NCBI GenBank assembly: GCA_964616985.1
Contig: CAZTVF010000009.1
Location: 2,405 to 66,404 of the forward strand
Direction of reading: 5' to 3'
From: an uncultured Planctomycetaceae bacterium
Lineage (GTDB): Bacteria > Planctomycetota > Phycisphaerae > SM23-33
DNA length: 64,000 nt
Position numbers and translations under genes: made by a program. Under the pieces are notes generated by a model that saw nothing but the letters and a program-made list of their open reading frames with translations, was not told the DNA's origin and did not search any database. Positions 1-64,000 of the stretch are shown piece by piece. The stretch's first letter is position 1. Every line of letters starts with the position of its first letter.

Positions 1-1080
<1,080 letters not shown>

Positions 1081-1367
1081 GCCTGCCGCGTCGGCCGGGC
1101 TGGCAAAACGAACCCGGCGCCGGCCGGCAGGCCCGGCGGGGGTGAGAAGGCGGCACCGGTTCATTCTCATCTCCCGGCAAATCGAACCCGGCGCCGGCGG
1201 CAGTAGCCCCATCGTCTTGACACTGCAAAACCCTCCGGTCTTGTTCGGCATTCTCCATCGTCGCGTGTTCCGCCCCGCGGTCGGAGTGAAAAACGAACCC
1301 CGCGGCCCTCCATGTTCAGATACAACATATTTGTTCGTAAGAGGATATGTGAAACACTGTCAGCGTT

Positions 1368-1482
1368 CGGTGCCACCCCGCCCGCCTTCGGCGGGAATGA
1401 CCAAGGGCCAATGACAAATGACCAAGTGAGAAGACGGGGAAATAGCCCAGTCGGTGCCACCCCCAAACTTGTTTGGGGGTGA
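1368..1482 (-). repeat. Reverse-oriented copy of the ~84-bp intergenic repeat plus CGGTGCCACCCCCAAACTTGTTTGGGGGTG palindrome
   Basis: cccgccttcggcgggaatgaccaagggccaatgacaaatgaccaag...gtcggtgccacccccaaacttgtttgggggtg is the reverse complement of the units at 1708-1956. Confidence 0.8.
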
Positions 1483-1707
1483 GAAGACGTCACCCACTTG
1501 CGGGCGTGATTCGCTTGGCACTGTGCGCGCACCCCTTAAGACGACGGTACGCACAGAACGGGGCCAAACCGGAAAGAAAACCGAGGTGGGTCTTCGAGAT
1601 CTGGGCTGGTGTCGAACGGCGGGATGACGGCCTCACGGGCCACACCCAAATCGGATCAATTACGGGCCTCAACTCGGTGCCTGTCCTCACCCCCAAAACA
1701 AGTTTGG

Positions 1708-1956
1708 GGGTGGCACCGACTTGTCCAGTTCTTCAGGCTTGTCATTGGTCATTCGTCCTTGGTCCTTGGTCATTCCCGCCGAAGGCGGGTGGGGTGGCAC
1801 CGACTTGGCCAGTTCTTCGGGCTTGTCATTGGTCATTCGTCCTTGGTCCTTGGTCATTCCCGCCGAAGGCGGGCGGGTGGCACCGACTTGTCCAGTTCTT
1901 CGGGCTTGTCATTGGTCATTCGTCATTGGTCCTTGGTCATTCCCGCCGAAGGCGGG
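1708..1956 (+). repeat. Three near-identical tandem ~84-bp units (GGTGGCACCGAC..., heptamer run GTCATTG/GTCCTTG, hairpin CCCGCCGAAGGCGGG)
   Basis: TGGCACCGAC recurs at 1711, 1795 and 1878 (periods 84 and 83 bp) with near-identical intervening sequence. Confidence 0.92.
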
Positions 1957-2115
1957 GCGGGCCAATATCGTTGAAACCTTTGGCTGTTGGTTGCGTCCAA
2001 CGTCATAATGGCGGGCGACCTAACAAGTGCGCGGTTGGATCGTCTTCTCTATAGCGGTCGAACTGCGCATGCGGGTGTGACTGACCTTTCGTTCGCGACG
2101 ACAAAGGAGCTTCTG

Positions 2116-5100
2116 ATGAAACGCGTCATGTCGATGGTGCTCTTGGCGGCGGGTCTGGCCTCGGCCTTCTTCACGCCCTCGGTGGCGGCGGCGGGCGAGG
2201 TGGGCTTTGTGGAGGACTTCGCCCTGTCGGCCGACCGGGCGGCGGCGCTCAAGCAACTCGTGCCGGGCACCGACGAGTATTACTACTACAACGCCCTGCA
2301 CCTGCAGAACACGGGCGACTTCGCCGGCGTCGACGGCATCCTCAAGCAGTGGATCGAGCGCCGCAAGGGCCGCAACGCCATGATCGAGGAGATCGAGTGC
2401 CGCCAGGCCCTCCTCCGCTACGACAAGGACCCCAAGGCCTCGTTGGACTTCATCACCCGCCGCCTGGGCGTGCAGTTCAATCACCAGCGCGAGGTGCTGG
2501 GGGCCAAGACCAACCTGCCCACCAAGCTCGACGACAAGGCCATCGCCTACGAGACGCTCCTGCAGCGGGCCCTGGCCAACAATTCCCAGACCGTCGACGG
2601 CCTGGAGCCCGCGGCCCTGGAGGCCCTGGCCGCGTCCAAGCTCGAGGGCGACCGCCGCCGCGCGCTGCTGTCGAAGCTCACCCGGCCGGACGTGCCGGGC
2701 CTGGTCCAGCTGGTCGTGGACGATCTGAAATATCGCAACAGCGGCGGGTTCGGCTCGCTGCCGATCCACTCGCAGATGCTGCAGTCGCAGCTGGACGAGC
2801 TCCTCAAGCTCATGCCCGAGCTGCTGAAGGAGACGCGGTTCATCAACGCCTACCTGCCCAAGCTTCGCCCGGGCGTGGGCGTCGATTGGCAGCATGACGC
2901 CAAGGAGCGGCAGGCCTACCTCGACCGGCTGCAGGGCTTCGTGTCGCAGCTGGTGCCCGCGCACAACTCGCTCAAGGCGTGCGTGCTGTATCACCGGCTG
3001 GTGCACGACGCGGCACTGGGCGTGTACGACAAGGACCGCTTCATGGCGTACATCCAGCTGCCGCGCAGCGTCTCGTACCTGTCCAAGTGGTTCAACGAGC
3101 AGGAGGACCGCCGCCGCTGGATGGCCGACCTCAATGCCGACTTCCTGCCCGTGACGCAACTGCCCCGCGTGGCCAGCGACGAGGCCCTCGTCCGCAACTA
3201 CCTGCAGCACTTCTTCCTCACCGAGGACACCTACGAGCCCTACGCGCAGTGGATTAACGACCTGTACCTCAAGGACCTCTTCGCCGAGACCAAGATCGTC
3301 AACGGGCTGGGCGACGCCGAGAAGCTCGCCTCCATGCTGGACCCGCAGCGCTTCCGCGCCCTCAAGGACCGCGTCGACATCGACTTCGCCCTGACCAACA
3401 AGGCCTGGTTCGCCGGCGAGGAGGCCGTCTCGCTCGACGTCTTCGTCAAGAACGTGCCCTCGCTGATCGTGAAGGTCTACCAGGTCAACACGCTGAACTT
3501 CTACCGTGCCGGCCTCAAGGAGGTCGACACGGACATCAACCTCGACGGCCTGGTGGCCAACGAGGAGGTCACCAACGACTACAAGGACGTGGCCCCGCTG
3601 CTCCGCGTGAAGCGGACGTTCGAGTTCAAGGGCCTCAACAAGCCCGGCACGTACGTGATCGAGTTCATCGGCAACGGCGCCGCCAGCCGCGCCCTCGTCC
3701 GCAAGGGCCGCCTGACGCACCTGGTGCATACCGGCTCGGCCGGGCAGGTGTTCACCATCCTGGACGAGGCCGGCAAGAAGGTCGACAACGCCCGCCTCTA
3801 CCTCGGCGGTCACGAGTACCTCGCCGACAAGGATGGCAGCATCACCGTGCCGTTCAGCACCGCCCCCGGGCAGCAGACGGTTGTGCTGTCGGCCGGCGAG
3901 GTGCACTCGCTGGCGGTGTTCGATCACCAGGCCGAGCGGTACGTCCTGGACGCGGGCTTCCACGTGGAGCGCGAGAGCCTGCTGCGTCGCAAGAAGGCCA
4001 CGCTGATCATCCGCCCGGTGCTGAAGATCAACGGGGCGCTGGCCGATCTGTCGATCCTGCAGAACGTCAAGCTGATGATGAACTCGGTGGACCTGGACAA
4101 CATCGCCAGCTCGCGCGAGGTGCCGGACTTCAAGCTGTCGCTGGACAAGGAATCGACGTGCGAGTTCCAGGTGCCCGAGCGGCTGGCGCAGATCAGCTTC
4201 GTGCTCAGGGCGCAGGTCCGCAGCCTGTCGCAGGCCAAGGACATGGACGTTGCCGACAGCAAGAGCTTCACGCTCAACCAGATCGACCGCACCGAGAAGG
4301 TGGACGACCTGTTCCTTGTGCGCTCCGACGCCGGCTGGGCGGTGGACATGCTGGGCAAGAACGGCGAGGCCCGCGGCGGGCGGCCGGGCAACTTCGAATT
4401 CAAGCACCGCTTGTTCACGCAGAGCGTGCACGCCTCGCTGCAGACGGATGAGCAGGGTCGCGTGACCCTCGGCGCCCTGGGCGACATCGACTGGCTGTCG
4501 GCCACCACGACCGATGGCGTGAGCCACCGCTGGACCGTCCCGGCCGATCGCTGCAGCTACCTCGCCAACGTCAACGGCCGGGTGGGCGAGGCGATCCAGA
4601 TCCCCTACATGGGCACGGCCAGGGAAGTGACGGCCGCGGAGTTCTCGCTGCTTTCGACGAACGGGGGCACGTTCATCGACGACTATATCAAGTCGCTCAA
4701 ACTCGTCGATGGCGTGCTGGTGCTCGACAAGCTGCCCGAGGGCGATTACAGCCTGCTGATCAAGTCGCAAGGCACGAGGATTGATGTCCGCGTGACCAAC
4801 GGGCCGGTGGTGGAGAACTTCGCCGTCGGCGCGGTCCGCCGCCTGGAGATCATCAACCCCAGGCCGCTGCAGATCGCATCGGTGGATACTGCCGCCGACA
4901 CGATCGCAGTGAAGCTGGTCAACGCCTCGGCCATCACTCGCGTTCACGTCGCGGCCGTGAGGTTCCAGCCGGAATACTTCATCTTCGGCGACTTGGCCAT
5001 CGAGGCCCTGGAGCCGAAGATGGGCGCCGTGACCAAGCTCGACTCGGCCTATGTCGTCGGCCGCAACATCGGCGACGAGTATCGCTACATCCTCGACCGC

Positions 5101-8100
5101 AAGTACGCCGTGAAGTTCCCGGGCAACATGCTGGCCCGGGCGGGCCTGCTTCTGAACCCGTGGGCGATCAGCAAGACGCAGACCGGCGAGCAGGTGGCAG
5201 CACGCGGAGGCCTTTTCGGCGCCGCCGGCGCGCCATCGCCATCGCTCAGCCACTCGCTTGAGAAGATGCGTTCCGCTTACCCGCAACTCGTTTTGGGCAT
5301 GTCCTCGGACCTGGACTTCCTTGCCGCCCCCGCGGCGGTGCTGGCGAACCTTCAGCCGGACAAGAACGGCGTGGTCACCATCAACCGCAAGGATCTGGGC
5401 GACCACCAGTACATCCAGGTGATCGCCGTCGACCCGCTGAACACGGTTTATCGCCAGGTGGCGCTGACGGAGGCCAAGCTGCAGCGGCAGGACCAGCGGC
5501 TGATGGCCACCGCGCTGGACCCGGCCAAGCACCTGGCCGAGCAGAAGCAGATCACGCTGGTGGACAAGGGCCAGAAGTTCGTCGTGCCCGATATCTCCGC
5601 CAGCGGCGTGGAGGCGTATGACAGCCTGGCGAAGGTCTACACCTTCTACTCGACGATCTCCAACGACCCGACGCTGCGGGAGTTCGCGTTCATCGTCACG
5701 TGGGACAAGCTCACGCCCGAGCAGAAACGCGAGAAGTACTCCAAGTACGCCTGCCACGAGCTGAACTTCTTCCTCTCTCGCAAGGATGCGGAGTTCTTCG
5801 CCAAGGCTGTCCAGCCGTACCTCAAGAACAAGAAGGACAAGACCTTCATGGACCGCTTCCTCGTGAATGAGGACCTGGCGGGCTACCTCCAGCCGTGGGA
5901 ATTCGAGCGGCTGAACATGGCCGAGCGGGCGCTGCTGGGTCAGCGCATCGCCGAGCAGCAGGCGGCGATGGCGCGGCACGAGAAGGACGTGTACGACCTC
6001 CTGCCGGTGGACCTGGAGCGATTCAACTTCCTGTTCAAGACCGCGCTGAAGGCCGGCAGCCTGGAGTCCACCGTGACCTTCGCGGTCGGCGATACGATGC
6101 AGATGGACGGGAAGCTTGTGTCTTCGGACATGGCGACGTTCAGGAAGAACGGTGACGGGACGTTGTTGATCAACGGTTCCGCGTTCAAAGGCGGCGGGGG
6201 CGCCGGCGGTGCGGGCCCTGCTCCGGGCGCGCCCCTGACCAGCCCCGCGGCCGACAAGAAGGAAACGGAGATGCTGGAGAAGAAGATGGAGCAGCGGGCC
6301 GCTGCCAAGCAGGACGACCTCGGTGACCGGGATCGCCTCAGCGAGGCCCCAGCCGACGCCGAGAGACAGGCCAAGAAGATCTCCGGCGAGGCCGCGAAGC
6401 GCAAGGAGGCCCGCCAGCTTTACCGCCAGGTGGACAAGACCGAGGAGTGGGTCGAGAACAACTACTACCACCTGCCCATCGAGCGGCAGGATGCCACGCT
6501 GATCACGCCCAGCGCGTTCTGGCGCGACTTCGCCGCCGCACCGGCCGGCAAGCCGTTCCTCTCGACCAACCTCGCCGAGGCCTCGCGCAACTTCAGCGAG
6601 ATGATGTTCGCCCTGGCCGTGCTGGACCTGCCGATGGCGAGCCCCAAGAGCGACGTCGAGTTCAAGGACGCCCAGATGACGCTCACCCCCGGCGGCCCGG
6701 CCGTCATCTACCACAAGGAGATCAAGGACGCCCAGCCCGCCCCCGAGAAGACGCCCATCCTGGTCAGCCAGAACTTCTTCCGCCTCAGCGACCGCTACCG
6801 CTACGAGAACAACGAGCGGTTCGACAAGTACGTGACGGAGGAGTTCCTCACGGCCGTGGTGTACGGCGCGCAGGTGGTGATCACCAACCCCACCTCGGCC
6901 CGCCAGCGGATCGACCTGCTGCTGCAGATTCCCAAGGGCGCCATGCCCGTCATGGGCAGCCAGGCCACGCGCGGCGTGTACATGGACCTTCAGCCGTTCA
7001 GCACGGCCACGTTCGAGTATTACTTCTACTTCCCGCAGGCGGGCGATTTCGACCACTTCCCCGTGCACGTGGGCAAGAACGACAAGCTGCTGGCGTACGC
7101 CGAGGCGGTGAAGTTCAAGGTGGTGGTCGAGCCCACGAAGATCGACCGCGCGTCGTGGGATTACATCTCGCAGAACGCCACCGACGAGGAACTGCTGACG
7201 TACCTCAAGGACAATAACATCAACCGCCTGAACCTCGAGCGGATCGCCTACCGCATGAAGAACGCCGAGTTCTTCAAGGCCGCGATCGCGCTGCTGGACT
7301 CGCGCCACGTGTACAACCACACGCTGTGGTCGTACGGCCTGCAGCACAACGTGCTGCCCGCCATCCGCCAGTACCTCCAGCACGCCGACAGCTTCGTGGC
7401 CGGGTGCGGGGCGTATATCGACTCCAAGCCGCTGACCATCAACCCCGTCGAACGCCGCGCCTACCAGCACATGGAGTACGCCCCGCTGGTCAACGCCCGC
7501 GCTCACAAGCTGGGCAAGGGCCGCCAGATCGTCAACGACCGCCTCTTCCAGCAGTACGGGCGGCTGATGAAGATCCTCACCTATCGTCCGCAGCTGGACA
7601 ACGACGACCTGATGGCCGTCACGTACTACATGCTGCTGCAGGACCGCGTGGAAGAAGGCCTGGGCTTCTTCGCCCGCGTCGATGCCAAGAAGCTGCCCAC
7701 GGCGCTGCAGTACGACTACTTCACCGCCTACACCGCGTTCTACCGGCAGGACCTCAAGGCCGCGGGCGAGGCGGCGGCGAAGTACAAGGACTACCCCGTC
7801 GACCGCTGGCAGAAGCTGTTCGCCGACGTGCAGAACCAGATCGCCGAGGCCGCCAGCGGCGCGGCCAAGGTCTCCGACAAGGACGACCGCACGCAGGGCC
7901 AGACGCAGCTGGCCGCCACCGACACGAGCTTCGAGCTCACCGTTGAGGCCCGCAAGGTGACGGTGAAGTACCAGAACCTCGCCTCGGCCCAGGTGAACTA
8001 TTACCTGATGGACGTGGAGCTGCTGTTCTCTCGCAACCCGTTCGTGCAGCAATACGGCAACCAGTTCGCGTTCATCCGCCCCAACGAGACGGCCGTGCTG

Positions 8101-8499
8101 AAGGACCTGCCCAAGGACAAGAGCGTGCTGACGTTCGACCTGCCGGCGAAGTTCACCAACAGCAACGTGATGGTCGAGGTCGTCGCCGGCGGGCAGACCA
8201 AGGCCCAGGCGTACTTCGCCAATTCGCTGGCGGTGCAGGTGATCGAGAATTACGGCCAGGTGAAGGTCTCGCACGAGAAGACCGGCGCGGCGATGGCGAA
8301 GGTGTACGTGAAGACCTACGCCCGCATGAAAGACGGCAGCGTGAAGTTTTACAAGGACGGGTACACCGATGTGCGAGGCCGGTTCGAGTACACCTCGCTG
8401 AACACCGACGAACTGGACCAGGTGGACCGCTTCAGCTTGCTGATCCTCAGCGAGACCGACGGCGCCGTCGTCCGCGAAGCCGCCCCGCCGAAGAGGTAA
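2116..8499 (+). CDS. Very large secreted conserved hypothetical protein (2127 aa), alpha-2-macroglobulin-like architecture suspected
   Basis: Strong GC3 codon bias; AAGGAG at 2104-2109 before ATG 2116; Sec signal MKRVMSMVLLAAGLASAFFTPSVAAAG; beta-sandwich (MG-like) segments, low-complexity linkers, helical region. The CDS is certain, the function is inferred. Confidence 0.8.
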   Translation: MKRVMSMVLLAAGLASAFFTPSVAAAGEVGFVEDFALSADRAAALKQLVPGTDEYYYYNALHLQNTGDFAGVDGILKQWIERRKGRNAMIEEIECRQALLRYDKDPKASLDFITRRLGVQFNHQREVLGAKTNLPTKLDDKAIAYETLLQRALANNSQTVDGLEPAALEALAASKLEGDRRRALLSKLTRPDVPGLVQLVVDDLKYRNSGGFGSLPIHSQMLQSQLDELLKLMPELLKETRFINAYLPKLRPGVGVDWQHDAKERQAYLDRLQGFVSQLVPAHNSLKACVLYHRLVHDAALGVYDKDRFMAYIQLPRSVSYLSKWFNEQEDRRRWMADLNADFLPVTQLPRVASDEALVRNYLQHFFLTEDTYEPYAQWINDLYLKDLFAETKIVNGLGDAEKLASMLDPQRFRALKDRVDIDFALTNKAWFAGEEAVSLDVFVKNVPSLIVKVYQVNTLNFYRAGLKEVDTDINLDGLVANEEVTNDYKDVAPLLRVKRTFEFKGLNKPGTYVIEFIGNGAASRALVRKGRLTHLVHTGSAGQVFTILDEAGKKVDNARLYLGGHEYLADKDGSITVPFSTAPGQQTVVLSAGEVHSLAVFDHQAERYVLDAGFHVERESLLRRKKATLIIRPVLKINGALADLSILQNVKLMMNSVDLDNIASSREVPDFKLSLDKESTCEFQVPERLAQISFVLRAQVRSLSQAKDMDVADSKSFTLNQIDRTEKVDDLFLVRSDAGWAVDMLGKNGEARGGRPGNFEFKHRLFTQSVHASLQTDEQGRVTLGALGDIDWLSATTTDGVSHRWTVPADRCSYLANVNGRVGEAIQIPYMGTAREVTAAEFSLLSTNGGTFIDDYIKSLKLVDGVLVLDKLPEGDYSLLIKSQGTRIDVRVTNGPVVENFAVGAVRRLEIINPRPLQIASVDTAADTIAVKLVNASAITRVHVAAVRFQPEYFIFGDLAIEALEPKMGAVTKLDSAYVVGRNIGDEYRYILDRKYAVKFPGNMLARAGLLLNPWAISKTQTGEQVAARGGLFGAAGAPSPSLSHSLEKMRSAYPQLVLGMSSDLDFLAAPAAVLANLQPDKNGVVTINRKDLGDHQYIQVIAVDPLNTVYRQVALTEAKLQRQDQRLMATALDPAKHLAEQKQITLVDKGQKFVVPDISASGVEAYDSLAKVYTFYSTISNDPTLREFAFIVTWDKLTPEQKREKYSKYACHELNFFLSRKDAEFFAKAVQPYLKNKKDKTFMDRFLVNEDLAGYLQPWEFERLNMAERALLGQRIAEQQAAMARHEKDVYDLLPVDLERFNFLFKTALKAGSLESTVTFAVGDTMQMDGKLVSSDMATFRKNGDGTLLINGSAFKGGGGAGGAGPAPGAPLTSPAADKKETEMLEKKMEQRAAAKQDDLGDRDRLSEAPADAERQAKKISGEAAKRKEARQLYRQVDKTEEWVENNYYHLPIERQDATLITPSAFWRDFAAAPAGKPFLSTNLAEASRNFSEMMFALAVLDLPMASPKSDVEFKDAQMTLTPGGPAVIYHKEIKDAQPAPEKTPILVSQNFFRLSDRYRYENNERFDKYVTEEFLTAVVYGAQVVITNPTSARQRIDLLLQIPKGAMPVMGSQATRGVYMDLQPFSTATFEYYFYFPQAGDFDHFPVHVGKNDKLLAYAEAVKFKVVVEPTKIDRASWDYISQNATDEELLTYLKDNNINRLNLERIAYRMKNAEFFKAAIALLDSRHVYNHTLWSYGLQHNVLPAIRQYLQHADSFVAGCGAYIDSKPLTINPVERRAYQHMEYAPLVNARAHKLGKGRQIVNDRLFQQYGRLMKILTYRPQLDNDDLMAVTYYMLLQDRVEEGLGFFARVDAKKLPTALQYDYFTAYTAFYRQDLKAAGEAAAKYKDYPVDRWQKLFADVQNQIAEAASGAAKVSDKDDRTQGQTQLAATDTSFELTVEARKVTVKYQNLASAQVNYYLMDVELLFSRNPFVQQYGNQFAFIRPNETAVLKDLPKDKSVLTFDLPAKFTNSNVMVEVVAGGQTKAQAYFANSLAVQVIENYGQVKVSHEKTGAAMAKVYVKTYARMKDGSVKFYKDGYTDVRGRFEYTSLNTDELDQVDRFSLLILSETDGAVVREAAPPKR

Positions 8500-8506
8500 C
8501 GGATTT

Positions 8507-8800
8507 AACCACAAAGGACACGAAGAGCACAAAGAAGAGAAACAGGTGGTAAGGGTGGCGGCCTTCCCAGGCCGCCGCCCGTCGGCGGGAAAGACCAATG
8601 ACAAGCCCAAGGAACCAGCCGAGTCGGTGCCACCCCCAAACTTGTTTGGGGGTGCGAAGGCGGCACCGAGTTCATCTCCATAACACGAGTAAATAGAACA
8701 CAATCGCTGCATATGTCTCCGCAACCCCGCCTTCGGCGGGAATGACCATGACAAATGACAAGCCCAAGGAACCAGCCAAGTCGGTGCCACCCCCAAACTC
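8507..8800 (-). repeat. Composite intergenic repeat block with two reverse copies of the ~84-bp unit
   Basis: Nonamer-type run accacaaaggacacgaagagcacaaag; gggtggcggccttcccaggccgcc at 8553; atgacaagcccaaggaaccagcc(g/a)agtcggtgccacccccaaac occurs twice. Confidence 0.82.
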
Positions 8801-9253
8801 GTGGTTCATCACCGAATTCCGGGGAAGGCGACCCGCGTCCCGGGCCCGACGCCTGCGTCGCCCAGCCCTTGGGGTAGGGTGGGCAGGGCTTGCCCACCAT
8901 CCCGCCCGATTGATCCACCCGGACGCTTTATGCCTCTTTGCGGGCGGGGTCGCGTGCGTCACGCGCGGAGCCCGCCGGCGACGGTCGCGCTGAGAAGCAG
9001 CGAACCGCAGAACTCCGAACACTGAACAGCAGAACTCCGAAGGGAAAGACCCCCGATCTACAGTCTTTCACTTCGATATTCGAAATTCCTTGTTCTGCGG
9101 TTCTGCTGTTCGCTGCTTCTTCGCCCCCAGCGCATAGACCGTCATGATGAATGGGGCACGTTGGATGGTGGGCATGCCTGCCCACCCTACGGGGCATCGC
9201 TTTCTCGTCCCCGATAGTCCGTGATGAACCAAACGAGTTTGGGGGTGGCACCG
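8782..9253. repeat. Nested inverted-repeat (MITE/REP-composite-like) element
   Basis: Arm pairs 8782-8812/9221-9253, 8874-8902/9163-9190 and 8993-9050/9063-9120. Confidence 0.82.
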
Positions 9254-9288
9254 CGTGTGATGCTCATCATCTGCGGGCTATGTGCCTG

Positions 9289-9294
9289 TATAAT
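9289..9294 (+). promoter_or_regulatory. Perfect -10 box TATAAT 7 nt before ATG (putative leaderless promoter)
   Basis: ctgTATAATcccgatcATG with no Shine-Dalgarno. Confidence 0.55.
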
Positions 9295-9301
9295 CCCGAT
9301 C

Positions 9302-10045
9302 ATGGCACTCACCGAACGCCTCACCGAAATCGTTGGCGACTTTGCGAAACGAAAGTCGCTGTCATTGCGCGATCTGATCGTGCACGCCCCGGACTGCTGG
9401 AACGTCCGCGTCGCATTCGCCGCCGATGGCCTGGGCCGGTTTGGCATTCGCAACCTGGCGGCCGGAGATGGCAAGGCCATGCACGAGTTCGGCCGCTCGC
9501 TGGGCGATCGCGCCAAGGAGCTCTTCGCGCCGTACCCGTGGAACGAGGCGGCGAATCTCGATGCCGCCTTCGCCGCGGCCATCGGGCAATCGACCGCGCG
9601 GGTGGATGCATCGTACCTGCTGGAGCATGAGGGGCGCGCGATCGACCACTTCTTCCTGTGGAAGGCCGGCGGCAACCCGCAGACGCAGGCGGCGGGGCTG
9701 GAGATTCCCGAACTCGGCGTCGCCATCGCCGACGCCTGGCAGGGCCGCGGCCTGGGCGGCCTGGCCGTGCGCGTGCTGCAGGCCGTCGCTCACGACCTCG
9801 GCTGCGACGCGATCGAACTGACGACCGCCACCTTCAACGACGCCGGCTGGGGCACCTACCAGCGGGCCGGCTTCGAGTACGTCGGTATCCTGCGGATTCC
9901 GCTGGGCGTGGACGTGACGGCGGCCGAGGCCGGCGAGGTGCACGCCACCGCCTTCCGCGACGAGCGCCAGATGGTCTACTGCATCAACGCCGCCACGCGC
10001 CCACGCGTCCTGGAGTACCTCGCCGCCAAACGCGCGAAGGCGTGA
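9302..10045 (+). CDS. GNAT family N-acetyltransferase
   Basis: LGVAIADAWQGRGLGG acetyl-CoA motif A; IELTT..FN......YQRAGF motif B. Confidence 0.85.
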   Translation: MALTERLTEIVGDFAKRKSLSLRDLIVHAPDCWNVRVAFAADGLGRFGIRNLAAGDGKAMHEFGRSLGDRAKELFAPYPWNEAANLDAAFAAAIGQSTARVDASYLLEHEGRAIDHFFLWKAGGNPQTQAAGLEIPELGVAIADAWQGRGLGGLAVRVLQAVAHDLGCDAIELTTATFNDAGWGTYQRAGFEYVGILRIPLGVDVTAAEAGEVHATAFRDERQMVYCINAATRPRVLEYLAAKRAKA

Positions 10046-10145
10046 CGGGCGGACACGTTTTGGGGGAAACAAGCCGCCGCGAGGCGGGTTCAATGTGAAT
10101 CGCACTGTGATACCGTGTCCGTTTCCGTTTCAGCAAGGAAGACGT

Positions 10146-11453
10146 ATGTCGAAACTCGTTCGCTCGTTGGCGTTGTGTGTGATGGCGGCGGTTCTTCTCG
10201 GCGGCTCTGCAGCGCAGGCGGGCTCGCGGCCGGTCGTGGCGATAGTCCAGGGCGACGACGCCAACGTGATGGTCGCCCAGGCCATCGAACTCGTCGGCGG
10301 GCTCAAGGGCATCGTGAAGGACGGCGACCGCGTCGTCATCAAGCCCAACCTCACGTTCTACAACAAGGACAAGGGCATCGTGCCCGGCATGACCACCGAC
10401 GTCCGCGTGGCCGCCGCCCTGGTCGCGGCGCTGCGGAAGAGCGCCAACTGCCAGGTCACCATCGCCGAGTCCAGCGGCGGCAGCACACGGGACATGTACA
10501 AGGCGTACGGCTACGACAAGTTCGCCGCCGAGGCCAACGTGCCGCTGCTGGACCTCAAGGAAGAGCCCCGCGTGCACGTCGAGCGGGAAGGCATGGCCTA
10601 CCCTGCATACGAATTCCCCAAGCCCGTGAAGGACGCCGACGTCTTCATTAACATGCCCGTCCTCAAGACGCACCAGCTCACCGGCATCAGCGTGGGCATG
10701 AAGAATCTCTACGGCCTGCTGGACGGCAGCCGCACCGGCATGCACGAGAAGGCCGACAACGTCCTGAGCGACATGGCCGCGATCCGCCACAACGACCTCA
10801 TCGTTGTCGACGGCCTGGCGGGCATGGAAGGGCAGGGCCCGCTGGAAGGTACGCCGGTGAAGATGAACCTGGTGATCGTGGGCACCGACATCGTCGCCGT
10901 CGACGCCGTCGCCACGGCCGTGATGGGCTTCGACCCCGCGCGCCTCCGTCACCTGCAGATCGCCAAGGCCCGCGGCTTGGGCGAGTGCGACCTGTCGAAG
11001 ATCGAGATTCGCGGCACGGCGATCGAGAAGGTGGCCGTCCGCTTCAAGCCGCCCGCGGCCTTCCCGTACACCTGCCCCAAGACGAAGGAGCAGGCCAGGC
11101 TGCTTGCCCGCGTGGTGGAACTGGAGACCGAGTACCAGAAGCAGGCCCTGGGAAAGGAGCCACGTCTGGGCCAATCGTTCCGGTCGGACATCCTGAAGCT
11201 CGACCCGGTGAAATACCCGCTGATCTGCTCGCGGCCTTTCAGCGTCGACTTCAGCGATGGCAGCAGCTGGCGGGCGAAGGACCACATGCAGTTCAACCTC
11301 ACGTGCGACGCATTCGAGCGGCCGCTGGTGGTGGAGGAGATCAACCGCTGGCTGGCCGATGCGTCGCCGGTGGAGATCGCGCCGCATGCTTTGCCCAAGC
11401 CGCCCGAGCCGAAATCGAAGCCCGCGATGCAGCCCGCCTCGCGGCCGAAGTAG
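10146..11453 (+). CDS. DUF362 domain-containing protein with signal peptide and C-terminal extension
   Basis: VVIKPN, INMPVLKTHQLTGISVGMKNLYG, DGLAGMEGQGP, DIVAVDAVA motifs; hydrophobic N-terminus; AAGGA upstream. Confidence 0.85.
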   Translation: MSKLVRSLALCVMAAVLLGGSAAQAGSRPVVAIVQGDDANVMVAQAIELVGGLKGIVKDGDRVVIKPNLTFYNKDKGIVPGMTTDVRVAAALVAALRKSANCQVTIAESSGGSTRDMYKAYGYDKFAAEANVPLLDLKEEPRVHVEREGMAYPAYEFPKPVKDADVFINMPVLKTHQLTGISVGMKNLYGLLDGSRTGMHEKADNVLSDMAAIRHNDLIVVDGLAGMEGQGPLEGTPVKMNLVIVGTDIVAVDAVATAVMGFDPARLRHLQIAKARGLGECDLSKIEIRGTAIEKVAVRFKPPAAFPYTCPKTKEQARLLARVVELETEYQKQALGKEPRLGQSFRSDILKLDPVKYPLICSRPFSVDFSDGSSWRAKDHMQFNLTCDAFERPLVVEEINRWLADASPVEIAPHALPKPPEPKSKPAMQPASRPK

Positions 11454-11486
11454 GTGGTGGGGAGGTAACGCCGCCGGCCGCGAAAG

Positions 11487-11585
11487 GGGTGGCGGCCTTC
11501 CCAGGCCGCCGCCGGCACGCGTGGCATGGGAGAGGCCACGGGCGAGACGCCCGTGGGACGCGCGGGCAAGATGCCCGTGCTACGG
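11487..11585. repeat. REP-like modules (gggtggcggccttcccaggccgcc; gggcgagacgcccgt...gggcaagatgcccgtgctacg)
   Basis: First module is shared with 8553 and 31840; second with ~23521 and ~37631. Confidence 0.7.
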
Positions 11586-11711
11586 GGGAGGGGCGAGATG
11601 GCCGTGCCAGGGGCGTCGCACCGGCTTGTCAAAAGCATCACGATGTGATAATCAATTCGCCCTAACGTTCCCCGGTCGATGGTGGTGCATAGTTCGTATC
11701 CAGGAAGAAAC

Positions 11712-13790
11712 ATGACTGATAATGTGTTGCCGTTGCAGGCCCGGATCGTTCCGACGTCCGACGTATCCCAACTCCAGTTCGCCCGCCAGGAGCTCCAGCG
11801 GTTCCTGGCCGCGGGCGGCATCTCGCAGGCCGTGGCCGAGGGGCCCGCGTGGGTGATCGAGCTGCGGGTGGAGGCCACGCTGCCGGCCGGGGCCTTCGCC
11901 GTCCGCCGTGAGCGTCGCGGCGCGGATATCCACGTCACGCTCGCCGGCCACGACGCCACCTGCGTTCTGCATGCCGCCTACACGATGCTCGAGGGGGCGG
12001 GCTGGCGTTTCGAGATCAGCGGCCCGGTGCTGCCCGCGGGCCTGGCGATGGACCGCCTGGCCGAAGGCGATACGCTCATCACGCCCGCGGTGCTGCGCCG
12101 CGGCATCCGCCAGCATATCAACTTCGTGATGGACATCTCCAGCTACCGCCTCGAAGGGGCGAAGGAGTACATGCGGAACCTCGCCCGCATGCGGTTCAAC
12201 CACATCACCTTCCACAGCTACACCAACTTCTGGTTCGAGGCCGCCCTGGAGGACAAGCCCATCCTCGCCGGCGGCTTCTTCTACGGCGTCCGCTACGACA
12301 TCCCCGCCGACGGCATCGTCCGCCAGCACATCCGCGACAACCAGCGGGTCTTCTGCATCCCCGAGATCGAGCCCGCCTACGACGACCCCAGGGAGAAGAG
12401 CCGCCTCGCCGTCGCGTGGCTGGCGGAGCTGATCGCCGAGAGCAAGCGCCTGGGCTTCGGGGTGCAGTTCTCGTTCGAGCCCCGAAACACGCCGATGGCC
12501 TCGTCGCTGAAGATCTGCGACGCGATCCTGCAGCAGTATCCGCAGATCGACGAGCTGGAGATCATCACCAACGAGACGGGCGGCTGGGGCGCGCCCTCCC
12601 CGGTTGACGACGTCCGCCAGGCCATCGCCAAGTACTTCGGCCAGGCCGTCGCGATGGAGCCCGCCGTGGCGAAGTTCATCATTGAAGGCCAGCGGGATAT
12701 GGCCGCCTATTTCGCCGACCTCGGGCACAACATCCAGCTCGTGAACGAACTGCAGAAGCACTGGCGAGGCCGCCGCGCGCCCAAGGTCAGCTGCGGCATC
12801 TACTGCGGCGTGCAGCCTTACCTTCAGTTGTCGGTGATGCTGATGCGGCGGTTCCTGCCGGCGGGCGCGGACTTCGCGATCCTGTCCGGTCACGGCAGCC
12901 GGCGGGTGGCGAACAACATCGCCATCGCAGGCCTGACCACCGAGGACTGGCGGCGGACGATGGTGTACAGCTGGCTGGAATTCGACGGCCTGATGTACCT
13001 GCAGCAGAACGCGGTGCAGGGCATCCGCCGCGTGCTGGAGGGCGTGCGCGACACCGCGGGCCTGGGCAACCTGGGCGGCATCGCGTTCAACCACTGGCGC
13101 ACGGCCGAGAATTGCACGGTCGCCCGCTACGCCGCCGAGGCGACGATCGAAGGCCCCATCGACGAGCGGGCGTTCTACCTTCGCTACGCGGCGGCCCTGG
13201 GCGTGGGCGCCCCCGAAGCGTACGCACAGGCGATGGCGGAGATCGACGAGGCCGACTGGCGCGCGACCGAGGACATGCCCAACGCAGGCTTCTGCGCCGG
13301 GTGGGGCGCCAACGATATGGCCCAGCTTGTGTGGCAGTCCCCGAGCAACGCCGCAAAGGTGCGGGCGCGGTATGAGACGGCGCTGGACCTGCTGCGGCAG
13401 TGCGCTGCGGGCACGCAGTCAGCGGCTGGGCGCGCGTACCTGGCCACGCTGGACAACCGCATCCGCTGCACGATCCTCTACGTCCGGGCGATCGAGAAGG
13501 GCGCCGAGCTGGTCCCGCTGTGCCAGGGGCGGACGGCCGAGCAGTTCACGCCGGCCGAGCGGAACCAGATCGCGGCAATCTGCGAGCACGCGTGTGCCAA
13601 TCTTGATGCATACATGAAGCTCCATGCCACGCTGCTGCCCGACCGCGGCAGCGAGGGCACGCTGATCAGCCTGCATTACTACACGGCCGCGTTCTTTCGC
13701 CGCCTCCGCAAGAACTGGGGCGGCGTCGGCGAGGACGTGCCCGTCCGCGCCACCGGTGAAGACCCGCCGCTGCCGATCATGGTGCAGTAG
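11712..13790 (+). CDS. Hypothetical glycoside hydrolase-like protein (hexosaminidase-type N-terminal domain plus TIM barrel)
   Basis: FARQELQRFL...GAF.VRR...HVTLAGHD...LHAAYTMLE then PAVLRRGI, NLARMRFNHITFH, typical of GH20/GH89/GH115-like architecture; family not resolvable. Confidence 0.6.
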   Translation: MTDNVLPLQARIVPTSDVSQLQFARQELQRFLAAGGISQAVAEGPAWVIELRVEATLPAGAFAVRRERRGADIHVTLAGHDATCVLHAAYTMLEGAGWRFEISGPVLPAGLAMDRLAEGDTLITPAVLRRGIRQHINFVMDISSYRLEGAKEYMRNLARMRFNHITFHSYTNFWFEAALEDKPILAGGFFYGVRYDIPADGIVRQHIRDNQRVFCIPEIEPAYDDPREKSRLAVAWLAELIAESKRLGFGVQFSFEPRNTPMASSLKICDAILQQYPQIDELEIITNETGGWGAPSPVDDVRQAIAKYFGQAVAMEPAVAKFIIEGQRDMAAYFADLGHNIQLVNELQKHWRGRRAPKVSCGIYCGVQPYLQLSVMLMRRFLPAGADFAILSGHGSRRVANNIAIAGLTTEDWRRTMVYSWLEFDGLMYLQQNAVQGIRRVLEGVRDTAGLGNLGGIAFNHWRTAENCTVARYAAEATIEGPIDERAFYLRYAAALGVGAPEAYAQAMAEIDEADWRATEDMPNAGFCAGWGANDMAQLVWQSPSNAAKVRARYETALDLLRQCAAGTQSAAGRAYLATLDNRIRCTILYVRAIEKGAELVPLCQGRTAEQFTPAERNQIAAICEHACANLDAYMKLHATLLPDRGSEGTLISLHYYTAAFFRRLRKNWGGVGEDVPVRATGEDPPLPIMVQ

Positions 13791-13862
13791 CCTTTTTCGG
13801 TGTGTTCATCCAACGGGCAGGTTCGAACAGCGCTAAAAGGCGAGCGATGCCCCGGCGCCGCC
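13790..13862. repeat. Hairpin repeat between convergent genes (possible bidirectional terminator)
   Basis: gcctttt..gtgttc...gaacagcgctaaaaggc; the arm gttcgaacagcgc..aaaggcgagcgatgccc is repeated at ~21962-21993. Confidence 0.6.
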
Positions 13863-13889
13863 ACAGGCAGAACACTATTCCTGGGTGAG

Positions 13890-15527
13890 TCACCCGTTCT
13901 TCGCCGCGATCGCGCCGGTGGGGCAGGCCTCGATGCAGCGGGAGGCGACGCGGGTGAGGGCTTCGGATAAGGGGCGGCCGAAGGGGACGGCGACGCGGAC
14001 GTCGAAGCCCCGGCCGACGAAGGCGAGGCCCAGCGGCTCGCCGGCCTGCTCGGCGATGCGGATGCACAGGCCGCAGTCGATGCACTTGCCGCTCTCGAAG
14101 ACGATCTCCCCGTGCCGCATGTCCTGCTGGTAACTCCGGCGGTGCGTCTTGTAGTGCGCGGGGCGGGCGGCGTACTGCTGGCTGCACTCGCGCAGGCGGC
14201 AGTGGTCGGCCTTGCGGCAGTCGCAGTGTAGGCAGCGGGCCGACTCGGCGGCCGCCTGTTCGCTCGACAGGCCTCGCGTGAGGTCGAAGTGAGGCGGTAG
14301 GCCGGGCGTGGCCTCGAACTCCTCGCCCGACAGGTCGTCGTCCAGGTCGCGCGAGCGGGGCGGGGCGGCCGCGACGGGCAGGCCAGCGAGGAACGTCTCG
14401 ATCTCGCCCTCGTGCAGCAGGCCGATGTGCGTGGAGAATCGCTTCACCGGCCCCGTCACGGGCAGGCCGCTGACATATTGATGCACCGATTCGGCGGCTG
14501 CCTTGCCCGCGGCGACGGCCCGGACGGCCATCGGGTGGTGGCCGCGATGGGTGCCCGTTGCATCGCCGGCGGCGAAGACCCCCGGCGTGGTCGTCGCCAG
14601 TGTTCGGGCATCGGCGGCGATGCCCTTGTCCGACGCCGCCAACCCCAGCCGCTCGCCTTCAACGCGGACGTGGCCGACGGCGACGATCACCGCGTCGAAC
14701 TGCGTCCGCAATTCCTCCAGCGTGGGCGATTGCCCCACGCGAACGCCCAGGCGGAACTCGGCCCCGGCCCGGCGGACCTGCTCGATCTCGGCATCGAGCA
14801 CGCGGCTGGGCAGGCGGCTTTCATCCACGCCGTAGCGCAGCATGCCCCCGGCGTGCTCCTTCTTATCGAACACGGTGCATGCATGTCCCAGCGGCAGCAG
14901 GCGCCAGGCGGCGGCCAGGCCCGCGGGCCCGCTCCCGACGATCGCGATGCGCTTGCCCGTCGCCGCCGCGCGCGGGGGGAGGTAAGGCTGCTCCGAGGCC
15001 AGGTCCGCCTCGGCGACGTACCGCTTCAGCAGGCAGATGGCCAGCGGGCGGTCGGCGGCGCTGCGCCGGCAGCCCTTCTCGCACGGCGCGGGGCAGATGT
15101 AGCCCAGGATCGCCGGCAGCGCGATCTCGCGCTTCACCGTCGCGATGGCCTGGCGCAGGTTGCCCGACGAGATCTGGCGGATCATCAGCGGGATGTCCAT
15201 CTTCGCCGGGCAGATGCCCTGGCAGGGGCCGTCGCAGTCGCCCACGTGGTCGCTCAGCAGCAGTTCCAGCGCCGCGCGCCGGGCCGCGTGAACCTCCGGC
15301 GTCTCGCTTTCCACGCGGAGCCCCTCGGCCGCCGGCGTCGCGCACGCGGGAACGAGCTTGCCGCTGTCGGCGAGCTTCACCAGGCACACCATGCAGGAGG
15401 TGGCGGGCTCCAGGCCCTGCAGGTGACACAGCGTGGGGATGTGCACGCCCAACTGCCGGGCCGCGTCCAGCACCGTCGCGCCGGCGGGCACGTCGATCGT
15501 CCTGTTGTCGATGGTCACGTTGGGCAT
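13890..15527 (-). CDS. Fe-S flavoprotein: HydA/NuoG-type N-terminal [2Fe-2S] domain, GltD-like FAD module, C-terminal [4Fe-4S] (BfuA/NfnA-like subunit)
   Basis: MPNVTIDNRTI..IPTLCH..SCMVC..PACAT; SDHVGDCDGPCQGICP; CPAPCEKGCRR; GSGPAGL; GVFAAGD; RCLHCDC; KCIDCGLC..CPTGA. Real start is ATG 15527 inside the long ORF 13890..17333. Confidence 0.88.
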   Translation of the reverse strand: MPNVTIDNRTIDVPAGATVLDAARQLGVHIPTLCHLQGLEPATSCMVCLVKLADSGKLVPACATPAAEGLRVESETPEVHAARRAALELLLSDHVGDCDGPCQGICPAKMDIPLMIRQISSGNLRQAIATVKREIALPAILGYICPAPCEKGCRRSAADRPLAICLLKRYVAEADLASEQPYLPPRAAATGKRIAIVGSGPAGLAAAWRLLPLGHACTVFDKKEHAGGMLRYGVDESRLPSRVLDAEIEQVRRAGAEFRLGVRVGQSPTLEELRTQFDAVIVAVGHVRVEGERLGLAASDKGIAADARTLATTTPGVFAAGDATGTHRGHHPMAVRAVAAGKAAAESVHQYVSGLPVTGPVKRFSTHIGLLHEGEIETFLAGLPVAAAPPRSRDLDDDLSGEEFEATPGLPPHFDLTRGLSSEQAAAESARCLHCDCRKADHCRLRECSQQYAARPAHYKTHRRSYQQDMRHGEIVFESGKCIDCGLCIRIAEQAGEPLGLAFVGRGFDVRVAVPFGRPLSEALTRVASRCIEACPTGAIAAKNG

Positions 15528-15529
15528 GG

Positions 15530-17884
15530 CTACGTCCCCGATTCCACGCGGATCGCCTCGCGCGGGCACTTGGTGCGGCAGGTGTCGCAGCGGGTGCACT
15601 TCGCCGCGTCGATTTCGTGTTTGCGGTACGGCTGCATCGCGATGGCGGACGCGGGGCAGTGCTGGGCACAGAGCGTGCAGCCGATGCACTCGTCGGTGAC
15701 GACGTAGCGGATGAGCGGCTTGCATCGCCCGGCGGGGCAGCGGCCCTGCAGGTGCGCTTCGTACTCGCTGCGGAAGTGCTTGAGCGTCGAGAGCACGGGG
15801 TTGGGCGCGGTGCGCCCCAGGCCGCACAGGCTGCCCGCCTGCACCTGGCGGGCGAGTTCCTCGAGGCGTTCGAGGTCGCCCTTGCGGCCGCCGCCTTGGC
15901 ACAGCCGCTGCAGGATCTCCAGCATCCGCCGCGTGCCGATGCGGCAGAAGGTGCACTTGCCGCACGACTGATCCTGCGTGAATTCCAGGAAGTAGCGGGC
16001 GATCTCGACCATGCAGTCGGCGTCGTCCAGCACGACCAGCCCGCCGGAGCCCATGATGGCGCCGGCGGCGGTGAGGGCCTCGTAGTCGACCGGCGTGTCG
16101 GCCAGCGCCGCCGGAACGCAGCCGCCCGAGGGCCCGCCGACCTGCACGGCCTTGAACTGCCGCCCGCCGGCAACGCCGCCGCCGATGACCTCGACGATCT
16201 GCCGCAGCGTCATGCCCATGGGGACCTCGATGAGGCCGCCGCGCAGCACCTTGCCGGCCAGGGCGAACACCTTGGTGCCCTTGCTTCGCTGAGTGCCCAG
16301 TGCGGCGAAGGGCTCGCTGCCGTTGCGAAGAATCCAGGGCGTCATCGAGAGCGTCTCGACGTTGTTGATCAGCGTCGGCCGGCCCCGCAGGCCCCGCACC
16401 GCGGGGTAGGGCGGGCGGAAGCGCGGCATGCCGCGGCGGCCCTCGATGGAGGCGATGAGGGCGGTCTCCTCGCCGCAGACGAACGCGCCGGCGCCCTGCA
16501 TGACGCGGAGGTCCAGCGGGCACTCGGCGTTTGAACCGGCCGGGCCCAGGATGCCCGCGTCGCGGCAGCGCCGCAGGGCCTCGGTGACGCGCTCTACGGC
16601 CAGCGGGTATTCCGCGCGGATGTAGAAGCAGCCCTCGGCCGCCCCGACGGCGTAGGCGGCGATGGCCAGGCCCTCGATCAGGCGGTAGGGGTACGACTCC
16701 ATGATCATGCGATCCATGAACGCCCCGGGGTCGCCCTCGTCGCCGTTGGAGATGACGTATTTCGTCTCGCCCGCGGCCGCGCGCACCTGCGACCACTTGA
16801 GGCCGGTGGGGTAGCCCGCGCCGCCGCGCCCCCGCAGGCCGCTGACGGTGATGCGCTCGATCACCTGCGGCGGCGTCAGGTCGCGCAGGCAGCGGCGCAG
16901 GGCCTCGAAACCGCCCAGGCGGATGTACTCGTCGAGGTCCAGCGGATCGATCTCGCCGCCGTGCTCGGTGGCGATATGCCGCTGGCCGTCGAGGAACGCC
17001 CGCACGGGCTCGTCGCGAACGTGCAGGCTGTAGCGGCGGACGCCGTCCCAGCCGTCGTCGGTGAGGATGCGGTCGAGCGCGCGAGAGACCGCGCCCGTCA
17101 ATCGCCGCCGCAGGCCGCCGCGGAAGTGGCGCAGCACGATCTCCTCGGCGTCGGCGGCCTCCACGCGGGCGTACAGGGCGGCGGGGCGGCCCGGCTGGAC
17201 GATCTCCACCAGCGGCGTCTGGTGACACATGCCGACGCAGCCGACGGCCTTGACGGTCGCGGCGATGCCGTTGTGCGTCAGCGTCCGCTCGATGGCGGCC
17301 CGCACCTTGGTGCTGCCGCGCGCCTGGCAGCACGAGCCCATGCCCAGGCGGATCTCGCCGGCGGGCGACGCTGTCGCCTGCGGGCCGCCCGCGGCCGCGG
17401 CGCCGCGCTGCGTCTGCAGCACCAGGAAGTCCTGCAGCACGCCGGGCACGCGGTCGGGCGTGAGGTGGCCGTAGGTCACGTCATCGATCTGGATCACCGG
17501 CGCCAGCGTGCAGCAGCCCAGGCAGGCGACCTTCTGCAGCGTGAAAAGGCCTTCGGCGTCGGTGTCGGCCCCGGCGGGCAGCTTCAGCGCGCGGGCGAGC
17601 GCGTCGTGGATTCCGTCCGAGCCCTTCACGTGGCAGGCCGTGCCGTGGCAGATGCGGATGACGTGCCGCCCCACGGGCTGGTGGCGGAATTGTGTGTAGA
17701 AGGTCGACACGCCGGCTAGGCGGGCGGGCGTGATCTCGCTCAGCGCGCACACGCGCTGCAGGGCCTCGGGCGGCAGCCAGCCGTAGTGGTCCTGGATCGC
17801 CTGAAGCAGCGGGATCGTCGCTTCGGGCCCGCGGCCGATCGAGGCCACCGCCTCGTCGATGAAGCTGAGGTCGATCTCTTTCAA
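15530..17884 (-). CDS. Fused HydC-HydB (NuoE-NuoF-like) NADH/FMN-binding Fe-S flavoprotein
   Basis: TTG start with GGAGG, overlapping the upstream stop (TTGA); IPLLQAIQDHYGWLP, CHGTAC, CLGCC; second thioredoxin-like domain (SCC, GCVGMC); SGLRGRGGAGYPTGLKW; NGDEGDPGAFMDR; GAGAFVCGEETAL; SCGKCTFC..CGLG; C-terminal 2x[4Fe-4S]. Confidence 0.92.
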   Translation of the reverse strand: MKEIDLSFIDEAVASIGRGPEATIPLLQAIQDHYGWLPPEALQRVCALSEITPARLAGVSTFYTQFRHQPVGRHVIRICHGTACHVKGSDGIHDALARALKLPAGADTDAEGLFTLQKVACLGCCTLAPVIQIDDVTYGHLTPDRVPGVLQDFLVLQTQRGAAAAGGPQATASPAGEIRLGMGSCCQARGSTKVRAAIERTLTHNGIAATVKAVGCVGMCHQTPLVEIVQPGRPAALYARVEAADAEEIVLRHFRGGLRRRLTGAVSRALDRILTDDGWDGVRRYSLHVRDEPVRAFLDGQRHIATEHGGEIDPLDLDEYIRLGGFEALRRCLRDLTPPQVIERITVSGLRGRGGAGYPTGLKWSQVRAAAGETKYVISNGDEGDPGAFMDRMIMESYPYRLIEGLAIAAYAVGAAEGCFYIRAEYPLAVERVTEALRRCRDAGILGPAGSNAECPLDLRVMQGAGAFVCGEETALIASIEGRRGMPRFRPPYPAVRGLRGRPTLINNVETLSMTPWILRNGSEPFAALGTQRSKGTKVFALAGKVLRGGLIEVPMGMTLRQIVEVIGGGVAGGRQFKAVQVGGPSGGCVPAALADTPVDYEALTAAGAIMGSGGLVVLDDADCMVEIARYFLEFTQDQSCGKCTFCRIGTRRMLEILQRLCQGGGRKGDLERLEELARQVQAGSLCGLGRTAPNPVLSTLKHFRSEYEAHLQGRCPAGRCKPLIRYVVTDECIGCTLCAQHCPASAIAMQPYRKHEIDAAKCTRCDTCRTKCPREAIRVESGT

Positions 17885-19689
17885 GGTCGGCCTCCGTCTG
17901 CCGCCGCAGGGGCGCCCCCGCCGGGGTTTGCGATGCAGTAGAGGTTCGAGCGTCCGCGGATGAAGATGCGGCCGGGCGCGAAGGCGGGGCTGGCGTGGGC
18001 GCCCTCGGCCAGCTCGCAGCGGCCGACCTCTTTGAACTCCCTGCCGGCGTCGAGGATCAGCATGGTCCCCTTGGTCGAGAGCAGGTAGAGCTTGCCGCCG
18101 GCCAGCGAGGGCGAGGCGTTGAACTCCTGCTTGAGCTCCTGCTCGTACACCTTGTTGCCATCGGCCAGGTCCCAGCACGTCAGCGTGCCGGTGGTGGCGA
18201 GCGTCCAGGCCAGCGTGCCGTCGGTCAGGGGGCTGCAGATGTCGGGTATCGAGCCCTCGGCCTTCCACGCCACGTGCGTCTGCGTCACGTCGCCCGAGCC
18301 GTCCGCGCGCACGGCCGAGAGGGAATTGGCGGCATGCACCGCCAGCACCAGCTCGCCGGTGTAGACGGGCGAGGGGGCCGAGTCGATGCCCATGACCTCC
18401 GCGCGCCACACCTCGGCGCCGTCGGAGAGGTTGTGCGCGATCAGCAGCGGGTTTCCCGCCGCGATGACCAGCGGCTCGGCCGGGCCTTCGATGATGATGG
18501 GCGAGCACCACGACGCGCCGACGTGGCGGGGAATTTCCCACGCGACCTTGCCCGTCGCGGCGTCGTAGGCAATCAGCCGGCTGCCGGCCGCCTCCGCGTC
18601 GCCCTGGTCGAGCTGCACGATGACGCGTCCGTCGCGCAGGTCCAGCGACGAGGCGTAGCCGTACTGGCTGTCGATCTCGCCCAGGCAATGTGACCACTGC
18701 TCGTTGCCCTCGACGTCGAAGCAGGCGATGTCGCCGTTGGCGAAGATGGCCGCGACGTACCGGCCGTCGGTGGCGGCGGTCGATGCGGCCAGGCCCGTGT
18801 CGTCGCGTTCCTTGGGGTGGATGTTCGCGTCGCCCGCGGCCACCACGGCCCGCCGCCACAGCAGCTTGCCGTCGGCGGCGGCGAAGCAGTAGACCTCGCG
18901 TTTGCTCTTGGTGGCGCCGGTGACGAAGACGCGGTCGCCCCAGACGACGGGCGAGTTGAAGCCCGCCAGCGGCACGGGCGACTTCCACAAGATGTTCTTG
19001 CCCGACGGGCCGTCCCACTGGCCGGGGATGTTCTCGAAGGCGGCCACGCCGCTGCCGCCGACGCCTCGGAAGCGGGGCCATTGCCTGGCCATCTCGGCCG
19101 CCGAGGGCGCCGGCAGTGTGGTCGCCGCCGACTTGAGGTTCTTCGGCGCCGCCGTCGGCGCGGGTGTGGCCGCGGGGGCGGCGAGTTCCCGCGGCGCAGC
19201 CCCGGGCCACAGCATCGGCGCCGCGGCAGCACAGGCGAGGAGCATCGCAGCCGTCGCCGCCAGGGCCCATCGCGAACGGCGGCGGGCGGCTGCGAGGTCG
19301 GGCGCCGGCTCGGCCGCGGGCATGGGGAGCTTGCGGCCCAGGACATTCGCGTACGCGCCCGCGGCGATCAGCACCGCGGCCCCGCCCATCAGCAGCCACA
19401 CGCCGCGGCGGACGAGGTCCAGGCGGCGGAAGTACTCCAGCCGCAGGCGCTGGTCGATCGTGCGGATGTCGGCCTTGAGGTTCTCGCTGCGCGGGGTCTT
19501 GGCGAGGTCGGCCCGCAGCTGCCGCAGGCGGGCGTCGTCCAGGGGGTCGGCCAGGTTGGCCCGCACGATGTGATAGGCCATCACGCCGCCGACGACGGCG
19601 CAGAACGCCGCGGCGACCAGGGCGACGCGAACGGCGCATCGGCGTCGCATGGCGGCGGGGCCGGCGAAGGTGGCGGGCGTGTCGGTCAT
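17881..19689 (-). CDS. Membrane-anchored PQQ-like (BamB-type) beta-propeller protein with three N-terminal TM helices
   Basis: WPRFRG, SPVVWGDRVF, DGKLLW and ASP repeats; three hydrophobic segments; ATGA overlap with upstream gene. Confidence 0.85.
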   Translation of the reverse strand: MTDTPATFAGPAAMRRRCAVRVALVAAAFCAVVGGVMAYHIVRANLADPLDDARLRQLRADLAKTPRSENLKADIRTIDQRLRLEYFRRLDLVRRGVWLLMGGAAVLIAAGAYANVLGRKLPMPAAEPAPDLAAARRRSRWALAATAAMLLACAAAAPMLWPGAAPRELAAPAATPAPTAAPKNLKSAATTLPAPSAAEMARQWPRFRGVGGSGVAAFENIPGQWDGPSGKNILWKSPVPLAGFNSPVVWGDRVFVTGATKSKREVYCFAAADGKLLWRRAVVAAGDANIHPKERDDTGLAASTAATDGRYVAAIFANGDIACFDVEGNEQWSHCLGEIDSQYGYASSLDLRDGRVIVQLDQGDAEAAGSRLIAYDAATGKVAWEIPRHVGASWCSPIIIEGPAEPLVIAAGNPLLIAHNLSDGAEVWRAEVMGIDSAPSPVYTGELVLAVHAANSLSAVRADGSGDVTQTHVAWKAEGSIPDICSPLTDGTLAWTLATTGTLTCWDLADGNKVYEQELKQEFNASPSLAGGKLYLLSTKGTMLILDAGREFKEVGRCELAEGAHASPAFAPGRIFIRGRSNLYCIANPGGGAPAAADGGRP

Positions 19690-20981
19690 GCCTTCCCCCT
19701 CACGGCGGCTGGGCCCACCTTGCCGCGGCGGGCGAGCTCGACGGGGCAGGACGCGAAGCAGCGGCCACACGAGACGCAGGTGGAGCGGTCGGCGGCGTAT
19801 TCATCGCGGCGCCGGCGGACGCACAGCGCGATGAGCTTGAGGCCCACGACGAGGCCGACGAAGCCGCCGAAGATCCACGCGCCCTGCTGCACGCGAAGCT
19901 GGATCTCGTTGGCCTCGCGGTGCAGTTCAGCCGCCGGCCGGCCCGTCGCGCGGAAGGCGGCGCTGTTGTCGGCCCGGCCTTGGAGCGCGCCGCTGTCTTC
20001 GAGGAAGATCTGTCGTGAGAGCTGGACGGTGTAGTGCGTCGAGGCCAGCGGCCCGGCCAGCAGCGTGCCGCCGCCCCACGCGCCGCCGGCCACCAGCAGG
20101 GGCAGCAGCACGATCATCGCCGCCAGCGTCCCGCGGCCGGTGCGTCGGGGGACGCTCTGCAGGGTCGGGCGGCGGATGGCGCCGAAAGGGCAGGCGTCTT
20201 CGCAGAGGCGGCAGTTGATGCAATCGTCGGGCGTGATGTTCACGTGCCGCCACGCCAGGCGCGACAGCGGCCGGAGCATCGCCCCGTACGGACAGCCGAA
20301 GCGGCAGTACGGGCGGCCGATGAACATGGCGACGATCACCATCGCCACGCTGTAGACGATCATGTCGGGCGTGCCGCTGAGGCGAAAGACGGTGACGTAG
20401 GGGTCCTGGCGGCAGATGGGGAAGGCGCTGGCGGTGGCGGCCAGCAGCACCGCGCCGCCCAGCAGCACCCACGGCAGGAGCCCCAGCGAATGCTCCAGCC
20501 AGGCCGGCACCTTCAGCGGTCGCAGCAGCACCGCGTCCTGCAGCGCGCCCAGCGGGCAGACGCCCGCGCAGAACGTGCGGCCGAACAGCAGCGTGAACGC
20601 CAGCGGCAGCAGGAAGAAGCCCAGCACCGCCAGCGGCACGGCGTAGTGGGAGTTGAACAGGCCCAGGGCGACGTTCTGGATCGCCCCGATGGGGCACACG
20701 CAGCCGCCGCGGAAGAAGCCCAGGTACGCCAGCGACGCGAGCATCACGACCACCACGCCGCGGCGCGAGCGGCGCTTCAGCGCGAAGTACGTCGCGGCCG
20801 ACAGCGCGGCGGCCAGGACGGCGAGGTCGATGTATTCCCACGCGATCGCACGGGGCGCGGGCGTGGTGGTGTCGGGCAGGCGCTGCCCGTCGGAGAAGTC
20901 GGGCGGCGGGAAACGCTCCACGCCCCACGCGGCCGCGGCCACGGCCGCCAGGGTCGCCAGCACGATGAGTGGTCGCCTCAC
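19686..20981 (-). CDS. Membrane-bound polyferredoxin, NapH/YccM/NosR-C-like 4Fe-4S binding protein
   Basis: GTG start overlapping the upstream stop (GTGA); GCVCP, GRTFCAGVCPLG, GRPYCRFGCPYG, CINCRLCEDACP, CVSCGRCFASCP; multiple TM helices. Confidence 0.88.
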   Translation of the reverse strand: MRRPLIVLATLAAVAAAAWGVERFPPPDFSDGQRLPDTTTPAPRAIAWEYIDLAVLAAALSAATYFALKRRSRRGVVVVMLASLAYLGFFRGGCVCPIGAIQNVALGLFNSHYAVPLAVLGFFLLPLAFTLLFGRTFCAGVCPLGALQDAVLLRPLKVPAWLEHSLGLLPWVLLGGAVLLAATASAFPICRQDPYVTVFRLSGTPDMIVYSVAMVIVAMFIGRPYCRFGCPYGAMLRPLSRLAWRHVNITPDDCINCRLCEDACPFGAIRRPTLQSVPRRTGRGTLAAMIVLLPLLVAGGAWGGGTLLAGPLASTHYTVQLSRQIFLEDSGALQGRADNSAAFRATGRPAAELHREANEIQLRVQQGAWIFGGFVGLVVGLKLIALCVRRRRDEYAADRSTCVSCGRCFASCPVELARRGKVGPAAVRGKA

Positions 20982-21541
20982 TTGCCGGCCTCCTTCAAGC
21001 GGTAGGGCTTGTCGGCGGGCACGCGGGAAAAGGCGCCGGCGGGACAGGCCAGGGCGATCGCGCACTCGTTGCAGTTGATGCACCGGTCGTGCCGCACCTG
21101 GAGGAACAGCGAGCCGTTGCCGAACGCGCCGCAGCCCTTGACGCACTTGCCGCAGCCGATGCACAGGGGCTCGTTGATCGTGTACTGGTAGTAGGGGTCC
21201 TCGACGAACGTTCGGGCGATGGCGCCGGTGGGGCACAGCTGGTTCTCGGCCCCGGTGTTCAGCGTGTTGGGCCGCGGCTCGAAGTAGCCCGTGCACAGCT
21301 CGCAGTAGCCGCACATCGCGTACGCGTGCACGCACTTGACGGCAGAGGGCTTCAAGACGCACCGGGTCGCGCAGTTGCCGCACTGGATGCACTTGTTGGG
21401 GTCCAGCTGCCAGACCGTCCGCGCCTCCGTCGCCCGCGTGGCGAGGAATCCGCCCGCGCCGCCGACGGCGACCAGCCCCGCCCCGCGCAGGCCCTGGCGG
21501 AGAAAGTCGCGACGCGTCAGTTTGGGTTTGGGGTCAGTCAC
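20978..21541 (-). CDS. Tat-signal 4x[4Fe-4S] ferredoxin-type protein
   Basis: AGGAG plus GTG; TRRDFLR twin-arginine motif; CIQCGNCATRC, CGYCELC, CPTGA, CIGCGKCVKGC, CINCNEC..ACP. Confidence 0.88.
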   Translation of the reverse strand: MTDPKPKLTRRDFLRQGLRGAGLVAVGGAGGFLATRATEARTVWQLDPNKCIQCGNCATRCVLKPSAVKCVHAYAMCGYCELCTGYFEPRPNTLNTGAENQLCPTGAIARTFVEDPYYQYTINEPLCIGCGKCVKGCGAFGNGSLFLQVRHDRCINCNECAIALACPAGAFSRVPADKPYRLKEAGK

Positions 21542-21571
21542 GGGTCGATGCTCCTGGAAGAAGAAGACTCG

Positions 21572-22096
21572 ACCACAGAGGCACAGCGCGGGCTGCGCCC
21601 GCAACCCAATTGCGGATTGCGGATTTCGGATTGCGGATTGAAGAGGCCCGGTCCAAGGGTGGGCGCAATGGTGGGCAAGGCCTGTGTCTGCTGCGCCGCC
21701 ACGGACTGTTCAAAACAGATTGGCTCACGACAGCTTCGCGCCATGCCCAAAGGCGACCAGATCGTGGTGCTGGCGCCGGCCATCCAGGAAAGAACATGGA
21801 TAGGATCATCGAGAAAAGAAGGATGTTTCGCGTTTGTGGCACAGAGAACACAAAGAGAAGAAGGAATGATAAAGATGTTACGTGCCCGCGCCGGTGACGC
21901 AGAGGGTGAAGCGCACCGCTGGCGATCGCTCGCGTTTCTGCGCTGTTCGTGCATTAACCGAGTTCGAACAGCGCCGAAAGGCGAGCGATGCCCGGACGCC
22001 GCCGCGTGCGAAACTTGTGTAAGGATGGAAGACTCAATTGCGGTGACGCTTTTCATCCGTTCTTCTTTTCCTCTGTGTTCTCTGCGCCTCTGTGGT
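21572..22096. repeat. Composite palindromic insertion inside the redox operon
   Basis: Outer inverted nonamer-type arms accacagaggcacag / ctctgtgttctctgcgcctctgtggt; heptamer run (t/g)cggatt x4 at ~21612-21640; hairpin 21925-21989. Confidence 0.7.
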
Positions 22097-22313
22097 CCGT
22101 GTTCATTGCTTCTTTCAGTGACATCGCCTGGGGCAGCGCACAATCGCCGAGTGCGGTGCACGACCGGCAGATGAATCTGCCGGTGCAGTCTTGCGAGGGC
22201 AGCGAGGAACGCCGTCCCAGCACGAGGGCGACGGCGGCGATGGCGACGCCGACAGCGCCGCGGGCAACGCCGCGGAGCAGGTTTCGCCGCGAGATGTTGT
22301 CTGTGTGTTTCAT
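22053..22313 (-). CDS. Small (86 aa) Tat-like, membrane-anchored 4-Cys protein
   Basis: ATGA overlap with the NHL gene; MKHTDNISRRNLLR, hydrophobic stretch, then CTGRFICRSCTALGDCALP. Confidence 0.72.
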   Translation of the reverse strand: MKHTDNISRRNLLRGVARGAVGVAIAAVALVLGRRSSLPSQDCTGRFICRSCTALGDCALPQAMSLKEAMNTDHRGAENTEEKKNG

Positions 22314-23359
22314 TTCTTCACGAACACCCGCACGGCTTTCGCCGCCGGGTCCAGGACGTAGATCTTGCCGTCGCGGCCGGCCGCCAGGTCCAGGCCGGTC
22401 ACACCTTCCGTGAAGGCCTCTGTGCCGGCGACGACGCACCGGAAAACGCCGTTGGGATCGTAGACTTTCACGCGGGCCAACCCCTTCTCGCTCGTCACGA
22501 ACGAGCCGTCCGGCAGGATCGCGATGTCCGTCGGGTTGCAGCAGCCGCAAAAGCCTGCGATGTCCGCGTTGTCGAACTGGCCCCACGCCAGTTCCATGTC
22601 GCCGCCGGGCGTGTACGCCTCGATGCGGTGGCGTCCCGGGTTCACGATGCGCAGCAGCGTGTCGCGCCCCATCGCCAGGTCGAAGTGCGGGCTGGGGATC
22701 ACGAAACCATCGGCGTCACGGTTGGGCTCCTTGCCGCCGATCTTGCCCAGGAGCGTGCCCGAATGATCGTATCGCCACACGACGCGGTTGCCGGCGTCGG
22801 CGACGAACATATCCGGATCCAGGCCGCCGCCCAGGGCCACCGACGTGACGCGCGATTTGGCGTCCAGTGCCAGCCGGCCCAACGCGAAGTACTTCCGGTC
22901 TTTGGGGAAATTGTCAGGCAGCTTCCCGTCGATGTACCGGCCGGCGCTGTGCGCGAAGCCGATCAGCAGGTGCCCTCGGGCATCGGCGGCGACGCACAGG
23001 GGCGGCTCGTCGAACTCCAGTGAGAGATAGGCGCTGGCGGCCCCGCCGGGGGCGAAGCCGGCCATTCGCCTGTCGCCGACCACAAGCAGATCGCCATTGG
23101 CATCGATCGCGATCCCGCGGGGCTCGGCCATGCCCGTGTCGATGGGGCCGAGCTCTTTGTAGCCGACTATGTTGGGGTCGGTGACGGCGAGGTTCTTGAT
23201 GTCGTACGACCAGCTGCCGCCCAGGCCGCTGGGGCCAGCGGTGTTCCGCAGGCCCAGGTAGATGCCGACGGCCCCGATGGCGAGCAGGGAGACGACGACA
23301 AAGGCGGTGGCCAGGTGTGCGGGGTTCCTGCGGCGTTTGTTCGGAGGGGTCTCGTTCAT
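22310..23359 (-). CDS. Membrane-anchored NHL-repeat beta-propeller protein
   Basis: ATGA overlap; one N-terminal TM; PRGIAID, MFVADAGNRVV, GFCGCCNPTDIAILPDG, DGKIYVLD. Confidence 0.85.
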   Translation of the reverse strand: MNETPPNKRRRNPAHLATAFVVVSLLAIGAVGIYLGLRNTAGPSGLGGSWSYDIKNLAVTDPNIVGYKELGPIDTGMAEPRGIAIDANGDLLVVGDRRMAGFAPGGAASAYLSLEFDEPPLCVAADARGHLLIGFAHSAGRYIDGKLPDNFPKDRKYFALGRLALDAKSRVTSVALGGGLDPDMFVADAGNRVVWRYDHSGTLLGKIGGKEPNRDADGFVIPSPHFDLAMGRDTLLRIVNPGRHRIEAYTPGGDMELAWGQFDNADIAGFCGCCNPTDIAILPDGSFVTSEKGLARVKVYDPNGVFRCVVAGTEAFTEGVTGLDLAAGRDGKIYVLDPAAKAVRVFVKK

Positions 23360-24957
23360 CGCTGCGATTCCTCCGCCAGGTGGTTTGCTGTGGCCAGATC
23401 GCGGGCAAGTCCAGACGCCGCCGGGCGGCTTGTCCGTTCGGCGCTGTCCGTTGGCGGCACCAGCGCCAGCGGCGACGAACGGATAAGCCGCAGCCAGGAC
23501 TCGAGGCAGAACGTTGTCGAGGGCGAGACGCCAGCGCCACGGATCAAGGCCGCGGCCCCGCCATCGGCCAGCTCCACGCACGCCATTTGCGTCAGGTCGC
23601 GGACGAGCAGCCGCCCGCCGAGTAGCGCCATAGGGCCCCACGAATCGTGGCCGTCGAGGATCTTCGCCTGGGCCAGCTGCTTGTAGCCCGCGGGCGAGGC
23701 GACGGCCATCGTCAGCACGGCGGCGTCGTTCACGACCAGGATCTTCCCATCGGCGATCATGAAGGGGCCGATGCCGAAGCGGTTGGCCGCCCCGCTGGTC
23801 CAGGCGATCTTGCCGTCGAGGCCCAGGCACACCAGTTCGCCCGAGGGCCTGACGTTGTAGAGGTAGCCGTCGTAATAGATCGGCGTGTGCTGCGTGGCGC
23901 CGAAGACGTCGGCTTCCAGCCGCCACAGCGTCTTGACGGCGAACTTGCCGCCGGCCTCGGCGACCTGGATCATCATGCTGCCGGCGTTGTAGCCGCCCGA
24001 GAGCAGGATGCGGCCCTGGGGCAGCACGACGGGCGTGGCCACCGCGGCGATGGGCACCTTCCAGTCGGGGCATTCCCACAGGACGCTGCCGTCGTTGGCG
24101 TCGATGCCCGCCACTCCGCCCGAGCCGCTGTAGACGTAGGTGCGGCGGCCGGCGATTTCCATCGGGGCGATGGACGTGTGCGTCATCGACCAGCCGTTCG
24201 GATTGGGCGCCTTCCACAGCACCTGCCCGGTGTGCAGGTCCGCCGCCAGCATGAGCACCGAGGGGCCCGCCGGGGCGAGGATGACGCGGTTGCCGTCGAT
24301 GAGCGGGCACTGCCCGGCGTACCACGGCGGCACGACCGTGCGGAACTGGCGGACGAGGTCCATCGACCAGCGAAGCTCGCCGCTGTTGGCGTCGAGGCAC
24401 ACGACGTGGCCCTTGGGCCCCAGCGTCACCACGCAGCCTTGGGCGACGGCGGGCACGGTGCGACTCATGCCGTGGTTGCGTTTGATCGCCACGTCGTAGG
24501 CGAATCGCCAGATCTCCCTGCCGTCATCCAGCGACAGGCAGCGGACGGCATCGGCCTGGTTCTCGCGGTCGTAATCGATCAGGTACACGCAGCCGCCTTC
24601 GACGGCGGGGCCTGCGTGGCCTTCGCCCAGTTCGATCTGCCAGAGCTTTCGCGGCCCGCCCGGCGGCCAGGCCGGGGCGAGCGGGGGCGCGTCATGGGCG
24701 ATGCCGTCGAGCGCCGCCCCCCGGAAGCAGGGCCAGCGGCCGGCGAAGGTGGAGGGCCTGCCGTCGCCGGGGGTCAGTCGGCCGGCAAGGGGCCGGGCCG
24801 CCGGCTGGGACGCCGCCGTTACGCCGATCTGGTCGGTGCCCGGCACGCGCGCGAGGATCGCCTGGGCCGGCGGCGCCTGCAGCCAGGCCGCCACCGCGGC
24901 GACCCCAAGCACCGCCGCAATGGCGGGAATGATCTTGTACAGGAGCGGCTCGCGCAT
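23356..24957 (-). CDS. Exported/anchored PQQ-like (BamB-type) beta-propeller protein
   Basis: Signal/TM segment; WPCFRG, DGREIW, SGELRW, TGQVLW, WGPMAL..GRLLVRD repeats. Confidence 0.87.
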   Translation of the reverse strand: MREPLLYKIIPAIAAVLGVAAVAAWLQAPPAQAILARVPGTDQIGVTAASQPAARPLAGRLTPGDGRPSTFAGRWPCFRGAALDGIAHDAPPLAPAWPPGGPRKLWQIELGEGHAGPAVEGGCVYLIDYDRENQADAVRCLSLDDGREIWRFAYDVAIKRNHGMSRTVPAVAQGCVVTLGPKGHVVCLDANSGELRWSMDLVRQFRTVVPPWYAGQCPLIDGNRVILAPAGPSVLMLAADLHTGQVLWKAPNPNGWSMTHTSIAPMEIAGRRTYVYSGSGGVAGIDANDGSVLWECPDWKVPIAAVATPVVLPQGRILLSGGYNAGSMMIQVAEAGGKFAVKTLWRLEADVFGATQHTPIYYDGYLYNVRPSGELVCLGLDGKIAWTSGAANRFGIGPFMIADGKILVVNDAAVLTMAVASPAGYKQLAQAKILDGHDSWGPMALLGGRLLVRDLTQMACVELADGGAAALIRGAGVSPSTTFCLESWLRLIRSSPLALVPPTDSAERTSRPAASGLARDLATANHLAEESQR

Positions 24958-24964
24958 GGGCGTT

Positions 24965-24994
24965 ATCTTAGCATAATGCACGGTCGCAGGTTAA
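24965..24994 (-). promoter_or_regulatory. Putative sigma70-type promoter of the redox operon (TTAACC-18-TAAGAT, extended -10 TGn), probably leaderless
   Basis: Minus strand reads ...TGC TAAGAT aacgccc ATG; no Shine-Dalgarno. Confidence 0.4.
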
Positions 24995-25081
24995 GCGTTC
25001 GTGTCGCGGGCATCCGTTGTGCCACCTTTGGCCCACTGGGGGGTTGATGTATCGGGGCAACAACGCCCCTAGGAGCTCTCG

Positions 25082-26104
25082 ATGAATCGCTGGAGCGTGC
25101 TGATTGGACTTTCACTGGTAGTTGCCGCCTGGGGATACCTGGGCGGGGCGGCCACTTCGCCAGCGACCGCAACCGCCCCGGCGACCACCTCGCCGGCCAC
25201 CAAGGCGACCACCTACCCCACGACCGACGCCGACAAGGCCCTCGCCGCCCGCGCGGAAAAGGCGATGGCCGCGGCCGAGGGCACCTGCGGACAGGAGGCC
25301 GCCAACTCGCTCCGCAGCAACGAACGCGTCAACATGCTGCCCATCCTCAAGGGTGAGAAGAAGGGCAACCTCGATCTCGCCCGCCTTGAGGTCCAGCAGG
25401 CCATCCCGCTGATTGAGCGCGGCCCGACCTGGCCGCAGCCCAAGGACGTGTCGGCGCCGCTGGCCGCCGTGGCGCCCAGGACCGACGGCGTGCTGGACGA
25501 CGAGGCGTGGAAGTCGGCGGCCCGCATGGACGGCGTGTATCGGTTCAACGCGCCCGACCGGTTGGAATCGCCGCCGACGGTGTGGCGGGTCTGCTGGGAC
25601 GCCAACTATCTCTACTTCGCCTTCGAGTGCGACGACAACGACGTAATCGCCCCCGCGACGCCGCGCGACGAGCCGGTCTTCTTCAACGACTGCGTCGAGA
25701 TGTTCATCCTTCCGGAGTTCCGCTCAAAGGCCTACTGGGAGATCGTCATCAGCCCCACCGGCATGATCTTCGACGGCCTGCACAGTAAGAAGGATCGCGA
25801 GGCCGGGCCCGTCAGTCGGGCGTTCGAGAATGTGCAGGGCCTGCTGATCGGCAGCAAGATCGACGGCACCGAGGGCAAGAGCGACGACGTGGACAAGGGC
25901 TATGTCGTCGAGGTGGCCGTGCCGTGGGGGCAACTGCCGGAGTATTCCCGCGCCAAGCCCCAGGCCGGGCAGGTGCTGCACTTCATGCTGGTGCGCCTGG
26001 ACAAGAACGCCCGCGACCCGCTGCTGAACTGCTACGCGTTCCAGCCCCTGATGAGCTGGGGCCATAATATCTGGAACCACGCGAAACTCAAACTGGTGAA
26101 ATGA
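25082..26104 (+). CDS. Secreted carbohydrate-binding family 9-like (CBM9/DOMON-like) protein
   Basis: AGGAG RBS; signal peptide; PRTDGVLDDEAW, WDANYLYFAFECDD, DCVEMFI, YVVEVAVPW. Confidence 0.8.
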   Translation: MNRWSVLIGLSLVVAAWGYLGGAATSPATATAPATTSPATKATTYPTTDADKALAARAEKAMAAAEGTCGQEAANSLRSNERVNMLPILKGEKKGNLDLARLEVQQAIPLIERGPTWPQPKDVSAPLAAVAPRTDGVLDDEAWKSAARMDGVYRFNAPDRLESPPTVWRVCWDANYLYFAFECDDNDVIAPATPRDEPVFFNDCVEMFILPEFRSKAYWEIVISPTGMIFDGLHSKKDREAGPVSRAFENVQGLLIGSKIDGTEGKSDDVDKGYVVEVAVPWGQLPEYSRAKPQAGQVLHFMLVRLDKNARDPLLNCYAFQPLMSWGHNIWNHAKLKLVK

Positions 26105-26106
26105 CC

Positions 26107-26289
26107 CCGTAGGGCATGCAGGTTCTGACGCGCAGCGTCAGGTCCTGCATGCCGCACGCTCTCGACCGACACCACGCGGTGCCACCGCCAAACTCGTTTG
26201 GGGGTGGCACCGTTCAATGCTCCACATCACCTGTTCACCGTCGGCATGCAGAACCCGATCCTGCGGATCGGAACCTGCATGCCCTACGG
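26107..26289. repeat. Nested palindromic element between convergent genes
   Basis: Outer arms ccgtagggcatgcaggttc / gaacctgcatgccctacgg enclose cggtgccaccgccaaactcgtttgggggtggcaccg at 26177-26212. Confidence 0.82.
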
Positions 26290-26316
26290 CGTGCTGCATC
26301 GCTACGCGAGCAAACC

Positions 26317-27312
26317 CTAAAGGTTGACGACGAGGCCGGTGTCGGCGGCGTGGCGGGCGAGGAGGGCGACCTCGGTGGTGCGGAAGGACTCGGCGGTGGA
26401 GATGAGGCCCTCGCCGTGGCCTTCGAGCGAGGCGATGAACTCGGCCACCAGGTCGCGAGGCGGCGCGAGCGGAACGGCCTCGACGGCCGTGGGCGTGGTG
26501 AGGCGAACGCCGGCGAGATCGTCGATGGTCTCGACCATGGCGTCGGTTCCGCAGACGCGCAGGGCGTCGCCGCCCCAGGCGCGTTTCACGCCCGCCGACC
26601 ACGGCCGCAGGTAGTCGAAGCTGATCACCGCGTGCCCGCCGCCGCGGAATTCCAGCAGCACTCCGCCGTTGTCCTCCATGCCCTCGTGCGTGGGGTGACA
26701 GGCGTTGGATTGCATCGCGGCGGCGCGGGTGAAATCGCAGCCGGCGCAGTAGCTCACGAAGTCGATGGCGTGGATCGCCTGCCAGGGGATCGACCCGCCA
26801 TACGTGCGGCGGGACTTGTAGTAATCGTCGCGCTGATTGAACGGGTAGCTCTTCTGCCCGTACGCCAGCACCGGCCGGCCGATCGTGCCGGCGGCGACGA
26901 TGCGGCGGATCGTCTGGAAGGGGGCCTCGGCCCGCATGCCCATGAGGGACGCGATGCGGACGTCGGCGGCCGCCACGGCCGCCCGCAGCGCGGCCAGGTC
27001 TTCCAGCGTCGTCGCCAGCGGCTTTTCGCCCAGGATGTGGCAGCCTCGCTGGGCGGCGGCGATGGAGGCCTCGGCGTTGCGGAACAGCGGCATGAACACG
27101 CCCACCACGTCGGGGCGGACCTCGTCGAGCATCTTGCGGTAATCGTCGAAGATCGGCGTGGCCGCCGGCGCCGCGGCCGAGCGGCCCACGAAGTCGAGGC
27201 GGTCATCGCTGCCGTAGCGGGCGACGGCGACGATCGACGACCCCGTCCGCAAGGCGGCGCTGCTGAGCAGGTAGTTCAGGTGGCCGTACGAGCCGATGAT
27301 CGCGATTCTCAT
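26317..27312 (-). CDS. Gfo/Idh/MocA family oxidoreductase
   Basis: MRIAIIG, PDVVGV, HILGEKPLA, GGSI...AIHAID. Confidence 0.9.
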   Translation of the reverse strand: MRIAIIGSYGHLNYLLSSAALRTGSSIVAVARYGSDDRLDFVGRSAAAPAATPIFDDYRKMLDEVRPDVVGVFMPLFRNAEASIAAAQRGCHILGEKPLATTLEDLAALRAAVAAADVRIASLMGMRAEAPFQTIRRIVAAGTIGRPVLAYGQKSYPFNQRDDYYKSRRTYGGSIPWQAIHAIDFVSYCAGCDFTRAAAMQSNACHPTHEGMEDNGGVLLEFRGGGHAVISFDYLRPWSAGVKRAWGGDALRVCGTDAMVETIDDLAGVRLTTPTAVEAVPLAPPRDLVAEFIASLEGHGEGLISTAESFRTTEVALLARHAADTGLVVNL

Positions 27313-27354
27313 GTCTTCGCTCCGTTGAACTGCGGCCGTCGCTGAACCGGCTCG

Positions 27355-28380
27355 CTACTTGCGTTTCATGACCGTGGCGATCGCCTCGACCGCGTGATCG
27401 ACGTCGCGGCGCGAGACCTCCAGGCTGGTGACGGCGCGGATGGTGTCGGGGCCGATGGCCATCACCCACACGCCGGCTTCCTTGAGCCGCTGGGCGAGAT
27501 CGGCCGCCGGCATGGCCGTGACGCGGGCGACGAGGATGTTCGTCTCCACCGTCGCGGCGTCGATCTGCAGGCCGGCGACGGAGGCCAGGCCCTCGGCCAG
27601 GGCGCGGGCGTTGGCGTGGTCTTCGGCCAGGCGGGCGCGGTTGTGTTCCAGGGCGTACAGGGCGCCGGCGGCGATGATGCCCGCCTGCCGCATGCCGCCG
27701 CCGAACATCTTGCGGAAGCGGCGTGCGCGGCCGATGAACTCCTCCGAGCCGGCCAACGCCGAGCCCACCGGCGCACCGAGCCCTTTGGAAAAGCACACGC
27801 TGACGGAGTCGAAGTGGCGAGCGTACTGGGCCTCGGCGATGCCCGTTGCGGCCGAGGCGTTCCACAGGCGTGCGCCGTCGAGGTGGGTTGTGAGCCCGGC
27901 CTCGTGCGCCACGGCCGTCACCGCGGCGATCTGCTCCAGCGGCCAGATGCTGCCGCCGCCGCGGTTGTGGGTGTTCTCCAGGCACAGCAGTCGCGTGCGT
28001 GGAAAGTGGATGTTCGCCGGCCGGATCGCCTTGCGGACGTCGTCGGGCGTGAAGAGGCCGCGCACGCCCTGGATGACGCGGCAGGAGACGCCCGAGAGCG
28101 CCGCCGGCCCGCCCACCTCATAGAAGTAGATGTGGGCGTCGGCGTCGAGGAGGATCTCGTCGCCGTGGTCGGTATGGGTGCGGACGGCCACCTGGTTGGT
28201 CATCGTGCCCGAAGGCATGTAGACCGCGGCGGCCTTGCCGAGGATCTCGGCCGTGCGACGCTCCAGCGCGATGACGGTAGGGTCATCGCCGAGGACGTCG
28301 TCGCCCACTTCCGCTGCCGCCATCGCCGCCCGCATCGCCGCCGTGGGCTTGGTGATCGTGTCGCTGCGAAGGTCGATCAT
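27355..28380 (-). CDS. ltaE: Low-specificity L-threonine aldolase
   Basis: MIDLRSDT, PSGTMTNQ, LENTHN, HLDGARLWNA, CFSKGLGAPVGS, GGGMRQAG. Confidence 0.95.
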   Translation of the reverse strand: MIDLRSDTITKPTAAMRAAMAAAEVGDDVLGDDPTVIALERRTAEILGKAAAVYMPSGTMTNQVAVRTHTDHGDEILLDADAHIYFYEVGGPAALSGVSCRVIQGVRGLFTPDDVRKAIRPANIHFPRTRLLCLENTHNRGGGSIWPLEQIAAVTAVAHEAGLTTHLDGARLWNASAATGIAEAQYARHFDSVSVCFSKGLGAPVGSALAGSEEFIGRARRFRKMFGGGMRQAGIIAAGALYALEHNRARLAEDHANARALAEGLASVAGLQIDAATVETNILVARVTAMPAADLAQRLKEAGVWVMAIGPDTIRAVTSLEVSRRDVDHAVEAIATVMKRK

Positions 28381-28400
28381 CTTAGTTCTTTCTGCCGGGC

Positions 28401-29189
28401 TCAAAGCCCCAGCACGTCGCGCATCGTGTACAGGCCGGGCTTCTTGCCGGCGATCCACTGGGCCGCGCGGAGCGCGCCGCGGACGAACGTGTCGCGGGTG
28501 TGGGCGCTGTGGCTGATCGTGATGGTCTCGCCCAGGTTGCCGAAGTGCACCGAGTGCTCGCCCACCGTGTCGCCCACGCGAAGCGCGTGCATGCCGATCT
28601 CGCCCTTCTTACGCGGGCACAGGCCGCCGCGGCCGAACACAGCCGTCTCGCCATATTCCTTGCCGGTGGCTTTGCAGATGCTCTTGGCCAGGGCGATGGC
28701 GGTGCCCGAGGGCGCGTCCTTCTTGAAGCGATGGTGCGTCTCGGACACCTCGATGTCGTAGTCCTCTCCCAGCAGCCTGGCCGCCTGGGCCACCAGCTGC
28801 AGCAGGACGTTCACGCCCACGGACATATTGGCTGAGTGCACGACGGGGATCGACGACGCGGCGTCGGCGACGGCCGCCTGCTGCGACTCGGTCAGCCCGG
28901 TGGTGCCGATGATGATGGGGACGTTGCACGTGCGGCAGACGTCCAGCCAGGCCACCGTCGCGTCGGGGCTGGAAAAGTCGATCAGCGCGTCGGGCGTGGC
29001 GTCGAGCGTCTCGGTGACGGTGAGGCCGAACTTGCCCACGCCGGCGAGATCGCCGATGTCCTTGCCGAGCGCGTCGCTGCCGGCGGCCTCGGTGGCCGCC
29101 ACGATGTCGAACTGCTCCGACTCAATCGCCAGCGCCGCGATCCTGCGTCCCATGCGGCCGGCCGATCCCGTAATTGCGATCTTGGTCAT
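28401..29189 (-). CDS. dapB: 4-hydroxy-tetrahydrodipicolinate reductase
   Basis: GSAGRMG, IDFSSP, IGTTG, NMSVGVN, ETHHRFKKDAPSGTA, GDTVGEH. Confidence 0.97.
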   Translation of the reverse strand: MTKIAITGSAGRMGRRIAALAIESEQFDIVAATEAAGSDALGKDIGDLAGVGKFGLTVTETLDATPDALIDFSSPDATVAWLDVCRTCNVPIIIGTTGLTESQQAAVADAASSIPVVHSANMSVGVNVLLQLVAQAARLLGEDYDIEVSETHHRFKKDAPSGTAIALAKSICKATGKEYGETAVFGRGGLCPRKKGEIGMHALRVGDTVGEHSVHFGNLGETITISHSAHTRDTFVRGALRAAQWIAGKKPGLYTMRDVLGL

Positions 29190-29462
29190 GTGATTACCTC
29201 GTGCGGTGAATTAACACGAAAACGCGGGGAATTACAACCGTAAGCTTCTCGCGGCATGGTCACTTCAGTGATCCATGAAGTGGCGATGTCTGATGCGGGT
29301 CGGGCGGCGGGCGCGATCGATGTTCGCGCGGGCGGGTCGCCTTGCCATCGAGTCGTCGCCGCGTGCCATGCAACAGGGGGCGGCCGCCGTGCGCGAAACC
29401 GCAAGCGGCCGCCAGGGTGTCCGTGACAAGTCCGGGGTTTGTGAAGAGAAGGTTGCGAAGCG

Positions 29463-30176
29463 CTACCCCTGGATGAAATCCAGCGCCACGTCCAGCCCGC
29501 GGACGTAGATGCCGCCGTCGTCGCCGTGTTGCCAGGGATCGGGCTGGTCGCGTCGGACGAGGACGACGTGCTCGATGCCGGCGGCGCGGGCGAAGCCCAG
29601 GTCGGCGGGCGGCTCGTCGCCGACCATGAGGCACCGCGACGGTGTCGTGCCCGCCCGTGCCATCAACGCGCGGTAGAAGTCGCCGCCGCACTTGCCGCCG
29701 CGGGAGACTTCTTCCCCGCCGCAGCAGCCGTCCAGATAGGGCGAGCCGTCGCGCCCGGCCAGGCCGCCCACGGCCAGCTTGCCCAGGATGAACAGCGACG
29801 GGTTGGTGGTGGCGGCGTGAATCTTCAGGCGCGGGAACCGCGACCGCAGGCCGGTGAGGAACGCCGCCGCATCGGCGTGCAGAATGAGGCGTCGGCGGAA
29901 TTCCGTCGACACCGCGTGCCACAGCTCCTCGCCGGTGATGCCGAACTGCGCCTCGACGCCGAAGGGCCATCGCGAGCCGACCATCTCGCCCACGGCCGCC
30001 TCGGCGGCGCGGGCGCGTGCCTCGCCCTCGGCCAGGCCCGTCTTGTGCATGATCAGGCGAAGGAACGGGTCGTGTGTGCCGGGCGTGGCCGCCGCGGCTG
30101 GGTTTGCGGCGGTGATCGTGCCGTCGATGTCGACCAGCACGGTGTCGATTGCGAAGATGGGCTTGCCGTCGCTCAT
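29463..30176 (-). CDS. HAD family hydrolase
   Basis: Motif I DIDGTI, ATTN, K, CLMVGDEPPADLGFARAAGI; start ATG 30176. Confidence 0.85.
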   Translation of the reverse strand: MSDGKPIFAIDTVLVDIDGTITAANPAAAATPGTHDPFLRLIMHKTGLAEGEARARAAEAAVGEMVGSRWPFGVEAQFGITGEELWHAVSTEFRRRLILHADAAAFLTGLRSRFPRLKIHAATTNPSLFILGKLAVGGLAGRDGSPYLDGCCGGEEVSRGGKCGGDFYRALMARAGTTPSRCLMVGDEPPADLGFARAAGIEHVVLVRRDQPDPWQHGDDGGIYVRGLDVALDFIQG

Positions 30177-30184
30177 GCCGCGCC

Positions 30185-31573
30185 TCAATCGATCGTCTTT
30201 GCGATGAACTCGCGGACGCGCTGCTTGTCGTTGGGCAGCACCTGGCAGCGGGTGGGCAGGTGCATCAGCGCGTCGATCCGCTCGTGGCGGGCGAGGTCCT
30301 GCCCGGTGGCGCGGCGGATGGCGTCGGGGAACTTCGCCGGGTGCGCGGTGGCCAGGCACACCACCGGCAGGCGGTCGGCCGGGGCACGCATCGCCACCGA
30401 CACGCCCACGGCCGTGTGCGGGTCCAGCAGGTAGCGATGCTTCGTCCAGAACTCGCCGATGGTGGCCAGCACCTGCTCCTCGGTGGCCGCGCCGGCGAGG
30501 AAGCCGGGGTCTACGCCGCCGGGGCCGCCGGCCGGCACCGAGAGCGAGCCGGTCTTGGCGAAGCCGTTCATCAACTCATTGAGCTTCCCGCTGTCGCCGC
30601 CGACCTTGTGGAAGAGGTACCGCTCGAAGTTGCTGGCGACCTGGATGTCCATCGAGGGGCTGGTGGTCTGGACGACAGCGCCCAGGCTGTACACGCCCGT
30701 GTTGAAGAATCGCGAGAGGATGTCGTTGACGTTGGTCGCCAGCACGAGCTGCGAGATGGGCGCGCCCATCTGCATCGCGTACCAGCCGGCCAGCACGTCG
30801 CCGAAGTTGCCCGTGGGCACGGCCACGCGGACGGCCGGGGCGCCGGTGGCCCGCTGCACGTCGAAGGTGGCGCTGAAGTAGTAGACGATCTGCGCCAGCA
30901 CGCGCGCCCAGTTCACCGAGTTCACCGCCCCCAGCGAGTACTTGCGCTTGAAATCCAGGTCGCCGGCGAGGTCCTTCATGATCCGCTGGCAGTCGTCGAA
31001 GCTTCCCTGGACGGCGATATTGTGGACGTTGTCGTCCAGCACCGTCGTCATCTGGCGTTCCTGGATGGGGCTGGTGCGGAGGTGGGGGTGCATGACGAAG
31101 ATGCGGATGCCCCGCCGGCCGCGAACGCCGTAGATGGCGGCGGAGCCCGTGTCGCCGCTGGTGGCGCCCAGGATGTTGAGCTCGCCGCCGCGGCGGGCCA
31201 GCACGTACTCGAACAGGTTGCCCAGCAGCTGCAGTGCGACGTCCTTGAAGGCCAGCGTCGGCCCATGCCACAGTTCCACGATGTGCACCGGCCCGGCCTG
31301 CACGACCGGGGCGACGGCGGGCTCGAAGACGCTCGGCGCGTACGTCCGGTCGATCATCTCCTGCAGGTCAGCCGCCGGCATGTCGGTGGCGAACAGGCGG
31401 ATGACCTCGAACGCCAGCTTGTTGTACGGCAGCGTCCGCCACTCGCCCAGCTTGGCGCGGACGTTGGGAATGTCCTGGGGGATGACCAGCCCGCCGTCGT
31501 CGGCCAGGCCCATCATGACGGCGTCCTGGAAGTCGATCGGTTCAATCTTCCCGCGTGTGGAGATGTACTTCAT
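30185..31573 (-). CDS. thrC: Threonine synthase
   Basis: MKYISTRG, HGPTLAFKD, ATSGDTGSAA, NSVNWARVLAQ, VPTGNFG, SPSMDIQVASNFER, TAHPAKF. Confidence 0.97.
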   Translation of the reverse strand: MKYISTRGKIEPIDFQDAVMMGLADDGGLVIPQDIPNVRAKLGEWRTLPYNKLAFEVIRLFATDMPAADLQEMIDRTYAPSVFEPAVAPVVQAGPVHIVELWHGPTLAFKDVALQLLGNLFEYVLARRGGELNILGATSGDTGSAAIYGVRGRRGIRIFVMHPHLRTSPIQERQMTTVLDDNVHNIAVQGSFDDCQRIMKDLAGDLDFKRKYSLGAVNSVNWARVLAQIVYYFSATFDVQRATGAPAVRVAVPTGNFGDVLAGWYAMQMGAPISQLVLATNVNDILSRFFNTGVYSLGAVVQTTSPSMDIQVASNFERYLFHKVGGDSGKLNELMNGFAKTGSLSVPAGGPGGVDPGFLAGAATEEQVLATIGEFWTKHRYLLDPHTAVGVSVAMRAPADRLPVVCLATAHPAKFPDAIRRATGQDLARHERIDALMHLPTRCQVLPNDKQRVREFIAKTID

Positions 31574-31651
31574 ATAGTTTCCTTACGCCGGTTTTACCGC
31601 ATCGGGGCGACTTTGGCAACATGGGCGATCAACGCGGCGGGATGGGAGCGG

Positions 31652-31807
31652 GCCGGCGACGCTGCCGTCATCCCGCCCGGCCACGATGCCTGGGTCATCG
31701 GCGACGAGCCCTGCATCATGATCGACTTCAGCGGGGCGGCCGAGTATGGCCGCGCCGACGTGGTGAGCTTCCACTCCGTCGAAAGCATGCTGGACTACGA
31801 GGAGTGA
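31652..31807 (+). pseudogene. C-terminal fragment of a small cupin-domain protein
   Basis: AGDAAVIPPGHDAWVIGDEPCIMIDFSGAAEY matches cupin motif 2; no N-terminal half or in-frame start in the ~80 bp after thrC. Confidence 0.65.
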
Positions 31808-31839
31808 CTCGCAGCGGCGCGCGGCGCAGGGTGGCGGAC

Positions 31840-31909
31840 GGGTGGCGGCCTTCCCAGGCCGCCGCCCAAAGATGTGGACCTTGGCGGCGGCCTGGGAAGG
31901 CCGCCACCC
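31840..31909. repeat. Long GC-rich hairpin (REP-like), possible terminator
   Basis: gggtggcggccttcccaggccgccgcc...ggcggcggcctgggaaggccgccaccc; the arm is shared with 8553 and 11487. Confidence 0.8.
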
Positions 31910-31941
31910 TCATGGCTGTGCCCTGGCAAACGGCCATGACG

Positions 31942-33066
31942 TCAGAACTGCCCCAGCGCCGCGAAGGCGCTGAAGCCCGCGCCGAAGGCGAGCAGCATCA
32001 CCTTCTGCCCCCGCACCGGGCGGCGGGCGAGAATCCTGTCCAGCACGAACAGCACCGAAGGCGACGACATGTTCCCGTACTCGCGCAGCACCTCGTATGA
32101 CGCCTCCAACTGTGCGCTTTGCAGCCCCATCTCCTCGCCCACGCACTGGAGCACCGCCGACCCGCCGGGATGCACCGCCCACCAGTCAATGTCCTGCCGC
32201 TTGAGGCGGTGGCGAGCGAGGAGGGCGTCGGCGACCTCGGCGACCGCGCGGGCGCCGATGATCGGCACGCGCCGCGACAGCACGTTTCGCAGGCGGCCTT
32301 GCTCGCTGCGATAGCGAAGCTCCTGGCGATGCTGCGGGAACACGGCCGTCTGGAAATCGATCAGCGTCAGCAGGCGGTTCATCGCCGCCGCATCGGCGTC
32401 CTCGCCGGCAGGGGTGACGATGGCCGCGGCAGCACCGTCGCCGAAGATGCAGTTGCTCACCACCAGGTCGTCGCAGGGGCCGATGAACATCGTGGCCGAG
32501 CATATCTCGACGGCCACGCTGAGGACCGGCCCGTCCGCGCGAGGCGCCAGCCCCGCGGCGCATTCAAGGTTCGGGATGGCCGCACCGCAGCCCATGCCCA
32601 TCAGGTCCATCGTCTTGACCCCAGGCCGCAGCACGAGGTCCTCGACGAGATACGACGAAAGCCCCGGGCAGGCGTACCCCGTGCAGGTGTTCACCACCAC
32701 GCCGCCCAACTGGTCCGCCTCGAGCCCCGCAGCCGCCATCGCCTTCTGCGCCGCCTGGGCCGCCAGCCGCCGCCCGTGTGCGATGAACCGCTCGTTCTGC
32801 GCATCGGGCGACGCCTGGGCCACCTGCTCGTCGTCATCGATGGCGATGTATCGCCCGCGGATGGGGCCCTCCAGCAGGATGCGGCGGTAGAGCTCGCGCT
32901 GCGGCGCCGCCAGGGGAAAGTGCGACGTGAAGAAGTCGTACGCCTCGCGGCCGGTCGCATAGCGGGGCGGGTTGGCGGTGGCCAGGCCGGCCATCGCGAC
33001 GGGCGCCGGCAGGGGGGGCCGCGCCGCCGGCGGGGCCGGGATGGGCTGAACCCGCACGGGCGTCAT
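31942..33066 (-). CDS. Type III polyketide synthase (chalcone synthase-like)
   Basis: Catalytic triad MGCGAA / HPGG / GNMSS; TCTG, VEICS, FGDGAAA, AFGAGF; ATGA overlap with the radical SAM gene. Confidence 0.93.
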   Translation of the reverse strand: MTPVRVQPIPAPPAARPPLPAPVAMAGLATANPPRYATGREAYDFFTSHFPLAAPQRELYRRILLEGPIRGRYIAIDDDEQVAQASPDAQNERFIAHGRRLAAQAAQKAMAAAGLEADQLGGVVVNTCTGYACPGLSSYLVEDLVLRPGVKTMDLMGMGCGAAIPNLECAAGLAPRADGPVLSVAVEICSATMFIGPCDDLVVSNCIFGDGAAAAIVTPAGEDADAAAMNRLLTLIDFQTAVFPQHRQELRYRSEQGRLRNVLSRRVPIIGARAVAEVADALLARHRLKRQDIDWWAVHPGGSAVLQCVGEEMGLQSAQLEASYEVLREYGNMSSPSVLFVLDRILARRPVRGQKVMLLAFGAGFSAFAALGQF

Positions 33067-34493
33067 GTCTGTACTCCCAGTAGCTTGAGCACGCGCCGAA
33101 CGCGCCGCGTGTGCCGCCACAGCGGCGGCCGGAATCCCAGCCGGTACGACACGCCCAGCACCTTCTGCAGCAGCGGCAGGCCGATGGCGCTGGCGATGAT
33201 GAAGTTGAGGTTCTCCCGTCCCGCCGCCCCCAGCTCGCGCTGCATCCACGCCAGGTCCACCTGCGGCGAGCAGTAGAACACCGGCGACAGCATCTCCCGC
33301 GCACCGGCCGCAAGCACGCCCTGGCGGCGGGCGATGCGTTCCAGTTCGGTGCCCGGATAGATGCGGATGCCGGTCTGGAAGAACGCGGTGTCGCCGGGGC
33401 GGATGCATGTTTTGGCGAAGCGGAGTGTCTGGCCGACCGTCTCTTGCGTCTCGCTCGGGCCGCCGAGCATGAAGATCCACAGGCAGGGCACCTTGTGCCG
33501 CGCGACCACCTCGGCCGTGCGATGCACGTCGGCGGCGGTGAAGCCCTTGCCCAGGCCGGCCAGCACGGGGTCGGCGGCGCTCTCGACCGTGATGCCCATG
33601 CCGACGAAGCCCGCCCGCTCCATGGCCGTCATCAGCGCGTCGTCCAGGAAACGCGGGTTCATCTCCAGGCTCTGGAGGCGCACGCGGGGCCGCTGGCCGG
33701 CCAGGCAGCGGCAGATCTCCATCGCGTGCTCGTAGGGCGAATTGAAAACGTTGTCGACGAACTCGAAGTCGCGGAACCCCTTGCGGGCGAGCGCGGCGAT
33801 GGCGCGGGCGACGGCGGCGGGCTCGTGCAGGCGGTACTGGCGGCCCTCGCCGACGTTGTACGTGCAGTAGACACAGTCGAAGGGGCAGCCTCGCTTGCTC
33901 TGCACGGGCACCGCGCTCATCCGCGAGAGGTACGCCCGCGTGTCCAGCCAGCGCGGCAGGTCGGGCACGGTGCAGTCTGCCAGCGGGGCCGAGGCGGGGG
34001 CATCGCCGCAGCGGCCGATGACGCCGTTCTCTCGCCACAGCACGCCGGCGATTCCCCTCAGCGGACGCCCGGCCTGCAGCGCGTCGAGGATTCCCGGGAA
34101 GGTCGCCTCACCATCGCCCGCGGCGGCGGCGTCGGCGCCGGTGTGTTCCAGCAGCGCCTCGGGCATGACGTTCACTGCGGCCCCGCCGATGACGAGCGTC
34201 GCCCGCGAATGCTCGCGCACGAGACGGGCGAGGGCGGCTGCGCCGTCGGCCAGCGGCTGCGGGGTGTGGATGTCGTTGTTGTCGATGTTGCGGATGGACA
34301 AGCCGACGACGTCGGGCTTGAACGCGGCCAGTTCCGCCGCCACCGCCGCGGCGGGGTCGGCCGCGAACATCAGGTCGAGCAGTTTCGTCTCATGCCCCGC
34401 GCGCTGCGCCGCCTGCGCGGCCAGGCACGCGCCGAACGGCATCACCGCCAGCGGCTGGGTGCAGCGATTGGTATTCACGACCAAGACGCGCAA
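33063..34493 (-). CDS. B12-binding domain / radical SAM protein (lipid-biosynthesis-associated type)
   Basis: AAGGAG plus TTG; RVLVVNTN..PLAVMPFG, PDVVGLSIRNIDN, QSKRGCPFDCVYC, FVDNVFN, GIRIYPGT. Confidence 0.9.
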   Translation of the reverse strand: MRVLVVNTNRCTQPLAVMPFGACLAAQAAQRAGHETKLLDLMFAADPAAAVAAELAAFKPDVVGLSIRNIDNNDIHTPQPLADGAAALARLVREHSRATLVIGGAAVNVMPEALLEHTGADAAAAGDGEATFPGILDALQAGRPLRGIAGVLWRENGVIGRCGDAPASAPLADCTVPDLPRWLDTRAYLSRMSAVPVQSKRGCPFDCVYCTYNVGEGRQYRLHEPAAVARAIAALARKGFRDFEFVDNVFNSPYEHAMEICRCLAGQRPRVRLQSLEMNPRFLDDALMTAMERAGFVGMGITVESAADPVLAGLGKGFTAADVHRTAEVVARHKVPCLWIFMLGGPSETQETVGQTLRFAKTCIRPGDTAFFQTGIRIYPGTELERIARRQGVLAAGAREMLSPVFYCSPQVDLAWMQRELGAAGRENLNFIIASAIGLPLLQKVLGVSYRLGFRPPLWRHTRRVRRVLKLLGVQT

Positions 34494-34530
34494 AGCAGTA
34501 GCTCTCCTTCCGCACACAGGAATCGGCCAG

Positions 34531-34583
34531 AGGCTATGCATGCTATGCGCCGAGGTCAACCGACTCAAACCATGATTGGTTTG
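34531..34583 (-). promoter_or_regulatory. Putative sigma70 promoter TTGACC-17-TAGCCT with upstream palindromic operator CAAACCA-N4-TGGTTTG
   Basis: -35 at 34559-34554, -10 at 34536-34531, inverted repeat at 34566-34583. Confidence 0.5.
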
Positions 34584-34764
34584 GATTCGATGGTTGCGAT
34601 GATGTGGTGCCATGCGGGACTCGCGTCGGACGGCGTCATCGCGTTCCACTGCGCTGCGAGCGACGCAATGCCTTTGCCGTGTCACCGCGGTTTCCTTCCG
34701 GGTTCAGCCCTCGTGCACAATGGCACTCGTCCGGCAAGGGGATGGACCCAGAAATGGATCATAC

Positions 34765-34894
34765 AAAGGGCGCAATAGAAGCCCGTGGAACAAAACCAAC
34801 CGTGGGTATTGCGCCCTTGCAGGGCTTGGAATTCGCACTCGCCCGCTAACCCAGGGCTTTGCCCTGGGCTTCAGGATGCCAGCCTTTCAGGCTG
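34765..34894. repeat. REP-like palindromic cluster
   Basis: aagggcgcaata/tattgcgccctt, gcccttgcagggc, cccagggctttgccctggg, cagcctttcaggctg. Confidence 0.7.
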
Positions 34895-34945
34895 GACAGA
34901 TGGCTCCGCCGAGACAACGCTCCCTTCATTGGCAAGCGGCAAACG

Positions 34946-36040
34946 TCAGCTGTCCTTCTCCGGCAGGGCGCGGGACTGGCGGAGGCCGTCGATCTTGTCC
35001 AGGGGGCGCTGGAGCATGTTCGAGCGCGTCGTGCGGACCACGTCGAACTGCTTGGCGGCGGCTTCGATGCGGGTGCCGAGCGTGTCGAATTCCGCAACGT
35101 ACTTCTCCCACTGTTTGCGGAACTCGGCCAGGTGCTCGATGATCTCGTCGGCGGTCTTCATGACGTTGAAGTTCTCGGCCGCCTGCCGCATGATGGCGAG
35201 CTTGGCGTACAGCGTCAGCGGGCTGCACAGCACGACGCGGAGGCGCAGGGCCTCGTCGATCAGGTCGGGCTGGCACTCCATCACCAGGCTGAAAATCTGC
35301 TCGGAGGCGATGAACACGATCACGTAGGGCACCGTGGGCACCTTGGGGTCGATGTAGCCGCGTGCGGCCACCGCGCGGATGTGCCCGCGGACGGCGCCGC
35401 ACAGGTCGCGGAGGCAGGCGGTGCGGTCGGTGTCGGTGGGGGCGTCAACGTAGGCCTTGTACTTCTCCAGCGGGAACTTGACGTCCATGTTCACCTTCAG
35501 GCCGTTGGGCAGCAGGAAGGTGAAGTCGGGGCGGTCGCCGCCGGCGGCGTCGGCCGTGGATTGCTTGACGTAGTTGATGTTCTCCTGCAGGCCGGCGAGA
35601 CGAAGCACGTCCTCGGCCATCCGCTCGCCCCAGGCGCCGCGGCGCTGGGTGCTGGCCAGCATGCGGTGAAGCTCGCCCGCCGTCGTCGTCAGCGAATTCA
35701 GCGACTGGCCCAGGCGGCCGAAGTCCTGCTGCCGCTGCGTCTCGACGCTCTGCAGCAGCTGGCGGATCTTTTCGAGGCGGTCGTTGACGGCCAGCACCGA
35801 TTGGTCGATCAGCGCCTTCTTGCCGTCGAGGGCTGCGCCGGCGGCGTCGTTGAGGCGTTTGGAGTTCCCGTCGAGCAGTTCGACGAGTCGCCGGCTGTTG
35901 CCGTCGAGGGCCTCGGAGGCCAGGGCGGCGAAGGTCTCCCGCATCTGCCTGGCGGCCGCCCCCGCGCGCACCACGCTCACGACGAGGGCGATGCCCGCGC
36001 CCAGCACGGCACCGATCGCAAATCCGATCATGAATTCCAT
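34946..36040 (-). CDS. rmuC: DNA recombination protein RmuC
   Basis: N-terminal TM plus coiled coil; RGAWGE, RPDF..LP, MDVKFPL, FIASEQIF, CSPLTLYA. Confidence 0.92.
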   Translation of the reverse strand: MEFMIGFAIGAVLGAGIALVVSVVRAGAAARQMRETFAALASEALDGNSRRLVELLDGNSKRLNDAAGAALDGKKALIDQSVLAVNDRLEKIRQLLQSVETQRQQDFGRLGQSLNSLTTTAGELHRMLASTQRRGAWGERMAEDVLRLAGLQENINYVKQSTADAAGGDRPDFTFLLPNGLKVNMDVKFPLEKYKAYVDAPTDTDRTACLRDLCGAVRGHIRAVAARGYIDPKVPTVPYVIVFIASEQIFSLVMECQPDLIDEALRLRVVLCSPLTLYAKLAIMRQAAENFNVMKTADEIIEHLAEFRKQWEKYVAEFDTLGTRIEAAAKQFDVVRTTRSNMLQRPLDKIDGLRQSRALPEKDS

Positions 36041-36054
36041 AGAAGACTCCCGGC

Positions 36055-36831
36055 TCAGCAGAACAGAAGCAGTTCGAGCACGATGACGGCCGCCCCGGCC
36101 AGGAGGCTGCCGATGGCAGCGGCCCAGCCCAGGGGCACGGCGCGGCAGCGGGTCTCGTCGCCGTCGACCACGCCGGCGGCCAGGTGCACGACCGTCGCCA
36201 GGGCCAGGGCCAACGCGCTGCCGGCCCCGATGGCGGTGGTCCACGTTCGCCACTCGCCGCTGCTGAGCAGCAGGTTGAACGCGACGATCGTCAGCAGGTA
36301 CAGGAAGATCGGCAGGCCCAGGACCATCAGCGTCTTTTCAAACCCCGCCCGCCCGCGGCCGATGCCCAGCAGCGCCCCGGCCGGCAGCGCCAGCGGCAGG
36401 GCCGCGGCGACCATGGCGGCGCCCGCGATGTAAAGCGTCCGGATCGAGGTGCCCATCTTGAGCAGCGTGGCGGCGTCGCCGGTGCCCGTGGCGGCGCCCA
36501 CGAGCAGGTAGGCTCCGTTGCTCATCAGGGCGACCACGGCCAGCATCAAGGCCCAGAAGCTCAGGCGGCTCTTGAGGCACCACAAAGCGAGGAACGCCAC
36601 CAGCGGCACGCCGGTCCCGAAGAGAAACCCGCCCCACGTCGCGGCCCGCAGTTCGGGCACGGCCTGGTACTTGGTCACCGACCAGGTCAGCGGCGAGATC
36701 GAGATGGACTGGACGTGTCCGCCCGTGCCGCGGACCGCGGCCGCGTGACCCAGTTCATGCACGAGCATCGAGCCGTTGTACGCCAGCACGAACGCGCCGG
36801 CGACGATCAGGAATTGTTGAAGACTTCTCAT
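36055..36831 (-). CDS. M50B-like membrane metallopeptidase family protein
   Basis: LVHELGHA HExxH motif in a TM segment; GTGDA motif; multi-TM. Confidence 0.7.
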   Translation of the reverse strand: MRSLQQFLIVAGAFVLAYNGSMLVHELGHAAAVRGTGGHVQSISISPLTWSVTKYQAVPELRAATWGGFLFGTGVPLVAFLALWCLKSRLSFWALMLAVVALMSNGAYLLVGAATGTGDAATLLKMGTSIRTLYIAGAAMVAAALPLALPAGALLGIGRGRAGFEKTLMVLGLPIFLYLLTIVAFNLLLSSGEWRTWTTAIGAGSALALALATVVHLAAGVVDGDETRCRAVPLGWAAAIGSLLAGAAVIVLELLLFC

Positions 36832-36861
36832 GGTCGAGCCTGCTTCCGGAGAAGGAACTTA

Positions 36862-37006
36862 ACCGCAGAGATCGCGGAGAACGCGGAGAAGATAAGAGAG
36901 AAGACAGAAGAGGAAGAGAGACGCTGGGGTGTGGATGTGCGTGCCCGTGCCTGTCTTCTATCTTCCTGCATTTCTTCTCTCTGCGGTCTTTGCGTTCTCT
37001 GCGGCG
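36862..37006. repeat. Inverted nonamer-repeat element
   Basis: ccgcagagatcgcggagaacgcggagaag ... ctctgcggtctttgcgttctctgcgg, with purine-rich then pyrimidine-rich inner arms. Confidence 0.75.
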
Positions 37007-37023
37007 AACCCAACGCCGCCGCC

Positions 37024-37527
37024 TCAAAAGTACTGCTGGAAGCGGTGCCGGCTGGCGGCGTCGAGCTCGTTGATGTCGTGCAGTTCGTAGGTGTTGCCGT
37101 CGGCGTCGCGGAACAGCGCCCGCACGCCCGACAGCACGCGAACATCGTCACGCGTGCGGATCTGGAACGTCACCACGCCACGGTCGGTCTGGGCCGTCAC
37201 GGAACTGACGCCGAACTCTTCCTTGTAGTCCACCACCCGCTGGATCCGCGGGTTGAACATGCGGCTGCGGAGTTCCTCCTCGACGAGCGAGCGGCTGGCG
37301 GCGTCGAGCTCGTCCAGCGTCTTGAGCAGGACGATCTCCTTGCCTTCCTTGGTGCGGATCGCGATGTAGGCATCCGGCAGCGACCAGGGGAAGCACTTGG
37401 CCACCCGCGCGTCGACGACGGGCTCGGCCCGGCCCTGCTGGTGCACCACCAGAAGCCCGGCCTCGTTGCGCTCGATCCTGGTCACCGGCCCCAGCGGCGG
37501 GGCGGTCTTGGCGGCATCATCACTCAT
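37024..37527 (-). CDS. DUF1854 domain-containing protein
   Basis: CFPWSLPDAYIAI..EGKEI, F.PRIQRV, TDRGVVTF, DADGNTY. Confidence 0.85.
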   Translation of the reverse strand: MSDDAAKTAPPLGPVTRIERNEAGLLVVHQQGRAEPVVDARVAKCFPWSLPDAYIAIRTKEGKEIVLLKTLDELDAASRSLVEEELRSRMFNPRIQRVVDYKEEFGVSSVTAQTDRGVVTFQIRTRDDVRVLSGVRALFRDADGNTYELHDINELDAASRHRFQQYF

Positions 37528-37692
37528 GCACACAGAGTAGCGAGATTGGCCGCAAAATGCGAGGGGTCGCAGGGGAAGGCGCCGCAGGGCAATCGCATGT
37601 GCGTAGCACGACTATCTTGACCGTGTGCAGGGGCGAGACGCCCGTGCTACGAGTACAGCGCATCCCATTGCCCTGGAGGGCACGTTCCCTCA

Positions 37693-37721
37693 TTGAGTGG
37701 GGCGGCCGATTCTGCTATGCT
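37693..37721 (+). promoter_or_regulatory. Putative sigma70 promoter TTGAGT-17-TATGCT with extended -10
   Basis: Canonical spacing, 47 nt upstream of ATG 37769. Confidence 0.55.
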
Positions 37722-37768
37722 GCGACCGTTGCGTGCCATTCCTTTCCGGCGCGAAGCGAGGAGTACCG

Positions 37769-38680
37769 ATGACGTCGAATCGAAGAGTTTCCTGTAGCAT
37801 GACCCGGCAGATGCACCGCAAGGTAGGCCTCGTTCGCGAGGGCCACGTCGAGACGGTGTGCCCCAACTTCTATGTCCTCGCCCACGCCACCGGCTGCATG
37901 TTCCAGCCGCACTGCCAATACTGCTACCTGCACGACCGCAAGCAGTTCGCCGTCGGCACGGCCGCCTGCAGCGACCTGGCCCAGATGAAGGCGGAGGTCC
38001 TCGCCTGGATCGGCCGCGATGACCTGCCCAGCTACGTGCTGAACTCCGGCAACATCTCCGACAGCCTCGCCTTCGAAGATGTACGCCCGGCGATGGCCGA
38101 ACTCGTCGAGCTGTTCCGTGCCGAGGCCGAGGCGAAGTCGCGGCTGCACACGCTGCTGCTGGTGACCAAGGGCGGGCTGCACGAAATCAAGTGTCTCCTG
38201 GGCGTCAAGCCCTGCAAGAACGTCATCGTCTCGTTCTCCGTCAACACGCCCGACGCCGCCGCCCGATTCGAGGCCGGCGCCGCCACGCCGGAGGACCGCA
38301 TGGCCGCGGCCCGGCTGCTGAAGGAACTGGGCTGGCGCGTCCGCATCCGCATCGACCCGATGATCATGGGCAGCGACTACCGCGCCCTGGCCGTGCAGGT
38401 GCGGGACCTGGCCCCCGAGCGCGTGACGCTGGGCACGCTGCGGGCGGAGAAGTCGCTCGTCGAGTCGCTTGGGGCCCAGGTGCTCGCCGGCCTGGCCGAC
38501 CCCGGCAGAGACGACGGCCTGTGGCAGTATCCGCAGGCGCCGCGCCTCGCCTTGTACCGCCAGGTCGTGGACGTCCTCAAGGGCTCGGTCTCGCTGGGCC
38601 TGTGCGAAGAGTGGCCCAGCACCTGGGACGCCCTGGGCCTGGAGCGAGGCGACTTCCCCTGCAACTGCAATCACGTGTGA
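37769..38680 (+). CDS. Spore photoproduct lyase (SplB)-family radical SAM protein
   Basis: GAGGAG RBS; GCMFQPHCQYCYL, NSGNISDSLAFE, TKG, SFSVN..AARFE, DRMAAA, IRIDPMI, TLGTLR, LCEE; C-terminal CNC. Confidence 0.8.
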   Translation: MTSNRRVSCSMTRQMHRKVGLVREGHVETVCPNFYVLAHATGCMFQPHCQYCYLHDRKQFAVGTAACSDLAQMKAEVLAWIGRDDLPSYVLNSGNISDSLAFEDVRPAMAELVELFRAEAEAKSRLHTLLLVTKGGLHEIKCLLGVKPCKNVIVSFSVNTPDAAARFEAGAATPEDRMAAARLLKELGWRVRIRIDPMIMGSDYRALAVQVRDLAPERVTLGTLRAEKSLVESLGAQVLAGLADPGRDDGLWQYPQAPRLALYRQVVDVLKGSVSLGLCEEWPSTWDALGLERGDFPCNCNHV

Positions 38681-38696
38681 AGGCGAAACAAGGGTC

Positions 38697-38863
38697 CAGG
38701 TTTCAGGGTGCAGGGTATAGGGGGGAAGAGCGTTGCGAAAGCCGGCGGTCGGCAATTGCTCGCTTTTCTGCGCTGTGGAACGTCAAACATCGCTGAAAAG
38801 CGAGCAATTGCGGAGCGCCGCAGTTTGCGAAGCTCTTCCCCTATACCCTATGCCCTGAAACCT
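38697..38863. repeat. Long nested palindrome with heptamer arms
   Basis: aggtttcagggtgcagggtatagggg...ccctataccctatgccctgaaacct enclosing hairpin gcaattgctcgcttttc...gaaaagcgagcaattgc (38752-38811). Confidence 0.8.
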
Positions 38864-38959
38864 ATCCCCTCCCGCCCGAAACTCCCTTGAGTCGCGGCGG
38901 GTTTAAGGGTACGCTGGGCTTCCCGTAAATTTCCGTCCACCCATGAGAAAGGACCTACG

Positions 38960-41900
38960 ATGAAGAACCGTGCTGCACTGTCCCTCCTGGCCCTGTTCGC
39001 TGTGACGATGATCTCCCTGCCGCTGCAAGCCGCCGAAAAACCCCGCGTGCAAACCGGCGAGTTCTACGCCGTCAAGTTCGTCAAGCCGCCCGCCATCGAC
39101 GGCAAAATCGACGCCGGCGAATGGGACCGCGCCTTGATGGCCTCGGGCATGATCACCTGCTTCGAGCACTCTTACCACCAGGCCGAGACCACCATGGCCA
39201 TGGGCTACGACGACAAGAACTTCTACTTCCTGTTCAACTGCCGCCGCGGCAACAAGGAGTGGAACCTCATGAAGTCGGCCCGCTCGAACGATGATTATTC
39301 GTTCGGCGATCCCAGCATCGAGGTGTGGGTCACGCCGCCGACCATGGTGCCCGAGACCTACCAGAACATCATCAACACCTATCCCTGCGTGCTGGACAAC
39401 AAGCAGATCCCCACGCGCGGCTACACCGCCGCCGGCTGGAAGGGCACGTGGACGCTGGGTGTGACCGAGAGCGCCGCCGGCTACATCATCGAAGCCTCCA
39501 TCCCCATCAAGGACTTCGGCTTCGACACCGTCAAGAACGGCGACGTGTGGCAGTTCCTGCTGGCCCGCACCAGCCCCGGCACGCTCAGCCGCGCCCAGGC
39601 GTCGTGGGGCGTCACGCAAGGCTACGCCGAAATCCCCCAGCACCCCAAGGTGCACTTCGTCGAAGAAGAGGCCATGCTGCAGGTGTTCAGCACCATCTCG
39701 GTGCTCAGCGGCAAGTACGAGTTCCCGATGGCCGTCGTCGCGCCGGCCACCAAGGGCGCCGACGTCGAAGTCTCCATCCGCTGGCAGAAGGATGTCGTCC
39801 CCGATGACGCCGCCGACCGCATCGAAAAGCAGGAGTTCAAGCTCCAGGCCGGCGAGCGCAAGGCACTGAAGTTCTCCGGCGAGGTGACGGGCAAGGGCGT
39901 CTTCGTCATCCAGGCTCTCAACAAGACCACCGGCAACGTCGTGTTCCGTCACCCGCTGCCCTTCGATGTCGATGCCAACAGCCCCTTCGTGCCCGTCACG
40001 CCCTCGCGTCCCGCCGACGCCATCGTCAAGGAACTCTCCCTGCGGCCGCAGTACGGCCCGCAGACCAACGTGGTGCTCGTCCGGGCGGACATCTTCGACA
40101 TGCCCAACCGCAAGGATGTCGCCGCCGTGGAGATGCGACTGGTCGATCCGGCCACCAACACGGTCCTGAAGTCCCAGCCGCTGGGCAAGGTCACCGAGTG
40201 GTATTCCGACGGCATGATGTCGCTCAACGACGTCAAGGGCCTCAATATTCCGATGATCGACCTGGACGCACAGGACAAGGAACTCGAGGCGTACAAGGTT
40301 GCTTTGTACGAGTACAACCAGTCCGTCGAAAAGATCAAGCGCGAGGCCAGCAAGCAGAAGGTGGACCCCAACACCCTGATGGGCGACCTGGTCAAGCCCA
40401 AGGTGCCGGCCTACCTTGACAAGAAGGCGAAGTTTGAAAACCCCTCGGCCAAGCTGATCGTCGAGGTCGTCGCCAAGGACAAGTCCGGCGCGGTGTTGAA
40501 GACCGATTCGAACGTCGTCGAGTTCAAGCGGTACAAGGCCGCGTGGATGGACTCCAACGTGGGCGTGACCGACAAGGTGATTCCGCCCTGGACGCCCATG
40601 ACCCTCGCCGGCGACACCGTCGGCGTGTGGAACCGCAAGATGAAGCTCGACGGCATGGGCATGCTCAAGAAGATCGACAACGGCGGCATCGACCAGGTCT
40701 CTTCGATGCGGCTGGTCGCGGTTCAGGACGGCAAGGAAGTTGAAGTGCCGTCGGCCGCCGCCTCCGTCGTCAAGCAGGTCGAGAACCGCATCGACCTCAA
40801 GGGCCAGGCCAAGGCCGCGGGCCTGGTCTTGTCTACCAAGACCACCACCGAGTTCGACGGCTACGTGCTCAACGAGCTGACCATCGCCCCCGAGGCCGGC
40901 AGCACGAAGGTCGATAACCTGTTCCTGGAGGTCGTGCTGCCTGAGGCCGAGGCCACGCACTTCTGCTCCACCGCCGGCGGGTGGTCGGCCATTCACGATG
41001 TCACCCCCGCCTACTGGACCAGCAAGACGACGGCCAGCGGCATGCTGCTGAGCAACTTCGTGCCGTACGTCTGGCTGACCAACTCGGAGCGCGCGTTCGT
41101 GTGGTTCGCCGACAGCGACAAGGGCTGGATCACGGACGACACGAAGGAAAAGCCGACCATCGAAGTGACCCGCAAGGACGGCAAGGTCACGCTGCGGGTG
41201 CACTTCATCGAAGTTTCCTCCGAGATCAGTGCCCCCCGCACGCTGACGTACGGCTACCAGACCTTCCCGTCTCGCCCGCTGCCGGCGGGGTGGCGCACGA
41301 TCATCTGCGGCAACGGCACGGCCAACCTGCCCAACGCCCGCAACACCTACTTCTGGACCGACGCTGACTGGGCCGTCCTCTGGCCGTACTACTGCAGCCC
41401 CTTCCCCTGGAGCATGCAGAAGTCGAAGGAAACCTTCGACCGCGTCCCGGCCGATTCGATCCACCGCCCGCTGGTGGGTTCGATCGCGCACTCGATCGGC
41501 CGCTATGGCACGTATGGCAACGCGTACTTCCCCGAGCTGGCGGTTGACTGGGGCGCGACGCCCGGCCAGATCGGCAACTCGGACGTCACCAACAGCCCGG
41601 TTCCCAACAACTTCCGCCTGTGGTTCCTGCAGCGGTGGGTTCGCGAGGCTGGCTACCGCGGCATGTACGTGGACGAGAATTACCTCGCCCTGGAAGACAA
41701 CTACATCACCGGCAACGCCTACTACCGCCCGCAGGACAACAAGCTGCAGCGGGCATATTCGTACATCGGGCAGCGCGACTACTTCAAGCGCTTCAAGACC
41801 ATGCTGTACGAGAACAAGGTCCCCAGCCCCAACCTCTGGCAGCACATCACGGGCGGCAGCTCGTATTTCTCGTGGTTCGGCGACATCTTCTACGAAGGCG

Positions 41901-43087
41901 AGAACGTCGAGCCCACCGACCTGAACTTCGATTATATGGAAGTGCTTCCCGCCGGCCGCATGCGGGCTATCGGCTCGGCCCCCTGCTCGGGCGGCGCCAT
42001 GACCATGATGTACCAGGCCGGCCGCCATGCGACCGTCCACGAAGCCAAGCACTACCACCAGTTCCTGGGCTGGGTCATCGCGCATGACATCATCCCCGAG
42101 CAGGTCAACCTGTACAACGTGATGGCCCAGGAAAGCCGCCTCTACCAGGACGACGTGAAGTTCCTGCCCTACTGGAAGAGCGACACGGGCCTGTCGACCA
42201 AGACGGCCGACTGCATCGTCTCCGGCCACAAGGCCGGCAAGCGGGTCATCGCGTGGGTGGTCAACACCGCCCGCAAGGATGCGACGGTCGAGGTGGCCGT
42301 GGACCTGGGCAAGCTGGGCCTGGACAAGGCCAAGACCATCGCCATCGACGCCGAGACGGGCAAGCCGGTGGCGCTGTCGGCCACGGGCTTCACCGTGCCC
42401 GTGCTGCAGCGCGACTTCGTGGCCGTGCACCTGATCGAGGTGCAGAACCTCGCCCCCAACCAGACGCTGTACGCGTCGTTCGACAAGGGCAACGAGGCCG
42501 AAGAGGCGTTCGGCAACGGCGTGATCGTCGCCACCAAGGGCCGCGACGCCAATATCCCGGCCTTCACGATCATCGACGGCGCCAAGGGCAAGGCCATCTC
42601 CGCCCCCGGCGGGCTGGACCTCTGGACGCACCTGCACCTGACGGACACCGCGGGCAAGATCACCTTCCAGGGCATGTACAGCGAGAAGTTCAACGGCGAA
42701 CTGCTGAGCTTCGGCCCCCTCAAGGCGATGGTCCAGCGGAGCAAGAACCCCAAGGCCGGCCGCGAGCTGGTCTTCATGAAGGAAGTCGTCCTGCCGGCGG
42801 AGCCCAATGCCGATCCAAAGAAGCCCCGCAAGACGCAGTGGGTCGGCGAGGCCGTCATCAATGCGGCCGAAGGCTGGCACGAGTATGAACTCAGCTGGTC
42901 CGACGGCAAGATCTCGCTGAAGGTCGACGGCAATCTCGCCGGCGAGCATGAAATCCCCGCCAATCAGCAGGGCGTCGTCACGCTGGGTATTCCCACCAAG
43001 CCCGGCAAGGAGGCGGCCAACTTCAGCCACGTCATGTTCAAGTTCGAAGGCCTGGACGAACTGAAGTGCTTCCGCACGGCCAAGTAA
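38960..43087 (+). CDS. Large secreted glycoside hydrolase-like protein (CBM9-like, DUF6067/GH123-like barrel, C-terminal LamG-like)
   Basis: Signal peptide; PPAIDGKIDAGEW, GYDDKNFY; DKVIPPWTPM; RGMYVDE; FLPYW; GWHEYELSWSDGKISLKVDG. Confidence 0.75.
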   Translation: MKNRAALSLLALFAVTMISLPLQAAEKPRVQTGEFYAVKFVKPPAIDGKIDAGEWDRALMASGMITCFEHSYHQAETTMAMGYDDKNFYFLFNCRRGNKEWNLMKSARSNDDYSFGDPSIEVWVTPPTMVPETYQNIINTYPCVLDNKQIPTRGYTAAGWKGTWTLGVTESAAGYIIEASIPIKDFGFDTVKNGDVWQFLLARTSPGTLSRAQASWGVTQGYAEIPQHPKVHFVEEEAMLQVFSTISVLSGKYEFPMAVVAPATKGADVEVSIRWQKDVVPDDAADRIEKQEFKLQAGERKALKFSGEVTGKGVFVIQALNKTTGNVVFRHPLPFDVDANSPFVPVTPSRPADAIVKELSLRPQYGPQTNVVLVRADIFDMPNRKDVAAVEMRLVDPATNTVLKSQPLGKVTEWYSDGMMSLNDVKGLNIPMIDLDAQDKELEAYKVALYEYNQSVEKIKREASKQKVDPNTLMGDLVKPKVPAYLDKKAKFENPSAKLIVEVVAKDKSGAVLKTDSNVVEFKRYKAAWMDSNVGVTDKVIPPWTPMTLAGDTVGVWNRKMKLDGMGMLKKIDNGGIDQVSSMRLVAVQDGKEVEVPSAAASVVKQVENRIDLKGQAKAAGLVLSTKTTTEFDGYVLNELTIAPEAGSTKVDNLFLEVVLPEAEATHFCSTAGGWSAIHDVTPAYWTSKTTASGMLLSNFVPYVWLTNSERAFVWFADSDKGWITDDTKEKPTIEVTRKDGKVTLRVHFIEVSSEISAPRTLTYGYQTFPSRPLPAGWRTIICGNGTANLPNARNTYFWTDADWAVLWPYYCSPFPWSMQKSKETFDRVPADSIHRPLVGSIAHSIGRYGTYGNAYFPELAVDWGATPGQIGNSDVTNSPVPNNFRLWFLQRWVREAGYRGMYVDENYLALEDNYITGNAYYRPQDNKLQRAYSYIGQRDYFKRFKTMLYENKVPSPNLWQHITGGSSYFSWFGDIFYEGENVEPTDLNFDYMEVLPAGRMRAIGSAPCSGGAMTMMYQAGRHATVHEAKHYHQFLGWVIAHDIIPEQVNLYNVMAQESRLYQDDVKFLPYWKSDTGLSTKTADCIVSGHKAGKRVIAWVVNTARKDATVEVAVDLGKLGLDKAKTIAIDAETGKPVALSATGFTVPVLQRDFVAVHLIEVQNLAPNQTLYASFDKGNEAEEAFGNGVIVATKGRDANIPAFTIIDGAKGKAISAPGGLDLWTHLHLTDTAGKITFQGMYSEKFNGELLSFGPLKAMVQRSKNPKAGRELVFMKEVVLPAEPNADPKKPRKTQWVGEAVINAAEGWHEYELSWSDGKISLKVDGNLAGEHEIPANQQGVVTLGIPTKPGKEAANFSHVMFKFEGLDELKCFRTAK

Positions 43088-43110
43088 GTCGTTCTCGATA
43101 GTCGCACAAC

Positions 43111-43146
43111 CAAGACCCGCGGATTCGTCCGCGGGTCTTGTTCTTT
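43111..43146 (+). terminator. Rho-independent terminator
   Basis: caagacccgcgga-ttcg-tccgcgggtcttg followed by ttcttt. Confidence 0.8.
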
Positions 43147-43253
43147 ATGCGGTTTGTGGCGGCGCCGCAAAAGCGTTCGCATGGGTCCGTGTCGCGCAAG
43201 AATTGCCCGGTAACTGTGCCCGGGCACACATGCTTTGGGGTAGGGGTCTCTAG

Positions 43254-43409
43254 CATGTCAGCCCACGGCGGAAGCCGTGGGGTCCGAGGTAAAAACGTTC
43301 TCTTGAGCCCCGGCCAGGGGCGACACAAAGGCGCGCCTGTGCCGCCCCTGACGGGGCTATGGAAGAACAACGCATCGTGGCCCCATGGCTTCCGCCATGG
43401 GCTGACATG
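43254..43409. repeat. REP-doublet-like palindrome (RAYT/IS200-associated type)
   Basis: catgtcagcccacggcggaagccgtggg...agccccggccaggggcgaca...gccgcccctgacggggct...cccatggcttccgccatgggctgacatg. Confidence 0.8.
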
Positions 43410-43574
43410 TTTGCGCTGACATGTTTGTGACGATTCGCGCGGGGGATCGCCACACGAAAGACACCCAGCAGATGTTGCCAAACACTTCGAGTGCACCCGG
43501 TTCGCATGAGACAGACTTCGGATATCGCTCGCCCATCTGCGGCGTGTTATATTGGCCCCCATTGAGGTGAAACC

Positions 43575-44378
43575 ATGAACGCCAGTCTCCTGGTCGTGAC
43601 GCTGATGGTCCTTTCCCTGGTCGTGTGCGCCGGCGGCTGTTCGCAGGCCGCCGCCCCCAAGACCGCCCCCGAGCCCAAGGTCATCGTCACGTGCAGCTGG
43701 GACGACGGCAGCCGCAATGACGTCCGCCTCATCGAGATCCTGCACAAGTACAACGCCCGCGGCACGTTCTTCATCTATCCCGTCAACTACGTGCTGCTGG
43801 AGAAGGAAGGCAACGACGTCGCCTTGAAGGTCGACGCGTGGCTGATCGCCCCGCACAGTCGCTTCGTCGAGACGTACAGCCGCTACGACGGCATCGAGGT
43901 GGGGGCGCACGGCTACCACCACCCCGACATGCGCAAGCTCGATGCCAACAACCTGCGGTACGAGCTCACCGAGTCCAAGCGCGTGCTAGAGGCGTGGTTC
44001 AAGCGGCCGGTGGTGGGCATGGCCTACCCCTTCGGCGCCAGTGACGCCAACGTCGAGGCCGCCGTCAAGGCCGCGGGCTTCACCTACGCTCGCAGCGTCA
44101 GCAAGTCCAAGAACGTCTACCCCGTCGCCAACCCCCTGGCCCTGCAGACCTCGCTGCATTTCCAGGACTCCGGCTTCTGGCAGGAGTTCGCCCGCGTCAA
44201 GGCCGAGGGCGGCGTGTTCTACTTCTGGGGCCACAGCCACGAGATCAAGACCGAGGAGCAGTGGCAGCAGTTCGAGGCCACCATCGCCAAGCTCTCCGCC
44301 GATCCGGACGTCAAGTGGGTCACCAACGCCGAACTGATTTCTGGCAAGGTGAAGGTCCCGGAGAAGAGCAGCCGGTGA
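43575..44378 (+). CDS. Polysaccharide deacetylase family (CE4) lipoprotein
   Basis: Lipobox-like AGGC; SWDDG, EVGAHGYHHP, MAYPFG, FYFWGHSHE. Confidence 0.9.
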   Translation: MNASLLVVTLMVLSLVVCAGGCSQAAAPKTAPEPKVIVTCSWDDGSRNDVRLIEILHKYNARGTFFIYPVNYVLLEKEGNDVALKVDAWLIAPHSRFVETYSRYDGIEVGAHGYHHPDMRKLDANNLRYELTESKRVLEAWFKRPVVGMAYPFGASDANVEAAVKAAGFTYARSVSKSKNVYPVANPLALQTSLHFQDSGFWQEFARVKAEGGVFYFWGHSHEIKTEEQWQQFEATIAKLSADPDVKWVTNAELISGKVKVPEKSSR

Positions 44379-44407
44379 GTGGGCGGACGGGGAGATGTTT
44401 TGTTTTA

Positions 44408-44450
44408 CCCCTCGCGGGAGAGGGTGGCCCGCAGGGCCGGGTGAGGGGGC
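44408..44450. repeat. Short palindromic intergenic repeat (GGGAGAGGG...GGGTGAGGG type)
   Basis: cccctcgcgggagagggtggcccgcagggccgggtgagggg. Confidence 0.55.
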
Positions 44451-44637
44451 CGCTCGTTACCCGCCTTCCATCGATCGCCAGTTCCTTTTTTTCAGACATG
44501 CTTTTGGCCCTGCGGGCCTAAAAGCATGGCCCCCGCGCGACTCCGTTGCCCGCGCGAGCGATTGAAAAACCCGAGCGGAACAGGATAATGGCCGAGTCCC
44601 CGTGCCTGCCCCGATGTGTCTACAACAGGAGAATCTC

Positions 44638-46461
44638 ATGAAGGCCCTCAAGACCCTCGTCGCCTGCTTCGTCCTCTTTGCATCGTTCGCCGCCGCGCGT
44701 GCGGGCGTGGTGGCCCAGACGCCCGAGGGCGGCTTCAAGGCCACGGGCAAGACGTACACGCTCGTCGTGGCCAAGAACGGCGACGTGAAGTCGTGGACGG
44801 TCGAAGGCGTCGAACTGCTCAGCAGCGACCCCAACAAGCCCACGCGGTTCCCGTCGGCCGGCGGGGCCAAGTCCGTCGAGAACGCGGGCGACAAGGTCGT
44901 CGCCGTGGATGGCAACGTGCGCGTGGAGTTTGAATTCGTCGAAGACGGCTTCACCTTCACCACCGAGGGCGGCTCGATCGATTGGTACATGGGCAAGGCG
45001 CTCACGGCCAGCATTCAGCGTGACGGCGCGGCCCTGCCGGCATCCAGCGGGGCGGGCAACGTCGTGAAGGTGGTCGCCAGCAAGACGGCCTTCACCGTCA
45101 GCCAGGGCTTCCACCTGATGGGCGGCAAGTTCCTTCCCTCGCACCTGCTGGACAACGGCAAGCCGGAGAAGAAGTTCACCTGCCGCGTGACGTGCGGGGT
45201 GAAGGTCGAGCCCATCGAGCTGCTGTCGATCAGCGGCATCGACGGGGCGGGCGTCAAGAGCGGCCTGATGCCGATGATCGCCGCGGGCCAGACGGCAAAG
45301 ATCATCCTCAAACTCCGCAACCTGGGCGAGACGGCGGTGACGGCGACGGCCCAGTTCACCGTGACCGATCACCCGGTGAACCCCCGCACGATCGACAACA
45401 GGTCGATCCCCGTGAAGCTCGCCGGCGGCGAGAGCAACGTGCCGATCCTGTACGAGCTGTCGCCCAAGGAGCCGGGCATCTACTGGATCAAGGCCGACAT
45501 CCTGAGCGACGACAAGCCCGTCAAAGGCACGCGGATCTGCGTGGTGTACGACGCGAACAACTATCGCCCCGCGCTGACGCGCCCGGCCGATTTCGCCGAA
45601 TTCTGGGCCGGCAAGCTCAAGGAGATGCGGGCCGTGCCGTTTGAGGCGAACCTCGTCGAGGACGCCAAGAGCGGCAACGAGCGGTTCATCCACTACACGC
45701 TGGAGATCAACGTCGCCAAGGGCAAACGGATCACGACGTTCCTCCGCGCGCCGCGCAGCGGCGTCACGCACGACGCCGAAGTGTTCACGCACTGGGGCAC
45801 CACGCAGGGCGAGAAGCTGATGGGCGAGATAACCAAGGCCGAGAAGCAGCCCGCCGGGGCGGGCATGTGGCAGCGCGGCGGCGACCGCATCCGCGTGGGC
45901 GCGCCCCAGCCCGACGACAGCACCTACAAGCGGTGGAACGGGCGCGACGACAACAACTGCCTCGACTCATACCTGCTGAACGTCCGCATGGCCGATTACC
46001 TGCGGACGATGAAGGACGTCGAGCGGATATGGCTGTTCGGCGGCAGCCGCTCGGGCGCCAGCATGCTGACGGCGGCGGCGCTGTCGCCGGAGAAAGTGGT
46101 GGCGGTGAACGTGCACGTGCCCACGTGCTGCGGCCTGAGCTGGGCGGATCATCCGTATGCGGGGTGGGGCGCGCCGCCGGCCAGGACGCCCGAGGGGCTC
46201 AAGGTGGCGGCGTACTTCGACCCGGTGAACTTCGCCCCCGACCTGGTCGTGCCGCTGGTGGTGGACGGCGGGGCGACCGACGGGCTGGCGCCCGCCTCGG
46301 GGATCCTGGCCTTGTGCAACTGGGCCGACAAGGCGCCCTTCCGCCGCTGCGCGATCAACCAGGGCGGGCACGGTTTCTTCCCGCCCGAGCCCCGCGCCGC
46401 CATGGAGGCCGACCTGGCCGAGTTCCTGCACATGGCCCCGCCACCGCCGGCGAAGAAGTGA
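44638..46461 (+). CDS. Secreted alpha/beta hydrolase, acetylxylan esterase (AXE1/CE7)-like C-terminal domain
   Basis: AGGAG RBS; signal peptide; RPADFAEFW, GGSRSG nucleophile elbow, YFDPVNFA, D and GH catalytic residues. Confidence 0.8.
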   Translation: MKALKTLVACFVLFASFAAARAGVVAQTPEGGFKATGKTYTLVVAKNGDVKSWTVEGVELLSSDPNKPTRFPSAGGAKSVENAGDKVVAVDGNVRVEFEFVEDGFTFTTEGGSIDWYMGKALTASIQRDGAALPASSGAGNVVKVVASKTAFTVSQGFHLMGGKFLPSHLLDNGKPEKKFTCRVTCGVKVEPIELLSISGIDGAGVKSGLMPMIAAGQTAKIILKLRNLGETAVTATAQFTVTDHPVNPRTIDNRSIPVKLAGGESNVPILYELSPKEPGIYWIKADILSDDKPVKGTRICVVYDANNYRPALTRPADFAEFWAGKLKEMRAVPFEANLVEDAKSGNERFIHYTLEINVAKGKRITTFLRAPRSGVTHDAEVFTHWGTTQGEKLMGEITKAEKQPAGAGMWQRGGDRIRVGAPQPDDSTYKRWNGRDDNNCLDSYLLNVRMADYLRTMKDVERIWLFGGSRSGASMLTAAALSPEKVVAVNVHVPTCCGLSWADHPYAGWGAPPARTPEGLKVAAYFDPVNFAPDLVVPLVVDGGATDGLAPASGILALCNWADKAPFRRCAINQGGHGFFPPEPRAAMEADLAEFLHMAPPPPAKK

Positions 46462-46467
46462 TGGGCC

Positions 46468-47709
46468 TCAGAATTTCTCGACGGGGCGGACCTTGTAGGT
46501 GCTCGTGCTGTCGATGAGGACGGGGTCCTTGCCGCTGCTGATGTTCACGTCCTGGTGAACGTCGCTGCCGTCGGTGACCGAGATGCTCTTGGCCATCACC
46601 GCGCCGTAGAACTGCGAGTAGTCGTCGATCAGCACGCCGGCATTGGGCGAGAGGATCACCCCTTCGACCACCGCCGAGTCCAACACCACGTTGGCCGTGC
46701 CAAGATTGATGAACTGCAGCCGCGACAGGTTCGCGCCGTTCACCACGCAGTCGGCATTGCCCCAGACGGTCAGCCCGCCCTTGTGGTAGAGCTTCAGCGA
46801 TGCCCCCGGCAGAACCTCAAGCCACGTGCTGCTGTCGTGGATGCTGACGGTTCCCTCCACCAGGATCGTCACGTTGCCCTGGATCTGCACGCGGGCGCTG
46901 TGCTTGATCTCCAGGCTGTTAAGGTGGAGATTGCCGCTGATGACATCCGTCCCGGAGCCCGAGAACTTCAGGTTCCCGATGCTGGGCCCAAGGTTCGTCG
47001 GGGCCGCGGGGGCCACCATCGGCTGCGCAGTCGATAGCGTGGTCCTGGCGCCGGTGATGGTGCTGACGGAATCCTTGTAGATCGCCGTGCTCGTGTTGCC
47101 GCCGGGGCCGATGGCCACCGAGCCCTTCACGACGCCGAAGTCGGTCACCTGCACCACTTGTGACGACGTCGCGTTGGTTGAGACCGTGGCGGCGGACCCA
47201 ACGTTGGTGCCGCCGTAGCCACCCTTGCTGGAATCGTAGCTGTCGATCCGTGAGCCCCAACCATCGACCCGGACGCTCGTGGCGGCGATGACGCCCCTGG
47301 CCATCGCCGTCGCCGCGGGGGTGACCACGGCCTGGAGCGTCACCGAGGCCCCGCTGACGGTGCCCGTGGCGGTCAGGGTGACGGCGCTGGAGGCGCCCGC
47401 GCCGACGTCCGCGCTGAGGGTGCACTTGCCGCCGGCGAGGTTGGCGTCCTGAACCCACACGCCCGACGACCAGTTGCTTCGCCAGTCCGCGTGCGTCTTG
47501 ATGTACTGCACGGCCAGGTTCAACCCCGACGCAGCCACCGCGCGGGCCTGCTCGCGATGCACGACGTTGGAGGCCATCTGCCCCGAGGTGCCCATCGCCG
47601 CCGTCAAGCCGAAGGCCATGACCACCACCGTGGCGATGACGGTCAACACCAGCAGCATCGCAATGCCCCGGCGGCGATTTCGGTTATGGGTTCGTGTGTT
47701 CATCGGCAT
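46468..47709 (-). CDS. PilX-like minor (pseudo)pilin with C-terminal beta-helical adhesin-like domain
   Basis: RRRG|IAMLLVL, QARAVAASGLNLA; IDSYDS, GVILSPNA, GAVMAKSI. Confidence 0.75.
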   Translation of the reverse strand: MPMNTRTHNRNRRRGIAMLLVLTVIATVVVMAFGLTAAMGTSGQMASNVVHREQARAVAASGLNLAVQYIKTHADWRSNWSSGVWVQDANLAGGKCTLSADVGAGASSAVTLTATGTVSGASVTLQAVVTPAATAMARGVIAATSVRVDGWGSRIDSYDSSKGGYGGTNVGSAATVSTNATSSQVVQVTDFGVVKGSVAIGPGGNTSTAIYKDSVSTITGARTTLSTAQPMVAPAAPTNLGPSIGNLKFSGSGTDVISGNLHLNSLEIKHSARVQIQGNVTILVEGTVSIHDSSTWLEVLPGASLKLYHKGGLTVWGNADCVVNGANLSRLQFINLGTANVVLDSAVVEGVILSPNAGVLIDDYSQFYGAVMAKSISVTDGSDVHQDVNISSGKDPVLIDSTSTYKVRPVEKF

Positions 47710-47716
47710 GGTCTGC

Positions 47717-48358
47717 TCATTTCGGGATCAGGGCGGCGCTGCCCACGGCAGTTTCGGTGACGTCATTCTTATCCACGGTGAGCGTGTAGCTCACCAAGTC
47801 GGCCAGCGAGGGCGTCCCGGAATCCAGCGTGGTCGAAAACGCCGTCACCCCGCGGCACCACACGGTGGCGGGGAAGTTTGACGTGCCCCTCAGCGAGGCC
47901 GTCGTGGCGGCGAAGTCGGTGTCCAGCGGGTATTGCGCGTCGGAGGCTCCCGACAGGGCCGCCGGCGCCTTGAAGCAATACAGCACGCCAGCCACCGTGT
48001 TGCTCTCGATGCGGCATACGGTCGAGAGGTAAGGCGTGCTGCGGTCGTTGGGGTCCGCCAGCCAGAGCACCAGGTAGTTGCTGCCCTGGGCCAGCACCAT
48101 CTGCGACGAGCGGATGGCCGCCCCCAGTCGTCGCGTGGCCGCATCCTGCGAGACCACGGCGTTGCGGACGTCGGTCTGCTTGTACAGGCCGTAGGAGGCG
48201 CTGGACATGATCGTCGCCAGGCAGACGCCCAGGACCGACAAGATCGCCAGCGCGAGCACCAGCTCGACCAAGGTCAGCGCGCGGGCAGGACGGCCGCCGC
48301 GGGCGGCGGGGGCGTCATCGGGTTGTGTGTTGCGGTGAGGCATTCTCATTCCTGTCAT
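47717..48358 (-). CDS. Prepilin-type N-terminal cleavage/methylation protein (PilW/PulJ-like)
   Basis: RA|LTLVELVLALAIL; ATGA overlap with upstream pilin. Confidence 0.8.
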   Translation of the reverse strand: MTGMRMPHRNTQPDDAPAARGGRPARALTLVELVLALAILSVLGVCLATIMSSASYGLYKQTDVRNAVVSQDAATRRLGAAIRSSQMVLAQGSNYLVLWLADPNDRSTPYLSTVCRIESNTVAGVLYCFKAPAALSGASDAQYPLDTDFAATTASLRGTSNFPATVWCRGVTAFSTTLDSGTPSLADLVSYTLTVDKNDVTETAVGSAALIPK

Positions 48359-48831
48359 GGCGGCTCGGGGATGCAGGCGGTCACTTTCCACTGCGCCGCG
48401 TGCGAATCCCAGACCGTCACCGTCACGTTGAGGCAGCTGATCGTGCCCAGCCCCCCCAGCGTGGCCGTGCCGTACTGGGCCGAGACCACCCGGCCGAACG
48501 CCTGGAACTCGCTGGGATAAAGCGTGCCGGCTGGGTTTCTCAACTGCCCCGGCTGCTGTGTGAAGCCGTGATAATCGTCCATGTTGTTGATCACCCCGCC
48601 GTCGGGGCCGGGGGTCATGATCCCGTTGGGATCGTCGTACGGAAGGGCGTTGACGCGTTCCATCAGCTCGTTGGCGAGCATCATGGCCTGCTGCGTGTGC
48701 CGCAACTGCTGCATCTGTGACTGTGCCGACGTGACCGCGGTGGTCATGGCCATGACGCTGCAGGCCAGGATCGTGACCGCGACCAGGCATTCGATCAGCG
48801 TGAACGCAGATTGTGAACGTCGGATTCTCAT
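48355..48831 (-). CDS. Prepilin-type N-terminal cleavage/methylation protein (PilV-like)
   Basis: MRIRRSQSA|FTLIECLVAVTIL, AMMLANELMER, MDDYHG. Confidence 0.82.
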   Translation of the reverse strand: MRIRRSQSAFTLIECLVAVTILACSVMAMTTAVTSAQSQMQQLRHTQQAMMLANELMERVNALPYDDPNGIMTPGPDGGVINNMDDYHGFTQQPGQLRNPAGTLYPSEFQAFGRVVSAQYGTATLGGLGTISCLNVTVTVWDSHAAQWKVTACIPEPP

Positions 48832-49243
48832 GAGGAGGCTTCCTTGTGATTCATCGGTCAGCCGAGGGGGTGTGATTAGCAGCGCAAAGCCGTCGGTGTA
48901 GCAGCCTGCCGGGGTCCACCGGCTTGCAGCGGCAGCATGGCAACGCGTGCCGCCGGCGGTGCGCGCCTTATGCACCGCAGGCTCTCCGGCCGGAGTCATC
49001 ATGAACGCCTTCACGGCGAGGTTCTCGGCGAGGAAGATCCCTGCGATAGACCCTCGTTGCCCGGTGCTTCTGGGCCCACGCTGACGCCATTCCAAAGGTT
49101 GTTCGCCGATCCAGCGCCGCTGCGCCCGGGTGGGAATTCCCGGTGAATCGCAGATGTGCCGGGGCTACAATACTGCCTCTTCCGGCGAGATCGGGTCCGG
49201 GCAAGGTCTTGCCACCGCTATCGCCGGCCATATGGAGAGTCCG

Positions 49244-50449
49244 ATGAACGGACATGACCATCAGGCGTTGGTGAGGCTGGCAATGTCGGCTGTTCGTTCT
49301 GTCGAGCCGGCCGCCGCCGACGCGTTCGAAGGCCCGTGCCTCGAGACGTGCATGCTGCCCGACCAGGTTGCCATTCCGCTACTCGAAAACAAGAGCGGGC
49401 CTTGGCGGAAGTACTTCCCCCCCCGCCCGCTGAAGTTCAACTTCGAGCAGGATATGCGGGACCTGCACGCGCTGGCGCCCAGGAGCCGCTTCTACTTCGC
49501 CCAGATGCTGCGCCGCCTGCGGCAGGGACAGCTCGATGATGCGGGCCGTTTCCTCGGCGTCTACTCCCACTACATTGGCGACTTCGCCGAGCCCGCACAT
49601 TACTACGAGCTGCACATCGCCAACCTGGTCCCGCCGCCGCCCGACTATCGCAACTGCAACTATCACCGGATGATTGAGGATGTTTCGTCAACCGTCAGGC
49701 GGCCGCGCCGGCGCGCCCGGCTGCTGGCGACCTCGGCGCTCGAACTGGAATTCCGCCTGACGGCCCCGCTGGGCCGCCTGCACGCGCACGCGATGTCTGC
49801 CGTGATTCCGATGCTGCGGGCGATCTACCGGCGCGATCATGCCCGAGCTGCCAAGGTGTTCAACCCGGTGGTCGCCCAGGCGGCGGAGCTGTTCGGCGAC
49901 GTCTGCCTGAGCCTCTGGCGCATCGCGCGCGGCACCATCACCCCGCGGCAGGCCGCTGCGCTTGCCGACTGCCCGCTTCACGACATCCGCCCCAACGCCT
50001 TCGACGCCGAATTCAACTTCAGCCAGCGCCCGCTGGTCAACTGGATCACGCGGGAGACCTTCGGCCGCTCGGAACGGTTCCGTCTGAGGTATCGCGACGA
50101 CAAGACGCGTGTCGTCGATGGTGTCTGCGTCATTCCGCACGCGCTGCCCGGGCCGGGCATCTCGCTGTCGTCAATGATGGAGTACGACCTGCCCCGAGGC
50201 GCCTTCTCCAGATTTGAATCCGACTTCGGCCTGCTCGCGGGCGTCGATCGCCAGGCGAAGTGCCGTTTCGAGGTGATGCTCGACGGCCGCCGGGCATTTC
50301 TCAGCCCCTGGATCGCCCCCGGCGACCCGGCCGGCCGGGTTGAACTGGACGTTCGCGGCGTTCGCCGCTTGCGGCTGCACACGCCCACCGATGGCAGCAC
50401 CGATCGGCTCGCGTATCCGATCTGGGCCCAGCCCCGGCTGGTTCGATGA
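49244..50449 (+). CDS. Zn-dependent phospholipase C/P1 nuclease-like domain fused to an NPCBM/NEW2 domain
   Basis: GGAGAG RBS; N-terminal GHDH, LPD, HYIGDFAEPAH, HRMIED; C-terminal YDL..FSRFESDFG..FEVMLDG..VELDVRGVRRLRL..WAQPRL. Confidence 0.7.
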   Translation: MNGHDHQALVRLAMSAVRSVEPAAADAFEGPCLETCMLPDQVAIPLLENKSGPWRKYFPPRPLKFNFEQDMRDLHALAPRSRFYFAQMLRRLRQGQLDDAGRFLGVYSHYIGDFAEPAHYYELHIANLVPPPPDYRNCNYHRMIEDVSSTVRRPRRRARLLATSALELEFRLTAPLGRLHAHAMSAVIPMLRAIYRRDHARAAKVFNPVVAQAAELFGDVCLSLWRIARGTITPRQAAALADCPLHDIRPNAFDAEFNFSQRPLVNWITRETFGRSERFRLRYRDDKTRVVDGVCVIPHALPGPGISLSSMMEYDLPRGAFSRFESDFGLLAGVDRQAKCRFEVMLDGRRAFLSPWIAPGDPAGRVELDVRGVRRLRLHTPTDGSTDRLAYPIWAQPRLVR

Positions 50450-50558
50450 GCCGCCCCGGCTCCTGCGCATGGGTGTGGACTGTACCGCCCGCCTGCCTCC
50501 GCGTCCGAACCGCCGAGTCGCCCGGCGCAACGTGCGGACCCGGTGTAGCCAGATCCGC

Positions 50559-51917
50559 TCAGTTGGCCGAGTCGGCCTTGGCCGCCAACTTGTGCAGCCA
50601 TTCCTCGAGGTTCGTGTAACCGTTGCGGTTGTCGTCACCATTGGGGTTGGACGGCAGGGCCAGTTTGTGACTCGTCCCGGCACCCGCGGGATAGCCGCCG
50701 ACATCCTGCTGGCTGTCGATCACCTTACCGGCGCGTTTGCGGGCGTTCTCGATGATCCGGCTATCGATGGCGTCGCGGCAGGCGGGGAAGGCCCCGGCGT
50801 GTTTGAGCACGTGCTCGGCGGCATCCTTGGCCGGCATCGCGACGAGGCCCGCGGGCCAGAACGGCCTGTCCTTGAGGATCTTTGGCTTGCCGCCCACGAC
50901 CAACGCCGCTTTGCCCTCCCGGTCGAGGGCGATGTTGTCCTGGGAGTAGACTTCCCCCTTGTCGGCCGCCAGGCTGATCATGGGCATGCCGGCGGGCGTG
51001 TCGGGGCCCCACCACAGCACGTTGCCCACGGCCACCAGCGTCATGGGCTTCATTGTGTCGTTGGGGTCCCGGTATTCGTTGACCGTCCAGTAGCTATGGA
51101 TGGCCCGCTGGCCGGGATTGTAGATGAGGTTGTTGACGACGGCCACGGCAGCATCGGGCTTCAGGACTGGGTTGCGATTGTCGTTGCAGGCGTACAGGTT
51201 GCCGATGATCGACACATCCCGCGCGTGGTCGTGCACGAGCGTGCCCATCGAATGCTTGCCCTTGCCGTGCGAGGCGTTGCGAAGACCCTCGGCGACAATG
51301 CAGTTGCTGAACGTGATCTGGTGCGAGGTGTTGTCGCGGCCCTGATGCCGCTGGCCCGAGGCGGTGAGATTCTCGTCCACCGCCCAGGTGCAACTGCAGT
51401 GGTCGATGACGATGCGGCTGGCGCCGGGCGTGTTGGGTGGATTGGACGTTGAGATGCCGTCGGGCTCGAAGCCCGACTTCCTCGGCCGGTTGCCGTCGCC
51501 GGGACGCACGCGGATGTGCTGCATCAGCACGTCGTGCGTGCTGATCTTCAGCGACCCTCCGATGATCGTGATGCCCGGCGCCGGCGCGGTCTGCCCGGCG
51601 ATGGTCACGAACGGCTCGGTCAAACTCAATGAATTGCCGTCCAGGTCGATCGTGCCGCCCACGGCGAAGACGATGGTCCGCGGCCCCTTCTGGGCCAAGG
51701 CGGCCGCCAGCGAACCCTCGCCCGCGGCGGCCCGCGTGGTGACCTGGATCACCTTGCCCCCTCGTCCCGCCGGTGTCTCCACGCCGTAGCCCACCGCACC
51801 GGGGAACACAGGGATCTCCTTGGCCGCCGGCGCCTCGGCCCGCAGCGCGTCCGCAAGCAACAGCATCGCGCCAACGCACACAAACGCTCCAGCCAACGCA
51901 ACTCCACGATTGGACAT
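50559..51917 (-). CDS. Pectate lyase (PL1 family)
   Basis: FPGAVGYG..AGRGGKV, TIAGQTAP, IDHCSCTWAVDE, RNP, NGYTNLEEWL; AAGGAG RBS. Confidence 0.92.
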   Translation of the reverse strand: MSNRGVALAGAFVCVGAMLLLADALRAEAPAAKEIPVFPGAVGYGVETPAGRGGKVIQVTTRAAAGEGSLAAALAQKGPRTIVFAVGGTIDLDGNSLSLTEPFVTIAGQTAPAPGITIIGGSLKISTHDVLMQHIRVRPGDGNRPRKSGFEPDGISTSNPPNTPGASRIVIDHCSCTWAVDENLTASGQRHQGRDNTSHQITFSNCIVAEGLRNASHGKGKHSMGTLVHDHARDVSIIGNLYACNDNRNPVLKPDAAVAVVNNLIYNPGQRAIHSYWTVNEYRDPNDTMKPMTLVAVGNVLWWGPDTPAGMPMISLAADKGEVYSQDNIALDREGKAALVVGGKPKILKDRPFWPAGLVAMPAKDAAEHVLKHAGAFPACRDAIDSRIIENARKRAGKVIDSQQDVGGYPAGAGTSHKLALPSNPNGDDNRNGYTNLEEWLHKLAAKADSAN

Positions 51918-52152
51918 CTCGTCTCCTTTAATGATTCAACCAACAGCCGCAACCGGCGGGCCGCCCTTTGCGGGATCTGACTCTGGATCGTCTGGGCGGG
52001 GTTCATGCAGGTCCGAACACGCCGCGGTCGACAGGGTCATCTCCTCTGCATCATTTCCGATCAGCACCCACAGCGGACAGCGATCGAAGGCGAGGAGCGA
52101 TCCACAGAAGACGTCTCAGCGGACTGTGCATTCAGACCGTTTTGGAACATGT

Positions 52153-52181
52153 TTGTAGCGGGGCGCCCGAAAGACTAGAAT
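52153..52181 (+). promoter_or_regulatory. Putative sigma70 promoter TTGTAG-17-TAGAAT
   Basis: Canonical spacing upstream of the ABC exporter. Confidence 0.5.
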
Positions 52182-52261
52182 CACGATCGTCGCACCCCTA
52201 GGGGCTGCGTCAGGGACAGGGTTTGTCTCTAACCCAAGCCTTTACAGGGCGTGGAGGTCGT

Positions 52262-54058
52262 GTGTCGCAAAAGGCTGCGGGCAGGTTTTTGGTCCGTTAC
52301 CTGGCGTATGCCAAGCCTTACTGGCGGTATCTCCTGCTGATGGTGATCGCGGGCGTGGCTAAGTTCACGCTGCCGCTGATCCCGGCCAAGGTCTTCGGCA
52401 CCATCACCGACCAAGTCATCCTGAACAAATCTGCCCTGGCGGCCGCTTCCCAGGTGCACCTGCTGTGGCAGCTCGGGGCGGTGCTGGCGGGGGTGGCACT
52501 GCTGGAGACGCTGGCCATCTACGTTCGTGGCGTGATCACCTCCAACGTCGGGGCCTCGATGGCATTCGACATCCGCCAGGATCTCTGGCGGCACCTGACG
52601 GGCCTGAGCCTGTCCTTCCACCGCAGCCGGCCCACGGGTTCGCTCTTGAGCCGCCTCATGAGCGACATCAGTGTCTCGCAGCAGATGATCAACGGCGGCA
52701 TCGTGAACGTGATCATCGACGCCGCCAGCGGGCTGCTGGCCCTGGCGGTGCTGTTCTCCATCAGTTGGAAACTCACGCTGCTGGTGGTGGTGATCCTGCC
52801 GTTCTACGCGGCGCTGTACCGCAGGGTGAACCCTCGCATCCGCCAGGTGAGCGAGGACGTGCAGGAGCAGACGGCCGTGATGAGCGGCCTGGCCATCGAG
52901 CGTCTCAGCGGCATTGCCGTCGTGCAGAGCTTCGCCCAGGAGCGGGCCGAGGAGCGGATGTTCGCCGAGGAAGCAGGGGAACTCCGCGACCTCAACGTCC
53001 GCCGCGGCAAGCTGAACCAGGCGCTCAACTCGATCAGCGATTTCCTCGTCTCCATCGGCGTGGCCGTGGTGTGGGTGGCCGGGGCGTACCTGGCCATGCG
53101 CGGCGATGTTACCCCCGGGCAGGTCATCCAGTTCACCCTGACGATGGGGCTGCTGTACATGCCGCTGCGGCGGTTCAGCGAGATCAACATCATCTACCAG
53201 ACCTCCATGTCCGCCATCGACCGCATCTTCGCGATCTTCGACGTGGTGCCCGACGTGCAGGAGCGGTCGGGCGTGCCCGATCGCGTGCCCGGCATGGGCG
53301 GGATCGAATTCGACGGCGTGGGGTTCCGGTACGGCCAGGGGCCCCAGGTGCTCCGCGACGTGAAGTTCACCGTTGCCCCCGGTGAGCGGGTGGCCATCGT
53401 GGGCGAGAGCGGTGCGGGCAAGAGCACGCTGGTGACGCTGATCCCGCGGCTGTACGACGTGACCGACGGGGCCATCCGCATCGACGGCGTCGATGCACGC
53501 GACTACCCGCTGCGCAAGCTCAGGCGGGCCGTCGGCATCGTCTTGCAGGACACGATCCTGTTCTCCGGCACGGTGAGGGAGAACCTCCGCTACGGCCGAA
53601 AGAAGGCGACGGAGGAAGAGATTGTCGCCGCCGCCCGGGCCGCCAACGCCCACGATTTCATCCTCGCCCTGCCCTTGGGCTATGACACGGTCCTCGGCGA
53701 GCGCGGCCACAGCCTCTCCGGCGGCCAGCGGCAGAGGATCTCCCTGGCGCGGGCGATTCTCCAGAACCCCCGCATCCTGATCCTGGACGAGGCCACCAGC
53801 AGCTTGGACAGCGAGAGCGAGAATCTCATCCGCCAGGCGATGGAGCGGGTGATGGTGGGGCGGACGTGCGTGATCATCGCCCACCGGCTTTCCACCGTCA
53901 TCGGCGCCGACCGGATCCTGGTGTTCCGCGCCGGGCAGATGGTCGAGCAAGGCCCGCACGAGGCCCTCTTCGCCGCGGGCGGCTATTACCGCTACCTTTT
54001 TGAACAGCAGTTCGGCCCCCTGCAAGAGCTTCTGCACCAAAGCCGTCAACCCAATTGA
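52262..54058 (+). CDS. ABC transporter fused permease/ATP-binding protein (MsbA/Sav1866-like exporter)
   Basis: Six-TM domain; GESGAGKS, LSGGQRQR, ILDEATSSLD, AHRLST; GTG at 52262 follows GGAGG (the ORF extends to TTG 52223). Confidence 0.93.
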   Translation: MSQKAAGRFLVRYLAYAKPYWRYLLLMVIAGVAKFTLPLIPAKVFGTITDQVILNKSALAAASQVHLLWQLGAVLAGVALLETLAIYVRGVITSNVGASMAFDIRQDLWRHLTGLSLSFHRSRPTGSLLSRLMSDISVSQQMINGGIVNVIIDAASGLLALAVLFSISWKLTLLVVVILPFYAALYRRVNPRIRQVSEDVQEQTAVMSGLAIERLSGIAVVQSFAQERAEERMFAEEAGELRDLNVRRGKLNQALNSISDFLVSIGVAVVWVAGAYLAMRGDVTPGQVIQFTLTMGLLYMPLRRFSEINIIYQTSMSAIDRIFAIFDVVPDVQERSGVPDRVPGMGGIEFDGVGFRYGQGPQVLRDVKFTVAPGERVAIVGESGAGKSTLVTLIPRLYDVTDGAIRIDGVDARDYPLRKLRRAVGIVLQDTILFSGTVRENLRYGRKKATEEEIVAAARAANAHDFILALPLGYDTVLGERGHSLSGGQRQRISLARAILQNPRILILDEATSSLDSESENLIRQAMERVMVGRTCVIIAHRLSTVIGADRILVFRAGQMVEQGPHEALFAAGGYYRYLFEQQFGPLQELLHQSRQPN

Positions 54059-54413
54059 TATCGACGTAGTGACCGACATGAAAGCCTGGTGCGAGTTCCA
54101 TGCCGATGGCGGGCGGGAGTTGCAGGGACAGCAGCCGCTGCTGAGATTCGAAAAGCGTCTGCTTTGAGCGGTTCTCGACGGTGATCTCGGTGTCCAAGCC
54201 ACCGGGCATGGAGTTGCCTCCTGGAAGCATCGAAACTGCTGCTGCCGATCTTGCCGTCTTCTTTGTCCGCCGGCCAAGCCTGCTTCCCGCGGCATTCGGG
54301 GCCCCAGATCGAGACGACGGCATTGGTTCGCCGAAATGCACGGTCTCGCTGCCCTGGATTGCCCGGTTCATCTGCCGCTCCTTCTGAGGATCAGCGGCAC
54401 GCAAGCCGCTTGT

Positions 54414-55562
54414 TCACTTTCTGCACACGGTGTTCCGATCCGGCGGCCTTTGTCCCAGTCCCAGAATCTCATGGCGCAGCGTCAGGTACGCCAGGTAGTT
54501 CTCAAAGCTCACATCATGGGGGCAGTTGTGGTCGAGCGCGGGGATGTATCCCCCGCACTCAACGGCAGGTCGCACGCGCTCCAGTTCGGCAGCGATGGCC
54601 TTGTGGCCTTCGGTGAGACGATGCTTGTGGATGCCGCCCAACCAGATGGCCTTGCCGCCGAACCGATCCTGCAACTGGTTGATGTCCATGCCCGCCTGAA
54701 CTTCCAGCGGCCAGAACAGGTTCACTCCGCCCTCCAGCCAAAGCGGCAGCAGCGCGTCGAGATTGCCATCGGAGTCCACCGAGACCTGTCGATAGCCGTA
54801 CGAGGCCGCCAGGTCGGCAATCCGGCGGTATCGCGGCAAGGCGAAGCGGCGGAAGATGTCGGGGCTGACGATGGGACCATTCTTGAAGCAGATGTCTTCC
54901 CAGAAATGCAGGCACTCCACCGGTATGCCCAATTGACCGAAGTAGCGAACTTGCCTCTCGGCTGCGCGGCAGTAGGTCTCGAGGATGTCGTCGAACCAGT
55001 CTGGATCGTCGTAGGCGAGCATTGCGAAGGCCATGAAGCCCAGTTCGCACCGAGCGGCCCCCAGCAGCGAGCCGACGGTCACGCGCACCGGTACGGTCGC
55101 CTGGCGAGCCTGCTGAAGCATCTTGGCAACAACCGGATCGTCGGCGCTCTTGAGCGGCGAGTCCACGTCCAGCCATTCCTTGTGCCGGTCCCACTCCGCC
55201 CGCGTGGTCACCGCCGCACGAATCTCATGTGCGATGGTGCGCTGAGCACCCTTGCCCAACTGCTGAATCGCGCCTGTGCAGAATCGCTTGGTGACGGTGG
55301 AGGCTGTTTCCTCAAGCACCTCCTCCTGGCAGGGGGGTGGCAGCGAGCGCGAAGGCGGGGCGGAGATGCAAAGGTAGTAGCGGTCGAGTCCGAAGGCATC
55401 GCACCACTCGTCATACCGCGTAGGGTCAAGATGCGGGCTCAGGCCCTCCTGTCGCCATCGTTCAACCGTTGCCGACAGCGGGCCATGGTCCATGTTCGGA
55501 ACGGACGCTCCAGGATGGCGTTCGCAGAAGCGGATGTAATTGCATCGTGGGTTAGTCGTCAC
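54414..55562 (-). CDS. Uroporphyrinogen decarboxylase/corrinoid methyltransferase (URO-D/CIMS-like) family protein
   Basis: AAGGAGA plus GTG; WEDICFKNGPIVSP, DSDGN, WPLEVQAGMD, GGYIPALDH. Confidence 0.85.
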   Translation of the reverse strand: MTTNPRCNYIRFCERHPGASVPNMDHGPLSATVERWRQEGLSPHLDPTRYDEWCDAFGLDRYYLCISAPPSRSLPPPCQEEVLEETASTVTKRFCTGAIQQLGKGAQRTIAHEIRAAVTTRAEWDRHKEWLDVDSPLKSADDPVVAKMLQQARQATVPVRVTVGSLLGAARCELGFMAFAMLAYDDPDWFDDILETYCRAAERQVRYFGQLGIPVECLHFWEDICFKNGPIVSPDIFRRFALPRYRRIADLAASYGYRQVSVDSDGNLDALLPLWLEGGVNLFWPLEVQAGMDINQLQDRFGGKAIWLGGIHKHRLTEGHKAIAAELERVRPAVECGGYIPALDHNCPHDVSFENYLAYLTLRHEILGLGQRPPDRNTVCRK

Positions 55563-55701
55563 CAGTGCTCTCCTTGCGACCGGCTGGCTTGCCGGCACGC
55601 GTTCGTGATATCAAAGTCAAGGCCGCGAGCTTGCTCTTGTCAGGCGGTAACGGTCCAGAAGTATCTCCATCTGCGCAATCGCCTGATCGGTGCGGCACTG
55701 A

Positions 55702-57018
55702 TCATGGCTCTGGCGTGACAGTCAGCGTGTGCTTCAACGGCGACAGCAGCCCGCGGATGTTAGCGCGGGACTGGTCCAGGGAGGCGTCCATCTTCTTGCG
55801 GAGTCTGTCGATCATCGCGGCCGCGTCCGGGTCGTCGTACCAGGGCGTCGTTGGCGTCATGAGCTCCTGGACGTCGTCCAGCATGCGCTTGTATCGCGTC
55901 TCGAGCGTCTGCTTGGCGGTCACCGCCACGGCGGCCTTCTTGAAGGCTTCCGAGAAGGGGTTGCCGCCCACAAAGGCCTCGGCGAGGTTGATGCCGGACT
56001 GGAGTTCCTTGCGGGTGAAGACCTTGCTCGCAGTACCCCACGTGACCCTGGCGTTTTCGCTTTCCAGGTTCTTTACGGTCAGCGTGAAGCGGTTAAGCTC
56101 CTGGTTGAAAGGCACGAATGGCAGGATGCTGCGAGCGCTGTCTGGCGAGTTGGCGTCGCCCTCGAAGCAGAAGGGATAGCGGGCGCTCTCGATCTCGGCC
56201 TTGCCCTCTTGCGACGAGACGACCTTGTGGCCCCCCGCGGCGGAGGCGGGGCCTTTCATATCGATCATGATCGTACCGATGTTGCCGTCCACATCCATCG
56301 TCTTCAGCAGCGTGTAGGCGATCACGAGCGAGCCGCTGTAGCCAGGATGAATGCCGTCGCGACCGCAGATCGGGTAATCCTCTCCGATCGCCGCCTTGGA
56401 CTTGGCCATAGCGTCGAGCATGGCGCCGTTGACGTCGGCGAACGGCATCTCATTGGCTTGGGCGATCGTGCGGGCAAGGTCGCGCAGCTTCAAGATGCCG
56501 TCGTTGTAGACCTTGCGAACGGCAAAGCGGGGATCCATGGGGCAGGGCGAGCCGACGACGACGACGGCCCCCGCGTTCTTGAGGGTCTCGACGACGAAGC
56601 CCATGTGCGTGGAGTACTTCTCGCCGACTTGCGGCGTGAAGGGCGTGTAGCCACCGTCGGCCCCGCCCAGGCAGACGATGGCCACGTCGGGCTTGTAGGG
56701 GAGCAGGTGCAGCCTTTGCCTGCCGCGAAACGCCTGGACCGTGGCGCCGCTCCAGCCCATGTGACGGACTTGCAGGTCCAGTTCCGGCTGGCAGGCGGCG
56801 AGATAAAGCTCGATGAAGCCGCTGTAGACGCCGCCCTCCGTGATCGAATCTCCGGCGATGGCCACCCGGGCGCCTTTCTTGAGCACCGGCCCGGGCTTGG
56901 ATTCTGCGCCCGCCGCCGGCACGGACAAAGACCACGCCAGGCACGCCGCCAGCGAGGCTACAACAAGCCGACCGCCGAAGATGCGACTGCGCAAGCTCTT
57001 TCCATGGTCTCCGCTCAT
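55702..57018 (-). CDS. Secreted SGNH/GDSL hydrolase
   Basis: GDSIT, GWSG, LGGADG, DGIHP; signal peptide. Confidence 0.88.
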   Translation of the reverse strand: MSGDHGKSLRSRIFGGRLVVASLAACLAWSLSVPAAGAESKPGPVLKKGARVAIAGDSITEGGVYSGFIELYLAACQPELDLQVRHMGWSGATVQAFRGRQRLHLLPYKPDVAIVCLGGADGGYTPFTPQVGEKYSTHMGFVVETLKNAGAVVVVGSPCPMDPRFAVRKVYNDGILKLRDLARTIAQANEMPFADVNGAMLDAMAKSKAAIGEDYPICGRDGIHPGYSGSLVIAYTLLKTMDVDGNIGTIMIDMKGPASAAGGHKVVSSQEGKAEIESARYPFCFEGDANSPDSARSILPFVPFNQELNRFTLTVKNLESENARVTWGTASKVFTRKELQSGINLAEAFVGGNPFSEAFKKAAVAVTAKQTLETRYKRMLDDVQELMTPTTPWYDDPDAAAMIDRLRKKMDASLDQSRANIRGLLSPLKHTLTVTPEP

Positions 57019-57371
57019 GATCTACCATCCTTTGGCCTAAGTTTGCATCGTTTCCGTTGGATCACGCTTCACCTGTGCGTGGCCCGCCGTCAGCGAAGTT
57101 CACGATTGTACAGCGCAAGTCTCGGTCGCGCAATTCCCCGCCCCAAAAGATCGTCCCGGGATGATTCTGTCGGCTGCCCGGAAGTGTGGGGCCTCCGAAG
57201 CGTGGACGCGCCGGGGCGGCGTATTCGGTTCGTATTGAGCGGGAAGAGTGCATACTCGCGGCCGTTTCGGACCCGTTGGGGCCAGTGCACCTCGGGCGGC
57301 CATCGGTTATGCTGGCAGGCCGGGCGAGAGGCGGCGCATTGCCGCTGTACGCCGGCATAGAGGAACCAGCG

Positions 57372-58304
57372 ATGAAGATGGACGTATGCGAGCTTCGCGA
57401 GGCGATGCTGGCGGAACTGGCAATGCGGCGGGTCGACGGCCGCCAGGATAGCTACGCGGATCGGCCCGGCGAGGTCGAGAGCCTGTATGGACTCACCGGA
57501 GCCGTGCACGTCATGGCCGCAGTGTCGCGCCTGCCCGACCGCTCGATGCGCGACAGACTGGCGCGGCGCATCAACGAGCGATGGGCCGCGATGGAGGACG
57601 CGGCGGCTTCCAGCCACGCCTTGTGCATGGCCATCTCGGCGCTGCGGTTGTTAGGGGCCGATCTGGAGGCCAGCCCGCGGGCGCTGGCCCCCGTCGACGC
57701 GACGGCGCTGCCCGCGTGGCTCGATGGCTTGGACTGGTCGACCACGCACAAGGAACTCTATGGCAGCGTTGTCCCGCTGCTGGCCGGCGGGCGGCTGGAT
57801 CAGCGGTGGGTCCGCACGTTCGCTGATCGCGTCGGGGGGCGGCTCAACCCGGATAGGCCTCTGGAGACATGGTGCGCCGCCGACGCCCCCGCGTGGCGCG
57901 TGGTCAGCAGCGTCTACCACGTGCTGACGGTCTATGATGCCGGTCGCATCCCATATCCCCAGCCGCACATGCTGATGGACCGCTTGATGGGCCTGCGGTG
58001 GCACGAGGCGGCAGACGATGAGCCTCGCACCGCCTGCACCGACGCAGACCTAGCTTGGATGTTCCTGCATCTATGCGAGGTGATGCCCGAACGCATGCCG
58101 CAGGCCTTGGCCGTCATTCGTGCGCTGTCGCAGAAGCGGATCGCCGCCTGGCACAACGGCAGGGGGGCGATCCTCGCCGAGTCGACGCATCATCTCTACT
58201 GCTGCCTTTGGGGCACGGCCGTCTTCCAGGACTGCGTCCGCGACGACTACATAGGCCCTTACCTCCGCGATACCCTGAACGACCCGGGGCTGTTTGCGAT
58301 CTGA
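57372..58304 (+). CDS. Hypothetical protein (possible alpha/alpha-toroid, prenyltransferase-like)
   Basis: GAGGA RBS plus ATG; helical content; WLDGLDW, ACTDAD motifs; function unknown. Confidence 0.55.
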   Translation: MKMDVCELREAMLAELAMRRVDGRQDSYADRPGEVESLYGLTGAVHVMAAVSRLPDRSMRDRLARRINERWAAMEDAAASSHALCMAISALRLLGADLEASPRALAPVDATALPAWLDGLDWSTTHKELYGSVVPLLAGGRLDQRWVRTFADRVGGRLNPDRPLETWCAADAPAWRVVSSVYHVLTVYDAGRIPYPQPHMLMDRLMGLRWHEAADDEPRTACTDADLAWMFLHLCEVMPERMPQALAVIRALSQKRIAAWHNGRGAILAESTHHLYCCLWGTAVFQDCVRDDYIGPYLRDTLNDPGLFAI

Positions 58305-58396
58305 CGGCCACGTGCTCTCGAGGCTTTCTGGATAGCGTGACAGCAGTTGTGCATCCCGCCGCCCGCCGAGGGAGTGAATACTCGGCATTCGTGGGA

Positions 58397-59821
58397 TCAC
58401 GCTGGCAAGTATGCGTCGTTGGCGATGAGACGATCGCGCACCTGGCGTACGTCGACCGCGTGCACGTCGGCGCCCCAGCGGCCAGCCGCCAGCGCGGCCG
58501 CGGTGCCGGCGGCCTCCCCGGTGGTCAGACAGCAGGCCATGATGCGAACGCTGCCATTGACCGGCCGATCGGTCGAGATGCACCGCCCGGCCACCAGGAC
58601 GTTCCGCAGGCCCCGCGGCGTCAGGCAGCGGTAGGGCACGCCGTAGCTCTCCCCCTTGCCGAGCTGCCTGACCTCTTTTTCGAACTTTTCTTTCGCCGCC
58701 TGGGGATCCTTCTGGCGGGCCAGGAATGCGCTGATGTCGCCCTTGCCGTGCACGTCGACGCAATAGGCGTTCCGCGCGATCTCATCCTCGAAGCTTCGCC
58801 GTTGGCGAAAGTCATCTATCGTCAGCATGTAATCGCCGACGATCCGGCGCGTCTCGCGCACTCCCAGCAGCGCCCCGGTGGCCGCCAGGAAGGCGTCGCG
58901 GAACGCCGGGTGATACTCGGCAAAGGCCTGGCGGTATTGCGCGGCCTGCTGGCGTCCGCGGATGAGCGCCGCCGACACGCTGGCAGGGTCGGTGTTGTCC
59001 ACGTCATAGATGTGCCCGAAATTGTAGCTGTAGGTCCTGGGCCCGATCTGCTTGCTGCATGAGTGCTGGTCGATGATGAAGGGGAAGCGGTCACTGGCCA
59101 CGGCCTTGTGCACCGGGCTGTCCGGATCGAAGAAGTGAAGGCTCGGCGGGGCGCCGGCGGGGCGGCTGGGGTTGTACCAGCAGTCGTACGGCTCGACGTT
59201 GCCCAGCATGAAGCAGTGCGTTGCCGGCTGCAGGACGCCTTGTGCATCGCCCTTCTCGAAGGCCGCGCCCGCCCATGCGGCCAGATCGCCATCACCGGTG
59301 CCGTCGACGTATACCTTGGCACGGTACGCGCGCAGCCCAGCCTTGCTGCTCACCAGCAGCGCATCAACCTGCCCATCGTCCGCCCGTTCGACCGAGCAAA
59401 GCTGCGAATGGAAGACGACCTGGGCTCCCGCCTCGGTCACCAGGCGGTCGTAGAGCCGCTTGAGGAACTCCGGATCGATGGCCGGGTCCCACGTCAGCAC
59501 CTGTTTCCAGTGGTTGCACAACTCCTGCCGAATCCGCTCGGCGATCCCGCGGGCGATGATCCTCTCGCCGTCGGCATATCCGCAGAACCAGGGCACCAGC
59601 CCCAGCGTTCCCATGCCTCCCAGTGCGCCGGTGGCCTCGATCAGCAACGTGCGTGCGCCCTCGCGCGCGGCCGCGGTCGCGGCGGCGCAGCCGGCAGGAC
59701 CGCCGCCGACGACGATGACGTCCCAGTCGTCCTGCATCGGGATATTCCTGGGTCGAACGGCGTATTGTGCCTGCCAGGTGTCGGGTTGGTTCGGGCGCTG
59801 CGATTCATCACGTTTTGTCAC
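58397..59821 (-). CDS. FAD-dependent oxidoreductase (FAD_oxidored family)
   Basis: DVIVVGGGPAG, LGGMGT, DGTGDGDLA, GVRETRRIVG, YGVPYRCL, AGRCIS. Confidence 0.92.
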   Translation of the reverse strand: MTKRDESQRPNQPDTWQAQYAVRPRNIPMQDDWDVIVVGGGPAGCAAATAAAREGARTLLIEATGALGGMGTLGLVPWFCGYADGERIIARGIAERIRQELCNHWKQVLTWDPAIDPEFLKRLYDRLVTEAGAQVVFHSQLCSVERADDGQVDALLVSSKAGLRAYRAKVYVDGTGDGDLAAWAGAAFEKGDAQGVLQPATHCFMLGNVEPYDCWYNPSRPAGAPPSLHFFDPDSPVHKAVASDRFPFIIDQHSCSKQIGPRTYSYNFGHIYDVDNTDPASVSAALIRGRQQAAQYRQAFAEYHPAFRDAFLAATGALLGVRETRRIVGDYMLTIDDFRQRRSFEDEIARNAYCVDVHGKGDISAFLARQKDPQAAKEKFEKEVRQLGKGESYGVPYRCLTPRGLRNVLVAGRCISTDRPVNGSVRIMACCLTTGEAAGTAAALAAGRWGADVHAVDVRQVRDRLIANDAYLPA

Positions 59822-59993
59822 AGAGGTACGTCCTTTCGCGTTGCCGTCGGTGCTCGCTGGACGATAATGGCCAACGAGGGAGCCATGACGAGAGACACTC
59901 GACGAAGATCATCCGGTCGGCAATCTGCCGCACGCTGCTGGTCTCGCCGTCAAAATCGAATCGGATCAATCCGTGTGGAGTCTAACGACCTCA

Positions 59994-62903
59994 TCATGTT
60001 TCCGCACGGGGTACGAACCAGGCCTGGAAACTCACGTCAGTATCCTGCGCCAACCGCGAGGACGCCGCCACGGCGAAATCCGCCGCACCCCCTACGGGAA
60101 TGGCGACACGCCAAGCCTGCCACGTCGCGGGATACGTAAAGTCACCCAACACCGGCGTGGCTTCCGCCGTGGCGCCGTTCAAGGTGAACGTCGCCTTGAG
60201 CAGCGATCCGATGTTGCCCTTCGGCGCCGCTCGCCCACCCCGTGTCACACATGCGGCAATGGCCAGCGTGCCCCCACCCTGCGACGCCGGCGCCATGCCG
60301 GACACCGTGAACCCGCGGGTCTGATCTGCCGCATCGACCTCCGTCACCGTCAGGCTGACCGGACCGCTGGGTTCGGCGAATCGCCGGCGAGAGATCGCTT
60401 CACGCCAGTCCGCGCCGGCAGCCGGCGTCTCACCGTCCGCCACCACTTCGTAAAGCGCCACCGCGAACGGGCGCAGGCAGTCGACAGGCGTTCTGCTGTC
60501 CGCCCCCGAAAGCCGGGCCGGTGCTGGATAGTGACGATAGACACGAAACCCGGCGCCGGCAGCCAATCCGAACGTCGTGGGCGTGTCGAAGGCCATGGCG
60601 TAATCTCGCCACCCGAAATTGTTGACCGCTACAAAGGCGCGGCGGCCGTCGGAACAGGCGTAGCCGTAGGGCTCGTTGCGCCACGGATCCCCAAGAATGA
60701 GATGCGGCTGGGCGAAGCAATCCGGGTAGTCGCGCAACAGTCGTAGGAACGCGCCCATGTCGCGCAAGTCGGCCTCGCCCAGGCGATCCTCGCCCAGCCA
60801 CGGCTGGAAGAGCAGCGACCCGCGGCACAGGTCCATGACGATCCCTTCGCGCCAGCGATCGGTCCCGATCGAGCTGTTCCACGGCCAGCGCGACAGCCAG
60901 ACGCCGAGCGAGTCCTTGCCCAGGCGCGGGATGTCGGCGGCGAAGACCGTCCCCTGGTCGAGGGTCAGCGCCACGCCGTCGCGGGCGTAGAGCGACGGCG
61001 TGGGCGAGGGTGAAGCCGCTTCGATCAGCAGTCCGCACTCGAATTCAGTGTCGCCGTGCAGCAGCCACCAGGGCGAGCGGTAGCCCCAGTAGAGCATGAT
61101 GAACGCCTCCGGGCAGGCGGCATCCAGCGCGGCGAAAAAGTCGATGACGCTGTTGTAGATCGCCTCAGTAGAATAGACCCCGGGCCAGTGGCCATGACTC
61201 CCGTTGTGGCAGGTCGACACCAGATTGTCGAATTTCAGCAGCCGCGCCCCCTCCTCCCGAAGGTGGTGGAGAAAGGCGCTGCGGAAGATTGAGCGGATCG
61301 GTTCGGCGGCGCGGCAGATCGGGCTCACGCCCCACTCCGCATTCGCCGGCGGTGTGGCCGCATAGGAGGGATTGCCGATCCGGCAGTTCTTCACCAGCGG
61401 ATTGTGACCGATCTGCCAGGAGGGGAACATCGAGCTGTCCACCCATAGACCATGGCGCGTGCCGGTTGCCGTCAAGGCGGCGCGCGCCTTCGCGAAGCCC
61501 TCGGGAAAGCGGTGGTTGAAACGCACCAAGTCAGCAGTCGGATCTTGCCAGAAATCCACTGAGACCAGGTCGAACGTCGAACCGGTCGCGTCCCTGAAGT
61601 CACGCAGCCAATCGGCGCAATTCAGGCAGACCTCTTCTGACAGCTCGGCCTCCAGGCTCTGCCCGGGCGGAATGGGCCAGCACCCAAAGGGTTCCAGGAT
61701 GGCATAGGGCCGGTTGTGGCCGCGCCGCACCCGCCTCATTCGCGGCTTGAGGTGGTTGAGGAATGCCTCGCGAGCGCCGCCAGCCGCCGCCACGCCCAGC
61801 ACCGCGTTCATGCACGTGAAGGATTGGCCCGGCTCCAGTAGGGCGCCGGGGAACTGTCGCAACTGGATGCGCCCGGCCTCGCCCATGGCCCAGCCGGCCG
61901 GATGGTCGAGCGACAGGAAAAAGGCGTCGTCGGCATAGACGGGGAAACCCATGTTACCCTCGCTGACCTCCGCCCCGGTCGCGTAGTCGCCCAGCCGCAC
62001 CTGCATCAGGCGCACCGGGCGATTGCCGCTGTTGGTCAGCGTCGTGGATTTGATCAGGGTTCGTCCGTCATCGGCCGGGCGATAGCACAACTCGGCGCGG
62101 AGCGCCGCCTCCGCGTCGGCCAGCAGAATCCGCAGGCCACCGTCTTCCGCCGTCACCGACTCGACCGTGAACATGAGCTTCTTCTCCGGCCGCTCGCCAA
62201 AGGCGATGTGCTGGAAGTAGGGCGGCATCAGGCAATGCGGATAGGCCAGGTGGTAGGCGTGATCGGCATCGAGTTCCTCCATACGCTGGTCGCGGGCGAT
62301 CGCGCCGCCGAGCTGCAGGGCGAGGATGTTCACCTGGCCGAAACGGAGCTGCCCATAGAGCGGCTGCTCCGGCCGGATCTCGAAAGTCCCCGGCTCAAAC
62401 CAGCGTCCTTCGACCCGGCGCTCGCCCGCGAGCAGGCCATTGAGAAACACCCGCGTTTCCCTGAAATCGCCCACCCCGAAACCGCCGAGGGTCAGGGTCA
62501 GCGGCTCGCCGCGCAGCGACTCCGGCAGGAACACCCGGGTACGCGCCCAAGCCCAGTGGCCCTGATCGGCGCTGGCGGTCAGGTTGAACAGTCCGGTGCA
62601 GGGCGCCCACCGGGAGGCTTCCTTGAGCTGTTCGGCGACGTCCGGATAGTCGGGGCGGTGATAGACGGCCCTGAAACCCGCCTCGTCGTCTGCGGGGACC
62701 GGTTCGCTCTGTCCGCGCTGGATATGCCACCCCTCGATCCAGATCCGATCGCAGGCGGCGTCCACCTCAACTTCAAGCTCCGCTCCACCGCCCAGTTCGA
62801 GCGTCCTTCCCGTGAGGCGGTTGTCCCACCGCAGAGCCGTAAGTTGGGCCCCTGCGCTCAACGCCAAGCCCATCATCGCTGTCTTCACACACCGTGTCTT
62901 CAT
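59994..62903 (-). CDS. Glycoside hydrolase, clan GH-D (GH27/GH36-like), with N-terminal galactose-binding-like domain
   Basis: WARTRVFLP..LTLGG....VFLNG jelly-roll; VSVDFWQD, RFPEGF, GLWV, LLKFDN nucleophile-like motif, SPWWL. Confidence 0.65.
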   Translation of the reverse strand: MKTRCVKTAMMGLALSAGAQLTALRWDNRLTGRTLELGGGAELEVEVDAACDRIWIEGWHIQRGQSEPVPADDEAGFRAVYHRPDYPDVAEQLKEASRWAPCTGLFNLTASADQGHWAWARTRVFLPESLRGEPLTLTLGGFGVGDFRETRVFLNGLLAGERRVEGRWFEPGTFEIRPEQPLYGQLRFGQVNILALQLGGAIARDQRMEELDADHAYHLAYPHCLMPPYFQHIAFGERPEKKLMFTVESVTAEDGGLRILLADAEAALRAELCYRPADDGRTLIKSTTLTNSGNRPVRLMQVRLGDYATGAEVSEGNMGFPVYADDAFFLSLDHPAGWAMGEAGRIQLRQFPGALLEPGQSFTCMNAVLGVAAAGGAREAFLNHLKPRMRRVRRGHNRPYAILEPFGCWPIPPGQSLEAELSEEVCLNCADWLRDFRDATGSTFDLVSVDFWQDPTADLVRFNHRFPEGFAKARAALTATGTRHGLWVDSSMFPSWQIGHNPLVKNCRIGNPSYAATPPANAEWGVSPICRAAEPIRSIFRSAFLHHLREEGARLLKFDNLVSTCHNGSHGHWPGVYSTEAIYNSVIDFFAALDAACPEAFIMLYWGYRSPWWLLHGDTEFECGLLIEAASPSPTPSLYARDGVALTLDQGTVFAADIPRLGKDSLGVWLSRWPWNSSIGTDRWREGIVMDLCRGSLLFQPWLGEDRLGEADLRDMGAFLRLLRDYPDCFAQPHLILGDPWRNEPYGYACSDGRRAFVAVNNFGWRDYAMAFDTPTTFGLAAGAGFRVYRHYPAPARLSGADSRTPVDCLRPFAVALYEVVADGETPAAGADWREAISRRRFAEPSGPVSLTVTEVDAADQTRGFTVSGMAPASQGGGTLAIAACVTRGGRAAPKGNIGSLLKATFTLNGATAEATPVLGDFTYPATWQAWRVAIPVGGAADFAVAASSRLAQDTDVSFQAWFVPRAET

Positions 62904-63063
62904 GATGATTCCTCAAAACGCACGAAAAGCTACGACAGCGGCGACAGCAGCTTCGACATGCTCGCCGGACTGCTGACTGACGGCCAGCACCGCCCTCTCT
63001 CATATCGCAACACGTCAGGGCAATCGGAAAATCTTGTATGCCACCGTGTATGAAACACGGGGG

Positions 63064-64000
63064 CTAGACGTTCGCGCCGCCGAGAAAGTCGTACGAGACT
63101 CGCTTTTGCACGGCCTCGATCTCGGTGAACGATTCCTTGAGAATCGCCCTCTCAATGTGCCCCAGCGCGTGAGGGTCGATCAGGTTGTCGGGCGGGCGCT
63201 GGGCCGCGAGGAGCTCGCACTGGTGGCGGAGGCGGAGGCGCATGAGCGCCTCGTAGGCGGCCTGCATCTCCTGCTGCGTCGAGTTCAGAAGGACGCCCGC
63301 GGCGGCCAAGGCGGCCAGGCGGTCGAGCGTGCCGGTCTCGGCCTGGGCGTTCTTGAGGGCGTAGAGCCGGGCGAAGCTCACGATGGGCATCATCGCGGCC
63401 TTGAGGTCCAGCATGCCGGCTGAGTCGCCGCTGCCCCCACCGGTGACGATCCGCCCGAACAGGCCCAGCGGCGGCTTGAACAGCAGCGAATTGGCCGCGA
63501 AATGGGCGAAGAACGCCGGCGTCTGAAACACCGCCTGTTGCACGTGCGACCGCAGTCTGGAGGCAAGCCCCGACTGGCCGAACACCCCGCGAAGGTCAAA
63601 GAAGATGCTGAAGTCCAGCAGCTCGCGAGGTTCGGCCTTGGCGATCCACTGGTCAAAGTACCGCTTCCACGTGGTGAGGCCCTGGCACCAGCGGTCGTTG
63701 CTGGCCATGATGCCGCCCGAACAGGGGGCGTAGCCCGCACGGGCCAGGCCTTCGCAGACGCGCTGCCCCAGTTGGCGGAAGTACGGCAGGACCGCGACGG
63801 GATCGACGCGAGCGCCGTCGTCGTCATAGATGATGGCATTGTCCTGGTCGGTGCAAAGGGTCTGCTCCTGGCGGCCCTGGCTGCCGAGGGCGATGAAGTC
63901 GAAGGGAACCGGCGAAGGTCCCAGTTCTCGCGTTGCCAACTCCACGAGGCGCACCGTGGCCGCGTCGCAGACCGATGCGAGCATCCGCGTGACGTGCCGA
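63064..64000 (-). CDS. DUF294 nucleotidyltransferase-like signal-transduction protein (5' end outside window)
   Basis: LGSQGRQEQTLCTDQDNAII, CSGGIMASN, IFFDLR, LDLK, TGTLDRL; the frame is open to the window edge. Confidence 0.9.
   Translation of the reverse strand, partial: RHVTRMLASVCDAATVRLVELATRELGPSPVPFDFIALGSQGRQEQTLCTDQDNAIIYDDDGARVDPVAVLPYFRQLGQRVCEGLARAGYAPCSGGIMASNDRWCQGLTTWKRYFDQWIAKAEPRELLDFSIFFDLRGVFGQSGLASRLRSHVQQAVFQTPAFFAHFAANSLLFKPPLGLFGRIVTGGGSGDSAGMLDLKAAMMPIVSFARLYALKNAQAETGTLDRLAALAAAGVLLNSTQQEMQAAYEALMRLRLRHQCELLAAQRPPDNLIDPHALGHIERAILKESFTEIEAVQKRVSYDFLGGANV

Follow-up and report, generated by a model that had tools for sequence, protein, structure and literature searches.

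In the mau cluster, a propeller subunit and a small Cys-rich, Tat-type subunit are encoded together with the NapG-like MauM and the NapH-like MauN; such clusters are not known to hold an NADH module. The canonical role of NapH is quinol oxidation. In the available text of Meheust 2021 (PMC8238504), NapH-like proteins appear as modular transmembrane electron-transfer units paired with propeller enzymes such as NosZ, NirS and ExaA; the systems treated there are defined by an ApbE-flavinylated FMN-binding domain and their cytoplasmic donor is not named. Modularity is also ascribed to Bfu cores, whose third modules vary and in some cases are predicted to be bound to the membrane, and Nuo-Bfu and Mbh-Bfu set a BfuABC-type module among membrane subunits with complex-I or Mbh-type ion-pumping arms (available text of Schut 2022, PMC9304861). 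Here we describe a conserved and so far undescribed gene cluster whose eight genes (g1-g8) probably specify a single machine, a Bfu (HydABC/NfnABC) family member tethered to the membrane, in which a NapGH-like Fe-S relay leads to periplasmic propellers. If this is true, supposedly purely fermentative sediment and soil bacteria gain an unrecognised trans-membrane electron route.

The window analysed is a stretch of 64,000 nucleotides, and the cluster occupies positions 13890-24957 of its minus strand (Table 1). Strand and reading frames were set by the GC1/GC2/GC3 pattern, and starts were chosen from candidate start codons, RBS-like purine runs upstream and ortholog alignment. The initial annotation had reported eight co-oriented genes joined by five 4-bp start/stop overlaps and one 2-bp gap. 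We recovered all of these, the overlaps being ATGA at g1/g2, g2/g3 and g5/g6, GTGA at g4/g5 and TTGA at g6/g7, with the gap at g7/g8. The domain assignments of the eight proteins agree with Pfam and NCBIfam, and no hydrogenase, Moco, Rnf or Nuo membrane subunit is encoded by g1-g8 or the nine flanking ORFs scanned, again as first proposed. The chain of overlaps is not continuous: a spacer filled with repeats parts g1-g3 from g4-g8. This spacer lacks a codon-position GC signal or any other coding signal, and no Rfam family matches it at gathering score. At E <= 0.001 it gave 52 matches. Apart from its match to itself, all 51 are partial (24-97 nt) and scattered over the organism's own genome, some of them lying on both strands at one place. 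The distance from g2 to g4 is 768 nt in the window, against a median of ~250 nt in relatives. The 511-bp element interrupts the operon and is outside the machinery.

Table 1. Features of the gene cluster, in positions of the window
Feature	Position	Strand	Description
g1	23356-24957	-	PQQ_2 propeller, 533 aa
g2	22310-23359	-	NHL propeller, 349 aa
g3	22053-22313	-	Tat-like 4-Cys protein, 86 aa
Spacer g3/g4	21542-22052	no strand	511 bp, short dispersed repeat units
g4	20978-21541	-	Tat ferredoxin, GTG start, 187 aa
g5	19686-20981	-	NapH-like membrane polyferredoxin, 431 aa
g6	17881-19689	-	3-TM PQQ_2 propeller, 602 aa
g7	15530-17884	-	NuoE+NuoF (HydC-HydB) fusion, TTG start, 784 aa
g8	13890-15527	-	Fer2_4 + GltD-like, BfuA-like subunit, 545 aa

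By sequence comparison, the g7/g8 pair is closest to the NfnABC/Stn transhydrogenases (9bov, 9n5u, 8oh5), the likeness lying in the match of g7 to the BfuB chain and of g8 to the N-terminal part of NfnA/StnA. Pfam finds PF01257 (twice), PF01512, PF10589 and Fer4_21 in g7, which reads as a BfuC::BfuB (HydC-HydB, NuoE-NuoF-like) fusion predicted to carry two thioredoxin-like [2Fe-2S] domains, an FMN/NADH site, a [4Fe-4S] cluster and a C-terminal 2x[4Fe-4S] domain. Its best solved relatives are 9bov_B (E 6.7e-211), NfnB 9n5u_B and 8oh5_B; residues 177-781 match BfuB chains with E-values of 1e-202 to 1e-211, and the BfuC domain stands in front. The second subunit, g8, reaches 442.8 bits with PRK12814 (NCBIfam cut-off 916) and corresponds to the N-terminal half of NfnA/StnA, with a [2Fe-2S] domain, an NfnL/GltD-type two-cluster domain, an FAD Rossmann domain and more Fe-S motifs. 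In its alignment to 9bov_A, the chain jumps from residue 288 to 421 while the query continues, and the alignment ends at residue 674 of 1178; the NfnA/StnA residues matched are 5-288, ~421-501 and 546-674. NfnA has an NAD(P)H subdomain (~130 aa) and a formate-dehydrogenase/NuoG-like C-terminal half, whereas g8 is without both. The GltD-like part of g8, which had been called a GltD hybrid, is confirmed by Pfam/NCBIfam, but it lacks the NAD(P)H-binding subdomain and so provides no NADPH site.

The short form of g8 is general among planctomycetes (495-578 aa in 58/58 ORFs), against 652 aa in the ortholog of locus L025, which has a complete Pyr_redox_2 domain. The FAD domain is missing in three of the 20 loci from relatives' genomes (L015, L029 and L032). 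Such losses, while the link to the membrane genes stays, indicate that the soluble-substrate site is dispensable. In all 20 Acidobacteriota-like loci, g8 carries an insert as large as the NAD(P)H subdomain; there, the cytoplasmic part could amount to an entire Nfn-type transhydrogenase that uses a soluble third substrate. Two further differences set the locus apart from NfnABC/StnABC. BfuC shares a chain with BfuB in this locus and with the membrane protein in other genomes, and the known enzymes are soluble in the available text of PMC12018979 and PMC10482914, whereas these genes are embedded in a membrane/periplasmic cluster. Where Nuo-Bfu and Mbh-Bfu have pumping arms, this cluster has a NapH-like polyferredoxin with a putative periplasmic output, and no Nuo or Mbh subunit is encoded by g1-g8 or the nine flanking ORFs. 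The cluster may belong among the 17 BfuB clades that are without a function in the available text of PMC9304861.

Motifs and hydropathy mark g5 as a NapH-like integral-membrane polyferredoxin. It contains PF12801 twice and matches TIGR02163, the NCBIfam model that bears the name NapH/MauN, at 42.8 bits, below the cut-off of 213; over 53 aa it is 30% identical to E. coli NapH, and no PDB sequence relative was found beyond Fer4 motifs. Eight TM segments are predicted, with a topology that comes from a Kyte-Doolittle hydropathy scan alone. Across 69 sequences, 15 Cys are invariant. The predicted inner side holds two CX3CP motifs and two ferredoxin motifs, whilst C94, C96, C190 and D193 lie on the predicted outer side, where the Cys are missing from E. 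coli NapH. The C-terminus can be placed in the cytoplasm because it is fused to cytoplasmic HydC in other genomes, which agrees with the hydropathy topology (Cys3-Asp outside, CX3CP pairs inside). The adjacent g4 has the layout of a NapG-like, Tat-signal periplasmic polyferredoxin, as judged from its TRRDFL motif and matches to several Fer4 families (Pfam). Seventeen Cys, sufficient for four [4Fe-4S] clusters, are kept in at least 99% of 72 sequences; the NapG NCBIfam model gives 16 bits against a cut-off of 269, and BLASTP gives 26% identity to E. coli NapG over 120 aa.

The pair thus shares with NapGH a Tat four-cluster ferredoxin and a membrane protein with two CX3CP and two cytoplasmic ferredoxin motifs, in the gene order of E. 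coli napG-napH. However, neither score comes near its family cut-off, g5 exceeds NapH by four TM segments and the invariant outer-face Cys3-Asp set, and no NapA, NapB or NapC is encoded by g1-g8 or the nine flanking ORFs. Compared with the NapH-like systems of PMC8238504 (available text), g1-g8 contain no FMN-binding domain of the ApbE-flavinylated type, and a Bfu-type NADH module adjoins, sometimes fused. The counterpart of the small mau subunit would be g3, which has a twin-arginine motif, one hydrophobic segment and a CX5CX2CX5C-x-LP motif, and matches the Tat-target model TIGR02811 weakly and in the signal region only (NCBIfam). Unlike the mau subunit, mature g3 has no tryptophan, and no mauG-, mauE- or mauD-like gene is present among g1-g8 and the nine flanking ORFs. 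Of 71 loci, 60 have a g3-like ORF between g2 and g4, with the 5-2-5 Cys spacing kept in 54 of these 60. It is confined to the planctomycete form of the cluster; the Acidobacteriota-like loci lack it and leave ~25 nt between g2 and g4.

A PF12801 membrane Fe-S link to an extracytoplasmic propeller enzyme is the feature in common with NosR-NosZ, PceC and the NapH-like systems with NirS or ExaA (PMC8238504, available text). By Pfam and NCBIfam, however, the propellers g1, g2 and g6 belong to none of the NosZ, NirS and ExaA families and match no cofactor-binding family. We predict g1 to be a membrane-anchored, periplasmic, eight-bladed propeller of PQQ_2/BamB-like type; Pfam gives 104.5 bits for PF13360 and 24.8 bits for PF01011 (PQQ), the latter under the cut-off of 26.7. 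A PDB profile search returned BamB and designed propellers, with weak matches to quinoprotein ADH and tetrathionate hydrolase, and nothing else. Each of D128, H162, R166, Y213, Q216, N252, H260, Y323 and R453 occurs in at least 98% of 34 Acidobacteriota-like and 54 planctomycete sequences, and the C-terminal ~65 aa of g1 are not in orthologs. The NHL match of g2 (Pfam) points to a membrane-anchored, periplasmic, six-bladed propeller with an invariant vicinal Cys-Cys. Its AF2 model (mean pLDDT 89.5, pTM 0.89) retrieved generic TRIM-NHL and PAL folds with Foldseek; the folds of g1 and g2 thus match only non-redox or generic propellers. C273, C274, N275, E291, K292, K298 and D337 of g2 are present in 46/46 and 66/66 sequences of the two phyla, and the CCNP motif in 52/52 metagenome matches. 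The Kyte-Doolittle scan places one N-terminal TM anchor in each of g1, g2 and g3, and three N-terminal TM segments in g6 (PF13360, 92.6 bits). This third propeller is found in the planctomycete form only and is absent wherever g5 lacks the TM7-TM8 hairpin (L022-L026 and the metagenome loci).

Synteny was compared in 20 loci from relatives' genomes, 80 from species-representative genomes and 80 from metagenomes. Among the species-representative loci, nearly all of which carry record titles of Planctomycetota MAGs, neighbours of g5 were counted where the flank sufficed. On this basis g4 lies beside g5 in 74/74 loci, and g2 (63/67), g1 (55/61), g6 (71/73), g7 (61/62) and g8 (51/53) lie near it; all six are present in 40/47. 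In the whole collection, 375 stretches encode a relative. The order is also kept in the 20 loci from relatives' genomes, and a seven-gene core recurs in the same order, without g3 and g6, in Acidobacteriota-like metagenome contigs. These contigs were found with P0117, which NCBI names Bryobacterales, and their flanks are unrelated to one another. The gene neighbourhood, whose lack of conservation would have spoken against the initial annotation, is conserved, and the arrangement recurs far more than chance would allow. Some loci (L026, L194 and L098) have g1-g2-g4-g5 without adjacent Bfu genes; thus the membrane module can exist without an adjacent Bfu module. In line with what had been supposed, full-text literature searches and the available text of PMC9304861, PMC8238504 and the Phycisphaerae genome survey (PMC11266412) yielded no characterised complex of this composition.

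Natural fusions tie several of the parts together. A NapH-like::HydC protein, with the NuoE/HydC-like domain at the g5 C-terminus, is one ORF of 548-572 aa in four genomes (L022-L025) and recurs in 20 of 120 protein clusters among the matches listed (P0001-P0020). Most of the 29 longer g4 relatives are Tat-ferredoxin::NapH-like (g4::g5) fusions, P0124 carries a g3-like CX5CX2CX5C stretch ahead of g4::g5, P0150 is a g1::g2 (propeller::NHL) fusion, and HydC::HydB is fused in the window itself. No propeller::Fe-S fusion occurs among the 29 long g4 relatives or the three long g2 relatives. A trans-membrane conduit from the flavoenzyme to a redox centre on the propellers had been suggested at the outset. 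Synteny and fusions support this reading, and the NapH-like::HydC and Tat-ferredoxin::NapH-like fusions back a physical link between flavoenzyme and membrane Fe-S protein. The other half of the suggestion, in which the propellers are bound to the Fe-S proteins and house a redox centre, we infer from a gene order shared by different phyla, translational coupling, the joint occurrence of g6 and the g5 hairpin, and the invariant Cys-Cys and His.

Building on the domains, motifs, synteny and fusions observed, we propose the following path, in which the predicted cofactor sites would be occupied and electrons would flow outwards. In the cytoplasm, g7 would oxidise NADH at FMN, perhaps with bifurcation, and g8 would prolong the Fe-S chain, probably with no soluble third substrate of its own since the NAD(P)H subdomain is lost. 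This module would dock on the cytoplasmic 2x[4Fe-4S] domain of g5. Electrons would then cross the membrane on Cys-bound Fe-S centres only, by way of a four-Cys site formed by the two CX3CP motifs at the inner face and the Cys3-Asp site at the outer face, and reach the exported four-cluster ferredoxin g4 and, in planctomycetes, also the putative one-cluster mini-protein g3. The path would end at the anchored propellers g1 and g2, where a periplasmic substrate may take up electrons at the invariant Cys-Cys site of g2, the His/Arg/Gln site of g1, or both; g6 would be a lineage-specific third propeller held to g5 by the extra TM helices.

The anatomy is symmetrical as to direction, and the same machine might run inwards, the propellers oxidising a periplasmic donor and g4/g5 passing electrons to a Bfu core that reduces NAD+ and/or ferredoxin; bifurcation could accompany this, and NADP+ could also be reduced in forms that keep the site. 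NapH-like modules have been proposed for oxidases as well as reductases (PMC8238504, available text), and Bfu enzymes are reversible, their third substrates typically being donors of low potential, for example H2, formate and NADPH (available text of PMC9304861 and PMC12018979). Yet BamB-like or NHL propellers have no known low-potential periplasmic donor, and PQQ-type chemistry, for which the family tests fail in any case (Pfam/NCBIfam), would be too high in potential for NAD+. Moreover, to handle NADH and ferredoxin the genome is already equipped with three [FeFe]-hydrogenase loci, one of [NiFe] type and two RnfD/NqrB-type genes, a set that fits a fermenter in need of electron sinks rather than sources. 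We therefore hold inward flow to be unlikely. A coupling to quinone is likewise unlikely. Here g5 would be a NapH-like quinol/quinone site and the Bfu module an NADH (plus ferredoxin):menaquinone oxidoreductase, with g4 and the propellers drawing from the quinol pool and no crossing of the membrane on Fe-S centres alone. The genome encodes an MqnA-like protein and a NuoH-type complex, quinone is a predicted Bfu third substrate (Schut 2022, PMC9304861, available text), g5 and NapH have the four-helix core, the two CX3CP and the two cytoplasmic ferredoxin motifs in common, and L026 and L194 lack adjacent Bfu genes. Against this, g5 scores far under the NapH models (42.8 vs 213 bits), its invariant outer-face Cys3-Asp set is missing in E. 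coli NapH, and an unbroken relay is suggested by the tight fusions found on either face, g4::g5 and g5::HydC.

It is improbable that the relay is real and the propellers are non-catalytic, serving as scaffolds, substrate binders or assembly factors of BamB/NosR-accessory type, with the acceptor elsewhere, for example a soluble carrier in the periplasm or an insoluble mineral in contact with g4. The closest relatives of g1, g2 and g6 in sequence or fold are indeed non-enzymatic (BamB, TRIM-NHL and designed proteins), and the propellers match no cofactor-binding family. However, the Cys-Cys-Asn, Glu-Lys and Lys of g2 and the two His, Arg, Gln, Asn and Tyr of g1 are strictly kept in two phyla, which fits an active site better, and g1 and g2, fused together in P0150, are the most constant partners of g4/g5. 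Hardly credible, finally, is a mere neighbourhood of two independent systems, with g7 and g8 as a soluble Nfn-like enzyme and g1-g6 as a NapGH-like periplasmic system. The spacer already splits the cluster once, and L026, L194 and L098 have the membrane/periplasmic genes without the Bfu genes, but the NapH-like::HydC fusions in four genomes and 20 of the protein clusters listed contradict this explanation, and the adjacency kept in two phyla with differing flanks, the 4-bp g6/g7 overlap and the loss of the NAD(P)H site from g8 also speak against it. One machine with outward flow to the propellers is hence the reading that we favour. As a weak hint of expression of the cluster, DNA carry-over being possible, two RNA libraries of one sample gave contigs with the exact sequence of the window, which reach into each of the eight genes and span the g8/g7 and g6/g5 junctions.

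The window is G+C-rich (0.62–0.73), and many long spurious ORFs are found in it for that reason. We picked the coding frame by the codon-position GC pattern, which left one frame per stretch, on the minus strand, across 13890–24957. Start codons were placed from the candidate starts, purine-rich runs ahead of them and how far the ortholog alignments reach. The re-derived coordinates return the eight-gene set of the initial annotation (g1–g8), with junctions ATGA, ATGA, GTGA, ATGA and TTGA and one 2-bp gap, and Pfam and NCBIfam likewise uphold the domain labels given to the eight proteins.

Genes of the cluster (window coordinates, minus strand) and domain matches along g7 (residues)
Feature	Position	Source
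g1, PQQ_2 propeller	23356–24957	
g2, NHL propeller	22310–23359	
g3, small Tat-like 4-Cys protein	22053–22313	
g4, Tat ferredoxin	20978–21541	
g5, NapH-like membrane protein	19686–20981	
g6, 3-TM PQQ_2 propeller	17881–19689	
g7, HydC-HydB fusion	15530–17884	
g8, Fer2_4 + GltD-like	13890–15527	
g7 PF01257	10–152 and a second stretch	Pfam
g7 NF041613, 2Fe-2S ferredoxin model	184–257	NCBIfam
g7 PF01512	346–513	Pfam
g7 PF10589	627–711	Pfam
g7 Fer4_21	730–779	Pfam

Between g3 and g4, at the seventh junction, lie 511 bp (21542–22052) without coding signal. The Rfam scan of the window gave no match at the gathering score, and the spacer is therefore no described RNA. Across the organism's own genome, the stretch itself excluded, it has 51 partial matches of 24–97 nt, some of which fall on both strands at one place. 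Moreover, the g2-to-g4 distance, g3 included, has a median of ~250 nt in relatives versus 768 nt in the window. Because of these genome-wide partial repeats and the shorter distance in relatives, the spacer is best described, from its sequence, as a mosaic of short repeats inserted locally into an otherwise compact operon. One unit, at query positions ~356–456, has matches on the two strands that coincide in position, as a palindromic REP-type element would, and a further repeat unit is a AATCCGCAATCCG-type run near 21610–21660.

The cytoplasmic end of the cluster is formed by g7 and g8. By Pfam g7 has the full layout of BfuC and BfuB, the HydC- and HydB-type subunits of the Bfu (HydABC/NfnABC) family. 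The BfuBC core is defined by a BfuB with an FMN/NADH site, a flavin-adjacent [4Fe-4S], an N-terminal thioredoxin-like [2Fe-2S] and a C-terminal 2x[4Fe-4S], together with a BfuC that has a thioredoxin-like [2Fe-2S]; g7 carries this core. Its motif cysteines are conserved in at least 98% of 64 orthologs, and among solved structures it comes closest to the B subunits of 9bov, of the NfnABC entry 9n5u and of the Stn entry 8oh5. Against the A subunits of these entries, g8 aligns over their first 288 residues, then over ~421–501 and 546–674. Against 9bov_A the alignment skips chain residues 289–420, and the end of g8 corresponds to chain residue 674 of 1178. Therefore, g8 has a deletion of the NAD(P)H-binding subdomain (~130 residues) and is without the formate-dehydrogenase-like C-terminal half found in NfnA/StnA. 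The Pyr_redox_2 match covers profile positions 222–286 of 291 only, with the FAD Rossmann fold present. In the transhydrogenases NfnABC and Stn the NfnL/GltD-like domain of NfnA binds FAD and NADPH and a NuoG/formate-dehydrogenase-like domain lies at the C-terminus, whereas the g8 of the window lacks both the NAD(P)H subdomain and this C-terminal domain. In the window the Fe-S chain is thus predicted to end at a flavin with no nucleotide site. The subdomain deletion is general in the planctomycete form of the cluster, where all 58 g8 ORFs are 495–578 aa long; the FAD domain is missing altogether in 3 of 20 relatives' loci. The ortholog in L025, a locus with a NapH-like::HydC fusion, has 652 aa and a complete Pyr_redox_2 (positions 2–288 of 291), and the g8 of the Acidobacteriota-like form has an insert of NAD(P)H-subdomain size in 20/20 loci.

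Three genes encode candidate Fe-S proteins of the membrane and its outer side. The twin-arginine motif of g4 reads TRRDFL, and 17 cysteines, sufficient for four [4Fe-4S] clusters, are conserved in at least 99% of 72 orthologs; its score in the NapG model NF007012 is 16 bits (cut-off 269). In the small g3 protein a twin-arginine motif is accompanied by a single hydrophobic segment and by CX5CX2CX5C-x-LP, and the CX5CX2CX5C spacing recurs in 54/60 g3-like ORFs. This spacing resembles that of the [4Fe-4S] motif of endonuclease III, CX6CX2CX5C. By hydropathy g5 has eight predicted TM segments. Among 69 sequences 15 of its cysteines are invariant and make up two CX3CP and two CX2CX2CX3CP motifs, the latter pair separated by a TM hairpin, and a further invariant set (C94, C96 and C190, with D193) that hydropathy places on the outer face. 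The NapH family has four TM helices, two CX3CP and two C-terminal [4Fe-4S]; g5 has these motifs but eight TM segments, and E. coli NapH has no cysteine at the positions of the outer-face set. Scores in the NapH models are low (TIGR02163, 42.8 vs a cut-off of 213; PRK09477, 37.8 vs 234), and apart from the ferredoxin motifs g5 has no relative among solved structures. An extracytoplasmic FMN-binding domain of the ApbE-flavinylated type is absent, by Pfam, from g5 and its neighbours, unlike NosR/NirI and the flavinylated NapH-like systems, which carry one; g5 scores 39.4 bits in the NosR model (cut-off 1000). The organism's genome holds a second, shorter NapH-like paralog (L114, G000:C29:20340–20975; E 1.8e-6 to g5) without the GCxCP and CxxDP motifs of g5.

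Hydropathy gives one N-terminal hydrophobic segment each to g1, g2 and g3, and three to g6. Both g1 and g6 are PQQ_2/BamB-like propellers that fall below the quinoprotein and BamB family cut-offs in Pfam and NCBIfam. We rejected an assignment to the PQQ-dependent dehydrogenases on the scores in PF01011 (g1 24.8, g6 17.2; cut-off 26.7) and TIGR03075 (~22 bits; cut-off 480), and one to BamB on those in the equivalog TIGR03300 (g1 48.2, g6 53.5 bits; cut-off 285), the N-termini being TM anchors. A pqqC search of the organism's genome (92% complete) found no match, with control genomes equally silent. For g2 the AF2 model has high confidence (mean pLDDT 89.5), and the folds nearest to it are PAL and generic NHL domains. 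When a catalytic relative was sought for g2 and g1 by fold and by profile, only generic propellers came back; tetrathionate hydrolase was dropped as a lead for g1, the match being weak and partial (E 7e-6) and a likeness of repeats only. Conservation across both phyla that carry the cluster picks out C273, C274, N275, E291, K292, K298 and D337 in g2 (46/46 and 66/66 sequences) and D128, H162, R166, Y213, Q216, N252, H260, Y323 and R453 in g1. Propeller active sites usually lie before the first strand of the blades, and motif periodicity suggests this place, on successive blades, for several of the conserved g1 residues. The vicinal cysteine pair of g2 may serve as a redox-active disulfide, or as a ligand for metal or sulfur. 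The C-terminal tail of g1 (window 23356–23560) runs ~65 residues past the ortholog ends, to the ATGA overlap with g2; it is of low complexity and not conserved, orthologs being typically 463–480 aa. Many planctomycete loci (L037, L040, L044, L045, L047, L048 and L052 among them) have one or two extra g1-like propeller genes right after g8, 25–32% identical to g1. The window has none there: its next gene past g8 (11679–13790) is on the opposite strand and without a Pfam match.

The cluster is widespread. Matches to g5 at E <= 0.001 were found in 33 of the 41 genomes searched, the organism's own among them, and gene order is kept in 20 loci from these relatives. Among species-representative genomes, relatives of g5 are encoded on at least 375 stretches, the best 80 of which are nearly all from Planctomycetota MAGs (Pirellulales, Thermoguttaceae, Phycisphaerae, Sedimentisphaerales). 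Among those of the best 80 with enough flank, the g5 gene is accompanied by g4 in 74/74, g2 in 63/67, g1 in 55/61, g6 in 71/73, g7 in 61/62 and g8 in 51/53 loci, and by all six together in 40/47. Several of the missing neighbours are displaced by insertions (e.g. in L073 and L086). Four of the best 80 loci bear titles of other phyla (L043, L064, L081 and L085; Aminicenantes, Poribacteria, Anaerolineales and Zipacnadia); their genes are 49–55% identical to those of the window, and the titles could reflect mis-binning, mislabelling or transfer. A further 80 loci on metagenome contigs were retrieved with P0117, a protein named Bryobacterales at NCBI. Their order is g1-g2-g4-g5(short)-HydC-HydB-g8, with g3 and g6 absent, and the flanks of five of these Acidobacteriota-like loci are unrelated to one another. 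All genes are separate in this arrangement (architecture A). In some Phycisphaerae-class genomes g5 is fused to HydC (architecture B), and the window (architecture C) has the additional genes g3 and g6, one more TM hairpin in g5, a HydC::HydB fusion and a g8 without the NAD(P)H subdomain. In a collection of 5.8 billion proteins, 1895 NapH-like proteins match the fused form of L024 at E <= 1e-20, a set that is broader than the cluster and was checked for cluster context in part. Three loci (L026 on G030:C10, L194 and L098) have propeller, Tat ferredoxin and NapH-like genes with no adjoining Bfu genes; L194 has a hemerythrin and an SMC gene in their place.

Natural fusions link the parts of the cluster to one another. 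In L022, L023, L024 and L025 a single ORF of 548–572 aa joins the NapH-like protein to a NuoE/HydC-like [2Fe-2S] domain, and PF12801 and PF01257 occur together in 20 of the top 120 database clusters listed. Of the 29 relatives longer than g4, some of them named Bacteroidota, the majority combine a g4-like ferredoxin with PF12801. One such g4::g5 fusion, P0124, is 41% identical to g5 across 412 residues and begins with a g3-like hydrophobic stretch and CX5CX2CX5C. A second database protein, P0150 (772 aa), is a g1::g2 fusion with 43% identity to g1 over 494 residues and a CCNP motif in its NHL part. Taken together with the HydC::HydB of the window, these fusions tie g3, g4, g5, BfuC and BfuB into one chain, and g1 to g2. 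The NapH-like::HydC fusion also makes the C-terminal end of g5 cytoplasmic, which is what the topology from hydropathy calls for. Propeller::ferredoxin fusions were found in 0/29 long g4 relatives and 0/3 of g2, in a search of long proteins that is weak for absence. The g6 gene occurs only where g5 has the TM7–TM8 hairpin. The two fusion groups are tied to each other only by synteny across phyla, along with translational coupling and this co-occurrence of g6 and the hairpin.

The initial annotation proposed a trans-membrane electron conduit and named a lack of conserved synteny among the results that would refute it. Our neighbourhood search shows the order kept in at least two phyla, and this synteny, together with the chain of natural fusions, supports the proposal; that the genes are merely adjacent is, against the same evidence, highly improbable. 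Rather, the products probably form a single membrane-tethered Bfu-type machine that passes electrons outward to the propellers. Propellers that are not catalytic would sit with the generic relatives returned for g1 and g2, and less readily with their residues conserved across both phyla; we regard this as improbable. The same machine could run inward, which we consider unlikely, and a quinone-coupled version is slightly less likely again. The organism's genome (92% complete) encodes [FeFe]-hydrogenases at three loci and one [NiFe]-hydrogenase, together with NuoH-type genes, two RnfD/NqrB-type genes, an MqnA-like gene and a weak match to cytochrome bd. By annotation this gene content is that of an anaerobe that can route NADH and ferredoxin in several ways.

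For the outward-directed machine we also put forward, tentatively and at low probability, an export of low-potential electrons that is driven by bifurcation. In this reading g5, to which BfuC is directly fused in some genomes, would act through its cytoplasmic 2x[4Fe-4S] domain as a tethered ferredoxin, replacing the soluble one at the low-potential exit of the Bfu core. Flavin-based bifurcation would drive very low-potential electrons (~-450 mV or lower) from the cytoplasm over a wire made wholly of Fe-S centres to a Cys-Cys/His site on the propellers, and would permit a difficult periplasmic reduction. A speculative candidate, suggested by cultured anaerobic planctomycetes, is the reduction of elemental sulfur or polysulfide. 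If so, electron export driven by bifurcation would have its first example here.

The Bfu-type enzymes known so far have soluble third substrates or predicted ion-pumping membrane arms, and NapH-like proteins are known to connect to enzymes of the periplasm. The accessible text of Schut et al. 2022 (PMC9304861) gives Nuo-Bfu and Mbh-Bfu as the membrane-bound types and leaves 17 BfuB clades without assignment. In the accessible portions of Meheust et al. 2021 (PMC8238504), NapH-like proteins are modular transmembrane units with NosZ, NirS or ExaA, their pairings are described only in flavinylation-associated clusters, and NuoF-like partners appear only for MsrQ-like systems. Identity with the nos cluster is ruled out by the lack of a NosZ/NosD gene, with nap by that of NapA/B/C and with mau by that of a MauG-type gene. 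The view that no characterised complex has this composition agrees with a full-text literature search of main texts, in which the cluster was not described; supplementary listings may exist. The cluster unites a Bfu module with a NapH-like link, so that NapH-like electron transfer gains a defined cytoplasmic donor and the Bfu family a periplasmic output.

The lineages that bear the cluster are abundant in sediments, peat and soil. If the outward reading holds, carbon-flow models that treat the carriers as pure fermenters miss an electron outlet, and the Cys-Cys NHL protein with the His-bearing propeller would be a new periplasmic redox enzyme whose substrate is directly searchable. A genomic survey of Phycisphaerae (PMC11266412), in the parts available, reports no anaerobic-respiration genes in one anaerobic group, calls the Sedimentisphaerales strictly fermentative and makes no mention of the cluster. 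By that account, the carriers include Planctomycetota orders in which no anaerobic-respiration genes were found and one described as strictly fermentative, and bifurcation-driven export, if true, would be an overlooked respiratory-type module in such groups.

The stretch occurs in freshwater metagenomes from three studies. Contigs identical to the window in two RNA libraries of one sample reach into each of the eight genes and span the g8/g7 and g6/g5 junctions, with DNA carry-over possible; parts of g6 and g2 (bins 18308–19459 and 22916–23299) are without cover, and contigs cannot show absence. In the DNA run X2, bins 16388–16771 and 21380–21763 reach a summed contig depth of ~210 versus ~10 elsewhere, probably through other organisms' contigs recruited by the conserved NuoF core and the dispersed repeats. 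Genes flanking the cluster in the window and in the five Acidobacteriota-like loci are unrelated housekeeping genes that give no functional hint. Near the cluster lie a DUF362 gene (10095–11453, plus strand) and a B12-binding radical SAM gene (33063–34703, minus strand), neither conserved with it. The window also holds two very long ORFs with good coding signal, at 1975–8499 and 38891–43087 on the plus strand (2175 and 1399 codons stop-to-stop).
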